From Gammaproteobacteria bacterium (lineage in GTDB: Bacteria > Pseudomonadota > Gammaproteobacteria > Eutrophobiales > Eutrophobiaceae): a DNA stretch of 64,000 bases. The notes under the pieces are model-generated. The model ran no database searches, had not been told where the DNA came from, and saw only the letters and a list, made by a program, of their open reading frames with translations. The translations under genes were made by a program, and so were the position numbers. The stretch is taken from NCBI GenBank assembly GCA_965215365.1, contig CBDCDS010000003.1:288001-352000 (forward strand), given 5' to 3'. Positions 1-64,000 of the stretch are shown piece after piece; the stretch's first letter is position 1; every line of letters begins with the position of its first letter.

Positions 1-1693
1 TGTCGGGGCCGGGTTGCAGCAGGTTGGCCTCCGGCCCGATGGTGGTGGAAACCTGGGTGACCAGTTCCTCACGGATGCCGTCCAGGGGCGGGTTGGTCAC
101 CTGGGCGAACAGCTGTTTGAAATAATCGTACAACAGGCGCGGTCGGTTGGACAGCACGGCCAGCGCTGCGTCGGTGCCCATGGAGCCGATGGGTTCTTCC
201 CCCTTGCCGGCCATGGGCGCCACCAGCAGGCGTAATTCTTCATGGGTATAGCCGAACACCTGCTGGCGTTGCAGCAAGGTGTCGGGGTCGGTGCCGTGAA
301 TATTTTTCGGGTTGGGCAGGTTTTCCAGCGGCATCAGGTTTTGTTTGAGCCACCGGGTATAGGGATGCTCATCGATATAACGCTGTTTCAGTTCGCTGTC
401 GTCGATGATCCGGCCCTCGCGGGTATCGACCAGGAAGATGCGTCCGGGGCGCAAGCGCTCCTTGAGCTTGACATTTTCCGGGGCGACCTCGAGCACGCCG
501 ACCTCGGAGGCCATGATCACCATGTCGTCATGGGTGACGTAATAGCGCGACGGGCGCAAACCGTTGCGGTCCAGCACCGCGCCGATGACCTCGCCGTCGG
601 TAAAGGCGATGGACGCGGGACCATCCCAGGGTTCCATCAGGCAGGCGTGGTATTCGTAAAACGCCTTGCGCTCCTCGCTCATGGTCTCGTGGCCGCTCCA
701 GGCCTCCGGAATCATCATCAGGATGGCATGGGACAGTGGCCGGCCGGTCATGTGCAGGAACTCCATGACGTTGTCGAACACTGCCGAATCGCTGCCGCCT
801 TCGATGACTACCGGGAAGATCTTCTCCAGCTCAGGCCCGAACAGCGCCGAATCACACAGTGCTTCGCGTGCGTGCATCCAGTTGGTGTTGCCGCGCACGG
901 TATTGATCTCGCCGTTGTGGCAGATATAGCGGAACGGGTGCGCCAGCCGCCAGGACGGGAACGTATTGGTGGAAAAGCGCTGGTGCACCAAGGCCAGCGC
1001 GCTTTCCATGTCTGGCGCGGTGAGGTCCGGGAACATGGGCTCGAACTGCGCGCCGGTCAGCATCCCTTTATAGACGAAGGTGCGCCAGGACAGGGATGGG
1101 ATATAAAACAAGTCCTGCTGTTCCAACTCCGAATTGCGGATGGCGTGCTCCACCCGCTTGCGGATGACGTACAGTTTTCTTTCAAACGCGGCCGCGTCGG
1201 GCACGGCGGCGGCGCGCCCGATAAAAACCTGCTGGAAGGTGGGTTCGCCCGCCAGTGCGGTGGGACCGAGTAAGGAATCATCGGTGGGCACGTCACGCCA
1301 GCCGAGCACGGTCTGGCCTTCTTCTTCGATAATGCTGGCAAATACCCGCCGGCACTCCTCGGCCTGGCCCGGGTCACGCGGCAGGAACACCAGTCCGGCG
1401 CCGTAGCGCTCGCTCTCAGGCAGGTCGAACCCGGCCTCGGCACACACGCGCCGGAAAAATTTATCGGGCTTCTGCAGCAACATCCCCACCCCGTCCCCGG
1501 TATTCACCTCGCAACCGCAAGCACCGCGATGCAACAGGTTTTTAAGAATGGTCAGGGCATTCTCGACAATCGCCCGGGACTTACGCCCCTTGATATCCAC
1601 CACAAACCCGACGCCACAGGAATCATGCTCCGTAGCGGGGTCATAAAGCCCTTGGGCAGGGGGCACCTGCCGGTTGTGTATTGGTTTTTGCAT
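1..1693 (-). CDS. gltB: Glutamate synthase large subunit, 5' part (runs off the window start)
   Basis: Manual translation from ATG at 1693 gives [36 protein letters not shown], containing the Ntn amidotransferase CGVGF motif. Downstream motifs [18 protein letters not shown] and EPWDGPA are present on the minus strand. Confidence 0.95.
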
Positions 1694-1882
1694 AAGATTC
1701 GCCTGTACCGGCTGGTCGGACATTCCTGGAAACGACCACTCCAAACAGGTGGCAGTGTAACCTATTTGCCGGTCGATGTCACTCTTGGGATCCTCTGAAT
1801 CAAGGATGTACAGCAGGGCAACCGCATACTTTTATATGTCAATGGTATCGTATAAAGGCGCCTCTAAAAATCAGCGGCACCC

Positions 1883-3979
1883 TTATTCCAGACCGAATAA
1901 CCCCAGCAGTTCATTGCGGCTCATGCGTGTTGAAAGGTCCATCGACACATCATCAACCAAGCGCTCGAACAAGGCCTGCTTTCGCTCCAGGATGCGGTCG
2001 ATACGCTCTTCGATGGTATCCTCGCAGGTGTACTTGAGCACATTTACCTTAACTGTCTGGCCCATGCGGTGAGTCCGGTCTTCGGCCTGCCGTTCCAAGG
2101 CCGGGTTCCACCAGCGGTCCAGGTGGAATACGTAGGATGCTTCCTGCAAGTTAAGGCCGAGGCCGCCCGCCCGCAATGATATGAGCAGCGCCTTGTGAGT
2201 GTCTCCGGCCTTGAATCGGTTAATAATGTCTGCGCGGCGTTCCGCTGGCATATCCCCTGTCAAGGTCAACGGATTGAAGGACCGCAGGTGGTTGGCCGCA
2301 GCCGCCACACCCGCGGTATTGCTCGTGTACTGTGAGAAAACCAGGGCCTTGTGGCCCTGAGCCGCCAGTGTCTCCAGCCGGTCAGCGATGTCATCGAGCT
2401 TGCTGGACACGCCGGTCCTGGGGTCGGCATTGCAGATTTGCTTCAACCGGGTAATCAGCTCCAGCACGTGCCTGACACCGACTTCCGCACCAAGCGACCG
2501 CAGGTAAACGATTCCTTCGCGCTCGGCTTTTTCATAACTCTCCCGCTGTTCCCGGTGCAAAGGGATCAGCAACCTGGTTTCCAGCTTAGGCGGGAGCTCG
2601 TCCAGCACGTCTTCTTTCTTGCGCCGCAGCTGCAACTCAGCATGCCGCAGCTGCAACGCCGCGCCGGGGCGATAACGCTGGCGCGGCCGGCCCTGGTCGT
2701 GGTCAACGAACTCCATGATGGATGCCAGTTCCTCCTCGTCGTTCTCAATGGGAGTGCCGGTCAACGCCCATGATCGCGTCCTTGGGATACTCTTCGCGGC
2801 CTCGCTTGTGTCGTTGCGATTCTTGATTTTCTGGGCCTCATCGAGCACGACCACATCCCATAATCCCACCGGGGCCCGGCACGCTGCAAGTAACCCCGCG
2901 TCGGAACGCATGAGGTCGTAGCTGACCAGTGTGACATCCGTTCCAGCCCGCCATTGCCAGGCCCGGTCATCCGCTGACCCGCGGATAATGATTGCGCTGA
3001 GCTCCGGCGCCCAGCGCGCGAGCTCCCGCCGCCACTGGTCCAGCACACCGGCCGGAGCCACCACGAGGCACGACTCAATTTCTCCCCTGACCCTGAGAAT
3101 CCGCAACGCCGCAATGGCCTGCACCGTCTTACCCAGGCCCATATCGTCCGACAGCAACAACCGCTCCAGACTGACCAGGGCTTGAACCCCGTCGTGCTGG
3201 AACGGCATGAGCGCGCAAGGCCACCCCAGCTGCTTGTCCGGCGGCGGCGGAGACGGCGGCAAAGCCGGGCGCGGCGCGGCGAGCACCGCCCACAGCCGTT
3301 CACTCAGTCCGGGTTCGGCGTGTTCTTCCACAGCTGCCACCGGTGCGGGCGCGGGCGTTGCGGAGGTACGGGCTACCTGCATCCCGTTATCCTCCAGGCG
3401 AGGCGGTAACGCAATCACCGTTCTCAACCCGGAGATTGTGGTCAATGCCTGGACACGGGGATCGGTAAACGCTTCCGCCAGACCCCTGGCAGCCCGCTGC
3501 AACGGCTCAAACGGGTCATCCCATCGCATAATCCCGGCGAGTATCCGACCGGCGCCCGATTCCGGTGCGGGAGGACCCGTTACCCAAAGCATTCCAGGGC
3601 CGTCAGGCGCCATACCTGCAGCAGCGTCCTTAGGCGCTACCGATGCCGGGTGAACGCGGCAAAAGGGCAATTCAATACGCAAAGTGTCGAAACGGCGTGA
3701 GGGCATCTCATCCGCCAAGCCGAACAACAGGGCCGGCGTCGCCGCGGACGACCGGAACAAGGACTTGGTCAGGGACAATAACGCGTTCTCACCCGTGGCG
3801 TCCTGCCGCGCCGTTCGGTCGAAGCTGAAGCCGAAGCTGAATCCCAAGGGGTCTCCCCGCACCGAGGTCTCGAACAAGGCGGCGCGCACGCCCCGGCCAC
3901 CCGGTGCGCCGACAAATCGCAGCCACCCGACCGCGCCGGGGCTGCCGGTGCCACTTATGTCGTGGCAGGGAACAGGCAT
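1883..3979 (-). CDS. SNF2-family helicase/ATPase with a unique N-terminal region
   Basis: Motifs LSDDMGLGKT, VVLDEAQKIKN, LTGTPIEN, LVFSQY, GGLGLNL and WWNPALERQAEDRTHRMGQ. Start codon uncertain. Confidence 0.92.
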   Translation of the reverse strand: MPVPCHDISGTGSPGAVGWLRFVGAPGGRGVRAALFETSVRGDPLGFSFGFSFDRTARQDATGENALLSLTKSLFRSSAATPALLFGLADEMPSRRFDTLRIELPFCRVHPASVAPKDAAAGMAPDGPGMLWVTGPPAPESGAGRILAGIMRWDDPFEPLQRAARGLAEAFTDPRVQALTTISGLRTVIALPPRLEDNGMQVARTSATPAPAPVAAVEEHAEPGLSERLWAVLAAPRPALPPSPPPPDKQLGWPCALMPFQHDGVQALVSLERLLLSDDMGLGKTVQAIAALRILRVRGEIESCLVVAPAGVLDQWRRELARWAPELSAIIIRGSADDRAWQWRAGTDVTLVSYDLMRSDAGLLAACRAPVGLWDVVVLDEAQKIKNRNDTSEAAKSIPRTRSWALTGTPIENDEEELASIMEFVDHDQGRPRQRYRPGAALQLRHAELQLRRKKEDVLDELPPKLETRLLIPLHREQRESYEKAEREGIVYLRSLGAEVGVRHVLELITRLKQICNADPRTGVSSKLDDIADRLETLAAQGHKALVFSQYTSNTAGVAAAANHLRSFNPLTLTGDMPAERRADIINRFKAGDTHKALLISLRAGGLGLNLQEASYVFHLDRWWNPALERQAEDRTHRMGQTVKVNVLKYTCEDTIEERIDRILERKQALFERLVDDVSMDLSTRMSRNELLGLFGLE

Positions 3980-4067
3980 GTCAAATCCTCACCTGAACCC
4001 GCAGGGAGCGTATTCCAGCCGGTATCTCTCACTAGGTGACGCGCCCTCACCTGGTGAGAAATGCAGG

Positions 4068-5342
4068 CTAACCCAGCTCGTCACCGGTTGCACTCTCCGG
4101 GCTGTCGTCTTCTTCATAAGGAGTGGTGAAATCCTCGAACTCGGTGTCGGGCCGGTAGCCCGGGTGCAGCCGGCTGAGATCCCATTCGTTAATGGCGGCG
4201 CGCACCTTATAACGCATTCGTCCCTGGAAGCCTGCTCCCCCGGCGGTCGCATCGTAAGGTGGCGGCTGCCAGTCGTAAGCCCTGTTGTACAAACTACGCA
4301 ATGCCTCTACGGCAGCTTTCACGGTGTCGTCACTGGGCGGTTCAAGGGTCAGACAGTCCCGTTCCAGCAGCCGCATGCCGAGCTCGGCGCGGGCGCTGAT
4401 AACGCGGTATTTCGCGCTCTGCTCAAGTCTCGGTCGAACGTAGTCACTATCCTTTTTTTGTCCGTCCGGGCTGATGATGGCAGAGGCAAAATCCTCCGTC
4501 ACCGCGCCGACGACTACCAGGCCAGGATAACTTTCTCCCGGCGCGCGCCCCATCCAGCGCGCAATTTCCGCGTAGGAACGACCGCGCTGTAATATGGAAT
4601 ATGAACCGATCAACTCTATTTCATCCAGAAACACGACCCAACCCCGATAGCCAGCGCTTTTAATCAGTTCGACGGCGAACCGCAACCGCTGCACCGGCAG
4701 GTCAGCGGGTTTCGGCGCACGAAATTTATAGTGTTGCAATTGACCAACCTGTTTCAGCCCGTTACGAAGCCTAGCGAGCAGTATCCGGTCTCCCGCCCAG
4801 AAGGATTCGATCTCGCTGTTGAGCTCTAGGTCCCCCGAATGCTCATGCACGCTCCGGCTGGCGGGAAAGATCATGTTCAAAAGCCCGTCGGAAGCAGCGC
4901 CATCAGCCCAGCGGGAAAAGGCCGCGTATTCTTCGGATTCCGGTTTCATGGACAGCGCGAGTTCTTCGATAAAGCGTCCCCGCCGGTCCGGAATCCGACC
5001 GTTTTCGATGGCTGACGTAAATACCTTCCCCAAGTCATACAGGGGGGTTTCCTTGCTGATGGCCACCCTGCTGCAAACGAAGCCACGGGAGAGAGCAAGA
5101 TGCTCTAGGTGCGCCAGGAGATGGGACTTGCCCGAGCCGAAGTCCCCGGAAATCAACATTCCCCGAGCATCTGCCTCCCGGCTCCGGAGGTCCGCTACGC
5201 CATCCAGCATTCGGCTGAAATGCTCCTCTGCTTGCGGCTGGTTGCAGCCCAATGCGCGCACCGCCTCCCTGTTCGGTACGCCGTTGCGCAAGGCTTCCAC
5301 CGCCCGCCGGGCGGTAAGTTTTTCGTCTGTGCCGGCAGTCAT
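4068..5342 (-). CDS. DUF2791 / BrxD-like P-loop ATPase
   Basis: N-terminal ARRAVEALRNGVP, Walker A GDFGSGKSH, and GYRGWVVFLDEIE Walker B, typical of BREX BrxD/DUF2791 proteins. Confidence 0.85.
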   Translation of the reverse strand: MTAGTDEKLTARRAVEALRNGVPNREAVRALGCNQPQAEEHFSRMLDGVADLRSREADARGMLISGDFGSGKSHLLAHLEHLALSRGFVCSRVAISKETPLYDLGKVFTSAIENGRIPDRRGRFIEELALSMKPESEEYAAFSRWADGAASDGLLNMIFPASRSVHEHSGDLELNSEIESFWAGDRILLARLRNGLKQVGQLQHYKFRAPKPADLPVQRLRFAVELIKSAGYRGWVVFLDEIELIGSYSILQRGRSYAEIARWMGRAPGESYPGLVVVGAVTEDFASAIISPDGQKKDSDYVRPRLEQSAKYRVISARAELGMRLLERDCLTLEPPSDDTVKAAVEALRSLYNRAYDWQPPPYDATAGGAGFQGRMRYKVRAAINEWDLSRLHPGYRPDTEFEDFTTPYEEDDSPESATGDELG

Positions 5343-5354
5343 TGGCTCCGTTCT

Positions 5355-6317
5355 CTATGAGAGCCGTACCAGGGCCGCCACCGGGTTGGCGATGTTTCTG
5401 TCGCGCACATCATCCATCACCCGGGTGCGAAGAGCGGGGTAGATACCCCAGCCCCTCATCGATTGCTCATCGACGAACGTGTAATCGGTCAACGCCACCA
5501 GCAATGTTCCCGGCAAGCGGTCGGCGTCATCGATAAACTCCCTGAGCAGTTCGTAATGTTCTATGGTCATCGCCCGTGTATAGTAGCGCTCCCCGTCCTT
5601 CGGGTTGCGGTGCAGCGTGACGCGAGTGTTGTCCAGAACAATCAGCGTGCCTGAATATCCCGCGTAACGTACCCAATAAAGGGCTGATTCGATGAAATCG
5701 CGCGCGGTAGTGCGGTTGATGGGCGTGTGAATATGGAACGGCTTGATATTGCTTATTCGGGTGTTGGTGCCCGTCAGCCAGTCCAGCAACGGCTGTCCAG
5801 CGTACTCCCCCGTTGTCGCGCGCTCCCTCTCGAAATGGCAGAGATGGGTCATGGCCACCCGAAAGGCCTTGGCCATGTTTGCATTCCTGGTGACCTCGCG
5901 CTCCAAGGCCGGCCTCAACTCGAAGAGGACAGACTGCGCTTCCTCAATGTCGTTGGCGCGAGCCACCGCGTCGATGACGTTGGCCGCGCCGTTGGGGTCG
6001 ATGCCATCGACTCGATAGGCTTGCTTCGATAGCAGGCGCAGCACCACGCGGCGCGCAAGGAGTTGCCAATCGACCTGTGATGCCAGCATGAAAAAGAGGT
6101 CCTGGGGCATGTGGACGCGACAGGTGAGCGCATCCAGCGTCACAAACAGGTACTCCTGCTCGGCGCCAAGGGCTTGCAGCTTCTCTGCAAGCTCCGGCAT
6201 TCGTTCGTTGGCGGTGACTGCGAATTTGACGGTACCGCCGCCATCCTTGATGAACGTTGAGAGGTACTCCCGGTCTATATGGCGCACCCAGTCGGCGACC
6301 GGGATAGCTTGGGTCAT
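5355..6317 (-). CDS. DUF2791-like paralogue with a degenerate P-loop
   Basis: GGGTVKF occupies the Walker A position. It keeps AGYSGTLIVLDN, LREFIDD and YPALRTR, resembling DUF2791 C-terminal motifs. It lies 12 bp from the next gene. Confidence 0.7.
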   Translation of the reverse strand: MTQAIPVADWVRHIDREYLSTFIKDGGGTVKFAVTANERMPELAEKLQALGAEQEYLFVTLDALTCRVHMPQDLFFMLASQVDWQLLARRVVLRLLSKQAYRVDGIDPNGAANVIDAVARANDIEEAQSVLFELRPALEREVTRNANMAKAFRVAMTHLCHFERERATTGEYAGQPLLDWLTGTNTRISNIKPFHIHTPINRTTARDFIESALYWVRYAGYSGTLIVLDNTRVTLHRNPKDGERYYTRAMTIEHYELLREFIDDADRLPGTLLVALTDYTFVDEQSMRGWGIYPALRTRVMDDVRDRNIANPVAALVRLS

Positions 6318-7126
6318 CGGTCACTCCCGCTGAATCGGATTCCATAATACTCGGCGCTATCGCCCTGCGGCCCGATGAAGGAGAACAGGTCGCGGGAACG
6401 CCTGCGGGTCCCGGTAGATGAGGGGAAAGAGACCGTGGCGCCATTCCTGGTGCGACGCGGGCCGTTCGAATCCAGTATGTACAGGTCGCGGGCGAAGTCA
6501 TTGCGATCATAGTCGCGAGCACCCCCCGGGAGAGCTGTCATCAGTTTATAGATCCTGGCAAGCGGCACCACGCTGCCGCTCCCCGACGACAAGGGGTCTG
6601 CAGATGAGCTGTCCGAAATATCGGTGTAAACGCTGTACAAAGACTCAAGAAAACGTTGCGGGGGAAAGCCGCTGGATTTTTTCTGGTTCGCCAAAAGCAG
6701 GTCAACAAGATACGAGGGCCTGACCGCTACAACTCTTTTTTTATCCACTCTCACCGCACGTTCCGCCGCAAGTATCCTGACGATGGAAGGATAAGAGATC
6801 AAGAGTTCATCCTGCTCCTGAATTCTTAACCCCTTTTCGTCGGCAATGGTTTTGATAGCATCGATATACTGCTCACCGAAGAGCAGTTGTTCTTCCTCGT
6901 CCGAGAACGGCCAGCAGGAACCAGCGTTCGAGACCTCTTGGCGGAGCGCGGTCAAGCCCTCATTCAACTTCTCCTGGCAGCGCTTGATGTTTGCTACGTT
7001 GCCAGTCTGCGCGGCTTTCACCAACGCACGCGCCTGTGAGACTACATTGCTGGCGGACTTCTGCGCCGCACCGGCGGCCCTTTCAGTATCACGACAGGCT
7101 TGTTCGAAGCTGACCACTGCGCGCAC
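6314..7126 (-). CDS. Hypothetical protein with an N-terminal helical/coiled region, first conserved gene of the DUF2791-SNF2 operon
   Basis: 270-aa ORF with a 4-bp ATGA overlap with the next gene. Confidence 0.7.
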   Translation of the reverse strand: MRAVVSFEQACRDTERAAGAAQKSASNVVSQARALVKAAQTGNVANIKRCQEKLNEGLTALRQEVSNAGSCWPFSDEEEQLLFGEQYIDAIKTIADEKGLRIQEQDELLISYPSIVRILAAERAVRVDKKRVVAVRPSYLVDLLLANQKKSSGFPPQRFLESLYSVYTDISDSSSADPLSSGSGSVVPLARIYKLMTALPGGARDYDRNDFARDLYILDSNGPRRTRNGATVSFPSSTGTRRRSRDLFSFIGPQGDSAEYYGIRFSGSDR

Positions 7127-7144
7127 TACCGGAGATAACCCGAC

Positions 7145-7474
7145 TCAGTCGGTGCCGTACTTTGCCGGCTCTTCCGCCACGCGGCGACTGAGTAGCGCAT
7201 CGCTCAGCCCCCCCACTAGGCCTTCTAAGTGCGCCATGCGTTCGCGTAACTCGCCTATCGCTGCTCGCGTGGTTTTGAATTTTTCTTGCACGGCTTTGAA
7301 TTGTGCCTGTGTCTCTGCGCGCACGGCTTTGAATTGTGCCTGTGTCTCTGCGCGAAGGGTGCGCGTTTCTTCGCGTTGGGCGCGCTGGCCGTTGAGAATG
7401 AGGCCGGCGAGGGCGATGATGGCGCCGATGAGCGTGATGGCGGCGCTGATGATGGCGATGAGTTCCATGGACAT
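7145..7474 (-). CDS. Small protein with an N-terminal TM helix and coiled coil, copy 1 (109 aa)
   Basis: Hydrophobic MSMELIAIISAAITLIGAIIALAGLIL, RAETQAQFKAV x2, conserved tail LRERMAHLEGLVGGLSDALLSRRVAEEPAKYGTD, and a GGAG RBS. Confidence 0.85.
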   Translation of the reverse strand: MSMELIAIISAAITLIGAIIALAGLILNGQRAQREETRTLRAETQAQFKAVRAETQAQFKAVQEKFKTTRAAIGELRERMAHLEGLVGGLSDALLSRRVAEEPAKYGTD

Positions 7475-7524
7475 GTTCTGTCTCCTCCGTATCCGGTTTG
7501 GTACAACAGGTTATCGTGCTTTCC

Positions 7525-7552
7525 AGTGTAAGGCATCCGGGGGTGTTGTCAA
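7525..7552 (-). promoter_or_regulatory. Sigma70-like promoter carried by every full repeat unit
   Basis: Minus strand TTGACA-N16-TACACT here. It is TTGACA-N16-TATACT in copies 2-4 (e.g. 12739-12766). Confidence 0.7.
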
Positions 7553-7773
7553 TGGTTTTGTGGCGGGTAGAGAGTAGTCTCTGGTACGGGTGACGTGTTA
7601 TCATCAGGTTGTGTTGCCGGATTATACCCTTATACAGGCCATAGGCCTGACAGGCCGCCAGAATTGCGAAAACTACTACTTGCCATCTTGAAGGGAGAGG
7701 TGCCTTTCAATGTCTTTGCTGACCGGAAGCCTATCGAGGAGCACCTGGCCTGCACTCGCGCAGGGGGTAAACC

Positions 7774-10422
7774 ATGAGCGAACAACGTTATACGTATGCG
7801 CGTTTTTGGAAATGTGCCCTACAGGTTAACCCTCATGGTTACAATGAGAATTACCAGGGCAGGGATCATGGCATGGATGCCAGGGTCTATGCGGAGTCTC
7901 TGCGAGATGTCTGCCTGAGTAAAAATATCCAGGTTGTCGGATTTGCGGACCATGGTAGTGTTGCAGATGCGGAAGTTGCTCGCAAGATTCTGGTAGAAGC
8001 TGGTATCGTCGTTTTCCCAGGCTTCGAAGTGGCAACTACGGAGAAAGTTCACTGGGTCTGTCTTTTTCCGGAATCCACCACAGAGCAGCAACTGGAGCGT
8101 TACCTGGGTAAGTTGAATTTGACCAATACTCAGGATGGCGCTCGTCCATCCGACCTGGGCGGACAGAAACTGCTTGCGGCTGTTGAAAATTTAGGAGGGT
8201 TTTGCTATGCCGCTCATGTGACCTCAAATAGCGGTGTCCTGAAAGGCAAGTTCAACAACCTCTGGATAGATCCTCGACTGCGAGCAGCCCAGATCCCTGG
8301 CAAGGTTGATGACCTTCCGCAAGAATACAAGCTGATAGCGCAGAACAAAAATGTTGATTATCACCGTGATAATCGGGTTGCGCTGATTAACGCCAAGGAC
8401 ATCGCAGTACCAGATGACCTCCGTAAGCCTGGCGCAGCAACCTATATTAAGATGACTCGACCTTGCTTTTCATCATTTCTGATGGCATTTAAGGACCCGG
8501 AATCACGGATACGACTTACTGACGAAATGGTAGATCGTCACTACAGCAGGATAGACAGCATTACCATTGAAGGGGGTTACTTTGATGATCTGTCAGCGGA
8601 AATATCAGGTCACCTGAATGGAGTAATTGGAGGCCGAGGCACCGGAAAGTCCACGTTGGTGGAATGTATTCGATATGCGCTGGATGTACCACATAAAGGC
8701 GAAGAGGCAATCCGGCAGGGAGATCAGATCGTCAAGGAAAACCTCGGACGGGCAGGTGGGAGAGTGATCCTGAAACTCAGGTCAGCGTCTAACCACATGA
8801 AGAATTACACAATCATCAGGCGGTATGGCGAACCGCCGCGAGTGATAGATGAGCAGAATAACGAATCACGACTGCATCCCGGTAAGGATCTCCTTCCTGG
8901 TGTAGAGATATATGGTCAAAATGAAATTTACGAATTAGCGAAAAGTCCGGAAGCCTTAACTCGAGTATTGGACCGTTTCCTGCCGGAAAGTACAGGTCAG
9001 CAAGGTCGTCTCAATGCGGCGTATCGTAAACTCAAAGAAAACACTGAACGACTGACTAAGGCGCGGGAGCAAAAAGATGAGATCGAACAGCAAATCGCGC
9101 AGCTTCCCAAGCTCGAAGAACAGGTGAGACAATTTGAGGAACAGGGTTTCGAGGAAAAACTTAAACAAGTGCCTCTGCTGGAAAAGGAACGACAACTTGG
9201 CCCCAGGGTTCTGGATGAAGTAAAATTGGCACGAAATTCTCACCTCGGATTTGCGGAGTCTATCCCAGACCTGGTATTTCTTAGTGATAAAGCTCTTGAA
9301 GGATTGCCTCATGCAGATTTACTGCGAAACGGGCGACAGGTTTTGGAGTCATTGAATGACACTTTGCACAAGAAGCTTACTGAGATTGATCATGCGATAG
9401 GCGGGGCGGAGACGGCTCTTAATGCTATTGTTGGCGAACTTGATACGGCACTTAAGACAGCAGCAAGCCAATTAGAGCAAGAATTTTCCAAGCTCCCCGA
9501 AGTTGCCGGGAAGGAGGGCAAGGAAATCGGACGTGCTTATCAGCGGTTATTGCGGGAGATTGAACAAGTTAGGCCAGCACAGGCGCGGCTGAAAACGGTG
9601 CAGGCGCTTGTCAGAGAGTTGGAACAGAGCCGGCGCAATCTGCTGGGTGAAATATCGGATATGCGTAGCGCTCGCACAGGAGCAAAGCAGAAGGCTATAA
9701 AAAGCCTCAACAAGCGTCTCGCCGGTAAACTTCGGATTGAGCTTGTTCCAGACGGCTTGCGCAAGCCGCTACGGGAATTCCTGCAGGATTTACCAGGGAT
9801 TGGAGAACGCAAAACCCAATGGGTGGACAAGGCTCAGGATTTGACGATATTCGGCCTGGTCGCCGCTATTGCGGAAGGGAAGGAGGCGTTGCTCAGCAAA
9901 GAGTGGGGATTGACATCGGGGCTTGCCGATTCTTTGCTTCGCATGACACCCGGTGACCTGTGTAAGGTGGAAGGAATCGATCTGGAGGAACAAATCAGCC
10001 TAGAGCTCAATGTGTCTCACGCGGGCGAACAGTACAGGCCTTTGGAGCGTCTGTCAACAGGGCAACAATGTACAGCGATACTGCATTTGCTGTTACTCGA
10101 TAATCAAGACCCGCTGATCATGGATCAACCGGAGGATAATCTGGATAACGCCTTTATTGCCGAACGGATAGTTCAGGAACTGCGGGCAGCCAAGACGGAA
10201 CGGCAGTTCCTGTTTGCAACTCATAACGCAAATATTCCAGTGTTCGGTGACGCTGAATGGATAGGCGTGTGTATGGCGACTGATGATCAAGCAGAGATGC
10301 CGAATGAAGCCCAGGGCTCTATTGATATTCCGTCGATTCGTGATCATGTAGCAAGAATTCTGGAAGGTGGAAAGGAGGCATTCATGCAACGCAAAGAGAA
10401 ATACGGGTTTGATTACCAGTGA
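7774..10422 (+). CDS. PHP phosphoesterase fused to an SMC/ABC-type ATPase (TrlF / Ppl-like anti-phage protein)
   Basis: N-terminal ARFWKCALQVNP, FADH, PGFEV and AAHV PHP motifs. Walker A GGRGTGKST, a long coiled coil, then LSTGQQ, LIMDQPEDNLDN and FATHN. Confidence 0.85.
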   Translation: MSEQRYTYARFWKCALQVNPHGYNENYQGRDHGMDARVYAESLRDVCLSKNIQVVGFADHGSVADAEVARKILVEAGIVVFPGFEVATTEKVHWVCLFPESTTEQQLERYLGKLNLTNTQDGARPSDLGGQKLLAAVENLGGFCYAAHVTSNSGVLKGKFNNLWIDPRLRAAQIPGKVDDLPQEYKLIAQNKNVDYHRDNRVALINAKDIAVPDDLRKPGAATYIKMTRPCFSSFLMAFKDPESRIRLTDEMVDRHYSRIDSITIEGGYFDDLSAEISGHLNGVIGGRGTGKSTLVECIRYALDVPHKGEEAIRQGDQIVKENLGRAGGRVILKLRSASNHMKNYTIIRRYGEPPRVIDEQNNESRLHPGKDLLPGVEIYGQNEIYELAKSPEALTRVLDRFLPESTGQQGRLNAAYRKLKENTERLTKAREQKDEIEQQIAQLPKLEEQVRQFEEQGFEEKLKQVPLLEKERQLGPRVLDEVKLARNSHLGFAESIPDLVFLSDKALEGLPHADLLRNGRQVLESLNDTLHKKLTEIDHAIGGAETALNAIVGELDTALKTAASQLEQEFSKLPEVAGKEGKEIGRAYQRLLREIEQVRPAQARLKTVQALVRELEQSRRNLLGEISDMRSARTGAKQKAIKSLNKRLAGKLRIELVPDGLRKPLREFLQDLPGIGERKTQWVDKAQDLTIFGLVAAIAEGKEALLSKEWGLTSGLADSLLRMTPGDLCKVEGIDLEEQISLELNVSHAGEQYRPLERLSTGQQCTAILHLLLLDNQDPLIMDQPEDNLDNAFIAERIVQELRAAKTERQFLFATHNANIPVFGDAEWIGVCMATDDQAEMPNEAQGSIDIPSIRDHVARILEGGKEAFMQRKEKYGFDYQ

Positions 10423-11675
10423 CCAAGACTGAATTGCTGGAACTGATAGCGAATGGAGAGAACTCCGGAACGGAGTTCAAGCGCGATGATCTTCGCCCCG
10501 AGCAGTTGGCTAAAGAAGTTGTAGCGTTGGCTAACTTTCAGGGTGGCCGCATTCTTTTAGGGGTCGATGATGACGGAACGATCACTGGGGTTCAACGCGC
10601 TGACCTTGAGCGCTGGGTGATGGATACTGTCTTCGGCCGCTATGTTCATCCCATAATCATCCCATTTTACGAAGAAGTACAGATCGATGAAAAGTACCGT
10701 GTCGCCGTTGTAACCATAAGTCAAGGAACTACCAAGCCCTATGTAGTCCGTAACCGTGAGCGTGAAGACGTCTATATTCGGGCTGGCAGTACATCGCGCT
10801 TAGCGACGCGTGAGCAACAGGCTCGATTGTACGCACTCGGTGGCATGTTCCACGTAGAACTACTTCCCGTCTCAGGCAGCAAACTGACTGATCTTAGTCT
10901 GGACCGATTGAAAAATTACTTATTGGCCATTGTGGGTGACAAGAAATCGCCCGTGGATAACGAGGAATGGCACGAGCGCTTGTGTGGTTTGGGCTTTATG
11001 GTTGAACGCGATGACGGCCCTGCTATCTGCACAATCGCCGGTCTGCTCTTGTTTGGACATTCTCCTCGACGACTCCTTCATCAGGCCGGCATCCGTTGGA
11101 TGGCATTCAAAGGCAATGATAAAAGCTATAAAGCGCTGGATGATCAACTTATTGATGGACCACTGGTTGCCCTGCGAAAACCATCAGATGGGGGTAGGAG
11201 TGACATTACAGAAAACGGGTTACTGGAGAATATTATTCGGGTGATGCGACCATTTGTTTCAGAAGAACCAAGTGAATTAGAGGATTCATTACGACGAGAA
11301 CGTAATTGGCTGTACCCGGCAGATGCACTACGTGAGGCTATCATCAATGCGGTTGCCCACCGTGATTGGACTCGCTATGAGGAGATTGAGATTACACTGT
11401 ACGCAAACCGACTCGAGGTCTTGAGCCCTGGTGCGCTACAGAATTCGATGACAGTAGAAAAAATGTTAGCTGGCCAACGTTCACCACGCAACTCTTTGAT
11501 TGTTCAGGTTTTACGCGATTACGGTTACGTAGATGCAAGAGGCATGGGGGTAAGAAATAAAATTATTCCTCTCTTATTGGAGCAAAATCAGACAAAACCG
11601 GAATTCATAGCGACTGAGGATTACCTCAGGCTTGTCATGTATATCAGAAAGCCAAATGCCGAGACTGGAGATTGA
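10419..11675 (+). CDS. AlbA_2/Schlafen domain protein with a RecG-C-like (HATPase_c_4) domain
   Basis: GENSGTEFK, EVVALAN..GG.ILLGVDDDG, ALREAIINAVAHRD, LSPG and SPRN. GTGA overlap with the upstream gene. Confidence 0.88.
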   Translation: MTKTELLELIANGENSGTEFKRDDLRPEQLAKEVVALANFQGGRILLGVDDDGTITGVQRADLERWVMDTVFGRYVHPIIIPFYEEVQIDEKYRVAVVTISQGTTKPYVVRNREREDVYIRAGSTSRLATREQQARLYALGGMFHVELLPVSGSKLTDLSLDRLKNYLLAIVGDKKSPVDNEEWHERLCGLGFMVERDDGPAICTIAGLLLFGHSPRRLLHQAGIRWMAFKGNDKSYKALDDQLIDGPLVALRKPSDGGRSDITENGLLENIIRVMRPFVSEEPSELEDSLRRERNWLYPADALREAIINAVAHRDWTRYEEIEITLYANRLEVLSPGALQNSMTVEKMLAGQRSPRNSLIVQVLRDYGYVDARGMGVRNKIIPLLLEQNQTKPEFIATEDYLRLVMYIRKPNAETGD

Positions 11676-11713
11676 AACACAATTTCAGTTGGCGCTGTAT
11701 TCTCCCGGTTCTT

Positions 11714-12003
11714 CCGCTTCAACCAACGGTAGTAGGTCGCCCTCGACCAACCTACTGCTGCCAGTGCCGTCGCCTCACCACACCCATCCTCGCGTAACGT
11801 CGCAACTAATTCCAACTGCTGCAAACGACCGAGCGCGTCAGCATCGGTAGTATCATCCACGCGCCAACTGCGATATGATTTCACCCGCTTACCTTTTGAT
11901 CTGCATCGGGTAGTCCTCCTGTGTCAATTAGTTGAGATTAATTCACACACAGACTACCCGATTTCTTTATCTAAAGAGTCTCACTTGTTTCTGAACCCGG
12001 ACA
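11714..12003 (-). mobile_element. Truncated IS481-family copy (left end plus frameshifted transposase 5' end)
   Basis: Reverse complement of about 21190-21479, including the TIR tgtccgggttcagaaacaagtgagactc. Confidence 0.9.
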
Positions 12004-12070
12004 AAGTAGCGCTATGGCAGTTCTGTTCCCTTGGGGGAGAGGTCGGGGTGAAGGGATGAAATACTCCTTA

Positions 12071-12836
12071 AAATAAAACAGGGGCTACATCAGCAGCGGG
12101 CGCTGCCGGGTAGCCGTTGGGTTTGTTGACTTTCGTGAACGGGAAGTTGGGGTTGCTGCTTGAAATTCAGACTGCAACCGTTAGCTGTGGCTTGGCTCAG
12201 TCGGTGCCGTACTTTGCCGGTTCTTCCGCCACGCGGCGGCTGAGTAGCGCATCGCTCAGCCCCCCCACCAGGCCTTCTAAGTGCGCCATGCGTTCGCGTA
12301 ACTCGCCTATCTCTGCTCGCGTGGTTTTGAATTCTGCCTGTGTCTCTGCGCGTTGGGCTTGCATTTCTTCGCGTTGGGCCTGGAATTGTGCCTGTGTCTC
12401 TGCGCGTTGGGCTTGCATTTCTGCGCGCACGGCTTTGAATTCTGCCTGTGTCTCTGCGCGTTGGGCTTGCATCTCTGCGCGCACGGCTTTGAATTCCGCC
12501 TGTGTCTCTGCGCGTTGGGCTTGCATTTCTGCGCGCACGGCTTTGAATTCTGCCTGTGTCTCTGCGCGAAGGGTGCGCGTTTCTTCGCGTTGGGCGCGCT
12601 GGCCGTTGAGAATGAGGCCGGCGAGGGCGATGATGGCGCCGATGAGCGTGATGGCGGCGCTGATGATGGCGATGAGTTCCATAGACATGTTCTGTCTCCT
12701 TTGTATCCGATTAGGTACAACGGGTTATCGTGTTTTCCAGTATAGGGTATCCGGGGGTGTTGTCAATGGTTTTTTGTTGGGTTTTGTGAGTTTTCTCACA
12801 AAACTGTGAAGGTTTTGCTGTTCGGGCTGGGGCAAT
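12071..12836 (-). repeat. Repeat unit copy 2 (promoter-ORF-terminator)
   Basis: Runs from aaataaaacaggggctac to gctgttcgggctggggcaat and matches copy 4 end to end. Confidence 0.93.
12197..12688 (-). CDS. Small TM + coiled-coil protein, copy 2 (163 aa)
   Basis: Same termini as copy 1 with an expanded RAETQAEFKAV-RAEMQAQ module (x3). Confidence 0.85.
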   Translation of the reverse strand: MSMELIAIISAAITLIGAIIALAGLILNGQRAQREETRTLRAETQAEFKAVRAEMQAQRAETQAEFKAVRAEMQAQRAETQAEFKAVRAEMQAQRAETQAQFQAQREEMQAQRAETQAEFKTTRAEIGELRERMAHLEGLVGGLSDALLSRRVAEEPAKYGTD

Positions 12837-12860
12837 TTGGTGAGATCTGCGGGCTAATTG

Positions 12861-12888
12861 TTGACAAATAAAGAAATAGCGGTACGAT
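12861..12888 (+). promoter_or_regulatory. Sigma70-like promoter of the NYN gene
   Basis: TTGACA (12861-66), 16-bp spacer, TACGAT (12883-88). Confidence 0.65.
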
Positions 12889-12894
12889 GGCACC

Positions 12895-12967
12895 TGTTCC
12901 GGGCCTTTGGCAGTAGGCTTTCCCGAGTGTTACAGGAGGAAAGCCAAACCCAAAGGCCATTTTGTTT
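12895..12967 (+). ncRNA. Putative structured leader RNA upstream of the NYN nuclease
   Basis: Nested perfect stems ggcctttgg/ccaaaggcc (12902-10/12950-58) and ggctttcc/ggaaagcc (12916-23/12938-45), followed by attttgttt. Confidence 0.55.
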
Positions 12968-12991
12968 CAACGTCAGTAAAGGAATAGAATC

Positions 12992-13636
12992 ATGTCTGTC
13001 GCAATTCTTGTAGATGCAGCCTTTTTCATCAAGCGATTCCCTGCGATTTATCCAGGACTTGATAAAAGCAACCCTGAAGTGGTTGGCAAAACTTTATGTT
13101 CCATGTGTATGGAGCATGTGAAAGGAGAAGTCTTGTACAGGATACTGGTCTACGACTGCAAACCATTGAATAGAAAAAGCGCGCATCCGTTAACTGGAAG
13201 ACCGGTTGATTTTTCAAAAATACCGGGGGCGCTATTTCGTGTGGAGCTCCATAAATTTTTGAAAAAACAACGAAAGGTTGCGCTTAGATTGGGAGAGCTT
13301 ACGTCGACGGGAGCCTGGAAGATCAAGACATCTGTAACCCGTAAGCTCTTGAGAAAGCAAATCAATATCAGCGATTTGTCAAACATGGATGTTGAATTTG
13401 ATGTAAAACAGAAAGGCGTGGATATGCGTATCGGGTTAGATATTGCATCATTGTCTTTGAAAGGGATGGTTAATCAGATCATATTGATTTCAGGGGATGG
13501 CGATTTTGTTCCGGCAGCGAAACTGGCACGACGTGAAGGGATTGACTTTGTTCTTGACCCGCTCTGGTCCACATTCATTAGTGAAGGGCTTTACGAACAT
13601 ATAGACGGACTTAAATCAGTTGTACCCCGCCCGTAA
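12992..13636 (+). CDS. NYN (LabA/DUF88, PIN-fold) domain ribonuclease
   Basis: AILVDAAF, YRILVYD, KQKGVDMRIGLDI and LISGDGDFVPAAKLARREG. Lower GC than the flanks. Confidence 0.92.
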   Translation: MSVAILVDAAFFIKRFPAIYPGLDKSNPEVVGKTLCSMCMEHVKGEVLYRILVYDCKPLNRKSAHPLTGRPVDFSKIPGALFRVELHKFLKKQRKVALRLGELTSTGAWKIKTSVTRKLLRKQINISDLSNMDVEFDVKQKGVDMRIGLDIASLSLKGMVNQIILISGDGDFVPAAKLARREGIDFVLDPLWSTFISEGLYEHIDGLKSVVPRP

Positions 13637-14204
13637 AACAGGGGCTACGTCAGCAGCATGCGCTGCCGGGTAGCCGTTGGGTTTGTTGACTTTCGTGAAC
13701 GGGAAGTTGGGGTTACTGCTTGAGATTTAGACTGCAACTGTTGGTTATGGCTTGGCTCAGTCGGTGCCGTACTTTGCTGGCTCTTCCGCCACGCGGCGGC
13801 TGAGTAGCGCATCGCTCAGCCCCCCCACCAGGCCTTCCAAGTGCGCCATGCGTTCGCGTAACTTGCCTATCTCTGCTCGCGTGGTTTTGAATTCTTCTTG
13901 CACGGCTTTGAATTGGGCTTGTGTCTCTGTGCGCTGGGCTTGCATTTCTTCGCGTTGGGCCTGGAATTCTGCCTGTGTCTCTGCGCGAAGGGCGCGCGTT
14001 TCTTCTCGCTGGGCGCGTTGGCCGTTGAGAATAAGGCCAGCGAGCGCGATGGTGGCGCTTATGATTGCGATGAGTTCCATGGACATGTTCTGTCTCCTTC
14101 GTATCCGGTTTGGTACAACGGGTTATCGTGTTTTCCAGTATAGGGTATCCGGGGGTGTTGTCAATGGTTTTTTGTTGGGTTTTGTGGGGTTTGTCACAAA
14201 ACTG
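13634..14204 (-). repeat. Repeat unit copy 3
   Basis: Begins at the NYN stop codon (taaaacaggggctac) and ends at cacaaaactg, followed by a MITE end. Confidence 0.93.
13757..14086 (-). CDS. Small TM + coiled-coil protein, copy 3 (109 aa)
   Basis: Same family, with the TM segment 7 aa shorter and a different module combination. Confidence 0.85.
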   Translation of the reverse strand: MSMELIAIISATIALAGLILNGQRAQREETRALRAETQAEFQAQREEMQAQRTETQAQFKAVQEEFKTTRAEIGKLRERMAHLEGLVGGLSDALLSRRVAEEPAKYGTD

Positions 14205-14407
14205 CCAACCCGCATATCTCACCAAGTGATGCGAATATCGCCTCAACCTGCGCGCAGTAAGGGCTGGATGGCAATACCTGGGCGAAGCTCGGGGAGGCGC
14301 TGCCGTTTTCGCAAGACGAAAAAAGTTTTGTCGATCAGGTAATATGGATGTTATAGTTTGATCGTCACCGGCTTGGTGTACGTAATGCTTTACGTGGGGA
14401 TTTAATA

Positions 14408-14635
14408 ATGTCGGGATTTGACTACGAAAAGGAAATAATCGGCTACTATAAGCTCTGGCTTGGGGTGCTGCTGGTCACGGACATCAGTTTGTGTGGCTGG
14501 CTCGCAAACAACTATCTTTCGGCGCCACAGTGGTTAGTGACCGGGGCTGCTCTGTTGGTCTTTCTGACGACAGGTTTCGTCGTGTTTATTGGTTCAAGCA
14601 CCGAAAGTTTCATTAAGAAACTAAAGAGGAAATAG
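14408..14635 (+). CDS. Small two-TM membrane protein
   Basis: KEIIGYYKLWLGVLLVTDISLCGWL, then a second hydrophobic helix and a basic tail. Confidence 0.7.
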   Translation: MSGFDYEKEIIGYYKLWLGVLLVTDISLCGWLANNYLSAPQWLVTGAALLVFLTTGFVVFIGSSTESFIKKLKRK

Positions 14636-14637
14636 CT

Positions 14638-14724
14638 ATGGATATGTTTGTCGCACTTATGATGGTGAGCGTCGGCTTGGTGTTTTGTTACATGGCCTAC
14701 AGGGCCACCCGGAATTTGAAGTAA
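14638..14724 (+). CDS. 28-aa single-TM peptide (not in the ORF track)
   Basis: MDMFVALMMVSVGLVFCYMAYRATRNLK*, starting 2 bp after the previous stop, with a GAGG RBS. Confidence 0.5.
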   Translation: MDMFVALMMVSVGLVFCYMAYRATRNLK

Positions 14725-14812
14725 CTGCAGAACTTACCCGTTTTACGCCCAGCTGTCTTACCGAGGTTAGCGGGAACTACCGTGTCCGGTGGGAAAATAA
14801 ACCACTCCCTGC

Positions 14813-15510
14813 AATAAAACAGGGGCTACGTCAGCAGCGGGCGCTGCCGGGTAGCCGCTGGGTTTGTTTACTTCTGTGGACGGGAAGGCTGGGTTGCTGC
14901 CGGGATTCAGACTGCAACCGTTGGCTGTGGCTTGGCTCAGTCGGTGCCGTACTTTGCTGGCTCTTCCGCCACGCGGCGGCTGAGTAGCGCATCGCTCAGT
15001 CCCCCCACCAGGCCTTCCAAGTGCGCCATGCGTTCGCGTAACTCGCCTATCTCTGCTCGCGTGGTTTTGAATTCTTCTTGCACGGCTTTGAATTGGGCTT
15101 GTGTCTCTGTGCGCTGGGCTTGCATTTCTTCGCGTTGGGCCTGGAATTGTGCCTGTGTCTCTGCGCGTTGGGCTTGCATCTCTGCGCGCACGGCTTTGAA
15201 TTCCGCCTGTGTCTCTGCGCGCTGGGCTTGCATCTCTGCACGCTGGGCTTGCATTTCCTCTCGTTGGGTGCGCGTTTCTTCTCGTTGGGCGCGTTGGCCG
15301 TTGAGAATGAGGCCAGCGAGCGCGATGGTGGCGCTTATGATGGCGATGAGTTCCATAGACATGTTCTGTCTCCTTCGTATCCGGTTTGGTACAACGGGTT
15401 ATCGTGTTTTCCAGTATAGGGTATCCGGGGGTGTTGTCAATGGTTTTTTGTTGGGTTTTGTGAGTTTTCTCACAAAACTGTGAAGGTTTTGCTGTTCGGG
15501 ATGGGGCAAT
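14813..15510 (-). repeat. Repeat unit copy 4
   Basis: Runs from aataaaacaggggctac to gctgttcgggatggggcaat. Confidence 0.93.
14937..15362 (-). CDS. Small TM + coiled-coil protein, copy 4 (141 aa)
   Basis: Same family with another module combination. Confidence 0.85.
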   Translation of the reverse strand: MSMELIAIISATIALAGLILNGQRAQREETRTQREEMQAQRAEMQAQRAETQAEFKAVRAEMQAQRAETQAQFQAQREEMQAQRTETQAQFKAVQEEFKTTRAEIGELRERMAHLEGLVGGLSDALLSRRVAEEPAKYGTD

Positions 15511-15524
15511 GGGACGGGGGGTAC

Positions 15525-15573
15525 AAATAAAACAGGGGCTACGTCAGCAGCATGCGCCGCCGGGTAGCCCCTG
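15525..15573 (-). terminator. Intrinsic terminator of the RTX gene, also the partial fifth copy of the repeat 3' segment
   Basis: caggggctac/gtagcccctg stem with a minus-strand U tract. The same sequence follows small-ORF copies 2-4. Confidence 0.75.
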
Positions 15574-15620
15574 GGTTCGTTTACTTCCGTGAACGGGAAG
15601 TTTGGTTACTACTTTACTGA

Positions 15621-18600
15621 TCAGGCCACCAAGATGAAACCACCTTCACCTGCTTCGAACACCTCCGGATCATTACCACTAGCAATATTAAATATCTTCA
15701 GGCTGGTGAGTTTGCCATCACGACCAACTTCACCTACACCCCCCAGACTGTTAACACCATCCAAGATGATTTTCCCGCCGCCGACTGAGGTCAAATCGAT
15801 CCTGACGTTGGTACCGAACACATCAATCAGATTCATCAAATCCGCCTCTTTGAGGTTGTAGGCAGACAGATCAATGGCGTCATTTTCAAGGCTGGTAAGA
15901 CCGGAAATAACATCGTCTCCGTTTCCATCGGCAGGGCTGAACACAAAGGTATCCTGACCAGCGCCGCCATCCAGTTGGTCATCCCCAGCACCGCCATTGA
16001 TCGTGTCATCGCCGGAACCACCGGTAATTTTGTCATTGCCCGCATCGCCGTGCAGCTCGTTATTACCGCTTGCGGCACGTATAATATCGTTGCCATCGCC
16101 GCCGTACAGCTTATCGTCGCCAGCGCCGCCAATCAACATATCATCACCCCCCATGCCTTTGAGAACATTGGGGTTGTCATCGCCGGTCAGTGTGTCTTTC
16201 TGGTTGGAACCGGTCAGGTTCTCGATACTGCCCAGCCTATCGCCAGCAGCGCCATTAGTCTCGGGGTTTTCATCGACATCAAAAGGAGAACCGGGGTTCA
16301 TGAGCATAGACGGGACACCTTCTGCATCAATACCATTACCATCACCCGCCGTGATCGTAGGAGTATCCACTGTACCGAATACAAACGGCTCTCCTTTGGT
16401 ACCCATGCCTGTAACCTGCTTTGTATCATTATCGGTCACCAAGCTCACGGTAACACCTACCATAGAGGCCTCGTAGGATACGGTATCGCGGCCGCCATCA
16501 CCCTGAATCAGGTCAGCGCCAGAGCTGGCGATGAAAATGTCATCATGTTCGGAACCCCAAACCAACTCGATGTTGTTCAAGATATCGCCGTCGGCATCGC
16601 CGCGGGTGCCTCTACCAGTAGCCAGATTAACCGTGATGCCAGCGGTTGCGTTCTTATAGACGGCCCAGTCGATGGAAGCGGGCTTCATTTCGCCTGGATC
16701 AACGGTACCGTTTCCATCGGCATCACCAGGCACCATGTTGTTCCTTTCATCTTTATCCTCACCACCGTCCAGCATGTCGGCGCCCGGACCGCCGGTCAGA
16801 CGGTCGGAGCCGGCGCCGCCCCGGAGGGTATCATTGCCAGCGCCACCGTTCAGGTTATTGTCGTGGTCATTACCGGTCAGGCTGTCGGCGTACTTGGAAC
16901 CGGTGATGTGCCGGAACGTCGCGACATCAACCGTGTTGTTCGGATCACGTCGCGTCGGTGCGCTTTCTTCGTAAGTCACAATAGTATCGCCTTCGGCATG
17001 ACCGCCGGCAGCGCTGGCCGTGGCCAGGTTTATCGTGACACCTGCGTTAGACGTGGCGTAGAGCAGGGTGTTGGCCTCGAAATTCGGATTGCCCTTGTCA
17101 TCTTCAGCATCGCCGGCAGCATCGCCGGCATCATTGGCAGGTGTATAGCCACCGTCCAATTCATCCGCGCCAGCACCGCCTTCAATCGTATCGTTACCAC
17201 CGGCACCGTCTATATCGTCATCACCGTCCATCCCCCACAGCTTGTTAGCGACCATGTTACCGGTTAAATCATCACCGTAGGCAGAACCTCTGATGTTTTC
17301 AAAGTTGGTGGCTGTATCGCCGGAGGCGTGGCCTCTGGACGCAATCGCAGCAGCACCATCACCATCTCGCAGCTCGACCCTGACCCGGGTATCGGAATGG
17401 CGGTAGGAGAGAGTGTCTTCGCCCTCACCACCATCCAAGGTATCTCCACCTTCGTGACCTTCGATTTCGTTATCATGACGATTGCCCGTCAGGGTATCAT
17501 CGTCCTGAGAACCGATGATGTTTTCAATATTTTTCACAGTACCACGGGCTGCGCCCCCGACAGTGATATTACCTGCTAACAGATCCACCGTAAGACCCTC
17601 ATCTAACAACGCGAAAGAGACAGTATCAACCGCGTTCGGGTCTCCCTCCGCTTCAGTTTCTGAAGGATCCATAACCATAACCCAACCATCAACTTTATCC
17701 CCAGGCCTAGCATGAATCATATCGCTGCCAGCGCCGCCATAGTACGTGTTAGTGCCTCTATTACCCCACAAATGGTCATTGCCAGGGCCGCCGAAGAGCA
17801 TATCATCACCGGCACCGCCGAAGATTCTGTCGTTGCCCCTCCCACCATAAAGCGTATCGTCATTGTCGATACCAGAGTTCGTACTGCGCGCATCGGTCGG
17901 ATTCGGGCCGCCGTAAATCGTGTCATCGCCATCGCCGCCCCGGATGGTGTTATCCCTGAAATCACCGGCCAGGATATCGTTGTAGGCCGACCCGGTCAGG
18001 TCTTCAACATCAGCCAGCATGACGGAGGTGGAATCCCCGTCGCTGTTGGTATAGTCAGTCTCAGCCGTCAGGCTCCAAGTATCGCCTTCGGCGTCACCCA
18101 ACATGGCCTGCCCACTGTGCAGGCGCACTATGACACCCATCGGGGACATGCTATAGGAAGCTATATCGCTCCCGGCGCCACCGGTCAGCATGTCGGCGCC
18201 GGGGCCGCCTTCGAGGGTGTCATCGCCGTCGCCACCGGTCAGCATGTCGGCGCCGGGGCCGCCCCAGAGCTTGTCATCGCCCCGGGCGCCGTCCAGCATG
18301 TCATCCCCATCAAGCCCCCACAGTTTATTGACTCGTCTACTACCGGTGAGCACGTCGTCATAGGCAGAACCGATGATGTTCTCAATCCGGTCATTGCCCT
18401 TGTCAACGAGGGTATCGCCGTCGGCATCGCCGCCGCGCGCCGCGCCACTGGTCAGATTGATGGTGACGCCCACCATCGAACCGACATAGGTGATGGTGTC
18501 TTCACCATCACCCCCGCTGAGCGCGTCAGCCCCCGGACCGCCTGACAGCAGGTCATCGCCATTCCCGCCATTCAGCTTGTCATCGCCGCCCATGCCGTAC

Positions 18601-19163
18601 AAGGAATCGTCACCGTTCAGACCGTTGAGCGTATCGTTCTGAGCGCCGCCCTTGATTTTGTCGTCTTCATCTGTGCCCGCCAGAGTCCCACCGACAGTCG
18701 TCGCTGGCACCTTCTTCTCATTCAACGTCACCGTGTAGTCAGCAGACGTCATAATGACATTTGTACCCGGGTTGCCCGTATAGGCACTCACTGCGATAAA
18801 GTACTTCTGCGTGCCACTGCCGGCTTCGGGCGTAAACTTAAGCTTAGGATGCAGTGCGGTTGAGACGCCGTTGGAGCCCACAACATCATCTTCCATCTTG
18901 ATTTCGCCGCCCTTTCCATCGTACAGCGTCAAAATGGTATCGGTAAGGGTATCACTACCCTCTATGGAAAACGTGTACTCATTACCCTCGCTCAGCTCGA
19001 CCGCAATCCAGTCCACATCGTGCTTGGAGGTCAGGGTGCCCTTAACCGTGCTTGCCACTGATTTACCATCAAACGGCCCGTTCGGCGGCATGAAGCTAAG
19101 CTCAGTGCTCGTATCTGCGGGCGCATCCTTGCCCATCAACTTGCTTTCGTCTCGGTCTGGCAT
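15621..19163 (-). CDS. RTX / hemolysin-type calcium-binding protein with an N-terminal PPC-like domain (probable type I secretion substrate)
   Basis: Many GGxGxDxL nonapeptides, GVTINL..G...GGDA.GD repeats, and a DVDWIAVEL PPC-like segment. AGGAG RBS before the ATG at 19163. Confidence 0.92.
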   Translation of the reverse strand: MPDRDESKLMGKDAPADTSTELSFMPPNGPFDGKSVASTVKGTLTSKHDVDWIAVELSEGNEYTFSIEGSDTLTDTILTLYDGKGGEIKMEDDVVGSNGVSTALHPKLKFTPEAGSGTQKYFIAVSAYTGNPGTNVIMTSADYTVTLNEKKVPATTVGGTLAGTDEDDKIKGGAQNDTLNGLNGDDSLYGMGGDDKLNGGNGDDLLSGGPGADALSGGDGEDTITYVGSMVGVTINLTSGAARGGDADGDTLVDKGNDRIENIIGSAYDDVLTGSRRVNKLWGLDGDDMLDGARGDDKLWGGPGADMLTGGDGDDTLEGGPGADMLTGGAGSDIASYSMSPMGVIVRLHSGQAMLGDAEGDTWSLTAETDYTNSDGDSTSVMLADVEDLTGSAYNDILAGDFRDNTIRGGDGDDTIYGGPNPTDARSTNSGIDNDDTLYGGRGNDRIFGGAGDDMLFGGPGNDHLWGNRGTNTYYGGAGSDMIHARPGDKVDGWVMVMDPSETEAEGDPNAVDTVSFALLDEGLTVDLLAGNITVGGAARGTVKNIENIIGSQDDDTLTGNRHDNEIEGHEGGDTLDGGEGEDTLSYRHSDTRVRVELRDGDGAAAIASRGHASGDTATNFENIRGSAYGDDLTGNMVANKLWGMDGDDDIDGAGGNDTIEGGAGADELDGGYTPANDAGDAAGDAEDDKGNPNFEANTLLYATSNAGVTINLATASAAGGHAEGDTIVTYEESAPTRRDPNNTVDVATFRHITGSKYADSLTGNDHDNNLNGGAGNDTLRGGAGSDRLTGGPGADMLDGGEDKDERNNMVPGDADGNGTVDPGEMKPASIDWAVYKNATAGITVNLATGRGTRGDADGDILNNIELVWGSEHDDIFIASSGADLIQGDGGRDTVSYEASMVGVTVSLVTDNDTKQVTGMGTKGEPFVFGTVDTPTITAGDGNGIDAEGVPSMLMNPGSPFDVDENPETNGAAGDRLGSIENLTGSNQKDTLTGDDNPNVLKGMGGDDMLIGGAGDDKLYGGDGNDIIRAASGNNELHGDAGNDKITGGSGDDTINGGAGDDQLDGGAGQDTFVFSPADGNGDDVISGLTSLENDAIDLSAYNLKEADLMNLIDVFGTNVRIDLTSVGGGKIILDGVNSLGGVGEVGRDGKLTSLKIFNIASGNDPEVFEAGEGGFILVA

Positions 19164-19629
19164 CTCTTTTTCTCCTGTGCTAATCAGTAGAAGTAAACGA
19201 ACTTTTTGGCGCATTCATGCGGTAGATCGCATTATTACATACTTTTGAAAAAAAACAATCACTGTTCACAAATATCGCAATTTAGCGGCTATAAGTCAAC
19301 ACAAATCTCTAAATTTTGTCAATGGGGCTCCCTTACGGTGTGTTGCCCATGGTACAACTTTTTTCGATCTGTCGCAATATACCGGTGTTCACGGAATATG
19401 TCAACTGCATAATAAAAAAAAGTTGCAGGCATGTCAACATATTTGCCCGCCGAACTTCCCCATGACCTGTAATCTTCGCAGTGTGCCAAGTTTATCTGGT
19501 GTTGTCAACAAAATAATAGAAAAAATATTTTGTTGTCAAGTCTTTTGGTAGTTTACCTGAAATTCTTTTGTAAATGTACGGCAAAACAACCTTATTCTGA
19601 CCATTCTCACCCATATCGGGGCGCTTGTC

Positions 19630-19765
19630 CAGAACTTTCGGATTCTGGAGTTTCCCTTTGCTTTTTCACCCCGTGTACATTAGTATTGTTACGAGCCGGC
19701 TGTCCATGGCCGGCTGCTGCTGTTAACTATCAACCAAACCGATAAGGAGGAATCTGTCATGGAAA
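19630..19765 (+). repeat. About 135-bp upstream region duplicated at 20564-20699
   Basis: cagaactttcgga...gataaggaggaatctgtcatggaaa occurs twice, nearly identical. Confidence 0.92.
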
Positions 19766-20433
19766 AACAATTGCCGCGTAAACCCGCTACGTTTGAGACG
19801 GTCTGGGCCAGCTTGCAGGAATTGGCCGAGATGCAGAAGGAGACTGAGCGGCTTATAAAAGAGAATGCCCGGGAAACTGACCGGCGCATGAAAGAAAATG
19901 CCCGGGAAACTGACCGGCGCATGAAGGAGACTGAGCAACTGATGAAGGAAACCTACCAGGAGATGAAATATACCGACCGGCGCATGAAGCAGTTGCAAGG
20001 CACGTTCGATAACCAGTGGGGGGCGTTCATGGAAAGCCTGGTGGAAGGCGACTTGGTCGCCATGCTGCAAGACCGGGGCATCCCTGTGCAAAAGACCAAA
20101 AGCCGCCGCCTCGGTCGTATCAATCGTCTCAATGACGGCAAAAACTATGAGTACGACATCTTGGCGATTAACGGTGAACAGGTGGTGGTCGTGGAAGTCA
20201 AAACCACGCTGCACCCGGAGGGGGTCAAGGACTTCCTTGAAGACCTGACGGAATTTACCACCTGTTTCCCGGACTACAAGGGCAAGGTCATTCATGGCGC
20301 CATGGCGTATCTCAAGACCGATGAGAGCGTGCAACGGAATGTCATCCGCCAGGGCTTGTTTGCCATCCGCGCCACCGGCGACAGTGCCAGCATCGTTAAT
20401 GAGGAGGGGTTTGTGCCACGGGTGTTTGGGTGA
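19759..20433 (+). CDS. Coiled-coil + PD-(D/E)XK-like protein (DUF3782-like)
   Basis: KENARETDRRM repeats, WGAFMESLVEGDL and EYDILAING..VVVVEVKTTL. Strong AAGGAGG RBS. Confidence 0.8.
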   Translation: MEKQLPRKPATFETVWASLQELAEMQKETERLIKENARETDRRMKENARETDRRMKETEQLMKETYQEMKYTDRRMKQLQGTFDNQWGAFMESLVEGDLVAMLQDRGIPVQKTKSRRLGRINRLNDGKNYEYDILAINGEQVVVVEVKTTLHPEGVKDFLEDLTEFTTCFPDYKGKVIHGAMAYLKTDESVQRNVIRQGLFAIRATGDSASIVNEEGFVPRVFG

Positions 20434-20692
20434 GCGATACGCAGCCGTTAACGTTGATCCGGCGCAGCAGGGCGCGCAATCAAGTAAGAAACGGCCTGAC
20501 TTCTTATTGGTGCTTGATATGCTTATACAACGTCGAAACGCACTTTATTGAGAGGCGGAACAGCAGAACTTTCGGACTCTGGAGTTTCCCTTTGCTTTTT
20601 CACCCCGTGTACATTAGTATTGTTACGAGCCGGCTGTCCATGGCCGGCTGCTGCTGTTAACTATCAACCAAACCGATAAGGAGGAATCTGTC

Positions 20693-21085
20693 ATGGAAAG
20701 TCTGGTCGAGGGTGACCTCGTAGCCCTGCTGCAACGCCGGGATATTCTGGTAGATCGCATCCATCCCAGGCCTTATGGCAAGCGCAACGGCGAGGACTTT
20801 GAGTTTGACATTGTGGCGATTAACGGGGTCGAAGTGGTGGTGGTGGAAGTGAAGACCACCTTGTGTGCGGCGGACATCAAACACTTTCTGAAAAAACTGC
20901 TCAAATACACGTATTACGAACCGGAACATCGGGGCAAGACGATTTACGGGGCGATGGCCTACCTCAAAACCAGCAAGGCTGCCAAAACACATGCAGAACG
21001 CCAGGGCCTGTTCGTCATCCGCGCCACCGGCGACAGTGCCAGCATCGTTAATGAGGAGGGGTTTGTGCCACGGGTGTTTGAGTGA
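20693..21085 (+). CDS. Paralogue lacking the N-terminal coiled coil
   Basis: MESLVEGDL...EFDIVAING.EVVVVEVKTTL. The last ~65 nt are identical to the first copy. Confidence 0.75.
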   Translation: MESLVEGDLVALLQRRDILVDRIHPRPYGKRNGEDFEFDIVAINGVEVVVVEVKTTLCAADIKHFLKKLLKYTYYEPEHRGKTIYGAMAYLKTSKAAKTHAERQGLFVIRATGDSASIVNEEGFVPRVFE

Positions 21086-21189
21086 GCGCGGCCTGTTTGC
21101 GGTGAACGGTTACGGTGAACAGGCAAGCATCCCGGTCATTCACATTGTGGACATCACGTAGATTTTTTGGAAAAACTTGTATGGGAGTG

Positions 21190-22322
21190 TGTCCGGGTTC
21201 AGAAACAAGTGAGACTCTTTAGATAAAGAAATCGGGTAGTTAAGTGTGTAAAGTGATTTCGATTAACTTACACAGGAGGACTACCCGATGCAGATCAAAA
21301 GCCTGCGGGTGAAATCATATCGCAGTTGGCGCGTCGATGATACTACCGATGCTGACGCGCTCGGTCGTTTGAAGCAGTTGGAATTAGTTGCGACGTTACG
21401 CGAGGATGGGTGTGGTGAGGCGACGGCACTGGCAGCAGTAGGTTGGTCGAGGGCGACCTACTACCGTTGGTTGAAGCGGTATCGTGAACATGGGCTGAAG
21501 GGTCTGGGGTGTGGCTCTCGTGCGCCGCGGCGGCGGCGTGTGCCGCAATGGACGCGCCAGCACGAGCAGCAGGTCTTGCACCTTCGCCAACGTTATCCGT
21601 TATGGGGCAAGCGTAAGCTCTGGCGGGTGGGGGTGCGCGAGCAGGGCTGGACTTTGAGCGAGAGTACGGTCGGGCGCATCGTGGCGAAGCGGGTGCGGCT
21701 GGGCCGGGTCAAGCCGGTGGCGTTTTACTATGGCCGGGTGAAGCCTAAGCGCCGCCGGGCGTTTACCCATCATGCCAAGCGCTGGCGCTACGGGATGAAG
21801 GCTAAGGCGCCAGGGGAGTTGATGCAGATAGACCACATGAGTGTCGGCTTCACGGACGGCATCACGGTGAAGGAGTTCAAGGCCGTCTGTCCGGTGAGCA
21901 AATGGAGTGCGCTGCGAGCCTACAGTCGGGCCACCAGTGGCAATGCCCGGCGCTTCTTAAAAGCGCTGTGCCAAGAGGCGCCGTTTCCCATCCGTTCTAT
22001 CCAGGTCGATGGCGGCTCGGAGTTCCGAGATGAGTTCGAGCAGGCTTGCCAGGACTTAGGAATCCCCCTGTACGTGCTGCCCCCGAAAAAACCCGAATAC
22101 AACGGCTGTGTAGAACGCGCCAACGCCACCAGCCGCTATGAGTTCTATCCGTTCTACGAGGGTCCACTGACCGTGGCCGCCATCAACCGCAAACTGGCAG
22201 AGTATCAGCAATACTACAATACCTACCGGCCGCATGACGGTATGGGTTTATTAACCCCAATGGAGTATTATCAACAACTCACACAGCCTGCCTCTGAGTC
22301 TCATATGTATTGAACCTGGACA
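21190..22322 (+). mobile_element. IS481-family insertion sequence, apparently complete
   Basis: TGT...ACA ends with imperfect TIRs tgtccgggttcagaaacaagtgagactc / gagtctcatatgtattgaacctggaca. No clear target duplication. Confidence 0.88.
21288..22313 (+). CDS. IS481-family transposase (HTH + rve integrase core)
   Basis: SRATYYRW, PGELMQIDH, IQVDGGSEF, NGCVERAN and YNTYRPH. Confidence 0.92.
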   Translation: MQIKSLRVKSYRSWRVDDTTDADALGRLKQLELVATLREDGCGEATALAAVGWSRATYYRWLKRYREHGLKGLGCGSRAPRRRRVPQWTRQHEQQVLHLRQRYPLWGKRKLWRVGVREQGWTLSESTVGRIVAKRVRLGRVKPVAFYYGRVKPKRRRAFTHHAKRWRYGMKAKAPGELMQIDHMSVGFTDGITVKEFKAVCPVSKWSALRAYSRATSGNARRFLKALCQEAPFPIRSIQVDGGSEFRDEFEQACQDLGIPLYVLPPKKPEYNGCVERANATSRYEFYPFYEGPLTVAAINRKLAEYQQYYNTYRPHDGMGLLTPMEYYQQLTQPASESHMY

Positions 22323-22462
22323 CATGATTGACAATGTCATCAATTTTAGGAATCATTGTTTCCTTGCGTGTAGCTTTGGCGGTTAAAAATGCGCAAATTG
22401 GACGAAAAACAGAGCCATGTTGGTATGCAATACTTCAATCTACAGCTATTTGGAGATGAAAA

Positions 22463-23119
22463 ATGCTTAAGTTAATGACATTGCCCACCCCCCCCCAGAA
22501 CAAAACACATCTTGAACACCGGACAGCGCTCATCGTCGCATTGGCGGCCCTGACGCTGGCCCTGCCATCGGCGGTGATGGCGCAGAACGCCTGCACAACT
22601 GGAACATGCACGATCTCCGTCACCGGCAACATCAACGGCTACCACGTGGGCGGCTGCGGCGGCGACCACTTGCGCTGGCATCTGCGCCTGTCGTCCACCA
22701 ATCCCGCCGTCGCCTTCAGAGACTTTGGCGGATCAACCGTCAGAATTGAAGTCAAAACCCAGCCATCCACTGAATGGAACCAGCTGGAATGGCGGCGCGA
22801 GGGTGGAGCGTGGCAAAATCTCGCCCCGAGTAGAGAGGGCGGTTATGCTACTTTTGGAACCGGAGCCTTGGACCAGGACCTCGCCCTGGATATCCGGCCC
22901 AGGACCGGAGCCGTGATCAAGGGCTTGGGCGGGAACATCGGCAGCGGCATGATGGCCATCTGGGTTGATGAAATTAGGTCCAACCCCAAGCCGTATGCAG
23001 TCAGGAAAACCAGCACCACCGCCTTCTTCTCGAGTGGCGAGGGCTGCGGCCGCAGCCTGCCCTCCGGCTATAACGAGCCGGACGGCCATCTCTATGAGGA
23101 CGGGGTGCGCATCCGCTGA
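22463..23119 (+). CDS. Hypothetical secreted protein
   Basis: Signal-peptide-like ALIVALAALTLALPSAVMA-Q, four Cys residues, and a C9 tract near the 5' end. Confidence 0.6.
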   Translation: MLKLMTLPTPPQNKTHLEHRTALIVALAALTLALPSAVMAQNACTTGTCTISVTGNINGYHVGGCGGDHLRWHLRLSSTNPAVAFRDFGGSTVRIEVKTQPSTEWNQLEWRREGGAWQNLAPSREGGYATFGTGALDQDLALDIRPRTGAVIKGLGGNIGSGMMAIWVDEIRSNPKPYAVRKTSTTAFFSSGEGCGRSLPSGYNEPDGHLYEDGVRIR

Positions 23120-23302
23120 CCAAAGGGAGCCGCTGGTGCAGAGCCGGTGGCCAGCTTGCTGATCTTCGAGGTGGACAGTGTTGCCGAGGCGACCGCCATG
23201 CTCCAGGCCGACCCCTACTACCAGGCCGGTCTCTGGCAGGAAGTCCGCATACAGGAGTTCAAAGGCGTAGTCGGTAGCTGGGTGGGCGGCAGGCAGTGGT
23301 GA
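23120..23302 (+). pseudogene. YciI-family C-terminal remnant
   Basis: Reads ..EPVASLLIFEVDSVAEATAMLQADPYYQAGLWQEVRIQEF..W* with no 5' half. Confidence 0.7.
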
Positions 23303-23315
23303 GGCGCAAAAAACT

Positions 23316-24731
23316 TTAAGCGGGGAACCACCACGGGTCCCAAGCCCCTTGAGTATTCTCAAGCAGCGCCTTGGTCCGCAGAAAACGGTTGATGGAAGCC
23401 GGCCCCATGCGTGAGCCGCCCATGCCGGAGGCCTTGAATGCCTGCTTCTCACCTTCGTGCATAACGCTGGTCAAAGCTGCGTCGTTAATACTGACTGCGC
23501 CGGCCTCCAGTCTGGCGGCGATACCCCGGGCGCGCTCGGCCTCGTTGGCAAACACGGCCGCAGACAGGCCGAAGATCGTATCATTGGCCAGTTCCACAGC
23601 CTGCTCATCGGTGTCGAAGGCCATCACCGGCAATATCGGCGCAAAGGTTTCTTCGGTCATGATCAGCATGTCATGATTGACGTTGGACAGCACAGTGGGT
23701 TGACACCACAGCCCGCCGTTGTGTTCGACAATCCCGCCGCCGCATTGCACCTGCGCGCCTTTGGCCGCGGCGTCCTGCAAATGAGCCTCAATAATGTCGC
23801 GCTGGCGCGCTGAGATAATCGGGCCAATCTCGCCCTCGTCGATGGCGTGGGTGTTCAACTTCAGGGAACCGGCTTGTTGCGCCAGGGCCGCGCTCAGGTC
23901 GTGACAGATCGGGGCTTCGGCATACACCCGCTCAATCGACAGGCAGGATTGACCGGCATTCACCATGCCGCCCCAGCACAGCGCCGCGGCGGTGCGTTTA
24001 AGATCGGTATCGGCGGTGACTATGGCCGGGTCCTTGCCGCCCAGTTCCAACTGGCAGGGGATGAAGTTGCGCGCCGCCGCCAGCGCCACCTGTTTGCCGG
24101 TTGCCACACTGCCGGTAAAGCAAACCAGATCGGCCTGATCGATGAGCGCGCCGCCCAGGCTGCCGTCTCCGGGCACAAAATGAAACACTGAAGCAAGATC
24201 TGCCACGCCCGCCAGGATCTGCGCCAGCGGCGCAACGAAGCGCGGCGTGATTTCACTCGGTTTGACAATCACCGCGCTACCGGCCAGCAGCGCCGGAATG
24301 GCGTCAATGCAGGACAGCAGCAGGGGAAAATTCCAGGGGGATATAACAGCCGTCAGCGGGTAGGGCAGCCGTTGTGCGCCGACCTCAATAAAAGGGATAG
24401 TCGTTGTTTTGCGCTCACCGGCTGCCAGCAATGCCGGGGCCAGACCACACCAGCGTTCGATGCTGGCCACCACGGCGTTAATTTCCAGTTCCGTCTCCGT
24501 ACTGCGACCGGTATCGGCGCACAGGGCCGCGAACAACGCGTCGCGCTGCGCCGAGATAGCGCCCGCCAGTTCCAGTAAAGCCCGGCAACGCCGCGCCACG
24601 CCGCCTTCCAGCCACTGCTGCTGCGCGGCGCGTGCATCAAGCGCCAGACGCGCCAGTTCCGCAGTGCTGACTTGCTCAAAATGATAGTCAATACGACCGC
24701 TGCGGGGATTGCGAACCTCAATTAAAGCCAT
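23316..24731 (-). CDS. Aldehyde dehydrogenase
   Basis: SPWNFP, FTGSVATG, LELGGKD, NAGQSC and EETFAP. Confidence 0.95.
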   Translation of the reverse strand: MALIEVRNPRSGRIDYHFEQVSTAELARLALDARAAQQQWLEGGVARRCRALLELAGAISAQRDALFAALCADTGRSTETELEINAVVASIERWCGLAPALLAAGERKTTTIPFIEVGAQRLPYPLTAVISPWNFPLLLSCIDAIPALLAGSAVIVKPSEITPRFVAPLAQILAGVADLASVFHFVPGDGSLGGALIDQADLVCFTGSVATGKQVALAAARNFIPCQLELGGKDPAIVTADTDLKRTAAALCWGGMVNAGQSCLSIERVYAEAPICHDLSAALAQQAGSLKLNTHAIDEGEIGPIISARQRDIIEAHLQDAAAKGAQVQCGGGIVEHNGGLWCQPTVLSNVNHDMLIMTEETFAPILPVMAFDTDEQAVELANDTIFGLSAAVFANEAERARGIAARLEAGAVSINDAALTSVMHEGEKQAFKASGMGGSRMGPASINRFLRTKALLENTQGAWDPWWFPA

Positions 24732-24792
24732 GGTTATCGATACTCTATTTGTACGTTGTCAGCATTATCCTGCTGCTGATATAGCGGTAATA

Positions 24793-25194
24793 TTACGCGC
24801 ATGCATCGTAAGAGAGCAGGTGAGGATATGCCAGGATACGATCATCTGCGGTCATCAGGATGAGGTCGTGTACCACTGCCGTGGCTACAAGAATCCGGTC
24901 GGCAGGGTCGCGGTGAAATTCTCCGGGAAGTTCGTAGGCAGCCAGGGCTATCTCATGCGTGATCAGGATGGTTTCAGCGTGAAGCGCTTGCAGCGCTTCC
25001 GGGATCCAGGTTTGCAGTTTGCCGGCCAGGGTCAAACGTCCTCCCCATGCCAGACGCGCGATCTCCAATGACGAAATACTTGAGATGAACAACGTGTTGT
25101 CTTCGTTAAGAAGCATATCCTTTGATTTCGATCCTAATCGTTCTTGCGCTTCCTGTGTCCATAGCCAAACATGTGTATCAAGCAAAATCCTCAT
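24793..25194 (-). CDS. VapC / PIN toxin
   Basis: MRILLDTHVWLW and FHRDPADRILVATA. Confidence 0.9.
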   Translation of the reverse strand: MRILLDTHVWLWTQEAQERLGSKSKDMLLNEDNTLFISSISSLEIARLAWGGRLTLAGKLQTWIPEALQALHAETILITHEIALAAYELPGEFHRDPADRILVATAVVHDLILMTADDRILAYPHLLSYDACA

Positions 25195-25427
25195 TGCTCC
25201 ATGTCCCACTCATCCATGAAGTCGGAATGGACAATATCGCCATGAACGGTAATTCGGCCACGCAGTTTACCCAGTTCCCGCTTGCGGGAAGCATCTTCGA
25301 TATACGGGTTGATCACGGCAATGGGGCGCTTGCGCAATGTCACCATGAGCGGTTCTCCCGTTATTTTTACGGTCTTCAATTTATCAATGCACTTTGCCTT
25401 GAATTCCGAAATGCCTATCTCTTTCAT
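25191..25427 (-). CDS. Phd/YefM-family antitoxin
   Basis: IGISEFKAKC..LKTV..TGEPLMVT. Overlaps the toxin start. Confidence 0.9.
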   Translation of the reverse strand: MKEIGISEFKAKCIDKLKTVKITGEPLMVTLRKRPIAVINPYIEDASRKRELGKLRGRITVHGDIVHSDFMDEWDMEQ

Positions 25428-25461
25428 TATGATCTCAATATATCAACACTCAACTAATATA

Positions 25462-25481
25462 ACCTGGTCAACTGACCAGGT
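25462..25481. promoter_or_regulatory. Palindromic operator upstream of the TA operon
   Basis: acctggtca-ac-tgaccaggt. Confidence 0.6.
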
Positions 25482-25516
25482 CAACTAATTAGTCAACCGG
25501 TGTTAGTCAACCGATG

Positions 25517-26563
25517 TTAAATCAAGTCCTGCTTGATTAATTCATCAATGACGCTTTTCAGTGTCTTAATGAAATGGCTGCGCTCGGGCACGATGGCGGC
25601 GCCGGTATCGTCCAGCAGGGTGTTGGCGGGGTAGCGCGCCTGCGGCTGGGCGATGTGCGCATACAGTTCCAGCCGCTGGCGCGCCAGCAGGCTGGACATG
25701 CCGGGGCGGCGGCGCTGGCGGCGCAGGGCGGCTATGTCGATTTCGTGGTTGGCGACCATACTCTCGCCGTATCCCGCCGCCGCCAGCACCTTGCCCTGAT
25801 AGTCGATGACCTTGGACATACCGTCCGTGGACGACTCGGGAATCCCCGTGCCGCAGATGCCGCCGCTGTTGGCAGAAATGACGTAGGCCTGGTTTTCACT
25901 GGCGCGGGCGCGTTTGGCAAGGTCCTTGGGAGTCAGTTCCGGGCTACCCACCTCGCTGGTTGAATGCAGCAGCACCTCGGCGCCGCGCAGCGCCAGCGCG
26001 CGACTGAGCTCCGGGTAGAGGATCTCCTCCGAGGCCACCGTCGCCAGCCGCCCCAGCTCGGTGTCCGCCACCGGGAAGATCCCGGCCACGCCGTAGCGGT
26101 CGAGATAGCGCTCCCAGACATCGTGCGGGGTCGGGGCAAACAGGGAGAGCAGGCGGCGGTAGCGATGGATGGTGTCACCGTTCGGCGCAATAATGAAACT
26201 GGCCTGAAAATAAAGCCCCGGAAAGGCCCGGTCGCGCTCATACACATTGCCGGACAGGTAAACATCATTATCCTGGCAAATCTTCCCCAACGCCTCATAT
26301 TCCGGCCCGTCCACATCGATGCCGGCTTTTTCAGCCCAGGCATCCACCGGGTCACCCATCGGGAACCCGGTCAGGAAGTATTCCGGCGCCACCACCAGAC
26401 GCGTATCCGGCCCGATAAAGCCCTTGCTCGCCGCCACCTGCACACCACAGGTCTCAATCGCGGAGAAAATACTACGACGCGCCTCGGCCACACTCAAGGC
26501 ATTCACCGCCCGGCAACAGGTCTGCAGGGCCAGGGCGTAGTAGGGGGTCATGGTTTTAACCAT
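25517..26563 (-). CDS. Nitrilase-related carbon-nitrogen hydrolase
   Basis: LVVAPEYFLTGF, HRYRRL, DTELGRLATVASEEILYPE and GAEVLLH. Confidence 0.88.
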   Translation of the reverse strand: MVKTMTPYYALALQTCCRAVNALSVAEARRSIFSAIETCGVQVAASKGFIGPDTRLVVAPEYFLTGFPMGDPVDAWAEKAGIDVDGPEYEALGKICQDNDVYLSGNVYERDRAFPGLYFQASFIIAPNGDTIHRYRRLLSLFAPTPHDVWERYLDRYGVAGIFPVADTELGRLATVASEEILYPELSRALALRGAEVLLHSTSEVGSPELTPKDLAKRARASENQAYVISANSGGICGTGIPESSTDGMSKVIDYQGKVLAAAGYGESMVANHEIDIAALRRQRRRPGMSSLLARQRLELYAHIAQPQARYPANTLLDDTGAAIVPERSHFIKTLKSVIDELIKQDLI

Positions 26564-26587
26564 GCAACTTCCATTGATAAGGGTGCC

Positions 26588-26875
26588 TCATACCCCCTCG
26601 ACCAGCAACACGCTCACGTCCACGGCGCCTTCCCGCACTTTTTTCAACTCGGCATAATCGTCGGAATGCCACAGGGCGCGGGCTGCGTCCATGGAGGGCC
26701 ACTCGGAGATGACCAGGGCCTGGTGGTCCCAGTCGCCTTCCAGTTTTTCGACCTCGCCGCCCAGGGCCAGGTATTTGCCGCCGTATTGGGCTACCAGGGC
26801 CGGCATGCGTTGGGCGTATTCGGCAAATTGTTCGGGCCGGGTGACGGTGGCTTGTACGATCATATAGGCTGGCAT
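26588..26875 (-). CDS. DUF1330 family protein
   Basis: MPAYMIV...YGGKYLALGG...LEGDW...WHSDDYAELK. The true start is downstream of the track ORF start. Confidence 0.88.
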   Translation of the reverse strand: MPAYMIVQATVTRPEQFAEYAQRMPALVAQYGGKYLALGGEVEKLEGDWDHQALVISEWPSMDAARALWHSDDYAELKKVREGAVDVSVLLVEGV

Positions 26876-26885
26876 GGCGTGGCTC

Positions 26886-27599
26886 CTACTTTTCAAATTC
26901 CACCAGTTCGTAAAACGTTTGCATGTACCCGCCCACGGCGCCGCGTAAAAAGATGTAGTCGCCATCGGCGCTGCACCAGATGTCGTACTCCGGGTGTTCC
27001 TCCGGCAGTTGTCCGGCGGTATCGACATAGCGGAAATGGAGCGCGTCGAAGGTGCCAGCGGGTACGGTGATGGTGTCCTCGCCGACGTATTCAATGCCGA
27101 ACCCGAGCTTAAACAGCAGCGGCCCCGTGGCGCCCCGGTGGTCGGGCGAGGTCACCATCATGTCCGGGAAGAAAGTCCGGCCCGGCCCGCGTCCAAGATC
27201 ATAGACGCATAGGCATAAGGCGTCGCCGATGATGGGGTGGCCGGTCAACCAGCGCGTGCGTCGTTCCAGTTCCAGGCGTTGTGAGATGCGTCCGTCCTTG
27301 GCGTTGAACAGCTCCGTTTCCGCACAGCTGTCGGTAAACCGCATCCAGCCGGAACCCTCGAACTGATCATCAATGGTCAGGCGCACGAAACAGTCCAGGG
27401 GGTAATTGTCGGCGTCCATACTCAGCACCACATCGCGCAACACGGTGGGCGGGTCATCTATTTCACAATGGGCGCGCAAGGTGCGTTTGCCGTCATTATG
27501 GACGGTGATAATAAACGATTCCCGCCCGCGCTCCTGTCCCAGACGTTCCGGTTTGTTACTGGTGTAGAGGATTTTGCCGCGTAGTGTTCGGTGTTTCAT
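26886..27599 (-). CDS. Conserved hypothetical protein (beta-rich, ITVPAGTFDALHF motif)
   Basis: Co-oriented with the catabolic cluster. Start at MKHRTLRGKILY. Confidence 0.7.
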   Translation of the reverse strand: MKHRTLRGKILYTSNKPERLGQERGRESFIITVHNDGKRTLRAHCEIDDPPTVLRDVVLSMDADNYPLDCFVRLTIDDQFEGSGWMRFTDSCAETELFNAKDGRISQRLELERRTRWLTGHPIIGDALCLCVYDLGRGPGRTFFPDMMVTSPDHRGATGPLLFKLGFGIEYVGEDTITVPAGTFDALHFRYVDTAGQLPEEHPEYDIWCSADGDYIFLRGAVGGYMQTFYELVEFEK

Positions 27600-27628
27600 T
27601 TCAAGGAGCCTCATCAGGCAGGAGGTAT

Positions 27629-27940
27629 CTACATCACGATAATCTGCCCGCTTGCGATCCGGTGTGCCACGGACGCGAGATAGGTCTGGTACGGCATACC
27701 CAGCTCCCGGGCAATGGCTTTCACGCGTTTGATATCACGCTCTTGCAGGCGCAAAGTGACAGCCTTGCGTTTCTGGGTATTCTCAAGGACACTTTTCCAC
27801 TCCGCGCGGACAGCCTTTTGCTCAACCGCACTTTGCGGTGAGACGCCCCCACTCTCGATAGCCGCCTCAAAATCCGTCACGAATTCTTGTTCTTCTTCAT
27901 CCGGAAACGGGTCAGGACTATACTGCCGTACATTACTCAT
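27629..27940 (-). CDS. CopG/BrnA-like antitoxin
   Basis: KAVTLRLQERDIKRVKAIARELGMPYQTYL. Confidence 0.82.
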   Translation of the reverse strand: MSNVRQYSPDPFPDEEEQEFVTDFEAAIESGGVSPQSAVEQKAVRAEWKSVLENTQKRKAVTLRLQERDIKRVKAIARELGMPYQTYLASVAHRIASGQIIVM

Positions 27941-28040
27941 GTTTGTCTCTCTCCGGCAACCTCTGGAACAAACGCTTGGCCTTGCGGCTGCGATAGATGG
28001 TCTTCAGGAAGCGTACATTACCTTTCTTAATATATGGGCA
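27933..28040 (-). pseudogene. C-terminal remnant of the cognate BrnT-like toxin
   Basis: CPYIKKGNVRFLKTIYRSRKAKRLF. The 5' part is replaced by an IS5 end. Confidence 0.65.
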
Positions 28041-28227
28041 CCTCTATTAACTCACCCCCGATGGTATAATACGGGGCACTGATTATCAATTTATCTGAGA
28101 AGGTGCTCTGATGCAAAACGACGACATATTCGGTTCTTTTTTTGACCCGCAGGACGCCCGTCTGGACAAACTGGGCGACCCGTTGGTACGGCTTGATAAG
28201 GTGGTGGACTGGTCGGCGTTTCGTTAA
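28036..28227 (+). mobile_element. IS5-family left end with the first 38 codons of the transposase
   Basis: End gggcacctctattaac, then MQNDDIFGSFFDPQDARLDKLGDPLVRLDKVVDWSAFR* at 28111. Confidence 0.75.
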
Positions 28228-28697
28228 ACCAAAACCTGCGCGAGGCGAAGCGTCAAAAGAACGATGACTTCTATAAATACGTCGCCCAACTGGTACAGCA
28301 TGGCAAGAAGTTCCTGATTATCGGGAATGTGAATGCCATCACCTATAAGGAGATATTCCCTCTTATCAAGGACGGTAGAATATGGCTCGACCCCAAAGAG
28401 CTTGAGGCCGACATTGCGCGCCTGATGGTGGACGATGACGTGACGAAGAAGTCAGGGGTTTACCCGTATCTCCTTACCGGCGATGAAAAGCACCTGAGCA
28501 TCCGGGCATTCTCTGAGGCCATGAAGCAGCAGGCATACGAAAAGCAGGCTGGAATATGCCTTGTGTGCGGGGAAAAGTTTGAACTATCGGAAATGGAAGC
28601 AGACCATATCGATCCCTGGAGTAAAGGCGGAAAGACCAACGAGGACAACTGCCAGATGTTATGCCGGCCGTGTAACCGTAGAAAATCATCAAGATAA
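28228..28697 (+). pseudogene. Fused fragments of an EcoRI-like adenine methylase and a DUF262-HNH nuclease
   Basis: NQNLREAKRQKNDDFY and KKFLIIGNVNAITYKEIFPLIK (methylase-like) are joined to a C-terminal HNH, CLVC..EADHIDPWSKGGKT..NCQMLCRPCN. Confidence 0.72.
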
Positions 28698-28702
28698 AAG
28701 CT

Positions 28703-29179
28703 ATGACGTTCTCAACGGCAGATCTGCATGATACGCACGAGAGCAAGGTCCGCGTTGCCAGCATTCTCATGCAGTCCTACGGACAAAAAGTCCGGTTCTC
28801 CGGTGCTATCGCCACGGTAAAATGTTTCGAGGATAACTCTCTGGTCCGAGCGGCGCTGGAAGAACCCGGCAACGGCCGCGTGCTGGTCGTCGATGGTGGC
28901 GGCTCCATCCGCTGCGCCCTGGTCGGCGACAAACTGGCGCAACTGGCGCTGAACAACGGCTGGACCGGACTGGTAGTCCACGGTTGCATCCGCGACGCCG
29001 CCGTCATCGCAACACTGAATACCGGCATCAAGGCCCTGGGCACAAACCCCAGACGCAGCGTCAAGCAAGGCCAGGGCGAACGCGACATCCCCTTGGCCTT
29101 CGCCGATACCACTTTCACGCCGGGCCACTGGCTCTATGCCGATGAAGACGGTATCCTGCTCAGTTCGGTGGAGTTGTAG
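28703..29179 (+). CDS. rraA: RraA family protein (RNase E regulator / HMG aldolase)
   Basis: VKCFEDNSLV, VLVVDGGGS, GCIRD and YADEDG. Confidence 0.93.
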   Translation: MTFSTADLHDTHESKVRVASILMQSYGQKVRFSGAIATVKCFEDNSLVRAALEEPGNGRVLVVDGGGSIRCALVGDKLAQLALNNGWTGLVVHGCIRDAAVIATLNTGIKALGTNPRRSVKQGQGERDIPLAFADTTFTPGHWLYADEDGILLSSVEL

Positions 29180-29276
29180 AAACCTCTCAACCCTGCAACA
29201 GTTCGGCCCCTTCAAGTCGAGCTACCTTCCGGCCAAACGTATATAGAAGATGTGCCTGTGACCTCTGTGTTGCCTT

Positions 29277-29417
29277 TAGCTCGCATATCTCACCAAGACC
29301 AGCGAGGGCGCATCAAGCGCAGTGTGTTATGCGGAAAGAGCAGCAGTATTATCATCACTTATTGAGAGCAATCATGTTTCATAAGGCAACAAGCGACTTG
29401 GTGAGATCTGCGGGTTA
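29277..29417. mobile_element. MITE family A, short complete copy
   Basis: TIRs tagctcgcatatctcaccaag / cttggtgagatctgcgggtta. The body is the reverse complement of 53773-53894. Confidence 0.85.
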
Positions 29418-29465
29418 ATAGCTTTCCCTTCGCTATAGCAAAATGCAGGTGAATACAAGGGATGA

Positions 29466-30410
29466 ATGACTTATACTCTCTGCATGGAGATCGATTTTCA
29501 GCCAGACTTCAGTAACGATTGCGAGCTGATTGCCGTGGCTATCGCGTTTATCCGGGACAACGCCGTGTGGGAGCCTACGCTTGATGAGGTGGCGGCGCGG
29601 GTGAGCCTGAGCCCCGGGGAGTTGCAGCGCAAGTTTACGGCTTGGGTAGGGGTCGGTCCCGAGCGGTTTTTGGAGTTTCTCACGGTGCAGCACAGCAAGG
29701 CGTTGCTGGATCGATCGGCTGAGGCGCCCCCGGCCGCGCCGGACCCGGGCCGGTCCGGGTCGGGCCGCCGGTATGACCGGCTCGTTACCATGGCAACCGT
29801 TACCCCCGACCAATATCAAACTCTGGGCGACGGTTTGCGCATCCATTACGGCTACCACTACAGTCCGTTCGGGCCGATGTTGCTGGCGCTGACCGATAAC
29901 GGCATCTGTGAGCTGGCGTTCGGCCTTGACTATACGTTGGAGGCAGAAGCAGAAGAACTGGAGAAACGCTGGCCGGGCGCGCAGATTTTTGAGGAGCCGG
30001 AACGCACTGAGACAACCGCCGAGCGGCTGTTCCACCCCGAAGACAGCCGCACACAGGATAGCGACAAAACAGGATTCCGCCTGTTTGTAAAAGGCACCGA
30101 CTTCCAGCTCAACGTCTGGCGGGCGCTGCTCAGGATACCGGCGGGAAGCCTCATCTCCTACAAACAACTGGCACACTTGACCGGCAATCCCGACGCAGTC
30201 AGGGCTACCGCCGCCGCCGTGGGCGCCAACCCGGTCTCCTACCTGATTCCCTGCCACCGCATCCTGCGCGCATCCGGTGAACCGGGGGGTTACCATTGGG
30301 GCATTGAACGCAAGCAAGCCATGATCGCCTGGGATTCAGCGCGTACTGAAGCTTTTAGATCCGGCACAGAAATGGTCACCTCTCACAAACACGAGGTTAC
30401 CAAATGGTAA
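29466..30410 (+). CDS. AraC-HTH / methylated-DNA-protein-cysteine methyltransferase (Ada/Ogt-like)
   Basis: PTLDEVAARVSLSP, KGTDFQLNVWRAL, IPCHRI and GGYHWG. Confidence 0.92.
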   Translation: MTYTLCMEIDFQPDFSNDCELIAVAIAFIRDNAVWEPTLDEVAARVSLSPGELQRKFTAWVGVGPERFLEFLTVQHSKALLDRSAEAPPAAPDPGRSGSGRRYDRLVTMATVTPDQYQTLGDGLRIHYGYHYSPFGPMLLALTDNGICELAFGLDYTLEAEAEELEKRWPGAQIFEEPERTETTAERLFHPEDSRTQDSDKTGFRLFVKGTDFQLNVWRALLRIPAGSLISYKQLAHLTGNPDAVRATAAAVGANPVSYLIPCHRILRASGEPGGYHWGIERKQAMIAWDSARTEAFRSGTEMVTSHKHEVTKW

Positions 30411-30628
30411 CCTCTAAAAATGCCCTCCGTGGCATTTTGTGATGCGTCCCATCCTTGGGACGCCCCCTGCGGGCGTCCTGCGGACGTCCAAATCCGCTCC
30501 GGGCGGATTTGTGAGAAGGAAATGAAAAAATGTGATTTTTCATTTCCTTCATTTTCAAAAACTTACGTGATTAAAAATGGCGGCATATCCTTATGCCGCA
30601 CGGGTGCCTCTAATTTTTAGAGGCACCC
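30406..30628. mobile_element. MITE family B (IS5-type ends) with internal hairpins
   Basis: ggtaacctctaaaaat ... atttttagaggcaccc. Internal stems such as aaatccgctccgggcggattt. Confidence 0.75.
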
Positions 30629-30680
30629 AAATATTATAAAACCGGTTGATGTATCATCCAATTGACATTACAATGGCATA

Positions 30681-30884
30681 ATGAGAACTACTATTGATAT
30701 TCCTGACAGGGAGTTGACGGATGCCATGCAGTTCACCAACGCCAAAACCAAGCGTGAGGCTGTGGTGACGGCCATCATTGACTTCAATCAGCGCCAGCGC
30801 ATGGTGCAACTCATAAAACATGCCGGCACTTGTGCGGCGCTAGTCACCGCGGACGCGTTGCAGACACAACGCCGACAGGGTTGA
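30681..30884 (+). CDS. VapB antitoxin
   Basis: MRTTIDIPD..L..AM....AKTKREAV. Confidence 0.88.
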   Translation: MRTTIDIPDRELTDAMQFTNAKTKREAVVTAIIDFNQRQRMVQLIKHAGTCAALVTADALQTQRRQG

Positions 30885-30889
30885 TTTAG

Positions 30890-31264
30890 TTGATCCTTGT
30901 TGATAGCTCCTCCTGGATTCATCTGCTTCGTCCCAACGGCGACCCTGCAGTCAGATCCAGGGTTGAACAGGCATTGCGCTCAGGTCAGGCTTGTTGGTGT
31001 CCGCTCATTCAACTGGAACTATGGAATGGTGCTGGCGGTAAGCAGGAGAAAAAAGTTTTACGGGAGTTTGCAACGGTCCTCCCCGAACTCCCGGTTACTG
31101 GCGCTGTTTGGGAAGCAGCCTACGATCTCGCGCGCCGTGCCCGGAAGCGTGGCATCACAATTCCAGCCAGCGATTTGCTCATTGCAGCTTGTGCACGATA
31201 TCACCAGACAGAGCTGGAAACCGCGGACCAGGATTTTGCAAAACTGGAAGTACTAACCACATGA
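30890..31264 (+). CDS. VapC / PIN toxin
   Basis: ILVDSSSWI, IPASDLLIAA and ADQDF. Confidence 0.9.
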   Translation: MILVDSSSWIHLLRPNGDPAVRSRVEQALRSGQACWCPLIQLELWNGAGGKQEKKVLREFATVLPELPVTGAVWEAAYDLARRARKRGITIPASDLLIAACARYHQTELETADQDFAKLEVLTT

Positions 31265-31276
31265 AAATCAACTGAC

Positions 31277-32008
31277 GTGAAACTGACATTTGTACTGGTG
31301 CATGGTTCCATGCACGACGGTTCCTGCTGGGACCAGGTTATTGCCGAACTCAACCGTCGGGGGCATGTCGCCTACGCGCCGACTATGGCGGGACACGGCG
31401 AGGATGCCGGCAACTTTTTTACCCAAGCTGATTGTGTGGACTCCGTGGTGGATTACATCCTGGCGCGCGACCTTAACGACTTTGTGCTGGCGGGGCACAG
31501 CTTTGCCGGTATCGTTATACCCAACGTGGCTGAGCGGGTGGCCGCGCGCGTCAACCGGGTGGTTTTTCAGAACGCCATGGTGCTGGAAGACGGGGAGTCC
31601 ATCTTCGACGTGATAACGCCAGCACATCAACAGATGTTTGACGCGATAATCAAGAAAGAGGGCGACCGGGCCAACTGGATGTTGCCGTTTGAGGTGTTTC
31701 GGGAAGCGTTCATCAACGATGCCGACCTGGAGACGGCCCGGGAGGTGTATGCCAGACTCAAGCCGGTCTGCGTTTATTCACAGAACGAGAAGATCAACAT
31801 GCAGGGGTTCGGGCGCCTGAAGGTGCCCAGGAGTTACATCAACTTCACTGATGACGTGGTCTTGCCCCACGGCAAGTACGCCTGGTATCCCCGCATGGCG
31901 GCGCGCCTGGGTTTGTGCCGGGTGGTACAGAAACCGGGCAGCCATGAGGTGTGTTACACCAACCCGAAGCTGCTGGCAGAAGCATTGATAGAGGCCGGCA
32001 GACCTTAA
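31277..32008 (+). CDS. Alpha/beta hydrolase (esterase)
   Basis: FVLVHG, GHSFAG nucleophile elbow and PGSHE. Confidence 0.9.
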   Translation: MKLTFVLVHGSMHDGSCWDQVIAELNRRGHVAYAPTMAGHGEDAGNFFTQADCVDSVVDYILARDLNDFVLAGHSFAGIVIPNVAERVAARVNRVVFQNAMVLEDGESIFDVITPAHQQMFDAIIKKEGDRANWMLPFEVFREAFINDADLETAREVYARLKPVCVYSQNEKINMQGFGRLKVPRSYINFTDDVVLPHGKYAWYPRMAARLGLCRVVQKPGSHEVCYTNPKLLAEALIEAGRP

Positions 32009-32018
32009 TCGGAACACC

Positions 32019-32606
32019 ATGCGCATTTTATCCTTTCTGTCAGGATTGTCTCTGGGCCTGCTGGTGGCATTCATCGTCTTTCTGCGCTACCAGACGGTTG
32101 ACCCCGAGCCGGGCGCAGGTCAGCAGGCACAGGTCGAACAGGAGCAACCGGACGTTAACTTCACCTTCTACGACACGTTGCGGAACAAGAAAGTCAATAT
32201 TTCCGAATGGATGGCCGGGGACAAGGATAGCGGCACCGCTGCAACCGGCGTAGACGCGTTGACCGTTCCCAAGGTCGAACCGGACCGTGGACATGTCGAA
32301 GCACAGCAACAACCGGCAACCCCGGACCGGAACGTGACACGGCCGGATACCGTTTACGTGCTGCAAGCCGGTTCATTCAGGGATTTTAGCGCCGCAGATC
32401 AGGTCAAGGCAGAACTGGCCCTGCTGGGGCTGTTTGCCGACATTCAACGGGTCATGCTCAACGAAAAGGACATCCGCCACCGGGTACGCCTGGGCCCGTT
32501 CAACAGCGCCCGGGAAATGCGCGCAATCAGCCGCACACTGAAGGACCACAACATGGACTTCCTGGTGCTGGAACTACGCGCAGGGCAGGGTTTATCTGCA
32601 AATTAA
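32019..32606 (+). CDS. SPOR-domain cell division protein (FtsN-like)
   Basis: N-terminal TM, FTFYDTL, YVLQAGSF and HRVRLGPF. Confidence 0.88.
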   Translation: MRILSFLSGLSLGLLVAFIVFLRYQTVDPEPGAGQQAQVEQEQPDVNFTFYDTLRNKKVNISEWMAGDKDSGTAATGVDALTVPKVEPDRGHVEAQQQPATPDRNVTRPDTVYVLQAGSFRDFSAADQVKAELALLGLFADIQRVMLNEKDIRHRVRLGPFNSAREMRAISRTLKDHNMDFLVLELRAGQGLSAN

Positions 32607-32745
32607 GGTCACCTCTAACCCGCATATCTCACCAAGTCGCTTGTTGCCTTGTGAAACATGATGGTTCTCAAATTGCGAGCACGTCAGTGCTTGAAAATGA
32701 AGGGAATGACGAACGAAGGGGGTAATGACAGGTCATAATGCGCCC

Positions 32746-34782
32746 TTACAGCAAATCCTGTGGGTCGATATCCAGATGCCACCTTACCCGTTTTGCTTCC
32801 TGCATGGATTCCAATGTCCGGCGCCAGGGGGTTAGCGCCTGATGCAAGGTGTTCCTGTTGCCGGACTGCACCAGCAGCTGGCAGCGGTAACGGCCTCTGC
32901 GCTTTTCAATGGGCGCTGCGAGCGGCCCGAAAACGGCCAGGTTGGCGCGCTGTTTCAGGCTGTTGCGAGCCAGCTGCAGGAATTTTTCAGCAACTTCCTG
33001 TTTGGTGGCTTCGGCGCCCAGTAACGCTAGGTGCGTGTAGGGAGGCAGTTGCGTCTGCCTTCTTTCCCTGAGCAGCAGGTCGGCAAACTCCCGGTAATTC
33101 TTGTTCACCAGGGTTTGCAACAACGGGTGTTCAGGGAAGTGGGTCTGAATGTAAACGACGCCAGACTGTTGCGCCCGCCCGGCCCTGCCGCTGACCTGGA
33201 CAATAAGCTGGGCCATGCGCTCACTGGCGCGAAAATCCGCGCTCAGCAAGCCTGCGTCTGCATCGACGATTCCCACCAAGGTGAGACGCGGAAAATGGTG
33301 CCCTTTCGCCAGCATCTGGGTGCCGATCAGTATGTCGGCATCCCCGGCGGTGATGGCCCGCAGCATTTTCTCCATGGAGCCCTTGCGGCGCGTGCTGTCG
33401 CGGTCTATGCGCAATATTTTTGCGTCAGGGAAGTATCCGGCCAGAGTCTGGTCCAGACGCTGGGTGCCGTGGCCCACCTCAAGCAGTTGCGGCTGCTCAC
33501 AGTCAGGACACAGGGTCGGCAGGGCCTTGCGGGCCTCGCAGTGATGACAAATCAGGCAGTTTTTATCCTTATGAAACGTCATCTTGACGCTGCAGCGCGT
33601 ACATTCGGCATACCAGCCGCAATCATGGCAGAGAATGGCCGGCGCGTAACCTCTGCGATTCAGGAACAACAAAGCCTGATTGTTGCTTGCCAGGGTGCGG
33701 GTAATTTCATTCAGCAGGGTTTTTGATAGCGCGCCCGAAACGGGTTGCTTGCGCAGGTTAATAACACGGACTTCCGGTGGCTTGGCGCCCGTCGCCCGCG
33801 CCGGCAAGGTTTGCGGCAGGTATTTCCTGCCCTTGACATTGTTGATGGTTTCCAGAGAAGGCGTCGCGGAACCCAGCGTCACCGGCACCTCGTCAAACTT
33901 GCCGCGTACTACGGCGATGTCCCTGGCGGAATAGCGAAAGCCACTGTCCTGTTTATAGGATGGATCATGTTCCTCATCCACCACATACAGCCCCGGCGCT
34001 TTGAGCGGCGTCCAGACCGCAGAGCGGGTGCCGATGAGCACCGCCGCCTCGCCGTCGCGCGCGGCCAACCAGTTGTGCAAGCGTTCCGTGTCGCTTAGCG
34101 CCGAGTGCTGAACCAGTATGGCAACCGGCAAGCGTTGTTTGAGCCGTTCGATGAATTGCGTGGTCAGACCGATTTCCGGCACCAGGATCAAGGCTTGCCG
34201 GCCCTGTTCCGTCACGCGCCGCACCGCTTCGATGTAAACTTCGGTCTTGCCGCTGCCGGTAATGCCTTGCAATACGTGGGTGCTATGTGCATCTGTGCGC
34301 GCGGTGATGGCTGCAATCGCCTGGATTTGTTGCGGGTTCAGGTCAAAACCCCGGCTTGCTATGCCATCCTGCGCGGCAGTGGCGCTTGCAACCCGAGCCG
34401 GCTGTTCCGGCGCCGGCGCGCCCTTACCCTGGCGCAGCGGCTTCGGCAACGTGCTGAACAAGGTCTCACCCAAAGGGTAATGGTAGTAATCGGCGGCCCA
34501 GCATAGTAACTTGAAATGAGGCAGGGAAAATAATGGCTGGTCGTCGATGACATCGCTGATGGTTTTCAGCCGGTGCGGCGGCACGCCGGATCGGTCGGAG
34601 ATACCCAGCGCGATCCCGACCTGTTGCTGGCGGCGCCCGAACGGAACGCTGACCCGCATCCCCGGCAGAAACTCGACCTCGTTAAATTGCTCACCGATGG
34701 CATAGTCGTAATGCCGGCACAATGGCACCGGCAGCGCCACGTGTAAATATCGTTTTTGCACAGGGTAGGTGGGCTGGCCCAC
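32746..34782 (-). CDS. priA: Primosomal protein N'
   Basis: GITGSGKTEVY, VDEEHD, LNRRGY, CxxC zinc motifs and GTQMLAKGHHFP. Confidence 0.96.
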   Translation of the reverse strand: MGQPTYPVQKRYLHVALPVPLCRHYDYAIGEQFNEVEFLPGMRVSVPFGRRQQQVGIALGISDRSGVPPHRLKTISDVIDDQPLFSLPHFKLLCWAADYYHYPLGETLFSTLPKPLRQGKGAPAPEQPARVASATAAQDGIASRGFDLNPQQIQAIAAITARTDAHSTHVLQGITGSGKTEVYIEAVRRVTEQGRQALILVPEIGLTTQFIERLKQRLPVAILVQHSALSDTERLHNWLAARDGEAAVLIGTRSAVWTPLKAPGLYVVDEEHDPSYKQDSGFRYSARDIAVVRGKFDEVPVTLGSATPSLETINNVKGRKYLPQTLPARATGAKPPEVRVINLRKQPVSGALSKTLLNEITRTLASNNQALLFLNRRGYAPAILCHDCGWYAECTRCSVKMTFHKDKNCLICHHCEARKALPTLCPDCEQPQLLEVGHGTQRLDQTLAGYFPDAKILRIDRDSTRRKGSMEKMLRAITAGDADILIGTQMLAKGHHFPRLTLVGIVDADAGLLSADFRASERMAQLIVQVSGRAGRAQQSGVVYIQTHFPEHPLLQTLVNKNYREFADLLLRERRQTQLPPYTHLALLGAEATKQEVAEKFLQLARNSLKQRANLAVFGPLAAPIEKRRGRYRCQLLVQSGNRNTLHQALTPWRRTLESMQEAKRVRWHLDIDPQDLL

Positions 34783-34793
34783 TGGCGTGAGTG

Positions 34794-37226
34794 CTAGAAC
34801 AACCGGCCCGGTGCCACGGCGGTTTCCGCAGCGGGGTCGTAGGGAGCTTGAAGTCGCTCGCAGGTGTCGGTATCGGGCAGTTGCTCAGCCATAAAGACTT
34901 CAAACTCCGCGTTATCATCGTTGGCGCTGGCCGGGCAGCCGGTGTCTAGGTTGGTTCTGATGGTAACCAGATTCGCCGGCCGAGCCGGTGTGGTCACCGG
35001 CACATCCTGCAAGGCCGTGCGCATATACTCGATCCATATCGGCAACGCGGTTCTGCCCCCTACTTCACCGCGCCCCATGGGACTGAAGTCATCGAAACCG
35101 GTCCAGGCAACCGCCACCACGGCGGGATTGAATCCGGCAAACCAGCCGTCACGTTGCTCATTGGTGGTGCCGGTCTTGCCGGAGATATCGTCTCGTTTTA
35201 ATTCCCGGTAGGCCCTGACACCGGTGCCGCGCCGGATCGCATCCCGGGTCAGGTCATTCATGATCCAGATGTTTTGCGGGTTGACCACGCGCCGGGCAAC
35301 AGCCGCCGCAGGCTTGAGGGGCGCTACGGGCGGCGACTCCCCTTCCTCAACAACGCCTGTCAGCGGCGGCGCGCCGGTGTCGTTGTGCGCGCACTGTGCA
35401 CATACGACTACAGGCTCAGCCTGGAATAACAGCTCGCCCGTGTAGGTCTCAATCCGGTCGATGAAATAGGGCTCTACCCGATACCCGCCGTTGGCAAACA
35501 CTGCGTAGGCGCCGGCCAGTTGCCAGGGGCTCAGCGCGCCGGTACCCAGCGCCAGCGACAGGTTATGGGGCAGGTTGTCGGTATCAAAACCGAACCTGGC
35601 GATATGCTCAAGGGTGTTGCGCACGCCCACCGCGTGCAACAGGCGAATGGACACGAGGTTTCTCGAACGGCGCAAGGCTTCCCGGAGTCGGGTCGGGCCA
35701 TAAGACCGGCCACTGTAATTTTCCGGGCGCCACTGGTCCTCAAGCCCGGGGTCGTCGAACACGACGGGGGCATCGTTGATAACACTGGCCGCAGTAAAGC
35801 CATGTTCCAGCGCCGCCGAGTAGATAAACGGTTTGAAACTGGAACCCGGCTGACGCCGCGCTTGGGTAATACGGTTGAACTTGCTGCGATAGAAATCGAA
35901 ACCGCCGACCAGGGCCAGCAACGCGCCGTTATGCGGGCCCAGTGACACTAGGCCGCCTTCGATGACGGGTATCTGTGCCAGACGCCATTTCCCCTTGGCA
36001 TCCCGGATGACCCGCACTAGATCCCCGGCCTGGACCACATCCCCGGCTGTCTGCGGTGCCGCGCCGCGGCTATTTTCATTGATATACCGGCGCGCCCAGC
36101 GCAAGCTGTCCCAGTCCAGGTCTACCCAGCCGCGGCCGGCCAACCAGGCTGACGCGCTCTTGCTCTGCACCTCGGTGATCAATGCGGGGAGCAGGCCGCC
36201 GACGGTGCCATGCGCGGCCAGCAGTTGCTCCCACTCAACTCTGGCGTTGCGGTTGGCGCTGAGCTCATAGTGGTGTTCGGGGCCGCGATAACCGTGCCTT
36301 TCATCGTATTGCGTCAAGGCCAGCTTCAGGCCGCGGTTGGCCGCGGCCTGAAGTTTGGCGCGCAGCGTCGTAGTCACCACATAACCGGCGCTGTAGGCTT
36401 CCTCGCCGTAGTTTTCAACCATCTCCTTGCGCACCATCTCAGCGACATAGGGCGCTTCCAGATCGATGATGGGACTGTGCAGCGAGGCGCTGACAGGGGC
36501 GTTGTTTGCAGCCAGGAAACGGCTGCGGTCGATATAGTCGAGTTCCAGCATGCGGCGCAGCACATAAGACCTGCGCGCCAGCGCCTGCTCCGGGCTGGTG
36601 ACGGGGTTGGTTCTGGACGGCGCCTTGGGCAGTCCGGCTAACATGGCGTGTTGCGCCAGATCCAGCTCTGCGATACCGGCACCGTAATAGACTCGGGCCG
36701 CGGCACCGACGCCGTAAGCGCGCTGTCCCAGGTAGATTTTATTCAGGTAAAGTTCCAGTATTTCGCTCTTGCTCAGCTGCCGTTCTATTTTAATGGCAAG
36801 GAAAATTTCATTGAGTTTGCGCATATAGGTTTTTTCTCGGGACAGGAAAAAATTGCGCGCCACCTGCATGGTGATGGTGCTGCCGCCCTGTTTTTTTTGG
36901 CCGGTCAACAGTAGCGAGACCGAGGCGCGCGCCAGACCTTGCCAGTCCACACCCGGGTGGTCGAAGAAACGGTCGTCTTCCGCGGCGATAAATGCTTGCA
37001 GCAACTGTTCGGGAACTTCTTCGATAGTGACGGGCACGCGCCGTTTCTCACCGAACTCCCCAATCAGTGAGCCGTCGCGGGTGTAAACCCGTAACGGCAC
37101 CTGCATACGCACATCCCGCAGCGCCTCAATATCCGGCAGGTTGGACACAATCAGATAGGCCGCCGCGCCGCCGCCAGTAACACAAACCACGGCCAGCGTA
37201 ATGAATAAAATCCAGAGCAGACGCAT
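34794..37226 (-). CDS. mrcA: Penicillin-binding protein 1A
   Basis: AEDDRF, QGGSTITMQVARN, RQPGSSFKP, SRN and GKTGT. Confidence 0.96.
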   Translation of the reverse strand: MRLLWILFITLAVVCVTGGGAAAYLIVSNLPDIEALRDVRMQVPLRVYTRDGSLIGEFGEKRRVPVTIEEVPEQLLQAFIAAEDDRFFDHPGVDWQGLARASVSLLLTGQKKQGGSTITMQVARNFFLSREKTYMRKLNEIFLAIKIERQLSKSEILELYLNKIYLGQRAYGVGAAARVYYGAGIAELDLAQHAMLAGLPKAPSRTNPVTSPEQALARRSYVLRRMLELDYIDRSRFLAANNAPVSASLHSPIIDLEAPYVAEMVRKEMVENYGEEAYSAGYVVTTTLRAKLQAAANRGLKLALTQYDERHGYRGPEHHYELSANRNARVEWEQLLAAHGTVGGLLPALITEVQSKSASAWLAGRGWVDLDWDSLRWARRYINENSRGAAPQTAGDVVQAGDLVRVIRDAKGKWRLAQIPVIEGGLVSLGPHNGALLALVGGFDFYRSKFNRITQARRQPGSSFKPFIYSAALEHGFTAASVINDAPVVFDDPGLEDQWRPENYSGRSYGPTRLREALRRSRNLVSIRLLHAVGVRNTLEHIARFGFDTDNLPHNLSLALGTGALSPWQLAGAYAVFANGGYRVEPYFIDRIETYTGELLFQAEPVVVCAQCAHNDTGAPPLTGVVEEGESPPVAPLKPAAAVARRVVNPQNIWIMNDLTRDAIRRGTGVRAYRELKRDDISGKTGTTNEQRDGWFAGFNPAVVAVAWTGFDDFSPMGRGEVGGRTALPIWIEYMRTALQDVPVTTPARPANLVTIRTNLDTGCPASANDDNAEFEVFMAEQLPDTDTCERLQAPYDPAAETAVAPGRLF

Positions 37227-37354
37227 GGTTTCATAATATCGTATTTCTCATAGTCGCCGCTAAAAATTGCGGCGCCTTTATCCGCGATACATCTGTGCTA
37301 ATCTGTACAGTTCGTGGAAACAGCAACACATTTGCAGCAATCCGTACCTGTGTC

Positions 37355-37876
37355 GTGGACAAAGCAACCGGAAATATTTTCCTTATCGGCCTGATGGGCG
37401 CCGGCAAGACTACCATTGGCAGGCAGCTTGCGCGCCGCTTGGGCAAGGAGTTCAAGGATTCAGACAGTGAAGTTGAGCAGCGCACCGGCGTAGGCATAGA
37501 CGTGATCTTTGACATAGAAGGAGAGCAGGGGTTTCGCCGGCGGGAGACAGAAGTATTGAGGGAGCTGGTCGCCACCCACGGCATCGTGCTGGCTACCGGC
37601 GGTGGCGCAGTACTGGCACCCGAAAACCGGCAATTGCTCAAGGAAAACGGCTTCATCATTTACCTGAAGGCATCCGTCGAACATCTGGCCGGCCGGCTGC
37701 GGCTGGATCGGCACCGACCGTTGCTGCAATCCGGCGATAAACTGGCAAAAATTCGCGACCTGATGGCCCGTCGTGAACCAGTCTATGAAGCCTTGGCAGA
37801 CCTGGTGGTGGAAACCAACGAGAGCAGTATCCACCGGGTCGTCGGCGAGATCAGCAACAAGATAAAACAGGCATGA
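37355..37876 (+). CDS. aroK: Shikimate kinase
   Basis: NIFLIGLMGAGKTTIG, EGEQGFR and ATGGG. GTG start inferred. Confidence 0.95.
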   Translation: MDKATGNIFLIGLMGAGKTTIGRQLARRLGKEFKDSDSEVEQRTGVGIDVIFDIEGEQGFRRRETEVLRELVATHGIVLATGGGAVLAPENRQLLKENGFIIYLKASVEHLAGRLRLDRHRPLLQSGDKLAKIRDLMARREPVYEALADLVVETNESSIHRVVGEISNKIKQA

Positions 37877-38943
37877 AACGACTTGATGTAGCCTTGGGAG
37901 CACGCTCTTATCCGATTTATATCGGCACCGGGTTGTTGCAGCAGGCCGGGGAGCTGCTCGGTGCCCGATTGCGCGAGCAGACGCTGATCGTCAGCAATAC
38001 CGTAGTTGCCCCGTTGTACCTGGAACAACTGCAAGGGGAATTGCCGGCGCCCGCCTTCATCGTCGAAGACGGTGAACAGTATAAAACACTGGAAACCCTG
38101 AACGGCATTATCACGCGGTTGCTGGAGGAACGGTTTAACCGTACTGGCACGCTGGTTGCCCTTGGGGGCGGGGTGATCGGCGATGTCACCGGGTTTGCCG
38201 CAGCCTGTTACCAGCGCGGCGTCAACTATGTGCAGGTTCCCACCACCTTGCTGGCCCAGGTTGATTCTGCCGTGGGTGGCAAGACTGCGGTCAACCACCG
38301 GCTGGGAAAAAATATGATCGGTGCCTTCCACCAACCCGTGGCGGTGCTCAGCGATACCGACACGCTGGCTACATTGCCGGCGCGGGAACTGCGCGCCGGA
38401 GTGGCCGAGATTATCAAGTACGGGCTGATCAACGACGCAGAGTTTTTCGGCTGGCTGGAACGCAACATGGACGGCCTGTTGCGCCGCGATCCGGCCTGTC
38501 TGACCCATGCCATAGCCGTATCATGCGGCGCCAAAGCGGATATCGTGGCGCGCGATGAGCGCGAAGACGGCGTACGCGCCCTGCTCAACCTAGGCCACAC
38601 CTTCGGCCATGCCATAGAGACCGCCTTGAACTACCAGACCTGGCTGCACGGCGAGGCGGTGGCGGCAGGGATGGCCCTGGCTGCCCATCTATCGGTGTCG
38701 GCAACCGGCCTCCCGGCGGCAGCTGCCCGGCGCGTGAACGCATTGCTGCAACAGGCGGAACTGCCCACCACCCCGCCCGACGGTCTCAGCCATGCACAGC
38801 TGCGGGAACTGATGAGCGTAGATAAAAAAGCCCGCCACGGACAACTGCGCCTGGTGCTGCTGGAGGAGATAGGCAAAGCGGTGGTGACCGCGGATTTTGA
38901 GGAAGCAGACCTAGAAGCTACGTTGCGAGTTTTTACGGGGTGA
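37873..38943 (+). CDS. aroB: 3-dehydroquinate synthase
   Basis: ALGGGVIGD, PTTLLAQVDSAVGGKT and LNLGHTFGHAIE. Confidence 0.97.
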   Translation: MKRLDVALGARSYPIYIGTGLLQQAGELLGARLREQTLIVSNTVVAPLYLEQLQGELPAPAFIVEDGEQYKTLETLNGIITRLLEERFNRTGTLVALGGGVIGDVTGFAAACYQRGVNYVQVPTTLLAQVDSAVGGKTAVNHRLGKNMIGAFHQPVAVLSDTDTLATLPARELRAGVAEIIKYGLINDAEFFGWLERNMDGLLRRDPACLTHAIAVSCGAKADIVARDEREDGVRALLNLGHTFGHAIETALNYQTWLHGEAVAAGMALAAHLSVSATGLPAAAARRVNALLQQAELPTTPPDGLSHAQLRELMSVDKKARHGQLRLVLLEEIGKAVVTADFEEADLEATLRVFTG

Positions 38944-38971
38944 TACTACACTAATTCGGTTATTTTCAGGT

Positions 38972-39025
38972 TTTTTACACAGGTGTCAAAAAATCTTTCA
39001 AGATTTTTTGACACCTGTGTAAAAA
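38972..39025. promoter_or_regulatory. Perfect palindrome with 26-bp arms, 19 bp before the ATPase start
   Basis: tttttacacaggtgtcaaaaaatctt-tc-aagattttttgacacctgtgtaaaaa. Confidence 0.7.
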
Positions 39026-39044
39026 TCTGGAATTATGCTGTTGC

Positions 39045-40157
39045 ATGAAACGCTACCTCGAATCACAGGTTCGGCAGGACCTGAAACGCAAAATGGTCTT
39101 GGTCGGCGGTCCGCGTCAGGTGGGGAAGACGACGCTTGCCCGCAAGATACTGGGGAAATCGAAGGCCGGCTACCTGAACTGGGACGTTGCCCCGCATCGG
39201 GATATTATTCTGCGCCAGGAGTTTCCCAAATCTAAACTCTGGGTGTTTGATGAAATTCACAAATACCCACGCTGGCGCAACTACCTGAAAGGCATTTACG
39301 ACATGTGTCAGCCGGGGCAGCGGATACTCGTCACCGGTAGCGCCCGGCTGGATTACTACCGCTTCGGCGGCGACTCCCTGCAGGGACGTTACCACTACCT
39401 GCGGCTGCACCCGCTGAGCGCGGCGGAACTGAAGCTGACCTCAGCGCAAAATTTCAAGGCGCTGCTTACCCTGGGCGGTTTCCCGGAACCGTTCCTGGGC
39501 GGGTCGAAGAAAGAAGCGCGCCGCTGGTCCAACGAATACCGCAGCCGCTTGGTGCGGGAGGATTTGGCAGACCTGGAACAGGTACAAGACCTGGGCAGCC
39601 TGGAGTTATTGATGACCCGGTTACCCGAGCTGGTCGGCAGCCCCCTGTCAGTCAACAGAGTAGCCGAACAGCTGCAGATCAGCCACAAGACCATCAGCAA
39701 ATGGCTGGACATTCTGGCAAGACTGTATGCAATCTTCTTCGTGGCGCCGTTCGGCGCGCCACAGATCAAGGCAGTGAAGAAAGCCCGCAAACATTATCAC
39801 TATGACTGGTCGCTGATACCGGATACCGCCGCAAGGTTTGAGAACCTGGTTGCGTGCCACCTGCTGAAATGGACAAATTTTCGCACAGATACGGAAGGTT
39901 GCTTGACTGAACTGCGCTATTTTCGCGACATCGAACAACGCGAGGTGGATTTCGTAGTAGTGGAAGACGGTGCCCCGGTGTTACTGGTCGAATGTAAATC
40001 CTCAGATCGCTACGCCAGCCTGCCGCTGAAATACCTGAAACGACGCTTCCCCGATGCAGACGCTTGGCAGGTATCCGCGTTTGGAGAGAAAGACTACGTC
40101 ACGCGGGAAGGGATTCGCGTGGCGCCGGCGCTTACGTTTTTGAACAGGTTGCAATAG
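39045..40157 (+). CDS. AAA_14 ATPase with DUF4143 (PD-(D/E)XK-like) C-terminus
   Basis: GPRQVGKTT, FDEIH, VTGSA, GGFPEP, FENLVA and REVDFV..LVECK. Confidence 0.92.
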   Translation: MKRYLESQVRQDLKRKMVLVGGPRQVGKTTLARKILGKSKAGYLNWDVAPHRDIILRQEFPKSKLWVFDEIHKYPRWRNYLKGIYDMCQPGQRILVTGSARLDYYRFGGDSLQGRYHYLRLHPLSAAELKLTSAQNFKALLTLGGFPEPFLGGSKKEARRWSNEYRSRLVREDLADLEQVQDLGSLELLMTRLPELVGSPLSVNRVAEQLQISHKTISKWLDILARLYAIFFVAPFGAPQIKAVKKARKHYHYDWSLIPDTAARFENLVACHLLKWTNFRTDTEGCLTELRYFRDIEQREVDFVVVEDGAPVLLVECKSSDRYASLPLKYLKRRFPDADAWQVSAFGEKDYVTREGIRVAPALTFLNRLQ

Positions 40158-40180
40158 AGCAGGGATATCGCGCCATACGA

Positions 40181-40290
40181 TTACACCTTCCAGAAATTCA
40201 ATTCCTGCCAAGTTTCAGGGAAACCCATTGGGGCGGTGGGGACATGTCTGTGTTCGTTTAAGATATGCAACAGTCTGTGTTTCCACCGCT
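40181..40290 (-). pseudogene. Abi-like protein C-terminal remnant
   Basis: WKHRLLHILNEHRHVPTAPMGFPETWQELNFW*, resembling Abi_2 C-termini. Confidence 0.55.
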
Positions 40291-40556
40291 CGTCGCCACT
40301 GACAGGGCCGCCCCAAGGAAGCGGCCCTTGAGCCGACAGCACGCTGCCAGCGGGTAACTGTGTGTATTCTAACACCCAAGCAAATGTGTTTGCAAACGCG
40401 CAACGCGCCTTGCCGGAAAGTTCAGGCAGAACCAATCTGGCGCGATCTTCGCATCACTGGGTGAGATATGCGGGCTAAAAATTTTTAGAGGCACTTTTGA
40501 GCAATTATTACTTTGACCCGATCCTGCGTTAAGATAAGCATCCTTTTGTAGCGTGG

Positions 40557-43500
40557 ATGTTTGTCTTGCCAAATTCCAATCACACAATCAAACGCATACT
40601 GGTCGCGAACCGGGGGGAGATTGCGGTGCGGGTGGTGCGCGCGGCGCAAGAGCTGGGTATTGCCACGGTGGGCATCTTCTCCGAGGAGGACCGGCTTGCC
40701 TTGCACCGGTTCAAGCCGGATCAGTCCTACCAGGTCGGCCTGGGTGTGGGGCCGGTTGAGGCGTATCTGGACGGCGCCGACATATTGCGCGTGGCCGTTG
40801 AAGCTGAATGCGACGCGTTGCATCCGGGTTATGGTTTTTTGTCCGAGAATGCCGATTTTGCCGAGCAGTGTGAACGCCACGGCATCAATTTTATCGGCCC
40901 CCGTGCCGAGGTGCTGCGCGGGCTGGGCAACAAGGTGCAGGCGCGGGAACTGGCTGCCGCGGCTGGTATTGCGGTGATGCCGGCGTCGGGGCCGTTGCCG
41001 CAGGATGCACGGGAAACAGAACGCATCGCCGGCTCAATCGGTTTCCCGTTGATGCTCAAGGCCAGTTGGGGCGGCGGCGGGCGCGGCATGCGAGTGGTCA
41101 GAGACGGCGACGGTATGCACGATGTGGTCACGCGCGCACGCCAGGAAGCGCAGACCGCGTTCGGCAATGATGAGGTGTTTTTTGAAAAGCTGGTTGAGGA
41201 CGCGCTGCATATCGAAGTGCAGATTCTGGGCGATCGTCACGGCAATGTCGTGCATTTATACGAGCGCGACTGTTCATTGCAACGCCGTCACCAGAAGGTC
41301 ATCGAGCGCGCGCCGGCCATTCATCTGGTGCCGGCTAAACGTGAGGAGATTTGTCAGGCGGCAGTCAAACTGGCCTGCAAGGCCGGCGTGGACAATGCGG
41401 CAACGGTTGAGTTCCTGTATGACAAGGCGGCAGAGACATTCTATTTCATTGAGGTCAACCCCAGGGTGCAGGTCGAGCACACAGTCACCGAAGAGATCAC
41501 GGGTATTGACATCGTCAAGGCACAGATCAGGATTGCACAGGGAGAAAAAATCGGCCAGCCCGGCTCCATCATCCCGCCGCAGTCCGAGCTCCGGGTAATC
41601 GGCACCGCGCTACAGTGCCGGGTGACCGCCGAGGACCCGAACAACAATTTCATTCCGGATTACGGCAACATCATCGCCTACCGCAGCCCTGCGGGACCGG
41701 GCATTCGTCTGGACGGCGGCGCGGCCTACTCCGGCGCCTGGATTTCCCGCGCCTACGACAGCCTGCTGGTAAAAGTCACTGCCCGTGGCCGCGACGCGGA
41801 GGAGAGCAGCCGCCGGATGCGGCGCGCCCTGCTGGAATTTCGCGTGCGCGGCGTTGCCACCAACCTGTCGTTCTTATTGCAGCTGCTGGACCACCCCGGC
41901 TTCCAGACCGGCGCTTACAATACCCGTTTCATCGACGAGACGCCGGAGTTGTTTGAGTTCGGTCGGGGGCAAGGCCAGATTGAGCGGCTGCTGCGCTTTA
42001 TTGCCGACGTGATCGTGAACGGCAACAAGGATGTGCAGGAGCGGCCGGCGCCGGTTTCGTTACGCGAACCCACGGCGCCGGCAGGTGTGAGCAAGCCGCC
42101 TGCTAACGGGCCAAAAGCGATATTTGATGAAACCGGGGCGGCCGGCCTGGTGGACTGGATCAGGGCGCAGGAGCAGCCGTTGCTGACAGACACCACGTTT
42201 CGCGACGCGCACCAGTCGCTACTGGCAACCCGCCTTAGGAGCAGGGACCTGGTCGCAATAGCGCCGTATTACGCGCACAACATGTCCGGGTTGTTTTCCG
42301 TGGAGTCCTGGGGTGGCGCCACCTTCGATGTGGCGCTCAGGTTCCTGCATGAAGACCCGTGGCAGCGCTTGTTCGATTTATGTACGGCCATGCCCAACAT
42401 CATGCAACAGATGCTGTTGCGCGCCTCGAATGCAGTGGGCTACACGAGTTACCCGGACAATGTGGTCAGATATTTTGTCAAGCAGGCTGCGGCCGCCGGT
42501 ATTGACGTATTCAGAATCTTCGACAGCCTGAACTGGCCGGACAACATGCAGGTCGCCGTGGATGCAGTGGGGGAAACCGGCAAGGTCATTGAGACGGCAA
42601 TCTGCTACACGGGCGATATACTGGATCCGAACAAGAACAAGTACACACTGGATTACTACCTGGACCTGGCCGCCAAATACCGGGATATGGGCGCGCATAT
42701 CCTGGGTATAAAGGACATGGCGGGTCTGCTCAAGCCGGGCGCGGCGCGGCTGCTGATCACCGCGTTGAAACAGGAGATTGAGCTACCCATCCATCTGCAT
42801 ACGCATGATACCAGCGGCATTTCCGCAGCCACCGTGCTGGCCGCAGTGGAAGCAGGCGCGGATATCGTCGATGCCGCCATCGACAGCATGAGCGGCCTGA
42901 CCTCGCAGCCCAATCTGGGCGCCATCGTTGCGGCTCTGTCACATACCGACCGCAGCACGCACCTCGATACAGAGGCCATCCAGGTTATCAGCAGGTATTG
43001 GGAAGAAGTGCGGGAACAATATCGTGCATTCGAACCGGAAATACGCTCGGGCGCCTCAGAGGTCTATGTGCACGAAATGCCGGGCGGCCAGTACACCAAT
43101 TTAAGAGAGCAGGCGCGCGCCCTGGGCATCGACCGCCGCTGGCCGGAAATCGCCCGGGCTTACGCCGATGTCAACGAGCTGTTCGGAGATATCATCAAGG
43201 TCACGCCCACCTCGAAAGTGGTAGGCGACATGGCCCTGGCCATGGTCACGGCGGGGTTAACGAAGCAGGATATTCTCGACCCGGACCAGGAAATCGCCTT
43301 TCCCGAATCGGTCATCCAGTTTTTTTATGGGGAAATGGGGCAGCCGATGGGTGGGTTCCCGCCGGCATTACAGGCCAAAGTGCTGAACGGCAAAGCGCCG
43401 CTGACCGACCGGCCCGGCGCGTCACTGGCGCCGGTTGACCTAGAACAGGCCCGAAACGACCTTAAAGCCCAACTCAAGGAAGAGGTATCTGACTTTGATC

Positions 43501-44018
43501 TGGCATCCTACCTGATGTACCCGAACGTGTTTCTCGACTATGCGCAAATGAAACGCAAATTCGGCGCAGTCAGCCTGCTGCCCACCCATGTTTTTTTCTA
43601 CGGCTTGGCAATCGGCGAGGAGACCGTGTTGTCCTTTGCCGACCATCGCCAGGCGATAGTGCATTACCTGGCCACCTCCGAACCCGATGAAGAGGGCCGG
43701 CGCCGGGTATTTTTTGAACTGAATGGCCAGCCCCAGACCGTGATCGTCAAGGACAACAACCTGGGTTTTGAGGTCCACCAGAATGAACAAGCCGACCCTG
43801 CCGACCCCAACCAGCTCGCCGCGCCCATGCCGGGCCTGGTCGTTGCAGTGGAAGTATCAACCGGAGAACGCGTCCGCCAGGGCGACACGGCAGTGGTGCT
43901 CGAGGCCATGAAAATGCAATCCTCCGTCCCGGCCGGCAAGAGCGGCATCATCAAACGCGTGGTTGTCAGCGCCAACCACGTAGTCGACAGTGGTGATTTG
44001 CTGGTGGTGATTGAGTAA
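40557..44018 (+). CDS. pyc: Pyruvate carboxylase
   Basis: ANRGEIA, ERDCSLQRRHQK, DTTFRDAHQSLLATR, HEMPGGQYTN and the biotin site EAMKM. Confidence 0.97.
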   Translation: MFVLPNSNHTIKRILVANRGEIAVRVVRAAQELGIATVGIFSEEDRLALHRFKPDQSYQVGLGVGPVEAYLDGADILRVAVEAECDALHPGYGFLSENADFAEQCERHGINFIGPRAEVLRGLGNKVQARELAAAAGIAVMPASGPLPQDARETERIAGSIGFPLMLKASWGGGGRGMRVVRDGDGMHDVVTRARQEAQTAFGNDEVFFEKLVEDALHIEVQILGDRHGNVVHLYERDCSLQRRHQKVIERAPAIHLVPAKREEICQAAVKLACKAGVDNAATVEFLYDKAAETFYFIEVNPRVQVEHTVTEEITGIDIVKAQIRIAQGEKIGQPGSIIPPQSELRVIGTALQCRVTAEDPNNNFIPDYGNIIAYRSPAGPGIRLDGGAAYSGAWISRAYDSLLVKVTARGRDAEESSRRMRRALLEFRVRGVATNLSFLLQLLDHPGFQTGAYNTRFIDETPELFEFGRGQGQIERLLRFIADVIVNGNKDVQERPAPVSLREPTAPAGVSKPPANGPKAIFDETGAAGLVDWIRAQEQPLLTDTTFRDAHQSLLATRLRSRDLVAIAPYYAHNMSGLFSVESWGGATFDVALRFLHEDPWQRLFDLCTAMPNIMQQMLLRASNAVGYTSYPDNVVRYFVKQAAAAGIDVFRIFDSLNWPDNMQVAVDAVGETGKVIETAICYTGDILDPNKNKYTLDYYLDLAAKYRDMGAHILGIKDMAGLLKPGAARLLITALKQEIELPIHLHTHDTSGISAATVLAAVEAGADIVDAAIDSMSGLTSQPNLGAIVAALSHTDRSTHLDTEAIQVISRYWEEVREQYRAFEPEIRSGASEVYVHEMPGGQYTNLREQARALGIDRRWPEIARAYADVNELFGDIIKVTPTSKVVGDMALAMVTAGLTKQDILDPDQEIAFPESVIQFFYGEMGQPMGGFPPALQAKVLNGKAPLTDRPGASLAPVDLEQARNDLKAQLKEEVSDFDLASYLMYPNVFLDYAQMKRKFGAVSLLPTHVFFYGLAIGEETVLSFADHRQAIVHYLATSEPDEEGRRRVFFELNGQPQTVIVKDNNLGFEVHQNEQADPADPNQLAAPMPGLVVAVEVSTGERVRQGDTAVVLEAMKMQSSVPAGKSGIIKRVVVSANHVVDSGDLLVVIE

Positions 44019-44051
44019 GTTTGGGTTCAGTTGTTTCCGGGAAGTGAGACA

Positions 44052-44322
44052 TCAAGGTGTGCCTACACCGGCGAAAGGGTCCAGTATGGTATCACCCCGG
44101 AAACTGAACAGCAGCATGACTCTTCTTGCCAGTTCTTCCGGTTCTATTTCGACCCAGTCGAACAGGTAGGCCTTAGTCTCCTTGCGTACTTTGAGAAAAC
44201 TCGCGCTGGTAACACTGCGCCAGAGTTGTTTTGCCCACCTGCCGTGGTCCGCTGACGAAAGCCATTTTCTGAAATTCTGCAACAATCGTGTTGACCAGAG
44301 GGACGAGTGAGCGTTCGATCAT
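44052..44322 (-). pseudogene. Collapsed AAA_14/DUF4143 gene fused to a DNA methylase fragment
   Basis: ATG at 44322 gives MIERSLVPLVNTIVAEFQKMAFVSGPRQVGKTTLAQ... with a stop at 44173. Another frame reads KETKAYLFDW then PEELARRVMLLFSFRGDTILDPFAGVGT (MTase motif I). Confidence 0.75.
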
Positions 44323-44339
44323 GTCGATATTTTATACCA

Positions 44340-44371
44340 AACTCTGAAAAAGTCCTGACTTTTTCAGAGTT
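44340..44371. promoter_or_regulatory. Perfect palindrome with 15-bp arms, 17 bp before the pseudogene start
   Basis: aactctgaaaaagtc-ct-gactttttcagagtt. Confidence 0.65.
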
Positions 44372-44516
44372 GTATCTGATAAAGACACCTCTGATTTTTA
44401 GAGGTGGCCATGTGGTTGACGAATCCTGGAAAATATGTAGAATGCCGTTTTTGACAGGTATTCTGCCTGCTCGGTATTCATTTCCGACAATTGAACGAAG
44501 CAACTGAATATTGATT

Positions 44517-45287
44517 ATGTCAACCAATGACAACACGCCGGTGATAGAGGTCAAGGGGCTGGACAAGCACTTTGGGCCTATTCATGCGGTGCGGGATATT
44601 TCCTTTTCCGTGCGGCAGGGCGAGGTGCTCGGCTTTTTGGGGCCCAACGGTGCCGGGAAGTCCACGACCATGAAAATGATTACCGGCTTCTTGGAGCCGA
44701 CCGACGGCACCGTGCTGGTGAATGGGCACGATGTGCTGACCGATCCCATCGGTGTCAAGGCGTCTATCGGCTACCTGCCAGAGGGCGCGCCGGCTTATGG
44801 TGAGATGACGGTACGGCGTTTCCTAGAGTTCGTGGCGGAGATACGCGGCTATCAGGGCGTGGAACAAGGGCAACGGGTGGACCGGGTGGTGGAACTGGTG
44901 CATCTGGAAGGGGTGCTGGACCAGACCGTCGAAACTCTGTCCAAAGGTTTCAAGCGGCGCGTGGGCGTGGCTCAGGCGCTGTTGCACGACCCGGAAGTCT
45001 TGATCATGGACGAGCCCACGGACGGCCTGGACCCGAACCAGAAGCATGAAGTCCGCAGCCTGATCAAGGAAATGGCCGAGCGCAAGGCCATCGTGATTTC
45101 CACCCACATCCTGGAGGAGGTGGACGCCGTGTGCAGCCGCGCGATCATCATTGCCGCCGGGCAGATCCTGTTCGACGGCACGCCAGAGGAGCTCAAAGCC
45201 GAGTCTGAAACGAGCGATTACGACGATGCGTTCCGCGCCATCACCAGCCGCTTCTATGCCAGCCAGGGCGAGGCAACCCAATCATGA
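44517..45287 (+). CDS. ABC transporter ATP-binding protein (GldA-like)
   Basis: GPNGAGKSTT, LSKGFKRR and MDEPT. Confidence 0.93.
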   Translation: MSTNDNTPVIEVKGLDKHFGPIHAVRDISFSVRQGEVLGFLGPNGAGKSTTMKMITGFLEPTDGTVLVNGHDVLTDPIGVKASIGYLPEGAPAYGEMTVRRFLEFVAEIRGYQGVEQGQRVDRVVELVHLEGVLDQTVETLSKGFKRRVGVAQALLHDPEVLIMDEPTDGLDPNQKHEVRSLIKEMAERKAIVISTHILEEVDAVCSRAIIIAAGQILFDGTPEELKAESETSDYDDAFRAITSRFYASQGEATQS

Positions 45288-45311
45288 GCCCGCGAGCATG
45301 AGCCCACGAGC

Positions 45312-46055
45312 ATGAGTATGAACAGCAACATCAAGGCGGTATTAAAGCGCGAGCTGTACGGCTATTTCCACACCCCGGTTGCTTACGTTTTTATCATCAT
45401 CTTCCTGTTTTTGACCGGCATCTTCAGTTTTTATCCGGGCGCCTTCTACGAGCGCGGTCAGGCCGACCTGGGACCATTTTTCCAGTTTCAGCCCTGGCTC
45501 TACCTGTTCCTGATACCGGCCATTTCCATGCGGCTGTGGTCGGAAGAACGCAAGACCGGCACCATAGAGCTGCTGATGACGCTGCCCATTACCGTAACCG
45601 CTGCGGTACTGGGCAAGTTCCTGGCGGCCTGGTGTTTTACTGCGGTGGCCCTGGCGCTGACGTTTCCCATGTGGATTACCGTGAACTACCTGGGCGACCC
45701 GGACAACACCGTCATTCTCGCCGGCTACCTCGGCAGCCTGTTGCTGGCCGGGGGGTTGCTGGCTATCGGTTCCTGCATCTCCGCTTTGTCCAAGAGCCAG
45801 GTGATCGCGTTTGTGATCAGCGTGGTCATCTGTTTTTTGTTCATCATGAGCGGGTTTCCGCTGGTGCTGAATTTTTTCCAGGGCTGGGCGCCCCAGGCCT
45901 TGGTGGAAGTGATTGCCTCGATCAGTTTCCTGACCCATTTCGATTCCATCAACAGGGGCGTTATCGACCTGCGCGACCTGATTTATTATCTGGTGATGAT
46001 CTCGTTCTGGCTATATGCCAATGTCGTAGTCATCGATGCTCGCAAGGCGCTGTGA
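45312..46055 (+). CDS. ABC-2 permease (GldF-like)
   Basis: KRELYGYF.TPVAY, MRLWSEERKTGTIELL and multiple TM helices. Confidence 0.92.
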   Translation: MSMNSNIKAVLKRELYGYFHTPVAYVFIIIFLFLTGIFSFYPGAFYERGQADLGPFFQFQPWLYLFLIPAISMRLWSEERKTGTIELLMTLPITVTAAVLGKFLAAWCFTAVALALTFPMWITVNYLGDPDNTVILAGYLGSLLLAGGLLAIGSCISALSKSQVIAFVISVVICFLFIMSGFPLVLNFFQGWAPQALVEVIASISFLTHFDSINRGVIDLRDLIYYLVMISFWLYANVVVIDARKAL

Positions 46056-46064
46056 GATTTGGCC

Positions 46065-47918
46065 ATGAAGTATAAACGTCTGTTATCGGGTTCCGGGATT
46101 CTGTTGGCGGCGGCGCTGGCGCTGGCGCTGGTTACCATCAGCGACAACCTGTTCACCGGCGTGCGTCTGGATTTGACCGAGAACCGGCTGTTCACATTGT
46201 CGCAGGGTTCCATCAATATCATCACCGGCCTTGAGGAACCGGTTGACCTGGACCTCTACCTGTCCCGCAAGACCATGGCAGACTTCCCGCAACTGGTGAA
46301 TTACGCCAACCGGGTGCGCGATCTGCTGGAAGAGTACGCGGCAAAATCGGACGGTAAAATCAGGCTGTCCGTCATTGAGCCGGAGCCTTTCTCCGAGGAA
46401 GAAGACCAGGCCGTGGCCAGCGGCCTGAATGGCGTTGCCGTGAATGCCGCCGGCGACCGCGCCTACTTCGGGCTGGTAGGGGTCAGCTCCACGGATGATG
46501 AGGCCACCATCCCGTTCTTTCAGGCAAGCCGGGAAAATGCGCTGGAATACGACATTACCAAGCTGATCTATAACCTCGCCAACCCGGAAAAGCGCGTCAT
46601 CGGCGTAATGTCGGCACTGCCGTTGTTCGGCGATCCGATCCGCGGCGTACAGGAACGCTGGGCCATTATTAATGTGATGGAAGAATTCTTCGAGGTGCGC
46701 AATCTCGGTTCAAATACGGACAATATCGAGCAGGATGTGGATGTGTTGATGGTGGTGCATCCCAAAAATTTCGGCGAGCGGACACTATTCGCCATCGATC
46801 AGTTCCTGTTGCGTGGCGGCCACGCCATGTTGTTTGTCGATCCACTGGCAGAAGGTGACAACATGCAGCCCGATCCGGCCAACCCCTACGTAATGCCGGT
46901 CTTGTCCTCCGACCTGAACGTCATGCTGGAAAGCTGGGGGGTAGCAGTCGATACCAGCAAGATCGCAGCAGACATCAACTTGGCCATGCGCGTACAGGCA
47001 CAGGGCGCGCGCGGCCTCCAAGAGACCAATTACCTGCCCTGGCTGCAACTGGGGGAACAAAACCTCAATCGCGACGACTTCAGCACCAGTGAGTTGAATC
47101 AGGTGCACATGGGCACGGCGGGGGTTATCGAGCGCCAGGACGATGCTGTGGTCGAATTGACCCCGTTGATAGAGACCACCGCCGAGTCCATGAAAATGGA
47201 ACGGGACATGATTTTCTTCCAGCGCGACCCCAACGTCATGCTTGCTAACTTCAGAGCGGAAGGTGCGCCCCTGACGCTTGCTGCAAGGCTCAGCGGCACC
47301 GTGCCCAGTGCCTACCCGGACGGCCTGCCGGGCGCGGGTGAGGGAGCAGATGCGGCGGATATTGTCAAGGAGGGCCGGATTGATGTCGTGCTGGTGGGTG
47401 ATACCGACATCCTGGCGAATCATTTCTGGATCAGGATGCAGAATTTCTTCGGCATGCAGATCCCCCAGAGCATTGCCAACAACGGCGATTTCGTCATCAA
47501 TACCCTGGACAATCTGGCCGGTAATACCGACTTGGTCAGCCTGCGCAGCCGCGGCGAGTTCTCCCGTCCGTTTACCGTGGTCGAACAGATACGCCGGGAT
47601 GCCGAAGCGCGCTTCCGCACGCAGGAACAGGCGCTGCAATCCCGCCTAGAGGAAACTGAACAGAAGATCGCCCAATTACAACAGGAAGGCGGGGAAGGCG
47701 CCTTGTTACTGAGCCAGGAACAGGCCGCCGAGATTGAAAAATTCAGGCTGGAGCAAATCAAAACGCGCAAGGAACTGCGCGCGGTGCAGCACGAATTACA
47801 GAAGAACATCGAGCGTCTGGGCACGCAACTCAAATTCATCAATATCGGTCTGGTGCCGTTGATTATTGCGTTACTGGCACTGGTAGCGGGCCTGCGGCGC
47901 GCGCGTCAGCGAGTCTGA
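46065..47918 (+). CDS. ABC transporter auxiliary component (GldG-like)
   Basis: RLDLTENRLFTLS, LEYDITK and NGDFVIN.LDNL. Confidence 0.9.
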   Translation: MKYKRLLSGSGILLAAALALALVTISDNLFTGVRLDLTENRLFTLSQGSINIITGLEEPVDLDLYLSRKTMADFPQLVNYANRVRDLLEEYAAKSDGKIRLSVIEPEPFSEEEDQAVASGLNGVAVNAAGDRAYFGLVGVSSTDDEATIPFFQASRENALEYDITKLIYNLANPEKRVIGVMSALPLFGDPIRGVQERWAIINVMEEFFEVRNLGSNTDNIEQDVDVLMVVHPKNFGERTLFAIDQFLLRGGHAMLFVDPLAEGDNMQPDPANPYVMPVLSSDLNVMLESWGVAVDTSKIAADINLAMRVQAQGARGLQETNYLPWLQLGEQNLNRDDFSTSELNQVHMGTAGVIERQDDAVVELTPLIETTAESMKMERDMIFFQRDPNVMLANFRAEGAPLTLAARLSGTVPSAYPDGLPGAGEGADAADIVKEGRIDVVLVGDTDILANHFWIRMQNFFGMQIPQSIANNGDFVINTLDNLAGNTDLVSLRSRGEFSRPFTVVEQIRRDAEARFRTQEQALQSRLEETEQKIAQLQQEGGEGALLLSQEQAAEIEKFRLEQIKTRKELRAVQHELQKNIERLGTQLKFINIGLVPLIIALLALVAGLRRARQRV

Positions 47919-49084
47919 TGAAGCACAAGTATGCCATAGTCGCAGCGTTGACGGTCGTGGTTGTCGCCGTGGCGGTGCTCGTCAGCCAGCAACGGGCGCC
48001 AGAAACCAGCAGAGAGAAGCCAGCACTGTTTCCGCAGCTTGCAGAGCGTATTAACGATGTCAGTAAAGTCGTTGTGCGTGACGCTCAGAATACCTTGACG
48101 GTGCAGCGCGTGGCCGACAACTGGGGTATTGCCGAAGCGGATAATTATCCCGCGTTGCTTGACAAGGTCAAGGAGGCGGTGCTGGCCGTTGCGGACCTCA
48201 AAGTCATCGCGGAAAAGACGGATAACCCGGCGCTTTACGAGCGGCTGGGCGTTGAGGATATCGACGGCCAGGGCGCAACATCCACCCTGTTGACTCTGGT
48301 CGCTGATGATGAAGAGCTGGCCGGCCTGATCGTCGGCGACACCAGGCGTAGCAGCTCGGCTGCCGCCGCGCCGGGTTTGTATGTGCGCATTCCCGCACAG
48401 CAACAGGCGTTGCTGGTGGCAGGCAGGCTGGCGCCCAGCGCCGATATCATCCAGTGGATCAAGCGCGACATCATCAATATCGAAGGCGAGCGGGTCAGTA
48501 CCGTGCGCCTGCGTCCGGCCGGCGCGACGGAGGTCATCCTGAGCCGGGATGAACCTGCCGACGACCTGGTATTGCAAGATCTGCCGGAAGGCAAGGAACA
48601 GCAATCGGAATACGTCATCGGGCGCATGGCGACCGTGCTTGAGAATGTATATGCCGACGGCGTAAGCAAGGCGGATAATATCGACTTCTCCACCCCGACC
48701 GCCACGCTCGAGGTGACCACCTTTGATGGCTTGACGGCTGCTATCGAGGTTGCGCAACGCGACGCGCAGCCCTATGCGCGTTTTTCCTTTACTGCGCGGG
48801 AGACGGCTGCAGACGATGCACAGGTTGATGCGGCTACAGACGAAGCACGAGTTGATGCTGAAGCTCCGTCCGGGCCCAACCCAGACTCCTCACCGGACAC
48901 CGACGCCGACACAGAGCAAAAACCAACACCCGCACAGGAAGCCGCGGCCCTGAACAACCTGCTGCAAGGCTGGGCCTACCGGTTATCCACCTCCAAGGCG
49001 GAGCTATACACCCAGACCCTCGACGATCTGGTGCGGGAGCCGGAGCCAGAGCCGGAGCCGGTTACAGAGGACGCAGAGCCTTAA
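47918..49084 (+). CDS. DUF4340 domain protein
   Basis: N-terminal TM, ADNYPA and EKTDNPALYERLG. Usual fourth gene of this transporter operon. Confidence 0.85.
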   Translation: MKHKYAIVAALTVVVVAVAVLVSQQRAPETSREKPALFPQLAERINDVSKVVVRDAQNTLTVQRVADNWGIAEADNYPALLDKVKEAVLAVADLKVIAEKTDNPALYERLGVEDIDGQGATSTLLTLVADDEELAGLIVGDTRRSSSAAAAPGLYVRIPAQQQALLVAGRLAPSADIIQWIKRDIINIEGERVSTVRLRPAGATEVILSRDEPADDLVLQDLPEGKEQQSEYVIGRMATVLENVYADGVSKADNIDFSTPTATLEVTTFDGLTAAIEVAQRDAQPYARFSFTARETAADDAQVDAATDEARVDAEAPSGPNPDSSPDTDADTEQKPTPAQEAAALNNLLQGWAYRLSTSKAELYTQTLDDLVREPEPEPEPVTEDAEP

Positions 49085-49427
49085 GCCCGGTCGCACGGCT
49101 GCCTGCGACCGAAACCATAGCGGTAGCTAACGTCCCATAGCGGCAAGGGCTGCCAGACCCGGCTCCAGAACCCGTCCTGTAGAGGCTTCTGGCAGTGGCC
49201 TGGATTTGATACGGAAATCGGCCAGCTGATCGGCCCGCCCAAATGCCTGCTGGAATGATCTTAAATGGCCATCGAGGCCTGCCGCCGCGCCCTTGCCAGG
49301 AACGAGGGCGCCGGCAGGCCGCGCGTCTTGAAGGCTCCCGGAACGGCCTTACTATTACAACGGATTAAACCATCATGCCGAGGCGCAAAGCCCTGGCATC
49401 GCATCATTGTAACTTCCTTGAGATTTG

Positions 49428-49742
49428 CTACAACGCGCTGACATGTAGCTTTATCCCTTCATTTTTGCGAAGTGATGAAACCAGGTCGGCAATGTTGCTG
49501 AGGCGCGGGTTGCCATTGTCACTGAGCATACGCATAAGGCTTTGTGGTTTTTTACCCATCAGTGCGCCGAGCTTTTTAAACCCCAGAGTTGCGTTGACGT
49601 AATCACGCAACAAGGTTTTAGCTACGTTAATTTCATTATTCAATAAACACTCGGCCGCTTCTGTCAGCAAGCCCACACGAAATGCCGGGTCGGTTAACAC
49701 GCGTTCTTGAATAGTCAGTTTAAAATCTCGAGTAAGTGCCAT
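49428..49742 (-). CDS. HTH antitoxin (addiction module antidote type)
   Basis: MALTRDFK..LRDYVNATLGF..SLMRMLS.NGNP. Confidence 0.85.
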   Translation of the reverse strand: MALTRDFKLTIQERVLTDPAFRVGLLTEAAECLLNNEINVAKTLLRDYVNATLGFKKLGALMGKKPQSLMRMLSDNGNPRLSNIADLVSSLRKNEGIKLHVSAL

Positions 49743-49748
49743 AATTGG

Positions 49749-50075
49749 CTATTCCTTCATCTTGCGGGATTTATAGGCTTGCCAACGGGCGTATGCCTTT
49801 TGAATATCCCGATATTGCTGTTTCTTGGCGCCCCCGCCCAAAAGGATGGTCAGTTCATTACCGTCTCTGCCATAGTAAATCCGGTATCCCGGGCCAAAAT
49901 TAACCCGGTATTCACTGACACCTTGTCCAACGGGTTTCGCGTTAGAGAAATTGCCTTGTTCCATGCGCGCAAGGGCAGTACGTATTTTCAAGGCAGCCTG
50001 AACATTGAGGGACAAAAACCACTTGGCAAATGGGCGTGAGCCGTCTCGTTCCTCGTATTCAACAATCCTTGGCAT
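49749..50075 (-). CDS. RelE/HigB-family toxin
   Basis: GNFSNAKPVGQGVSEYRVNFGPGYRIYYG..LLGGG.K. Confidence 0.9.
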   Translation of the reverse strand: MPRIVEYEERDGSRPFAKWFLSLNVQAALKIRTALARMEQGNFSNAKPVGQGVSEYRVNFGPGYRIYYGRDGNELTILLGGGAKKQQYRDIQKAYARWQAYKSRKMKE

Positions 50076-50217
50076 AGGGGGAAGATAACATATTTGTTAT
50101 TATTATCAAAACTGAGTGTTGTGTCCTCGGAAGTGTAGTGATTTACACGCCAGCCGTGGCTGTGTAGTATAACGCCATCTTTGCTCTGTAGTCCCCGCAT
50201 CGGGAGTTGCAATCACC

Positions 50218-50381
50218 GTGTCCACGATCGAGTCCCTGCTTGATACCTATCGTTCCGAAACGGCCACTGCGCGTGATCAAGGTGCTGCCTTCGAGAGGCT
50301 GATGGCGCCGGCAAGACGCTCACCTCGTTACGCATTGTCGAAGCACTGGTGGGACGCGGCGGCTACGTGTTGTATCTAGTC
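50218..50381 (+). pseudogene. Collapsed 5' fragments of a type ISP (LlaGI-like) restriction-helicase gene
   Basis: VSTIESLLDTYRSETATARDQGAAFERLM is joined out of frame to GAGKTLTSLRIVEAL..GGYVLYLV and ends at a MITE A end. Confidence 0.62.
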
Positions 50382-50473
50382 CGCATATCTCAGTCTGAAA
50401 TGCGCTCGGTCATCCGCTTTGATCTGTGCTGAAAAAATGATAATATATTATCAATTAAATCGAAATTAAGGCA

Positions 50474-50767
50474 ATGATTGATAATATACTATCCTTATAC
50501 AAGTCTCCAAACGAAATCCAGCGCCACTTATCCGCAACGTTCAAAAACGCGCGCAAGCTCAAAAAGCACAGCCGTCGGGAAGCAGCCATCCGTACCGGCG
50601 TGCCGGCGCCAACCATTCGCCGCTTTGAAGACGCTGGCGAGATCTCGCTACGGCAACTGCTGATGCTGTGCGATGTCTATGGCAACCTCAAAGCTGCCGC
50701 CTCGCTGTTTCCCCGTCCCATCCCACAAACCATGGATGAATTGATTGCGTTGAGTGATGCAAAGTGA
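50474..50767 (+). CDS. HipB-like HTH antitoxin
   Basis: SRREAAIRTGVPAPTIRRFEDAGEISL. GTGA overlap with hipA. Confidence 0.85.
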   Translation: MIDNILSLYKSPNEIQRHLSATFKNARKLKKHSRREAAIRTGVPAPTIRRFEDAGEISLRQLLMLCDVYGNLKAAASLFPRPIPQTMDELIALSDAK

Positions 50768-52053
50768 GACTGGTAAAGGCGCTCTATCATGGTTTTGGAG
50801 CGGGCAAGCCCGTTGCCATGGGTCAGCTCGTCTGGCAAGACCGGCATGCCTGGTTTGAATTTGCCGCAGAATTTTTGCAACGCGACTTGCATCCGTCTCC
50901 TTTCTCTCTGGACCTGACCCCCACGTTACAGAAGGCGCCGGCGGAACCTTTCAAGGGGTTGCATGGATTGTTCAGCGATTCGCTGCCGGACGGTTGGGGG
51001 CTGTATCTCATGGACAAGGCATTCAGGCAAACCGGGAAAGACCCGGCTACGCTCACCCCGCTTGACAGGTTGGCTTATCTGGGCGGGCGCACTATGGGGG
51101 CGATTTCATATCAGCCTGATGACAATGCGGCACAACCGATCGGCAGGGAGCTCGATATGGACTCGATCGGTATTGAAGCAGTCCGCCAGTACCAGGGAAA
51201 GCTCACAGAAGTACTCGAGCATCATGCCCTGAACGGCACGCCGTCCGCCGGCGCCAGACCAAAAATTCTTATTGGTTTATGCGGTGATAAAGTCATTGAG
51301 GGCGCCGGTGACCTGCCGCCTGGGTATGACCACTGGTTGGTCAAATTCCCAACCGGCCAGACACCCGATAAAAAATCAGACGGCACCATAGAATATATCT
51401 ACTCGCTCATGGCCCGGCAAGCCGGCCTCGATATGCCTGAGACAAGGCTCATCCCGACGAGTGGCGGCAATGCCTATTTCATGGCCCGCCGCTTTGACAG
51501 GAGCGCCGGCAACCGTCGCCATCACGTGCATAGCGTGGCCGGTCTGTTGAATCTGGATTTCAGGGTCGCTAACTTTGAATACCGGGAACTCATCAAACTC
51601 TGTGGCTTGCTCACTCACTCCCATGCGGAAAAGGTGGAGCTGTTCCGGCGCATGATTTTCAATATCGTTACCGGCAATCGCGATGACCATACCCGAAACT
51701 TCGCGTTCATGCTCTCAGACCGTAACGAGTGGAAAAATACACCGGCGTATGATGTCACTTGGTCCCGGGGGATAATGGGAGAACATACCCTGAGCATCGA
51801 CGGGAAAGGTAAAGGTATCCTTCTCGATGATGTACTTGCTATTGCAAACAGTGCCTCCATCTCCAGACACGAAGCAAGCCGTGTCATTGAGAGTGTGACA
51901 GATGCCGTGTCCGACTGGAGCAATCTGGCGCATCATTATGCCGTACCCTCAGAACAGCGCCTCGACATACATCAACACACTGTGCGCCAAAAGCGAATGA
52001 TGTCAGCTGCGACAACGGTAGTATTTTCCAGTACCAAAATGAGCCTGAAGTAG
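50764..52053 (+). CDS. hipA: HipA-family kinase toxin
   Basis: DSLPDGWG, SAGARPK, WLVKF, RRFDR, NRDDHTRNF and PAYD. Confidence 0.93.
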   Translation: MRLVKALYHGFGAGKPVAMGQLVWQDRHAWFEFAAEFLQRDLHPSPFSLDLTPTLQKAPAEPFKGLHGLFSDSLPDGWGLYLMDKAFRQTGKDPATLTPLDRLAYLGGRTMGAISYQPDDNAAQPIGRELDMDSIGIEAVRQYQGKLTEVLEHHALNGTPSAGARPKILIGLCGDKVIEGAGDLPPGYDHWLVKFPTGQTPDKKSDGTIEYIYSLMARQAGLDMPETRLIPTSGGNAYFMARRFDRSAGNRRHHVHSVAGLLNLDFRVANFEYRELIKLCGLLTHSHAEKVELFRRMIFNIVTGNRDDHTRNFAFMLSDRNEWKNTPAYDVTWSRGIMGEHTLSIDGKGKGILLDDVLAIANSASISRHEASRVIESVTDAVSDWSNLAHHYAVPSEQRLDIHQHTVRQKRMMSAATTVVFSSTKMSLK

Positions 52054-52254
52054 AACCCGGCCTATCCCGCAGATCTCACCAGGTGATGCGAAGATCGCGC
52101 CGGATTGGTTCTGTCTGCGGGTGCCTGCGACGATGAGCATAGCGGTAGCTATGGTTGAGGAAACCCCCCATTTTCAAAAAAATTTCCATTCATAACTCTC
52201 TGTTTCATAAGGAATAACAAAAAAAGTTGCAGTTTTTTTGAAAAAAATTGCATT

Positions 52255-52300
52255 TTCCTGTTGCATTGCACAATCAGCGGGTGTATGATGCACCGCAACA
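52255..52300 (+). promoter_or_regulatory. Putative PhaR-type TGC-rich boxes upstream of phasin
   Basis: ttgcattgcacaa and atgcaccgcaaca precede the phasin RBS. Confidence 0.45.
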
Positions 52301-52330
52301 CTCACCTGAAACCCTTAGGAGACAGCAACC

Positions 52331-52690
52331 ATGAATGTACAAGCCGCAAAATATTTTGAGCCCGTCAGGGAGATTAACACCTTGGCCCTGGAAAACGTTG
52401 AGAAGCTGCTGGACATCCAGCTCAAGTCAATCAACGACACCGCCAGACTGAGCGTTGAGCAGTTAAAAGCCGCAGCCGAGATCAAGGATGTGGATGGCCT
52501 GAAGAAATACTTCACCGATCAGGCTGAAACCGTAAAATCCCTGGGCGAGCGTTTCGTCAAGGACGGCCAGTCTGCGCTGGAACTGGGCGTGAACTACACC
52601 GACAAGGTACAGCAGATCGTCACCGAGACCATCAAGCAGGAGGCTCCCGTCGCGGCAAAGCCCGCCGCTACTGCCGTGAAAAGTAAGTAA
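52331..52690 (+). CDS. Phasin (PHA granule-associated protein)
   Basis: [17 protein letters not shown], amphipathic helices and an Ala/Lys-rich tail. Confidence 0.82.
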
Positions 52691-52752
52691 GCAAGTAAGC
52701 AACCAAAACCCTCCTCGCCACCGGTTTCTCCCCCAAGGCCGGTGGTCGGTCA

Positions 52753-52778
52753 GCCGCCCGAAAGGGCGGCTTTTTTTA
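52753..52778 (+). terminator. Intrinsic terminator
   Basis: gccgccc-gaaa-gggcggc followed by T7. Confidence 0.88.
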
Positions 52779-52883
52779 TGGGCGCCGCTAATTTTTAGAG
52801 GCGCCTTTGTTTCTACCCTGCTAAAATACACCGCGACACAGTTACGGCAACCTTTGACTTCATCGGCGGTAGTATCCACACTC

Positions 52884-53762
52884 ATGACGTTCCAGCAATT
52901 GATTGCCGCCCTGCAGGCATTCTGGGCTGAGCGGGGCTGCATTATTCAACAACCCTATGACATGGAGGTAGGTGCCGGCACCTTCCACCCGGCTACGTTC
53001 CTGCGCGCCATCGGCCCGGAACCGTGGCACAGCGCTTATGTGCAACCTTCCCGGCGGCCCACTGACGGGCGCTATGGCGATAACCCGAACCGCCTGCAAC
53101 GCTACTACCAGTTCCAGGTGATACTGAAGCCTTCACCTGCCGATATTCAGGAACTGTATCTGGAATCATTGCAACACCTAGGTATTGATATGCTGACCCA
53201 CGATGTGCGGTTCATAGAAGATAACTGGGAATCCCCGACCCTGGGCGCCTGGGGGCTGGGTTGGGAAGTCTGGCTGAATGGCATGGAGATCAGCCAGTTT
53301 ACCTACTTTCAACAGGTGGGAGGGCTGGAATGCAAGCCGGTTTCCGGTGAGATTACTTACGGCCTGGAGCGCATAGCCGTTTACTTGCAGAATGTGGACA
53401 GTGTCTATGATCTGGTGTGGGTGGATGGGGCAAACGGTGCGGTGACTTATGGCGATATCCACCACCAGGATGAGGTGGAAATGTCAGCCTATAATTTCGA
53501 GAAAGCGGATACCACAGCCCTGTTCCGCTGGTTTGATGAATGTGAAGCGCAGTGCTTGAAGCTGGTGGAAGATGACCTGCCCTCGCCCGCCTACGAACTG
53601 GCACTGAAGGCGTCGCACATCTTCAATCTGCTGGACGCCCGACACGCCCTCAGCGTCACCGAGCGGCAACGCTTCATCCTCAGGGTGAGAACCGCAGCCC
53701 GCGCGGTAGCCCGATGTTATTACGACAAGCGAGACGCACTGGGCTTTCCATTGTGCAGATAA
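52884..53762 (+). CDS. glyQ: Glycine-tRNA ligase alpha subunit
   Basis: [30 protein letters not shown] and EITYGLER. Confidence 0.97.
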
Positions 53763-53772
53763 TGGCTACCTC

Positions 53773-53973
53773 TAACCCACATATCTCACCAAGTCGCTTG
53801 TTGCCTTGTGAAACATGATTGCTCTCAATAAGTTATGATAATACTTCTGCTCTTTCCACATAACACACTGCGCTTGATGCGCCCTCGCTGGTCTTTTTTG
53901 ATGCGCCCCAGGGAAGGGGCGCATCAAAAAATCCGCCGCGATCTTCGCATCACTGGGTGAGATATGCGGGTTA
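53773..53973. mobile_element. MITE family A, 201-bp complete copy between glyQ and glyS
   Basis: TIRs taacccacatatctcacc / ggtgagatatgcgggtta. Internal hairpin ttttttgatgcgcccc..ggggcgcatcaaaaaa. Confidence 0.88.
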
Positions 53974-56099
53974 AAAAAGATCTGCTGTTTGAAACAGGCA
54001 CGGAAGAGTTGCCGCCGAAGTCCCTGGCCGGTCTGGCCGCAGCCCTGGCCGATGCCGTTCACCAGGGCTTGCTGGAGCAGGAGCTGGAGCACGGCGAGTG
54101 CGCCTGGTATGCCACCCCGCGCCGGTTGGCCGTGATGGTGCGCGACCTGGCGTCGGCTCAGGAAGATAAACAGGTTACCCGGCGCGGTCCGGCCGTTGCC
54201 GCCGCCTATGACGAAGACGGCAACCCCACCCGGGCCGCCCAGGGGTTTGCCCGTTCCTGTGGGGTGACGGTGCCGGAACTGACCCGGCTGGATACGGACA
54301 AGGGCAGCTGGCTGGCGTACCGCAGCCTGGTGCGAGGCGCCGGCGTTGCCGAATTATTGCCTGGTATCATTACCAGGGCGCTCGCCGGCCTGCCCATCGC
54401 CAGACGCATGCGCTGGGGCCACCACGAGGTCGAATTTGTGCGACCGGTGCACTGGGTGGTATTGCTGTTTGGAGCGGACATTATTCCGGCGACGGTGCTG
54501 GGGGTGGCAACGGGCCGGGACACCCGCGGTCACCGCTTTCACCATCCGCAGGCGCTGTCCCTGAGCGAGCCCGGACAATATCTGACCCGGTTGCACGATG
54601 AGGGGCGCGTGGTTGCGGATTTCGACCAGAGGAAGGAACTGATCAGGCAGGCCGTCACGGATACTGCCCAAACCCATGGCGGGCGCGCGCTCATCGACGA
54701 AGATTTGCTGGATGAGGTGACCGCGCTGGTAGAATGGCCGGTGGCCGTTATCGGGTCATTCGACGCGGAATTTCTACACCTGCCGCAAGAAGCGCTGATT
54801 GCCAGTATGCAATCGCACCAGAAATATTTTCCCGTACAAGACGCGGCCACGGGGGAGTTGAGCGCCCGTTTTATCACCATCGCCAATATCGACAGCACCG
54901 ACCCCGATGCGGTCCGGCGCGGCAACGAGCGGGTCATCCGCCCGCGCCTGAGCGATGCCGCGTTTTTCTGGGAGCGCGATCGCGCCAGATTGCAAATCCA
55001 TGCGACCAATACCGCGTCGGCCAAGGCATCACAACCGCCGGTGCCTTCGGACAAGGCGCCGCTGGAACAGCTGGGCGAGACCGATAAGGTGATTTTTCAG
55101 CAACAACTCGGCACGCTGGCGGACAAGACCGCGCGTATCGCCAGCCTGGGCGGATATATCGCACAGCAACTGGGCTTCGCGCCAGACCCGGTCGCGCGCG
55201 CCTCCCGCCTGGCCAAATGTGATTTATTGAGTGCCATGGTCGGCGAGTTCCCGGAGCTGCAAGGCGCCATGGGGCGCTATTATGCCGAAGCCAGCGGTGA
55301 ACCCCCGGCAGTCGCCCTGGCGCTGCAAGAACAGTATATGCCTCGTTACGCCGGTGCTGCGTTGCCGCAGACCGACACCGGCAGGGTGCTGGCGCTGGCC
55401 GACAGACTCGACACCCTGACCGGAATTTTCGCCATCGGCAAAGGCCCCACCGGCGCCAAAGACCCGTTCGCCCTGCGCCGCGCCAGCCTGGGGTGTCTGC
55501 GTATTATGATCGAGTGTGAGTTGCCGCTGGACTTAGAGCGCTGCCTGACGCACGCCGCCGGCGCTTTTCCAGCGGCCGTGAAGGCCACGGCCGTCATCGC
55601 CGACGTGTTTGATTTCATGCAGGACCGGCTGCGGCGCTATTACCTAGATAATGGGGTCGCCCCCGGCGTGTTTGAGGCAGTACAGGCGTGCCGGCCCACG
55701 CAACCCCACGATTTCAACCTGCGAGTGCTGGCCGTGGGCGAGTTTCTGCGCCTGCCAGAAGCCGCCGACCTGATAACCGCCAACAAACGCATCCGCAATA
55801 TCCTCAAACAAGCGCAATTTACCGAACAGGCCGGGCCGGATACGGCAGCACTGGTGGAACAGACCGAACTGGCGTTGTACGAGAAAATGCGCGCCTGCCA
55901 GACGCAGCAGCACGGCACCGGGCACGATTATATCGCCCGCCTGAGCGCACTGGCAGGTCTGCGTGACGATGTGGACGCGTTTTTTGACGAGGTAATGGTC
56001 TTATGCGAAGACACCGCGTTAAGAGCCAACCGCCTGGCCCTGTTAAATGAATTGCGACAACTGTTCCTGACCACCGCGGACATCTCCCGGCTGCAATGA
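53964..56099 (+). CDS. glyS: Glycine-tRNA ligase beta subunit
   Basis: LLFETGTEELP, TPRRLA, FVRPVHW, VGEFPELQG, KDPFALRR and RANRLALL. Confidence 0.96.
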   Translation: MRVKKDLLFETGTEELPPKSLAGLAAALADAVHQGLLEQELEHGECAWYATPRRLAVMVRDLASAQEDKQVTRRGPAVAAAYDEDGNPTRAAQGFARSCGVTVPELTRLDTDKGSWLAYRSLVRGAGVAELLPGIITRALAGLPIARRMRWGHHEVEFVRPVHWVVLLFGADIIPATVLGVATGRDTRGHRFHHPQALSLSEPGQYLTRLHDEGRVVADFDQRKELIRQAVTDTAQTHGGRALIDEDLLDEVTALVEWPVAVIGSFDAEFLHLPQEALIASMQSHQKYFPVQDAATGELSARFITIANIDSTDPDAVRRGNERVIRPRLSDAAFFWERDRARLQIHATNTASAKASQPPVPSDKAPLEQLGETDKVIFQQQLGTLADKTARIASLGGYIAQQLGFAPDPVARASRLAKCDLLSAMVGEFPELQGAMGRYYAEASGEPPAVALALQEQYMPRYAGAALPQTDTGRVLALADRLDTLTGIFAIGKGPTGAKDPFALRRASLGCLRIMIECELPLDLERCLTHAAGAFPAAVKATAVIADVFDFMQDRLRRYYLDNGVAPGVFEAVQACRPTQPHDFNLRVLAVGEFLRLPEAADLITANKRIRNILKQAQFTEQAGPDTAALVEQTELALYEKMRACQTQQHGTGHDYIARLSALAGLRDDVDAFFDEVMVLCEDTALRANRLALLNELRQLFLTTADISRLQ

Positions 56100-56281
56100 A
56101 ACGGGTCATGCTCGACATGGACGGCATCCCCACCTGTGACGACCGGGCCCGGACTGCGCCGGCATTGTTTGTTGCGCCTTGAGACGCAATCGTGCGGGCA
56201 ACCGTCGCGGTGTAGAGCGGCTATCCTGCCGATTTGTACTGTAAGGCAGCAATGACGAACTGATGTTAATGACAGCGGCCC
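56096..56281 (+). pseudogene. Eroded gmhB (heptose bisphosphate phosphatase) remnant
   Basis: ATGA overlap with the glyS stop, then MKRVMLDMDGI, resembling the HAD DxD start of GmhB. Position matches the glyS-gmhB-plsC order. Confidence 0.55.
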
Positions 56282-57046
56282 ATGCACAACCACGATAAAT
56301 TCGGCCTGCTGCTGTGGCTCAGGTCAGCATTATTCCTGCTGGGCATGGGTATCTCTACCCTCATTATGGTCCCCGTCGCCCTGCTGCTGTTGGCGGCGCC
56401 CTTCCCGCTCAGGTTCCGCCTGGTGGCGAACTGGGCGCGGTTTAACCTGTGGTGGCTGGGGGTGACCTGCAGGATCAAAGCGGATATTAGCGGGCTGGAA
56501 AACATCATCGACCAGCCGGCCATCATCATGTGCAAACACCAGTCCGCCTGGGAAACCCTGATGATCCAGTTGCTGTTTCCCCCTCAGGTCTGGATACTGA
56601 AACGGGAATTACTGCATATCCCCATCTACGGTTGGGGGCTGGCGGCCATGAAGCCTATTGCCATCGATCGTTCCCTGGGAGTCCGTTCACTGAAACAGAT
56701 CGTGCGCCAGGGCTTAGAACGGCTACACGCGGGACTCTGGGTGGTGGTATTCCCGGAAGGCACCCGACTGGCGCCCGGCGTGCGCCGTAAATATCACCCC
56801 GGCGGTGCCATGCTGGCAGAAAAGGCCGGTTGCCCGGTGCTACCAATCGCACACAATGCCGGCTACCTGTGGCCGCGCAACAGCTTTCTCAAACACCCCG
56901 GCGTCATCCGCATGGTCATCGGCCCACCCATCCCGACCCAAGGGAAAAAGGCCGCGCAAATTATCCGGGAAACAGAGGATTGGATTGAAACCACGGTCGC
57001 CAGCCTGCCGGCGCCCGCCTGCGATACCCCAGGGGGCGGATTGTAA
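56282..57046 (+). CDS. plsC: 1-acyl-sn-glycerol-3-phosphate acyltransferase
   Basis: KHQSAWET, LKRELL, IDR and FPEGTR. Confidence 0.93.
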   Translation: MHNHDKFGLLLWLRSALFLLGMGISTLIMVPVALLLLAAPFPLRFRLVANWARFNLWWLGVTCRIKADISGLENIIDQPAIIMCKHQSAWETLMIQLLFPPQVWILKRELLHIPIYGWGLAAMKPIAIDRSLGVRSLKQIVRQGLERLHAGLWVVVFPEGTRLAPGVRRKYHPGGAMLAEKAGCPVLPIAHNAGYLWPRNSFLKHPGVIRMVIGPPIPTQGKKAAQIIRETEDWIETTVASLPAPACDTPGGGL

Positions 57047-57058
57047 ATCCGCCCCCTG
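57030..57058. repeat. REP-like hairpin overlapping the plsC stop
   Basis: cagggggcggatt-gta-aatccgccccctg. Confidence 0.6.
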
Positions 57059-57077
57059 TGATATATTGTGCATCATA

Positions 57078-57506
57078 ATGCTCAGGTACGTTTTCGACAC
57101 GGATGTTATTGTAGCAGCTATGCGTAGCCCTTCGGGAGCGTCTGCTGCGTTATTGGGTGAAGCATTGGGCGGCCGGATAAAGATGCTGGTCAGCGTGCCG
57201 GTATTCTTTGAATACGAAGCTAAATGTACTTCTTCGGACCACTGGGCAGCAGCAGGGTTGGACCTGGAACAGGCGCGGGTCTTTGTTAACGGACTGGCAA
57301 CGGTTATTGAACCGGTAAAGACACATTTTTTGTGGCGTCCAACCCTGAAAGATCCTAATGACGAAATGGTGCTTGAGGTTGCAGTGAACGGTCAGGCTGA
57401 TGCTATCGTCACTTTTAACCTGCGGGATTATGGCACAGTACCGAAAATGTTTAATATTGCGGTGATCAATCCGGCGGAAGCATTGAGGAGAGTAAGAAAT
57501 GGCTGA
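57078..57506 (+). CDS. PIN-domain toxin (PIN_3 type)
   Basis: VFDTDVIVAAMRSPSGAS, WRPTLKDPNDEMVLE and TFNLRDY. Confidence 0.9.
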   Translation: MLRYVFDTDVIVAAMRSPSGASAALLGEALGGRIKMLVSVPVFFEYEAKCTSSDHWAAAGLDLEQARVFVNGLATVIEPVKTHFLWRPTLKDPNDEMVLEVAVNGQADAIVTFNLRDYGTVPKMFNIAVINPAEALRRVRNG

Positions 57507-57753
57507 AATATCAAGCTATCCATTGAGACTACCGAAATCATTAAAAGAAAAGGTTGCCATAGTCGCCAAGCGGGATGGATCGAGCATGAATCAGTTCATT
57601 ACCATTGCTTTAGCCGAGAAGATATCAGCGCTGGAAACCGAGAAATATTTTGAAAACAGGATAAAGGAGTCAGATATAAACGCTTTTCGCTCACTACTTT
57701 TTCGGTCTGGCGGAGAACCTCCCCGTGTTGGCGATGAGTTACCTTCTGCCTGA
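57499..57753 (+). CDS. RHH/HicB-like antitoxin
   Basis: YPLRLPKSLK...GSSMNQFITIALAEKISAL. Confidence 0.87.
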   Translation: MAEISSYPLRLPKSLKEKVAIVAKRDGSSMNQFITIALAEKISALETEKYFENRIKESDINAFRSLLFRSGGEPPRVGDELPSA

Positions 57754-57779
57754 AAAAAATTCCTAATCATCTAAATTTC

Positions 57780-58310
57780 TCATGACTTTCTGAAATCTCT
57801 GTCAATTCGTGATTTAACCAGAGAACTCGTTGCTGTTGCCAATCTGGTTTTGTTTAACCGTTTATACAGAAGTTCCTTATCGGTTATACCCTGCTTGGCG
57901 AGCTCTCGTGTGAATTCCATATCCTTGGGCCGTCCTGCCACATATTTTGATATAGCCAGATCATGCACTTCAAGACAGAGCCCCGTTATTCCATTCGTGT
58001 TCTCATTACTGATACTGACCAGACGTTTTTCCCAACCGTCTGGAAGCACTGCGGTTTCCGGGCCAACGCCTTGTGCATAATAGCCAAACTGTTCATGGAA
58101 AAATGAGCCCTCACCAATGGAACCATCAACCAGATCTGCGCGATCCGGTTTGTTTCTGGGGTAAACGTCCATTTCCATGGAAATACAAAGCGTGTTCGGC
58201 GCGTTTGGAAACTGACCAAGAATTGATTGGCTGCCGATGATAATCAATTCACCGTCATCTGCGATTGCGCCACTGGCGCGAATCAAATGCTCAAGTTCTG
58301 AACGCTTCAT
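57780..58310 (-). CDS. DUF6036-like nucleotidyltransferase
   Basis: MKRSELEHLIRA, IIGSQSILG, EMDV, GYYAQGV and HDLAISK..AGRPKD. Confidence 0.8.
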   Translation of the reverse strand: MKRSELEHLIRASGAIADDGELIIIGSQSILGQFPNAPNTLCISMEMDVYPRNKPDRADLVDGSIGEGSFFHEQFGYYAQGVGPETAVLPDGWEKRLVSISNENTNGITGLCLEVHDLAISKYVAGRPKDMEFTRELAKQGITDKELLYKRLNKTRLATATSSLVKSRIDRDFRKS

Positions 58311-58758
58311 AAATGCGTTTTCGCTCCTGATGACTGAGAACGCCGGCAAAAGGTGAAGATTGTCTGAGACGAAACGCCTTGTCAGTACAGCTTACGATAA
58401 ATGCAGCAACGTCCGGCCACGGTTGAGTAAGAATTTGTTGCCATTCTTTGATGTATTGTGGCATCTGCTCAGGCGGTGTTTTTTGACTCCAGCGCCGCAA
58501 ATTTCGTAGCGGAATCTCCAGCAGACCAGGGTCCACGTTTATCTTTTGCACGATTTTGCAATGTAAGGCCAAACTCCTTGCCTCAAGCAGACGATGGTCG
58601 GAATAAGGAGCTGAAGTATCCGGTGTTGCTGGCGCCCAGCTGCTTACAGCTTTAAGACCTGCTGCGCGTTTGCGCGCACGATAGGTGCGCATCCGTTCAG
58701 CAGGAGTCATAGGACTGTCGGCGCGTGGCCTTCCTCTCTTTTTTACGGTTTTACTCAT
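58291..58758 (-). CDS. Partner / antitoxin-like protein of the nucleotidyltransferase
   Basis: AT-hook-like KRGRP, TPAERMRTYR and RLRQSSPFAGVLS. Overlaps the downstream gene. Confidence 0.75.
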   Translation of the reverse strand: MSKTVKKRGRPRADSPMTPAERMRTYRARKRAAGLKAVSSWAPATPDTSAPYSDHRLLEARSLALHCKIVQKINVDPGLLEIPLRNLRRWSQKTPPEQMPQYIKEWQQILTQPWPDVAAFIVSCTDKAFRLRQSSPFAGVLSHQERKRIYEAFRT

Positions 58759-58893
58759 TATATTTATCGTAACCAGTTACGTGAATGAACGCAACTGAAC
58801 TCTCATGGTCAAGGTACTGCCCGCCCTTCGCAGAAAGCAGGCTGCTTTACAAAAAGGCGTAATATCGAATATTATAGATTCAATATTACGCCT

Positions 58894-59810
58894 CACTAGT
58901 GTCCGGTTAATAATCGAATAAATTCAGTTGGTTAGAGAGGGCGTCATGGTTCATGTTGGTCTCACAGTCGCTAAGTAGTTGATTCATCGCGCAAACTTGA
59001 GGTTGGACTTGGCTCGGACCACGAAGAAGGCCGAGGCCTGTGTGAACGGGTAGAGTCGCTCGAAGTCGAGATAGGCCCGGTCCATGATATAGAAGGCGCC
59101 GGGCTCCGGTAGCAGGGTATCGAGCGCCTTGACATCGTGCAGTGTGCCCGGTGACACATGGATAAACGTGGGGATATTGCCGCGCAGGTCTAGCAAGGTA
59201 TGCAGTTTCACCGCCGCCTTGGTGCGTCGGAAGTGCGCCCAGGGGAATACGGATAGACATAGGTCGATGGTGGTGGAATCGAGGGCATAGACCGTGTTGT
59301 CGAGTTCGACGCCGAAGCGGTCGTCGAGATACAGACGTCGTGCGCGGTGTATCAGGGCGTGTGCAAAGTCGGCATAGATACGCCAGTCGCGTTGCTCGTT
59401 GGCATCGGCCAGGGTGCTGCGCGACACCGTGCTGCGTAGCCCCATATGATAGAGTTTGTTGCTGTGCGCGCGCAGGCAGGCTTCGATATCGCGCAGGCTC
59501 TCGCGATAGGTGAGTTGCGCGAACGCCATGCAGCGATACTGGTCTTGGCAACTGAAACGTTTGACATGCTGATTGCCCCGGTAGCGTTCAATACAGCGCC
59601 GCAGGGTATGGTGGGGAAGATGCTCCATTGCCTGTGCGAAAAGCAGTTTGCCGTGGTACATGTGTGGGGGCTCCCATCGTGTTAGTCGATGGAAGAGTTT
59701 GAGGCAAACGGGACCGGCAGTTCAAGTCGGTGACACCCACAAAAAGAGTATTTTATAATGAATTACAGTAAGTTAACTCTAAGCTTCACCGGATATCCCG
59801 GACACTAGTG
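58894..59810 (-). mobile_element. IS4-family element with an internally deleted transposase (DUF4372 + partial DDE)
   Basis: 13-bp TIRs cactagtgtccgg / ccggacactagtg. ORF 59661-58984 (MYHGKLLFAQ..YALDSTTIDL..MDRAY) breaks off, and the C-terminal NQLNLFDY survives in another frame. Confidence 0.88.
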
Positions 59811-59818
59811 ATACTCAC

Positions 59819-64000: not shown

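Follow-up and report, generated by a model that had tools for sequence, protein, structure and literature searches.

A Tandem Array of Small Genes behind an RTX Gene

The locus at 7144..15608 of the window (by which we mean the whole 64,000-nucleotide stretch of DNA analyzed here) is headed by a minus-strand gene for an RTX calcium-binding repeat protein of 1197 aa (15621..19214; Pfam HemolysinCabind 6e-84 in 15 stretches, with a weak PPC domain), and consists of four direct-repeat units at about 7144-7568, 12071-12836, 13631-14204, and 14812-15520. Three repeat families cover the units, each with four copies: one of 300 nt (62–100% identical, ungapped, against the reference copy), one of 268 nt (71–100%), and one of 81 nt (88–100%), the last with a fifth, partial copy at 15525-15605. 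The four repeats and the partial copy of the preliminary description are thus real; the fifth copy is a terminator only, that of the RTX gene (minus strand, 88% identical to the terminator family; -38 kcal/mol, z -6.05).

Each repeat constitutes an entire gene, whose small protein product has a hydrophobic N-terminus and one long helix. All four genes lie on the minus strand: copy 1 (7145-7474, 109 aa), copy 2 (12197-12688, 163 aa, with the most 18-aa units), copy 3 (13757-14086, 109 aa), and copy 4 (14937-15362, 141 aa). Promoters of the form TTGACA-N16-TATACT precede copies 4, 3, and 2 (15440-15413, 14164-14137, and 12766-12739, minus strand), copy 1 has TTGACA-N16-TACACT (7552-7525, minus strand), and an RBS, GGAGGAG or GAAGGAG, stands ahead of every small-gene ATG; the promoter and RBS reported for every full copy were therefore found at all four. 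A palindrome is present at copies 2 (12785-12800) and 4 (15459-15474), is degenerate at copy 3, and is missing from copy 1. The terminators claimed for copies 2–4 were predicted by folding at each of the three (12071-12151, 13631-13711, and 14812-14892), and together with that of the RTX gene they combine a hairpin and a U-run, with -23 to -38 kcal/mol and z of -2.7 to -6.1. Copy 1 has no terminator, and its homology to the other copies stops at its stop codon. Two further arrays of this kind are found in the genome, on contigs C1 and C2.

The small genes contain internal tandem units of 54 nt (18 aa) in 1.9–4.8 copies according to Tandem Repeats Finder, and the long helix is variable in its number of 18-aa units, followed by a conserved ERMAHLEGL-type C-terminus. 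AlphaFold2 predicts a single helix over residues 3-100 (mean pLDDT 86.3). A search for homologues returned 546 at E<=0.001 among 630 candidates, none of which carries a name, and an alignment of 38 sequences has ten invariant positions. The likeness to DUF2730, a family of phage membrane coiled-coil proteins, is below threshold (23.1 bits, cut-off 24.9). Beyond the genus, the family occurs in other phyla as single free-standing genes among housekeeping genes, with heterogeneous neighbors. The repeats are autonomous genes of a widespread family, and the idea that they are mere recombination anchors, or a device built around the cargo, does not hold.

Foreign Genes in the Gaps between the Copies

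The gaps between the copies hold plus-strand genes, whose identities as given in the preliminary description (a PHP-ATPase with Schlafen, an NYN protein, and two small membrane proteins) were upheld by profile searches. The first cassette (7573..11684, limits set by the extent of homology in the short-read run X1) encodes a TrlF/Ppl-like PHP/SMC-like ATPase (7774-10422; NCBIfam TrlF 527.8 bits, cut-off 350; PADLOC Ppl 8e-36) and a Schlafen AlbA_2 protein with HATPase_c_4 (10419-11675; Pfam). The second cargo is an NYN-domain protein of 214 aa (12992-13636; Pfam NYN 2.4e-8, PADLOC NYN 1.2e-5, phrog_5783 7e-72), which has its own promoter-like site at 12861-12888; its stop codon, correctly placed by the earlier reading at the start of copy 3, falls inside the T-run of the copy-3 terminator. 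The third consists of a 75-aa ORF with two transmembrane segments (14408-14635) and a 28-aa transmembrane ORF (14638-14724), neither of which matches any family; the 75-aa protein recurs on C2 at 100% identity, and its other homologues in the genus are found outside the arrays. The C1 array carries DUF5615 and VapBC genes.

All cargo within 7144..15608 is convergent with the upstream unit, a point against the main reading given below, although VapBC on C1 is codirectional. The unit promoters point away from the cargo and cannot drive it, and the repeats are not expression units for the cargo. Insulation of the convergent cargo by the terminators, as proposed, may occur: weak plus-strand terminator-like sites lie on the same hairpins, so that these would terminate transcription on both strands and may also stop the convergent genes.

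The cargo is foreign in origin, as evidenced by its low GC content (0.42–0.51 vs. 0.58 for the genome), by the distance of its nearest full-length homologues in the genus (43% identity for TrlF, 48% for NYN), and by the lack of a small gene in the fetched flanks of all 18 in-genus TrlF or NYN homologue loci. TrlF is followed by Schlafen in 73 of 80 metagenome loci, a self-contained pair, and none of the 80 has a small gene. The cargo had been called lower in GC and unique; the former is confirmed, and the latter fails on the second copy of the 75/28-aa pair on contig C2.

Four codirectional minus-strand genes at 1883..7126, starting 18 nt after copy 1, encode a 270-aa protein of unknown family, two BrxD-like (DUF2791) ATPases, and an SNF2 helicase (assigned by Pfam, PADLOC, and NCBIfam). 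They probably form a further defense system, and the copy-1 promoter would read into them, giving cotranscription. They were not found in the nearest relative, G006, in which the match was limited to the flank (window 1-1787); a decayed copy is present in G008. The gap between copies 1 and 2 also contains a minus-strand remnant of an IS481-like element (11714..12003), comprising the left end and the first 57 transposase codons, 94% identical to 21190-21479 and, as protein, 96% identical over 57 aa to the transposase at 21288-22313. The full plus-strand element of this source family (21190..22322; Pfam rve/HTH) has 26 genome matches of >1000 nt, and the related contig of run X1 lacks the remnant.

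As the preliminary description had it, integrase and attC sites are missing: Pfam gave no integrase in window 1-44 kb, and the search for attC-like core pairs returned 0 against 1.4 expected by chance. No tRNA or Rfam families were found either. The promoter-side edges of the inserts vary, falling at positions 111, 141, and 174 of the compact spacer, which disfavors site-specific insertion, and no constant insertion site was found. On the terminator side, however, every insert has its edge only a few bases from where the T-run ends. Site-directed insertion is another process that could yield this, and the pattern counts against our main reading, under which the cargo would have arrived by ordinary illegitimate or IS-assisted insertion.

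The Arrays in Related Genomes

RTX genes also head the C1 and C2 arrays and the arrays of relatives. In a survey of 28 loci by a crude motif count, 13 had the small gene within 1.5 kb downstream of a same-strand RTX ORF, and one further locus had a transposase between the two; Pfam, applied to L031, L032, and L045-L049, confirmed the RTX identity of 11 large ORFs. The arrays of G006 are compact and free of cargo, with an RTX gene followed by five, four, or two to three units and spacers of 125–385 nt. Window 1-1787 matches G006 at 94%, adjoining an RTX gene with one unit, and that orthologous locus has nothing equivalent to window ~1790-14620. For the right flank of the window, the ortholog in G006 borders a different RTX locus. 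The C1 array matches a G006 array with flanks 90–96% identical, and the DUF5615 and VapBC genes are present in our genome only. Relatives with identical content and order would have spoken against exchange of cargo; at orthologous loci they prove to differ in content.

Gaps in other species of the genus are occupied by IS elements or ankyrin genes, or contain nothing recognizable, and recognized defense genes are absent from them. In this genome, each of the six gaps that separate small-gene copies (three in the window, two on C1, one on C2) has extra genes, against none of seven measured in G006. This is a striking concentration for passive insertion, and counts against our main reading.

Recombination between the Units

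Phylogenetic analysis placed all eight tested copies of this genome, from three loci, in one clade (support 99/99), and they do not pair with the G006 copies of the orthologous loci. The arrays are 90–96% identical in DNA, whereas the adjacent RTX proteins are 48–49% identical. A near-identical tract is shared by the window (14100..15100) and C2, with 18 of 20 bins of 50 nt at 100%, one at 98%, and one at 96%. Within it fall the promoter of copy 3, the 75/28-aa cargo, the terminator of copy 4, and the 3' half of that gene. Identity drops to 52–92% on either side of this 1-kb tract, and both ends lie inside the flanking units. In run X1, from a related population, TrlF is immediately preceded by a truncated NYN gene and no unit separates the two, an arrangement seen on one 4.6-kb short-read contig. 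Concerted evolution, the cargo-carrying tract, and the permuted cargo order in the X1 population together show that the units recombine with one another, and that at least one insert has moved thereby. The proposal of repeats as anchors of homologous recombination is therefore borne out as far as recombination between units goes; that they exist to serve the cargo is not.

Comparison with Known Systems and Alternative Explanations

Sedentary chromosomal integrons are linear alternations of short repeats and single accessory genes, with toxin–antitoxin and defense genes among their cargo. The array shares the alternation and this type of cargo; it differs in lacking an IntI integrase, attI, and attC-like sites, in having protein-coding genes of 0.4–0.8 kb as repeats, in the opposite orientation of the cargo, which has a promoter-like site of its own at least for NYN, and in insert edges that are not constant. 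It is unlikely, though it deserves the most weight among the alternatives, that the array is a selected integron-like platform without integrase, in which the units are portable homology arms, cassettes are routinely excised, amplified, or swapped, and terminators insulate. Such a platform would account for the transfer of one cargo between two arrays by the conversion tract, the concerted evolution of the units, the permuted order in run X1, the filling of every inter-copy gap, largely with defense or toxin–antitoxin type genes, the insert edges abutting the terminator, and the weak plus-strand terminator-like sites on the hairpins. However, the same recombination is expected of any tandem paralogs, the nearest relative has cargo-free arrays, single free-standing units occur in other phyla, and the gaps of other genus members hold no recognized defense genes. 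The contigs, in which such events would not be visible, gave no hint of circles or amplification.

Behind cdiA, rhs, or maf genes, arrays of orphan toxin/immunity cassettes are reshuffled by recombination between repeats. The present array likewise has repeated homology segments behind a large secreted-protein gene and content reshuffled by recombination; unlike in those arrays, only the terminator is common to the RTX gene and the units, the repeated unit is one conserved, homogenized small gene, and the cargo is of phage-defense or toxin–antitoxin type. A little less probable still is that the small proteins provide immunity against the RTX proteins encoded upstream, or assist them as accessory factors, with the defense genes as hitchhikers. 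This would fit the arrays directly behind RTX genes in six genomes (this one, G000, and G006, G014, G001, G020, and G018), the type I secretion ABC and HlyD genes behind one array, the fast divergence of the RTX paralogues (42–62% identity, except for the C1/C2 pair at 81%), and the predicted membrane anchor of the small proteins. Outside the genus, though, the family stands without RTX: among the 59 loci L191-L249, the motif test gave RTX ORFs at only one, itself a locus of this genus. The copies within the genome are homogenized rather than diversified in step with RTX partners, no RTX coding fragments lie between the units, and the toxin nature of these RTX proteins is an assumption. Our best guess, held with low confidence, is that the small protein may be a membrane-anchored coiled-coil stalk tied to RTX or type I secretion biology in the genus.

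The first cargo protein resembles Ppl and the NCBIfam TrlF family in combining a PHP domain with an SMC/ABC-like ATPase in about 880 aa; unlike Ppl, it scores below the NCBIfam Ppl cut-off (188 bits vs. 1000), and ATPases of its type are paired with the Schlafen AlbA_2 and HATPase_c_4 gene in 73 of 80 loci. A search of the accessible literature for anti-phage Ppl together with Schlafen found no paper. We think it very improbable that each small gene is the working partner, as membrane effector or sensor, of its divergent neighboring cargo in a two-part defense module. Three divergent pairs with about 300 nt of intergenic sequence (copy 1/TrlF, copy 2/NYN, and copy 3/75-aa ORF), the close junction of copy 1 and the BrxD/SNF2 operon, and the subthreshold DUF2730 likeness would suit such a module, but one small protein would need to serve unrelated cargo, the G006 arrays have none, and the small gene is missing from the TrlF metagenome loci and the in-genus TrlF and NYN loci alike.

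The order of the array segments rests on the assembly, and short-read contigs confirm each junction of cargo and repeat and bridge no whole unit. Least credible of all is an assembly artifact joining dispersed paralogous loci, as might be suggested by the three such loci in the genome, the breaks of short-read contigs inside each unit, and the overlap of 826 identical bases between the C2 end and the C1 start, given that the window sits within a 2.63-Mb contig, that the unique segments are each covered, at 0 or 1 differences, by contigs of three runs (in which the stretch is identical, and which may represent the source sample), that X12 and X13 contigs extend about 30–100 nt into the flanking units, that units 80–96% alike are distinct enough to be told apart, and that relatives with single-contig genomes have the same kind of array.

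A Defense Island within a Paralog Array

The core defense hotspots of Pseudomonas aeruginosa lack integrases and have conserved flanking genes, and the discussion of the paper describing them proposes transfer by homologous recombination via these flanks (PMC10250203). They share with the present locus a variable, lower-GC defense content in a fixed place with no evident mobile-element machinery; unlike the two single-copy core genes of a hotspot, the homology here is a tandemly repeated small gene offering several slots, the same homology is present at three loci of one genome, and the genome itself contains a visible second copy of one insert.

The array is in all likelihood not a new integron-like machine. 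The established points are its anatomy, the lack of cargo in the nearest relative's arrays, the cargo's foreign origin, and the conversion tract. The region as a whole is probably a tandem arrangement of one lineage-specific small gene, with foreign defense genes filling its gaps. The native element would begin with an RTX gene, behind which come one to five autonomous units; each would run from a palindromic operator-like site through a sigma-70 promoter, RBS, and ORF to an intrinsic terminator. In this genome, the stretch from the terminator of one unit to the promoter of the next would serve as a slot for horizontally acquired genes, where an insert should break nothing. The likeness of the units (80–96%) permits ordinary homologous recombination and gene conversion between them, which has probably homogenized the copies, copied one cargo from array to array, reshuffled the cargo order across related populations, and made the arrays breakpoints of chromosome rearrangement. 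We thus consider it likely that the region is an unusual defense island inside a recombination-prone paralog array, with foreign phage-defense genes lodged between its copies.

Small-Gene Units Form a Tandem Array behind an RTX Gene

A repeat search recovered four units in the window (approximately 7144–7568, 12071–12836, 13631–14204, and 14812–15520), defined by three repeat families, and a fifth copy of 81 nt at 15525–15605, in agreement with the direct repeats recorded in the preliminary description. Each unit carries a small ORF on the minus strand (copy 1, 7145–7474, 109 aa; copy 2, 12197–12688, 163 aa; copy 3, 13757–14086, 109 aa; copy 4, 14937–15362, 141 aa), and the four differ mainly in how many 54-nt (18-aa) tandem units they contain. 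Upstream of each ORF are matches to a TTGACA-N16-TATACT promoter (TACACT in copy 1) and a GGAG-type ribosome binding site, and a common hairpin with a U-run (folding energies of −23 to −38 kcal/mol) lies 3′ of copies 2–4 and of the RTX gene (15621–19214); motif and folding analysis thereby upheld the signals earlier assigned to the units, including terminators on copies 2–4. The whole genome contains 11 copies of this terminator, and the 81-nt terminator is the sole segment that the end of the RTX gene shares with the units, both in self-comparison and in comparison with two other contigs of the genome, C1 and C2.

A TGTGAG-N4-CTCACA palindrome precedes the −35 box in copies 2 (12785–12800) and 4 (15459–15474); copy 3 has a degenerate version and copy 1 none. 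A pattern scan of the genome returned eight sites: seven are TGTGAG-N4-CTCACA, each upstream of a small coiled-coil gene, and one is an unrelated variant; outside the window, the palindrome is at C1:33934, C2:3318, C2:5201, C2:5907, and C3:1649594. The palindrome looks like the operator of a small regulon. Two of the palindrome-bearing genes, both on C2, are apolipoprotein-like, with a promoter that differs from that of the small genes.

Two further clusters of small genes, on C1 and C2, each stand behind an RTX gene. The C2 array (L032) continues with two apolipoprotein-like coiled-coil ORFs (C2:5272–5730 and 5978–6469), in which terminator and palindrome are as in the small genes and promoter and protein are different. 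The segment C2:16602–17427 is identical to C1:1–826, and because these 826 bases overlap a contig end with a contig start, C1 and C2 probably join. The stretch is present with zero or one difference in sequencing runs X12, X13, and X16, which are possibly the source sample itself. The short-read contigs of these runs end within every unit, so for the order of segments we depend on the 2.63-Mb assembled contig.

G006, the nearest relative, has its units packed head to tail in compact arrays of five, four, and two to three copies directly behind RTX genes. The spacers measure 125–385 nt and contain a terminator, about 35 nt, the palindrome, and the promoter; type I secretion ABC and HlyD genes come after one of these arrays.

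The Small Genes Encode a Widespread Helical Family

Homologues of the small protein number 546 at E ≤ 0.001, out of 630 candidates, and none of them bears a name other than "hypothetical protein." In an alignment of 38 sequences, a hydrophobic N-terminus and an ERMAHLEGL-type C-terminus are conserved and the middle is variable, and the AlphaFold2 model is one helix spanning residues 3–100 (mean pLDDT 86.3). Searches of Pfam, PADLOC, NCBIfam, and PHROGs gave only subthreshold coiled-coil matches, with no curated family reaching its cutoff. A DUF2730-like small protein was indicated by an Atlas feature score of 0.85, which we take as a lead only; against DUF2730 itself (Mu-like releasin, PF10805) the best score was 23.1 bits, under the Pfam gathering cutoff of 24.9. 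The best match in a PDB profile search was a designed coiled coil (E = 8e-4), and the protein Atlas search returned only unnamed clusters.

The family is present in 18 of the 22 other genomes of the genus, and a single-protein query matched none of 18 genomes searched outside it at E ≤ 1e-5. A motif-based scan, covering one genome per species, found it also in metagenome-assembled genomes (MAGs) labeled Alphaproteobacteria, Binatia, Acidobacteriota, Gemmatimonadota, Acidimicrobiia, and Dehalococcoidia. Outside the genus the MAGs represent at least six phyla by label, the gene there being mostly single copy and free-standing, and this patchy spread suggests horizontal transfer. RTX ORFs occur at only one of the 59 loci L191–L249, that one belonging to this genus, and the neighbors at these loci are unrelated housekeeping genes. 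Given the single copies elsewhere and their unrelated neighbors, the unit is an autonomous gene whose link to RTX is particular to this genus. Among 28 surveyed loci of the genus, where RTX ORFs were called by a crude motif test, the small gene lies within 1.5 kb downstream of a same-strand RTX ORF in 13; one more has a transposase between the two, and 14 lack an RTX ORF.

Defense-Type Genes of Foreign Composition Lie between the Units

The cargo between the units lies on the plus strand and comprises a PHP/SMC-like ATPase (7774–10422; NCBIfam TrlF, PADLOC Ppl), a Schlafen AlbA_2 and HATPase_c_4 protein (10419–11675), an NYN protein (12992–13636) whose gene has a promoter-like site of its own at 12861–12888, and two membrane ORFs of 75 and 28 aa (14408–14724). 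Its GC content is 0.42–0.51 as against 0.58 for the genome, so that the lower-GC genes described on the strand opposite the repeats were recovered as such. The ATPase belongs to the TrlF family of AAA-like ATPases (NCBIfam NF045780; 527.8 bits, cutoff 350, residues 8–878) and falls outside the Ppl anti-phage protein family (NF042955; 188.2 bits, cutoff 1000); its match to the PADLOC Ppl model (8e-36) has its best stretch in the C-terminal residues 752–875.

On the minus strand, a four-gene set at 1883–7126 encodes a 270-aa protein without a known family, two BrxD-like (DUF2791) ATPases, and an SNF2 helicase. It is codirectional with copy 1, which has lost its terminator, and begins 18 nt after the stop codon of that copy. 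The 424-aa BrxD-like ATPase weakly matches PADLOC SngB of Shango (1.4e-7). A decayed version of the set, with 89–92% DNA identity, is found in G008, another related genome, where an RTX gene and a divergent small gene are close by. Defense-type genes (TrlF/Ppl-like, Schlafen, NYN, two BrxD-like, and SNF2) thus cluster here and are of foreign composition, as is characteristic of a defense island or hotspot.

The closest homologues within the genus are distant (43% identity at best for TrlF, 48% for full-length NYN). TrlF relatives at 80 metagenome loci (L090–L169; TrlF identity 46–75%) are directly followed by a Schlafen gene in 73 cases, a count that takes in two 33-residue Schlafen stubs and several loci cut by contig ends, and the two ORFs of these pairs overlap or nearly touch. 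None of the 80 loci contains the small gene, NYN, the 270-aa protein, or the 75-aa protein. This frequent pairing, together with the consistent absence of the small gene, indicates that TrlF and Schlafen are a self-contained two-gene module from outside. The idea that the small gene is a partner of the adjoining cargo was rejected, as the small gene is likewise missing from the fetched flanks of all 18 loci with TrlF or NYN homologues in the genus. A literature search found no paper describing TrlF/Ppl-like and Schlafen genes as a pair.

Two PIN proteins and one HNH protein are encoded at 24793–25209, 28329–28697, and 30890–31264, a few kilobases beyond the RTX gene, and because these are toxin–antitoxin or nuclease-type genes the accessory region is wider than the array. 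A 290-nt remnant of an IS481-like element is located at 11714–12003 and a full element at 21190–22322; the 2.7-Mb genome has 26 matches to it longer than 1000 nt. A break in synteny with G006 adjoins the full element, homology stopping near 21140 and resuming at 23125. Other repeats include one of about 134 nt (approximately 30490–30623), with dozens of copies in G006, G008, and G020, and one of 27–30 nt (1813–1840), with many copies in G020, a further related genome.

Orthologous Loci Differ in Content between Relatives

Positions 1–1787 of the window are 94% identical to a G006 segment that adjoins an RTX gene and a single unit, and no equivalent of approximately 1790–14620 was found at that locus. 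The C1 array and a compact G006 array have flanks (hopanoid and Mla genes) that are 90–96% identical; the two gaps of the C1 array hold a DUF5615 gene and a VapC–MazE-like pair (VapBC), neither of which is present in the G006 orthologue. Content at orthologous loci therefore varies among relatives, as in defense islands and hotspots, and the variation that the preliminary description had proposed looking for is seen here in the cargo-free loci of G006. In other species the longer gaps contain IS110 and DDE transposases, an integrase, ankyrin proteins, other coiled-coil ORFs, or nothing recognizable, according to a survey in which 35 of 62 listed gap ORFs were scanned, with short or previously annotated ORFs and the mirror-image duplicate locus L088 set aside.

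The Units Recombine with One Another

In a tree calculated from the C-terminal coding part and the terminator, all eight copies tested from the genome under study, taken from three loci, form one clade (99/99) that excludes the G006 copies, even those at orthologous loci. Between loci the arrays are 90–96% identical in DNA, whereas the adjoining RTX proteins share only 48–49%; on both grounds the units undergo concerted evolution. Positions 14100–15100 are 96–100% identical to C2 in all 20 bins of 50 nt, a tract that takes in the promoter of copy 3, the 75/28-aa cargo, and the terminator and one half of copy 4, and outside it identity falls to 52–92% on both sides. The 75-aa protein is identical in the window and C2. 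The tract looks like a recent conversion or crossover that had both ends inside units and carried the cargo along.

A related population (run X1, from another study, about 94% identical) yielded a 4.6-kb contig in which a decayed NYN gene, with 232 nt deleted and cut at 13399, is followed by 30 unrelated bases, by 7573–11684, and by a terminator copy. On this single contig the order of NYN and TrlF is the reverse of that in the window, and neither the IS remnant nor a unit between NYN and TrlF is present; X1 has no cover at 4000–7200 and over most of the RTX gene, which we do not count as absence. Joints at repeat or IS edges whose sides are shorter than about 30 nt (among them 7513>13635 and 12003>14207) were treated as repeat graph artifacts of the Logan contigs. 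In G006, the orthologue of the window's right flank (19215–21088) flanks a different RTX locus; the arrays therefore mark rearrangement breakpoints. The suspicion that the repeats recombine is borne out by the concerted evolution, the C2 tract, and the order in X1.

Origin and Significance of the Interleaved Layout

Our preferred explanation of the layout is that a native array of RTX-linked small genes has turned into a landing site, with multiple slots, for foreign defense and toxin–antitoxin genes. Ordinary homologous recombination between near-identical units homogenizes the copies and duplicates and reshuffles the inserts. Relative to the 258-nt compact spacer, the terminator-side edge of every insert falls at spacer positions 92–96, the end of the T-run, and promoter-side homology resumes at position 141, 111, or 174. 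We read this as insertion where nothing breaks, with selection keeping terminator and promoter intact, rather than as a site-specific mechanism.

A stronger proposal, which we consider improbable, is that the terminator–operator–promoter–ORF units are a true integrase-free cassette platform, with selection for the shuffling of defense genes helping to keep the arrays. Every RTX-linked array of the genome contains such units, and so do co-resident related strains; a gene landing between two units would gain homology arms, and recombination would copy it to other arrays or strains. The 1-kb tract common to two arrays and the permuted order of NYN and TrlF would be snapshots of such cassette traffic.

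An integron-like array without an integrase, as first proposed, captures a real and unusual layout, and the integron itself can be ruled out: the units are autonomous genes, and there is no IntI-type recombinase, attC-like site, or common cassette promoter. Among filtered ORFs of at least 100 aa plus three shorter ones, Pfam found no Phage_integrase domain in window positions 1–44 kb, the only recombinase being the IS481-like rve transposase, and a motif scan of 7000–15700 found no attC-like R″/R′ core pairs 40–130 nt apart, where 200 shuffles gave 1.4 on average; the lack of both had already been noted when the integron-like array was proposed. Integron cassettes are co-oriented and read from a common promoter, whereas here the cargo is on the plus strand and all unit promoters are on the minus strand. 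No tRNA or Rfam family was found. Generic tyrosine recombinases adjoin RTX/small-gene arrays in two relatives, G006 and G014 (L045, 275–1243; L048, 12210–13193); they are non-IntI by NCBIfam, scoring 47–50 bits against a cutoff of 220 for the XerA/integron-integrase model. Site-specific insertion was rejected on the absence of attC-like pairs and of any common junction motif beyond the terminator.

Among known systems, the landing-site array can be likened in how it works to integrase-free defense hotspots, for which the discussion of the paper describing them proposes transfer through conserved flanks (PMC10250203); compared with the hotspots as presented there, the homology in the window is a tandem, multi-locus repeat. 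In orphan toxin/immunity arrays (CDI, Rhs), repeated 3′ coding fragments of the upstream toxin gene lie between the small genes; the window shows no such fragments.

Two by-products of this analysis may merit further study: a tightly conserved TrlF/Ppl-like and Schlafen gene pair, and an uncharacterized small helix family of wide distribution that is tied to RTX in this genus. A tandem array of dispensable, near-identical genes offers harmless slots together with repeated homology for copying inserts to a sister array, a concrete way for defense and toxin–antitoxin genes to gather and move without an enzyme of a mobile element. If such movement is common, it would extend current understanding of how immunity is renewed in the genomes of uncultured bacteria, where defense genes abound.
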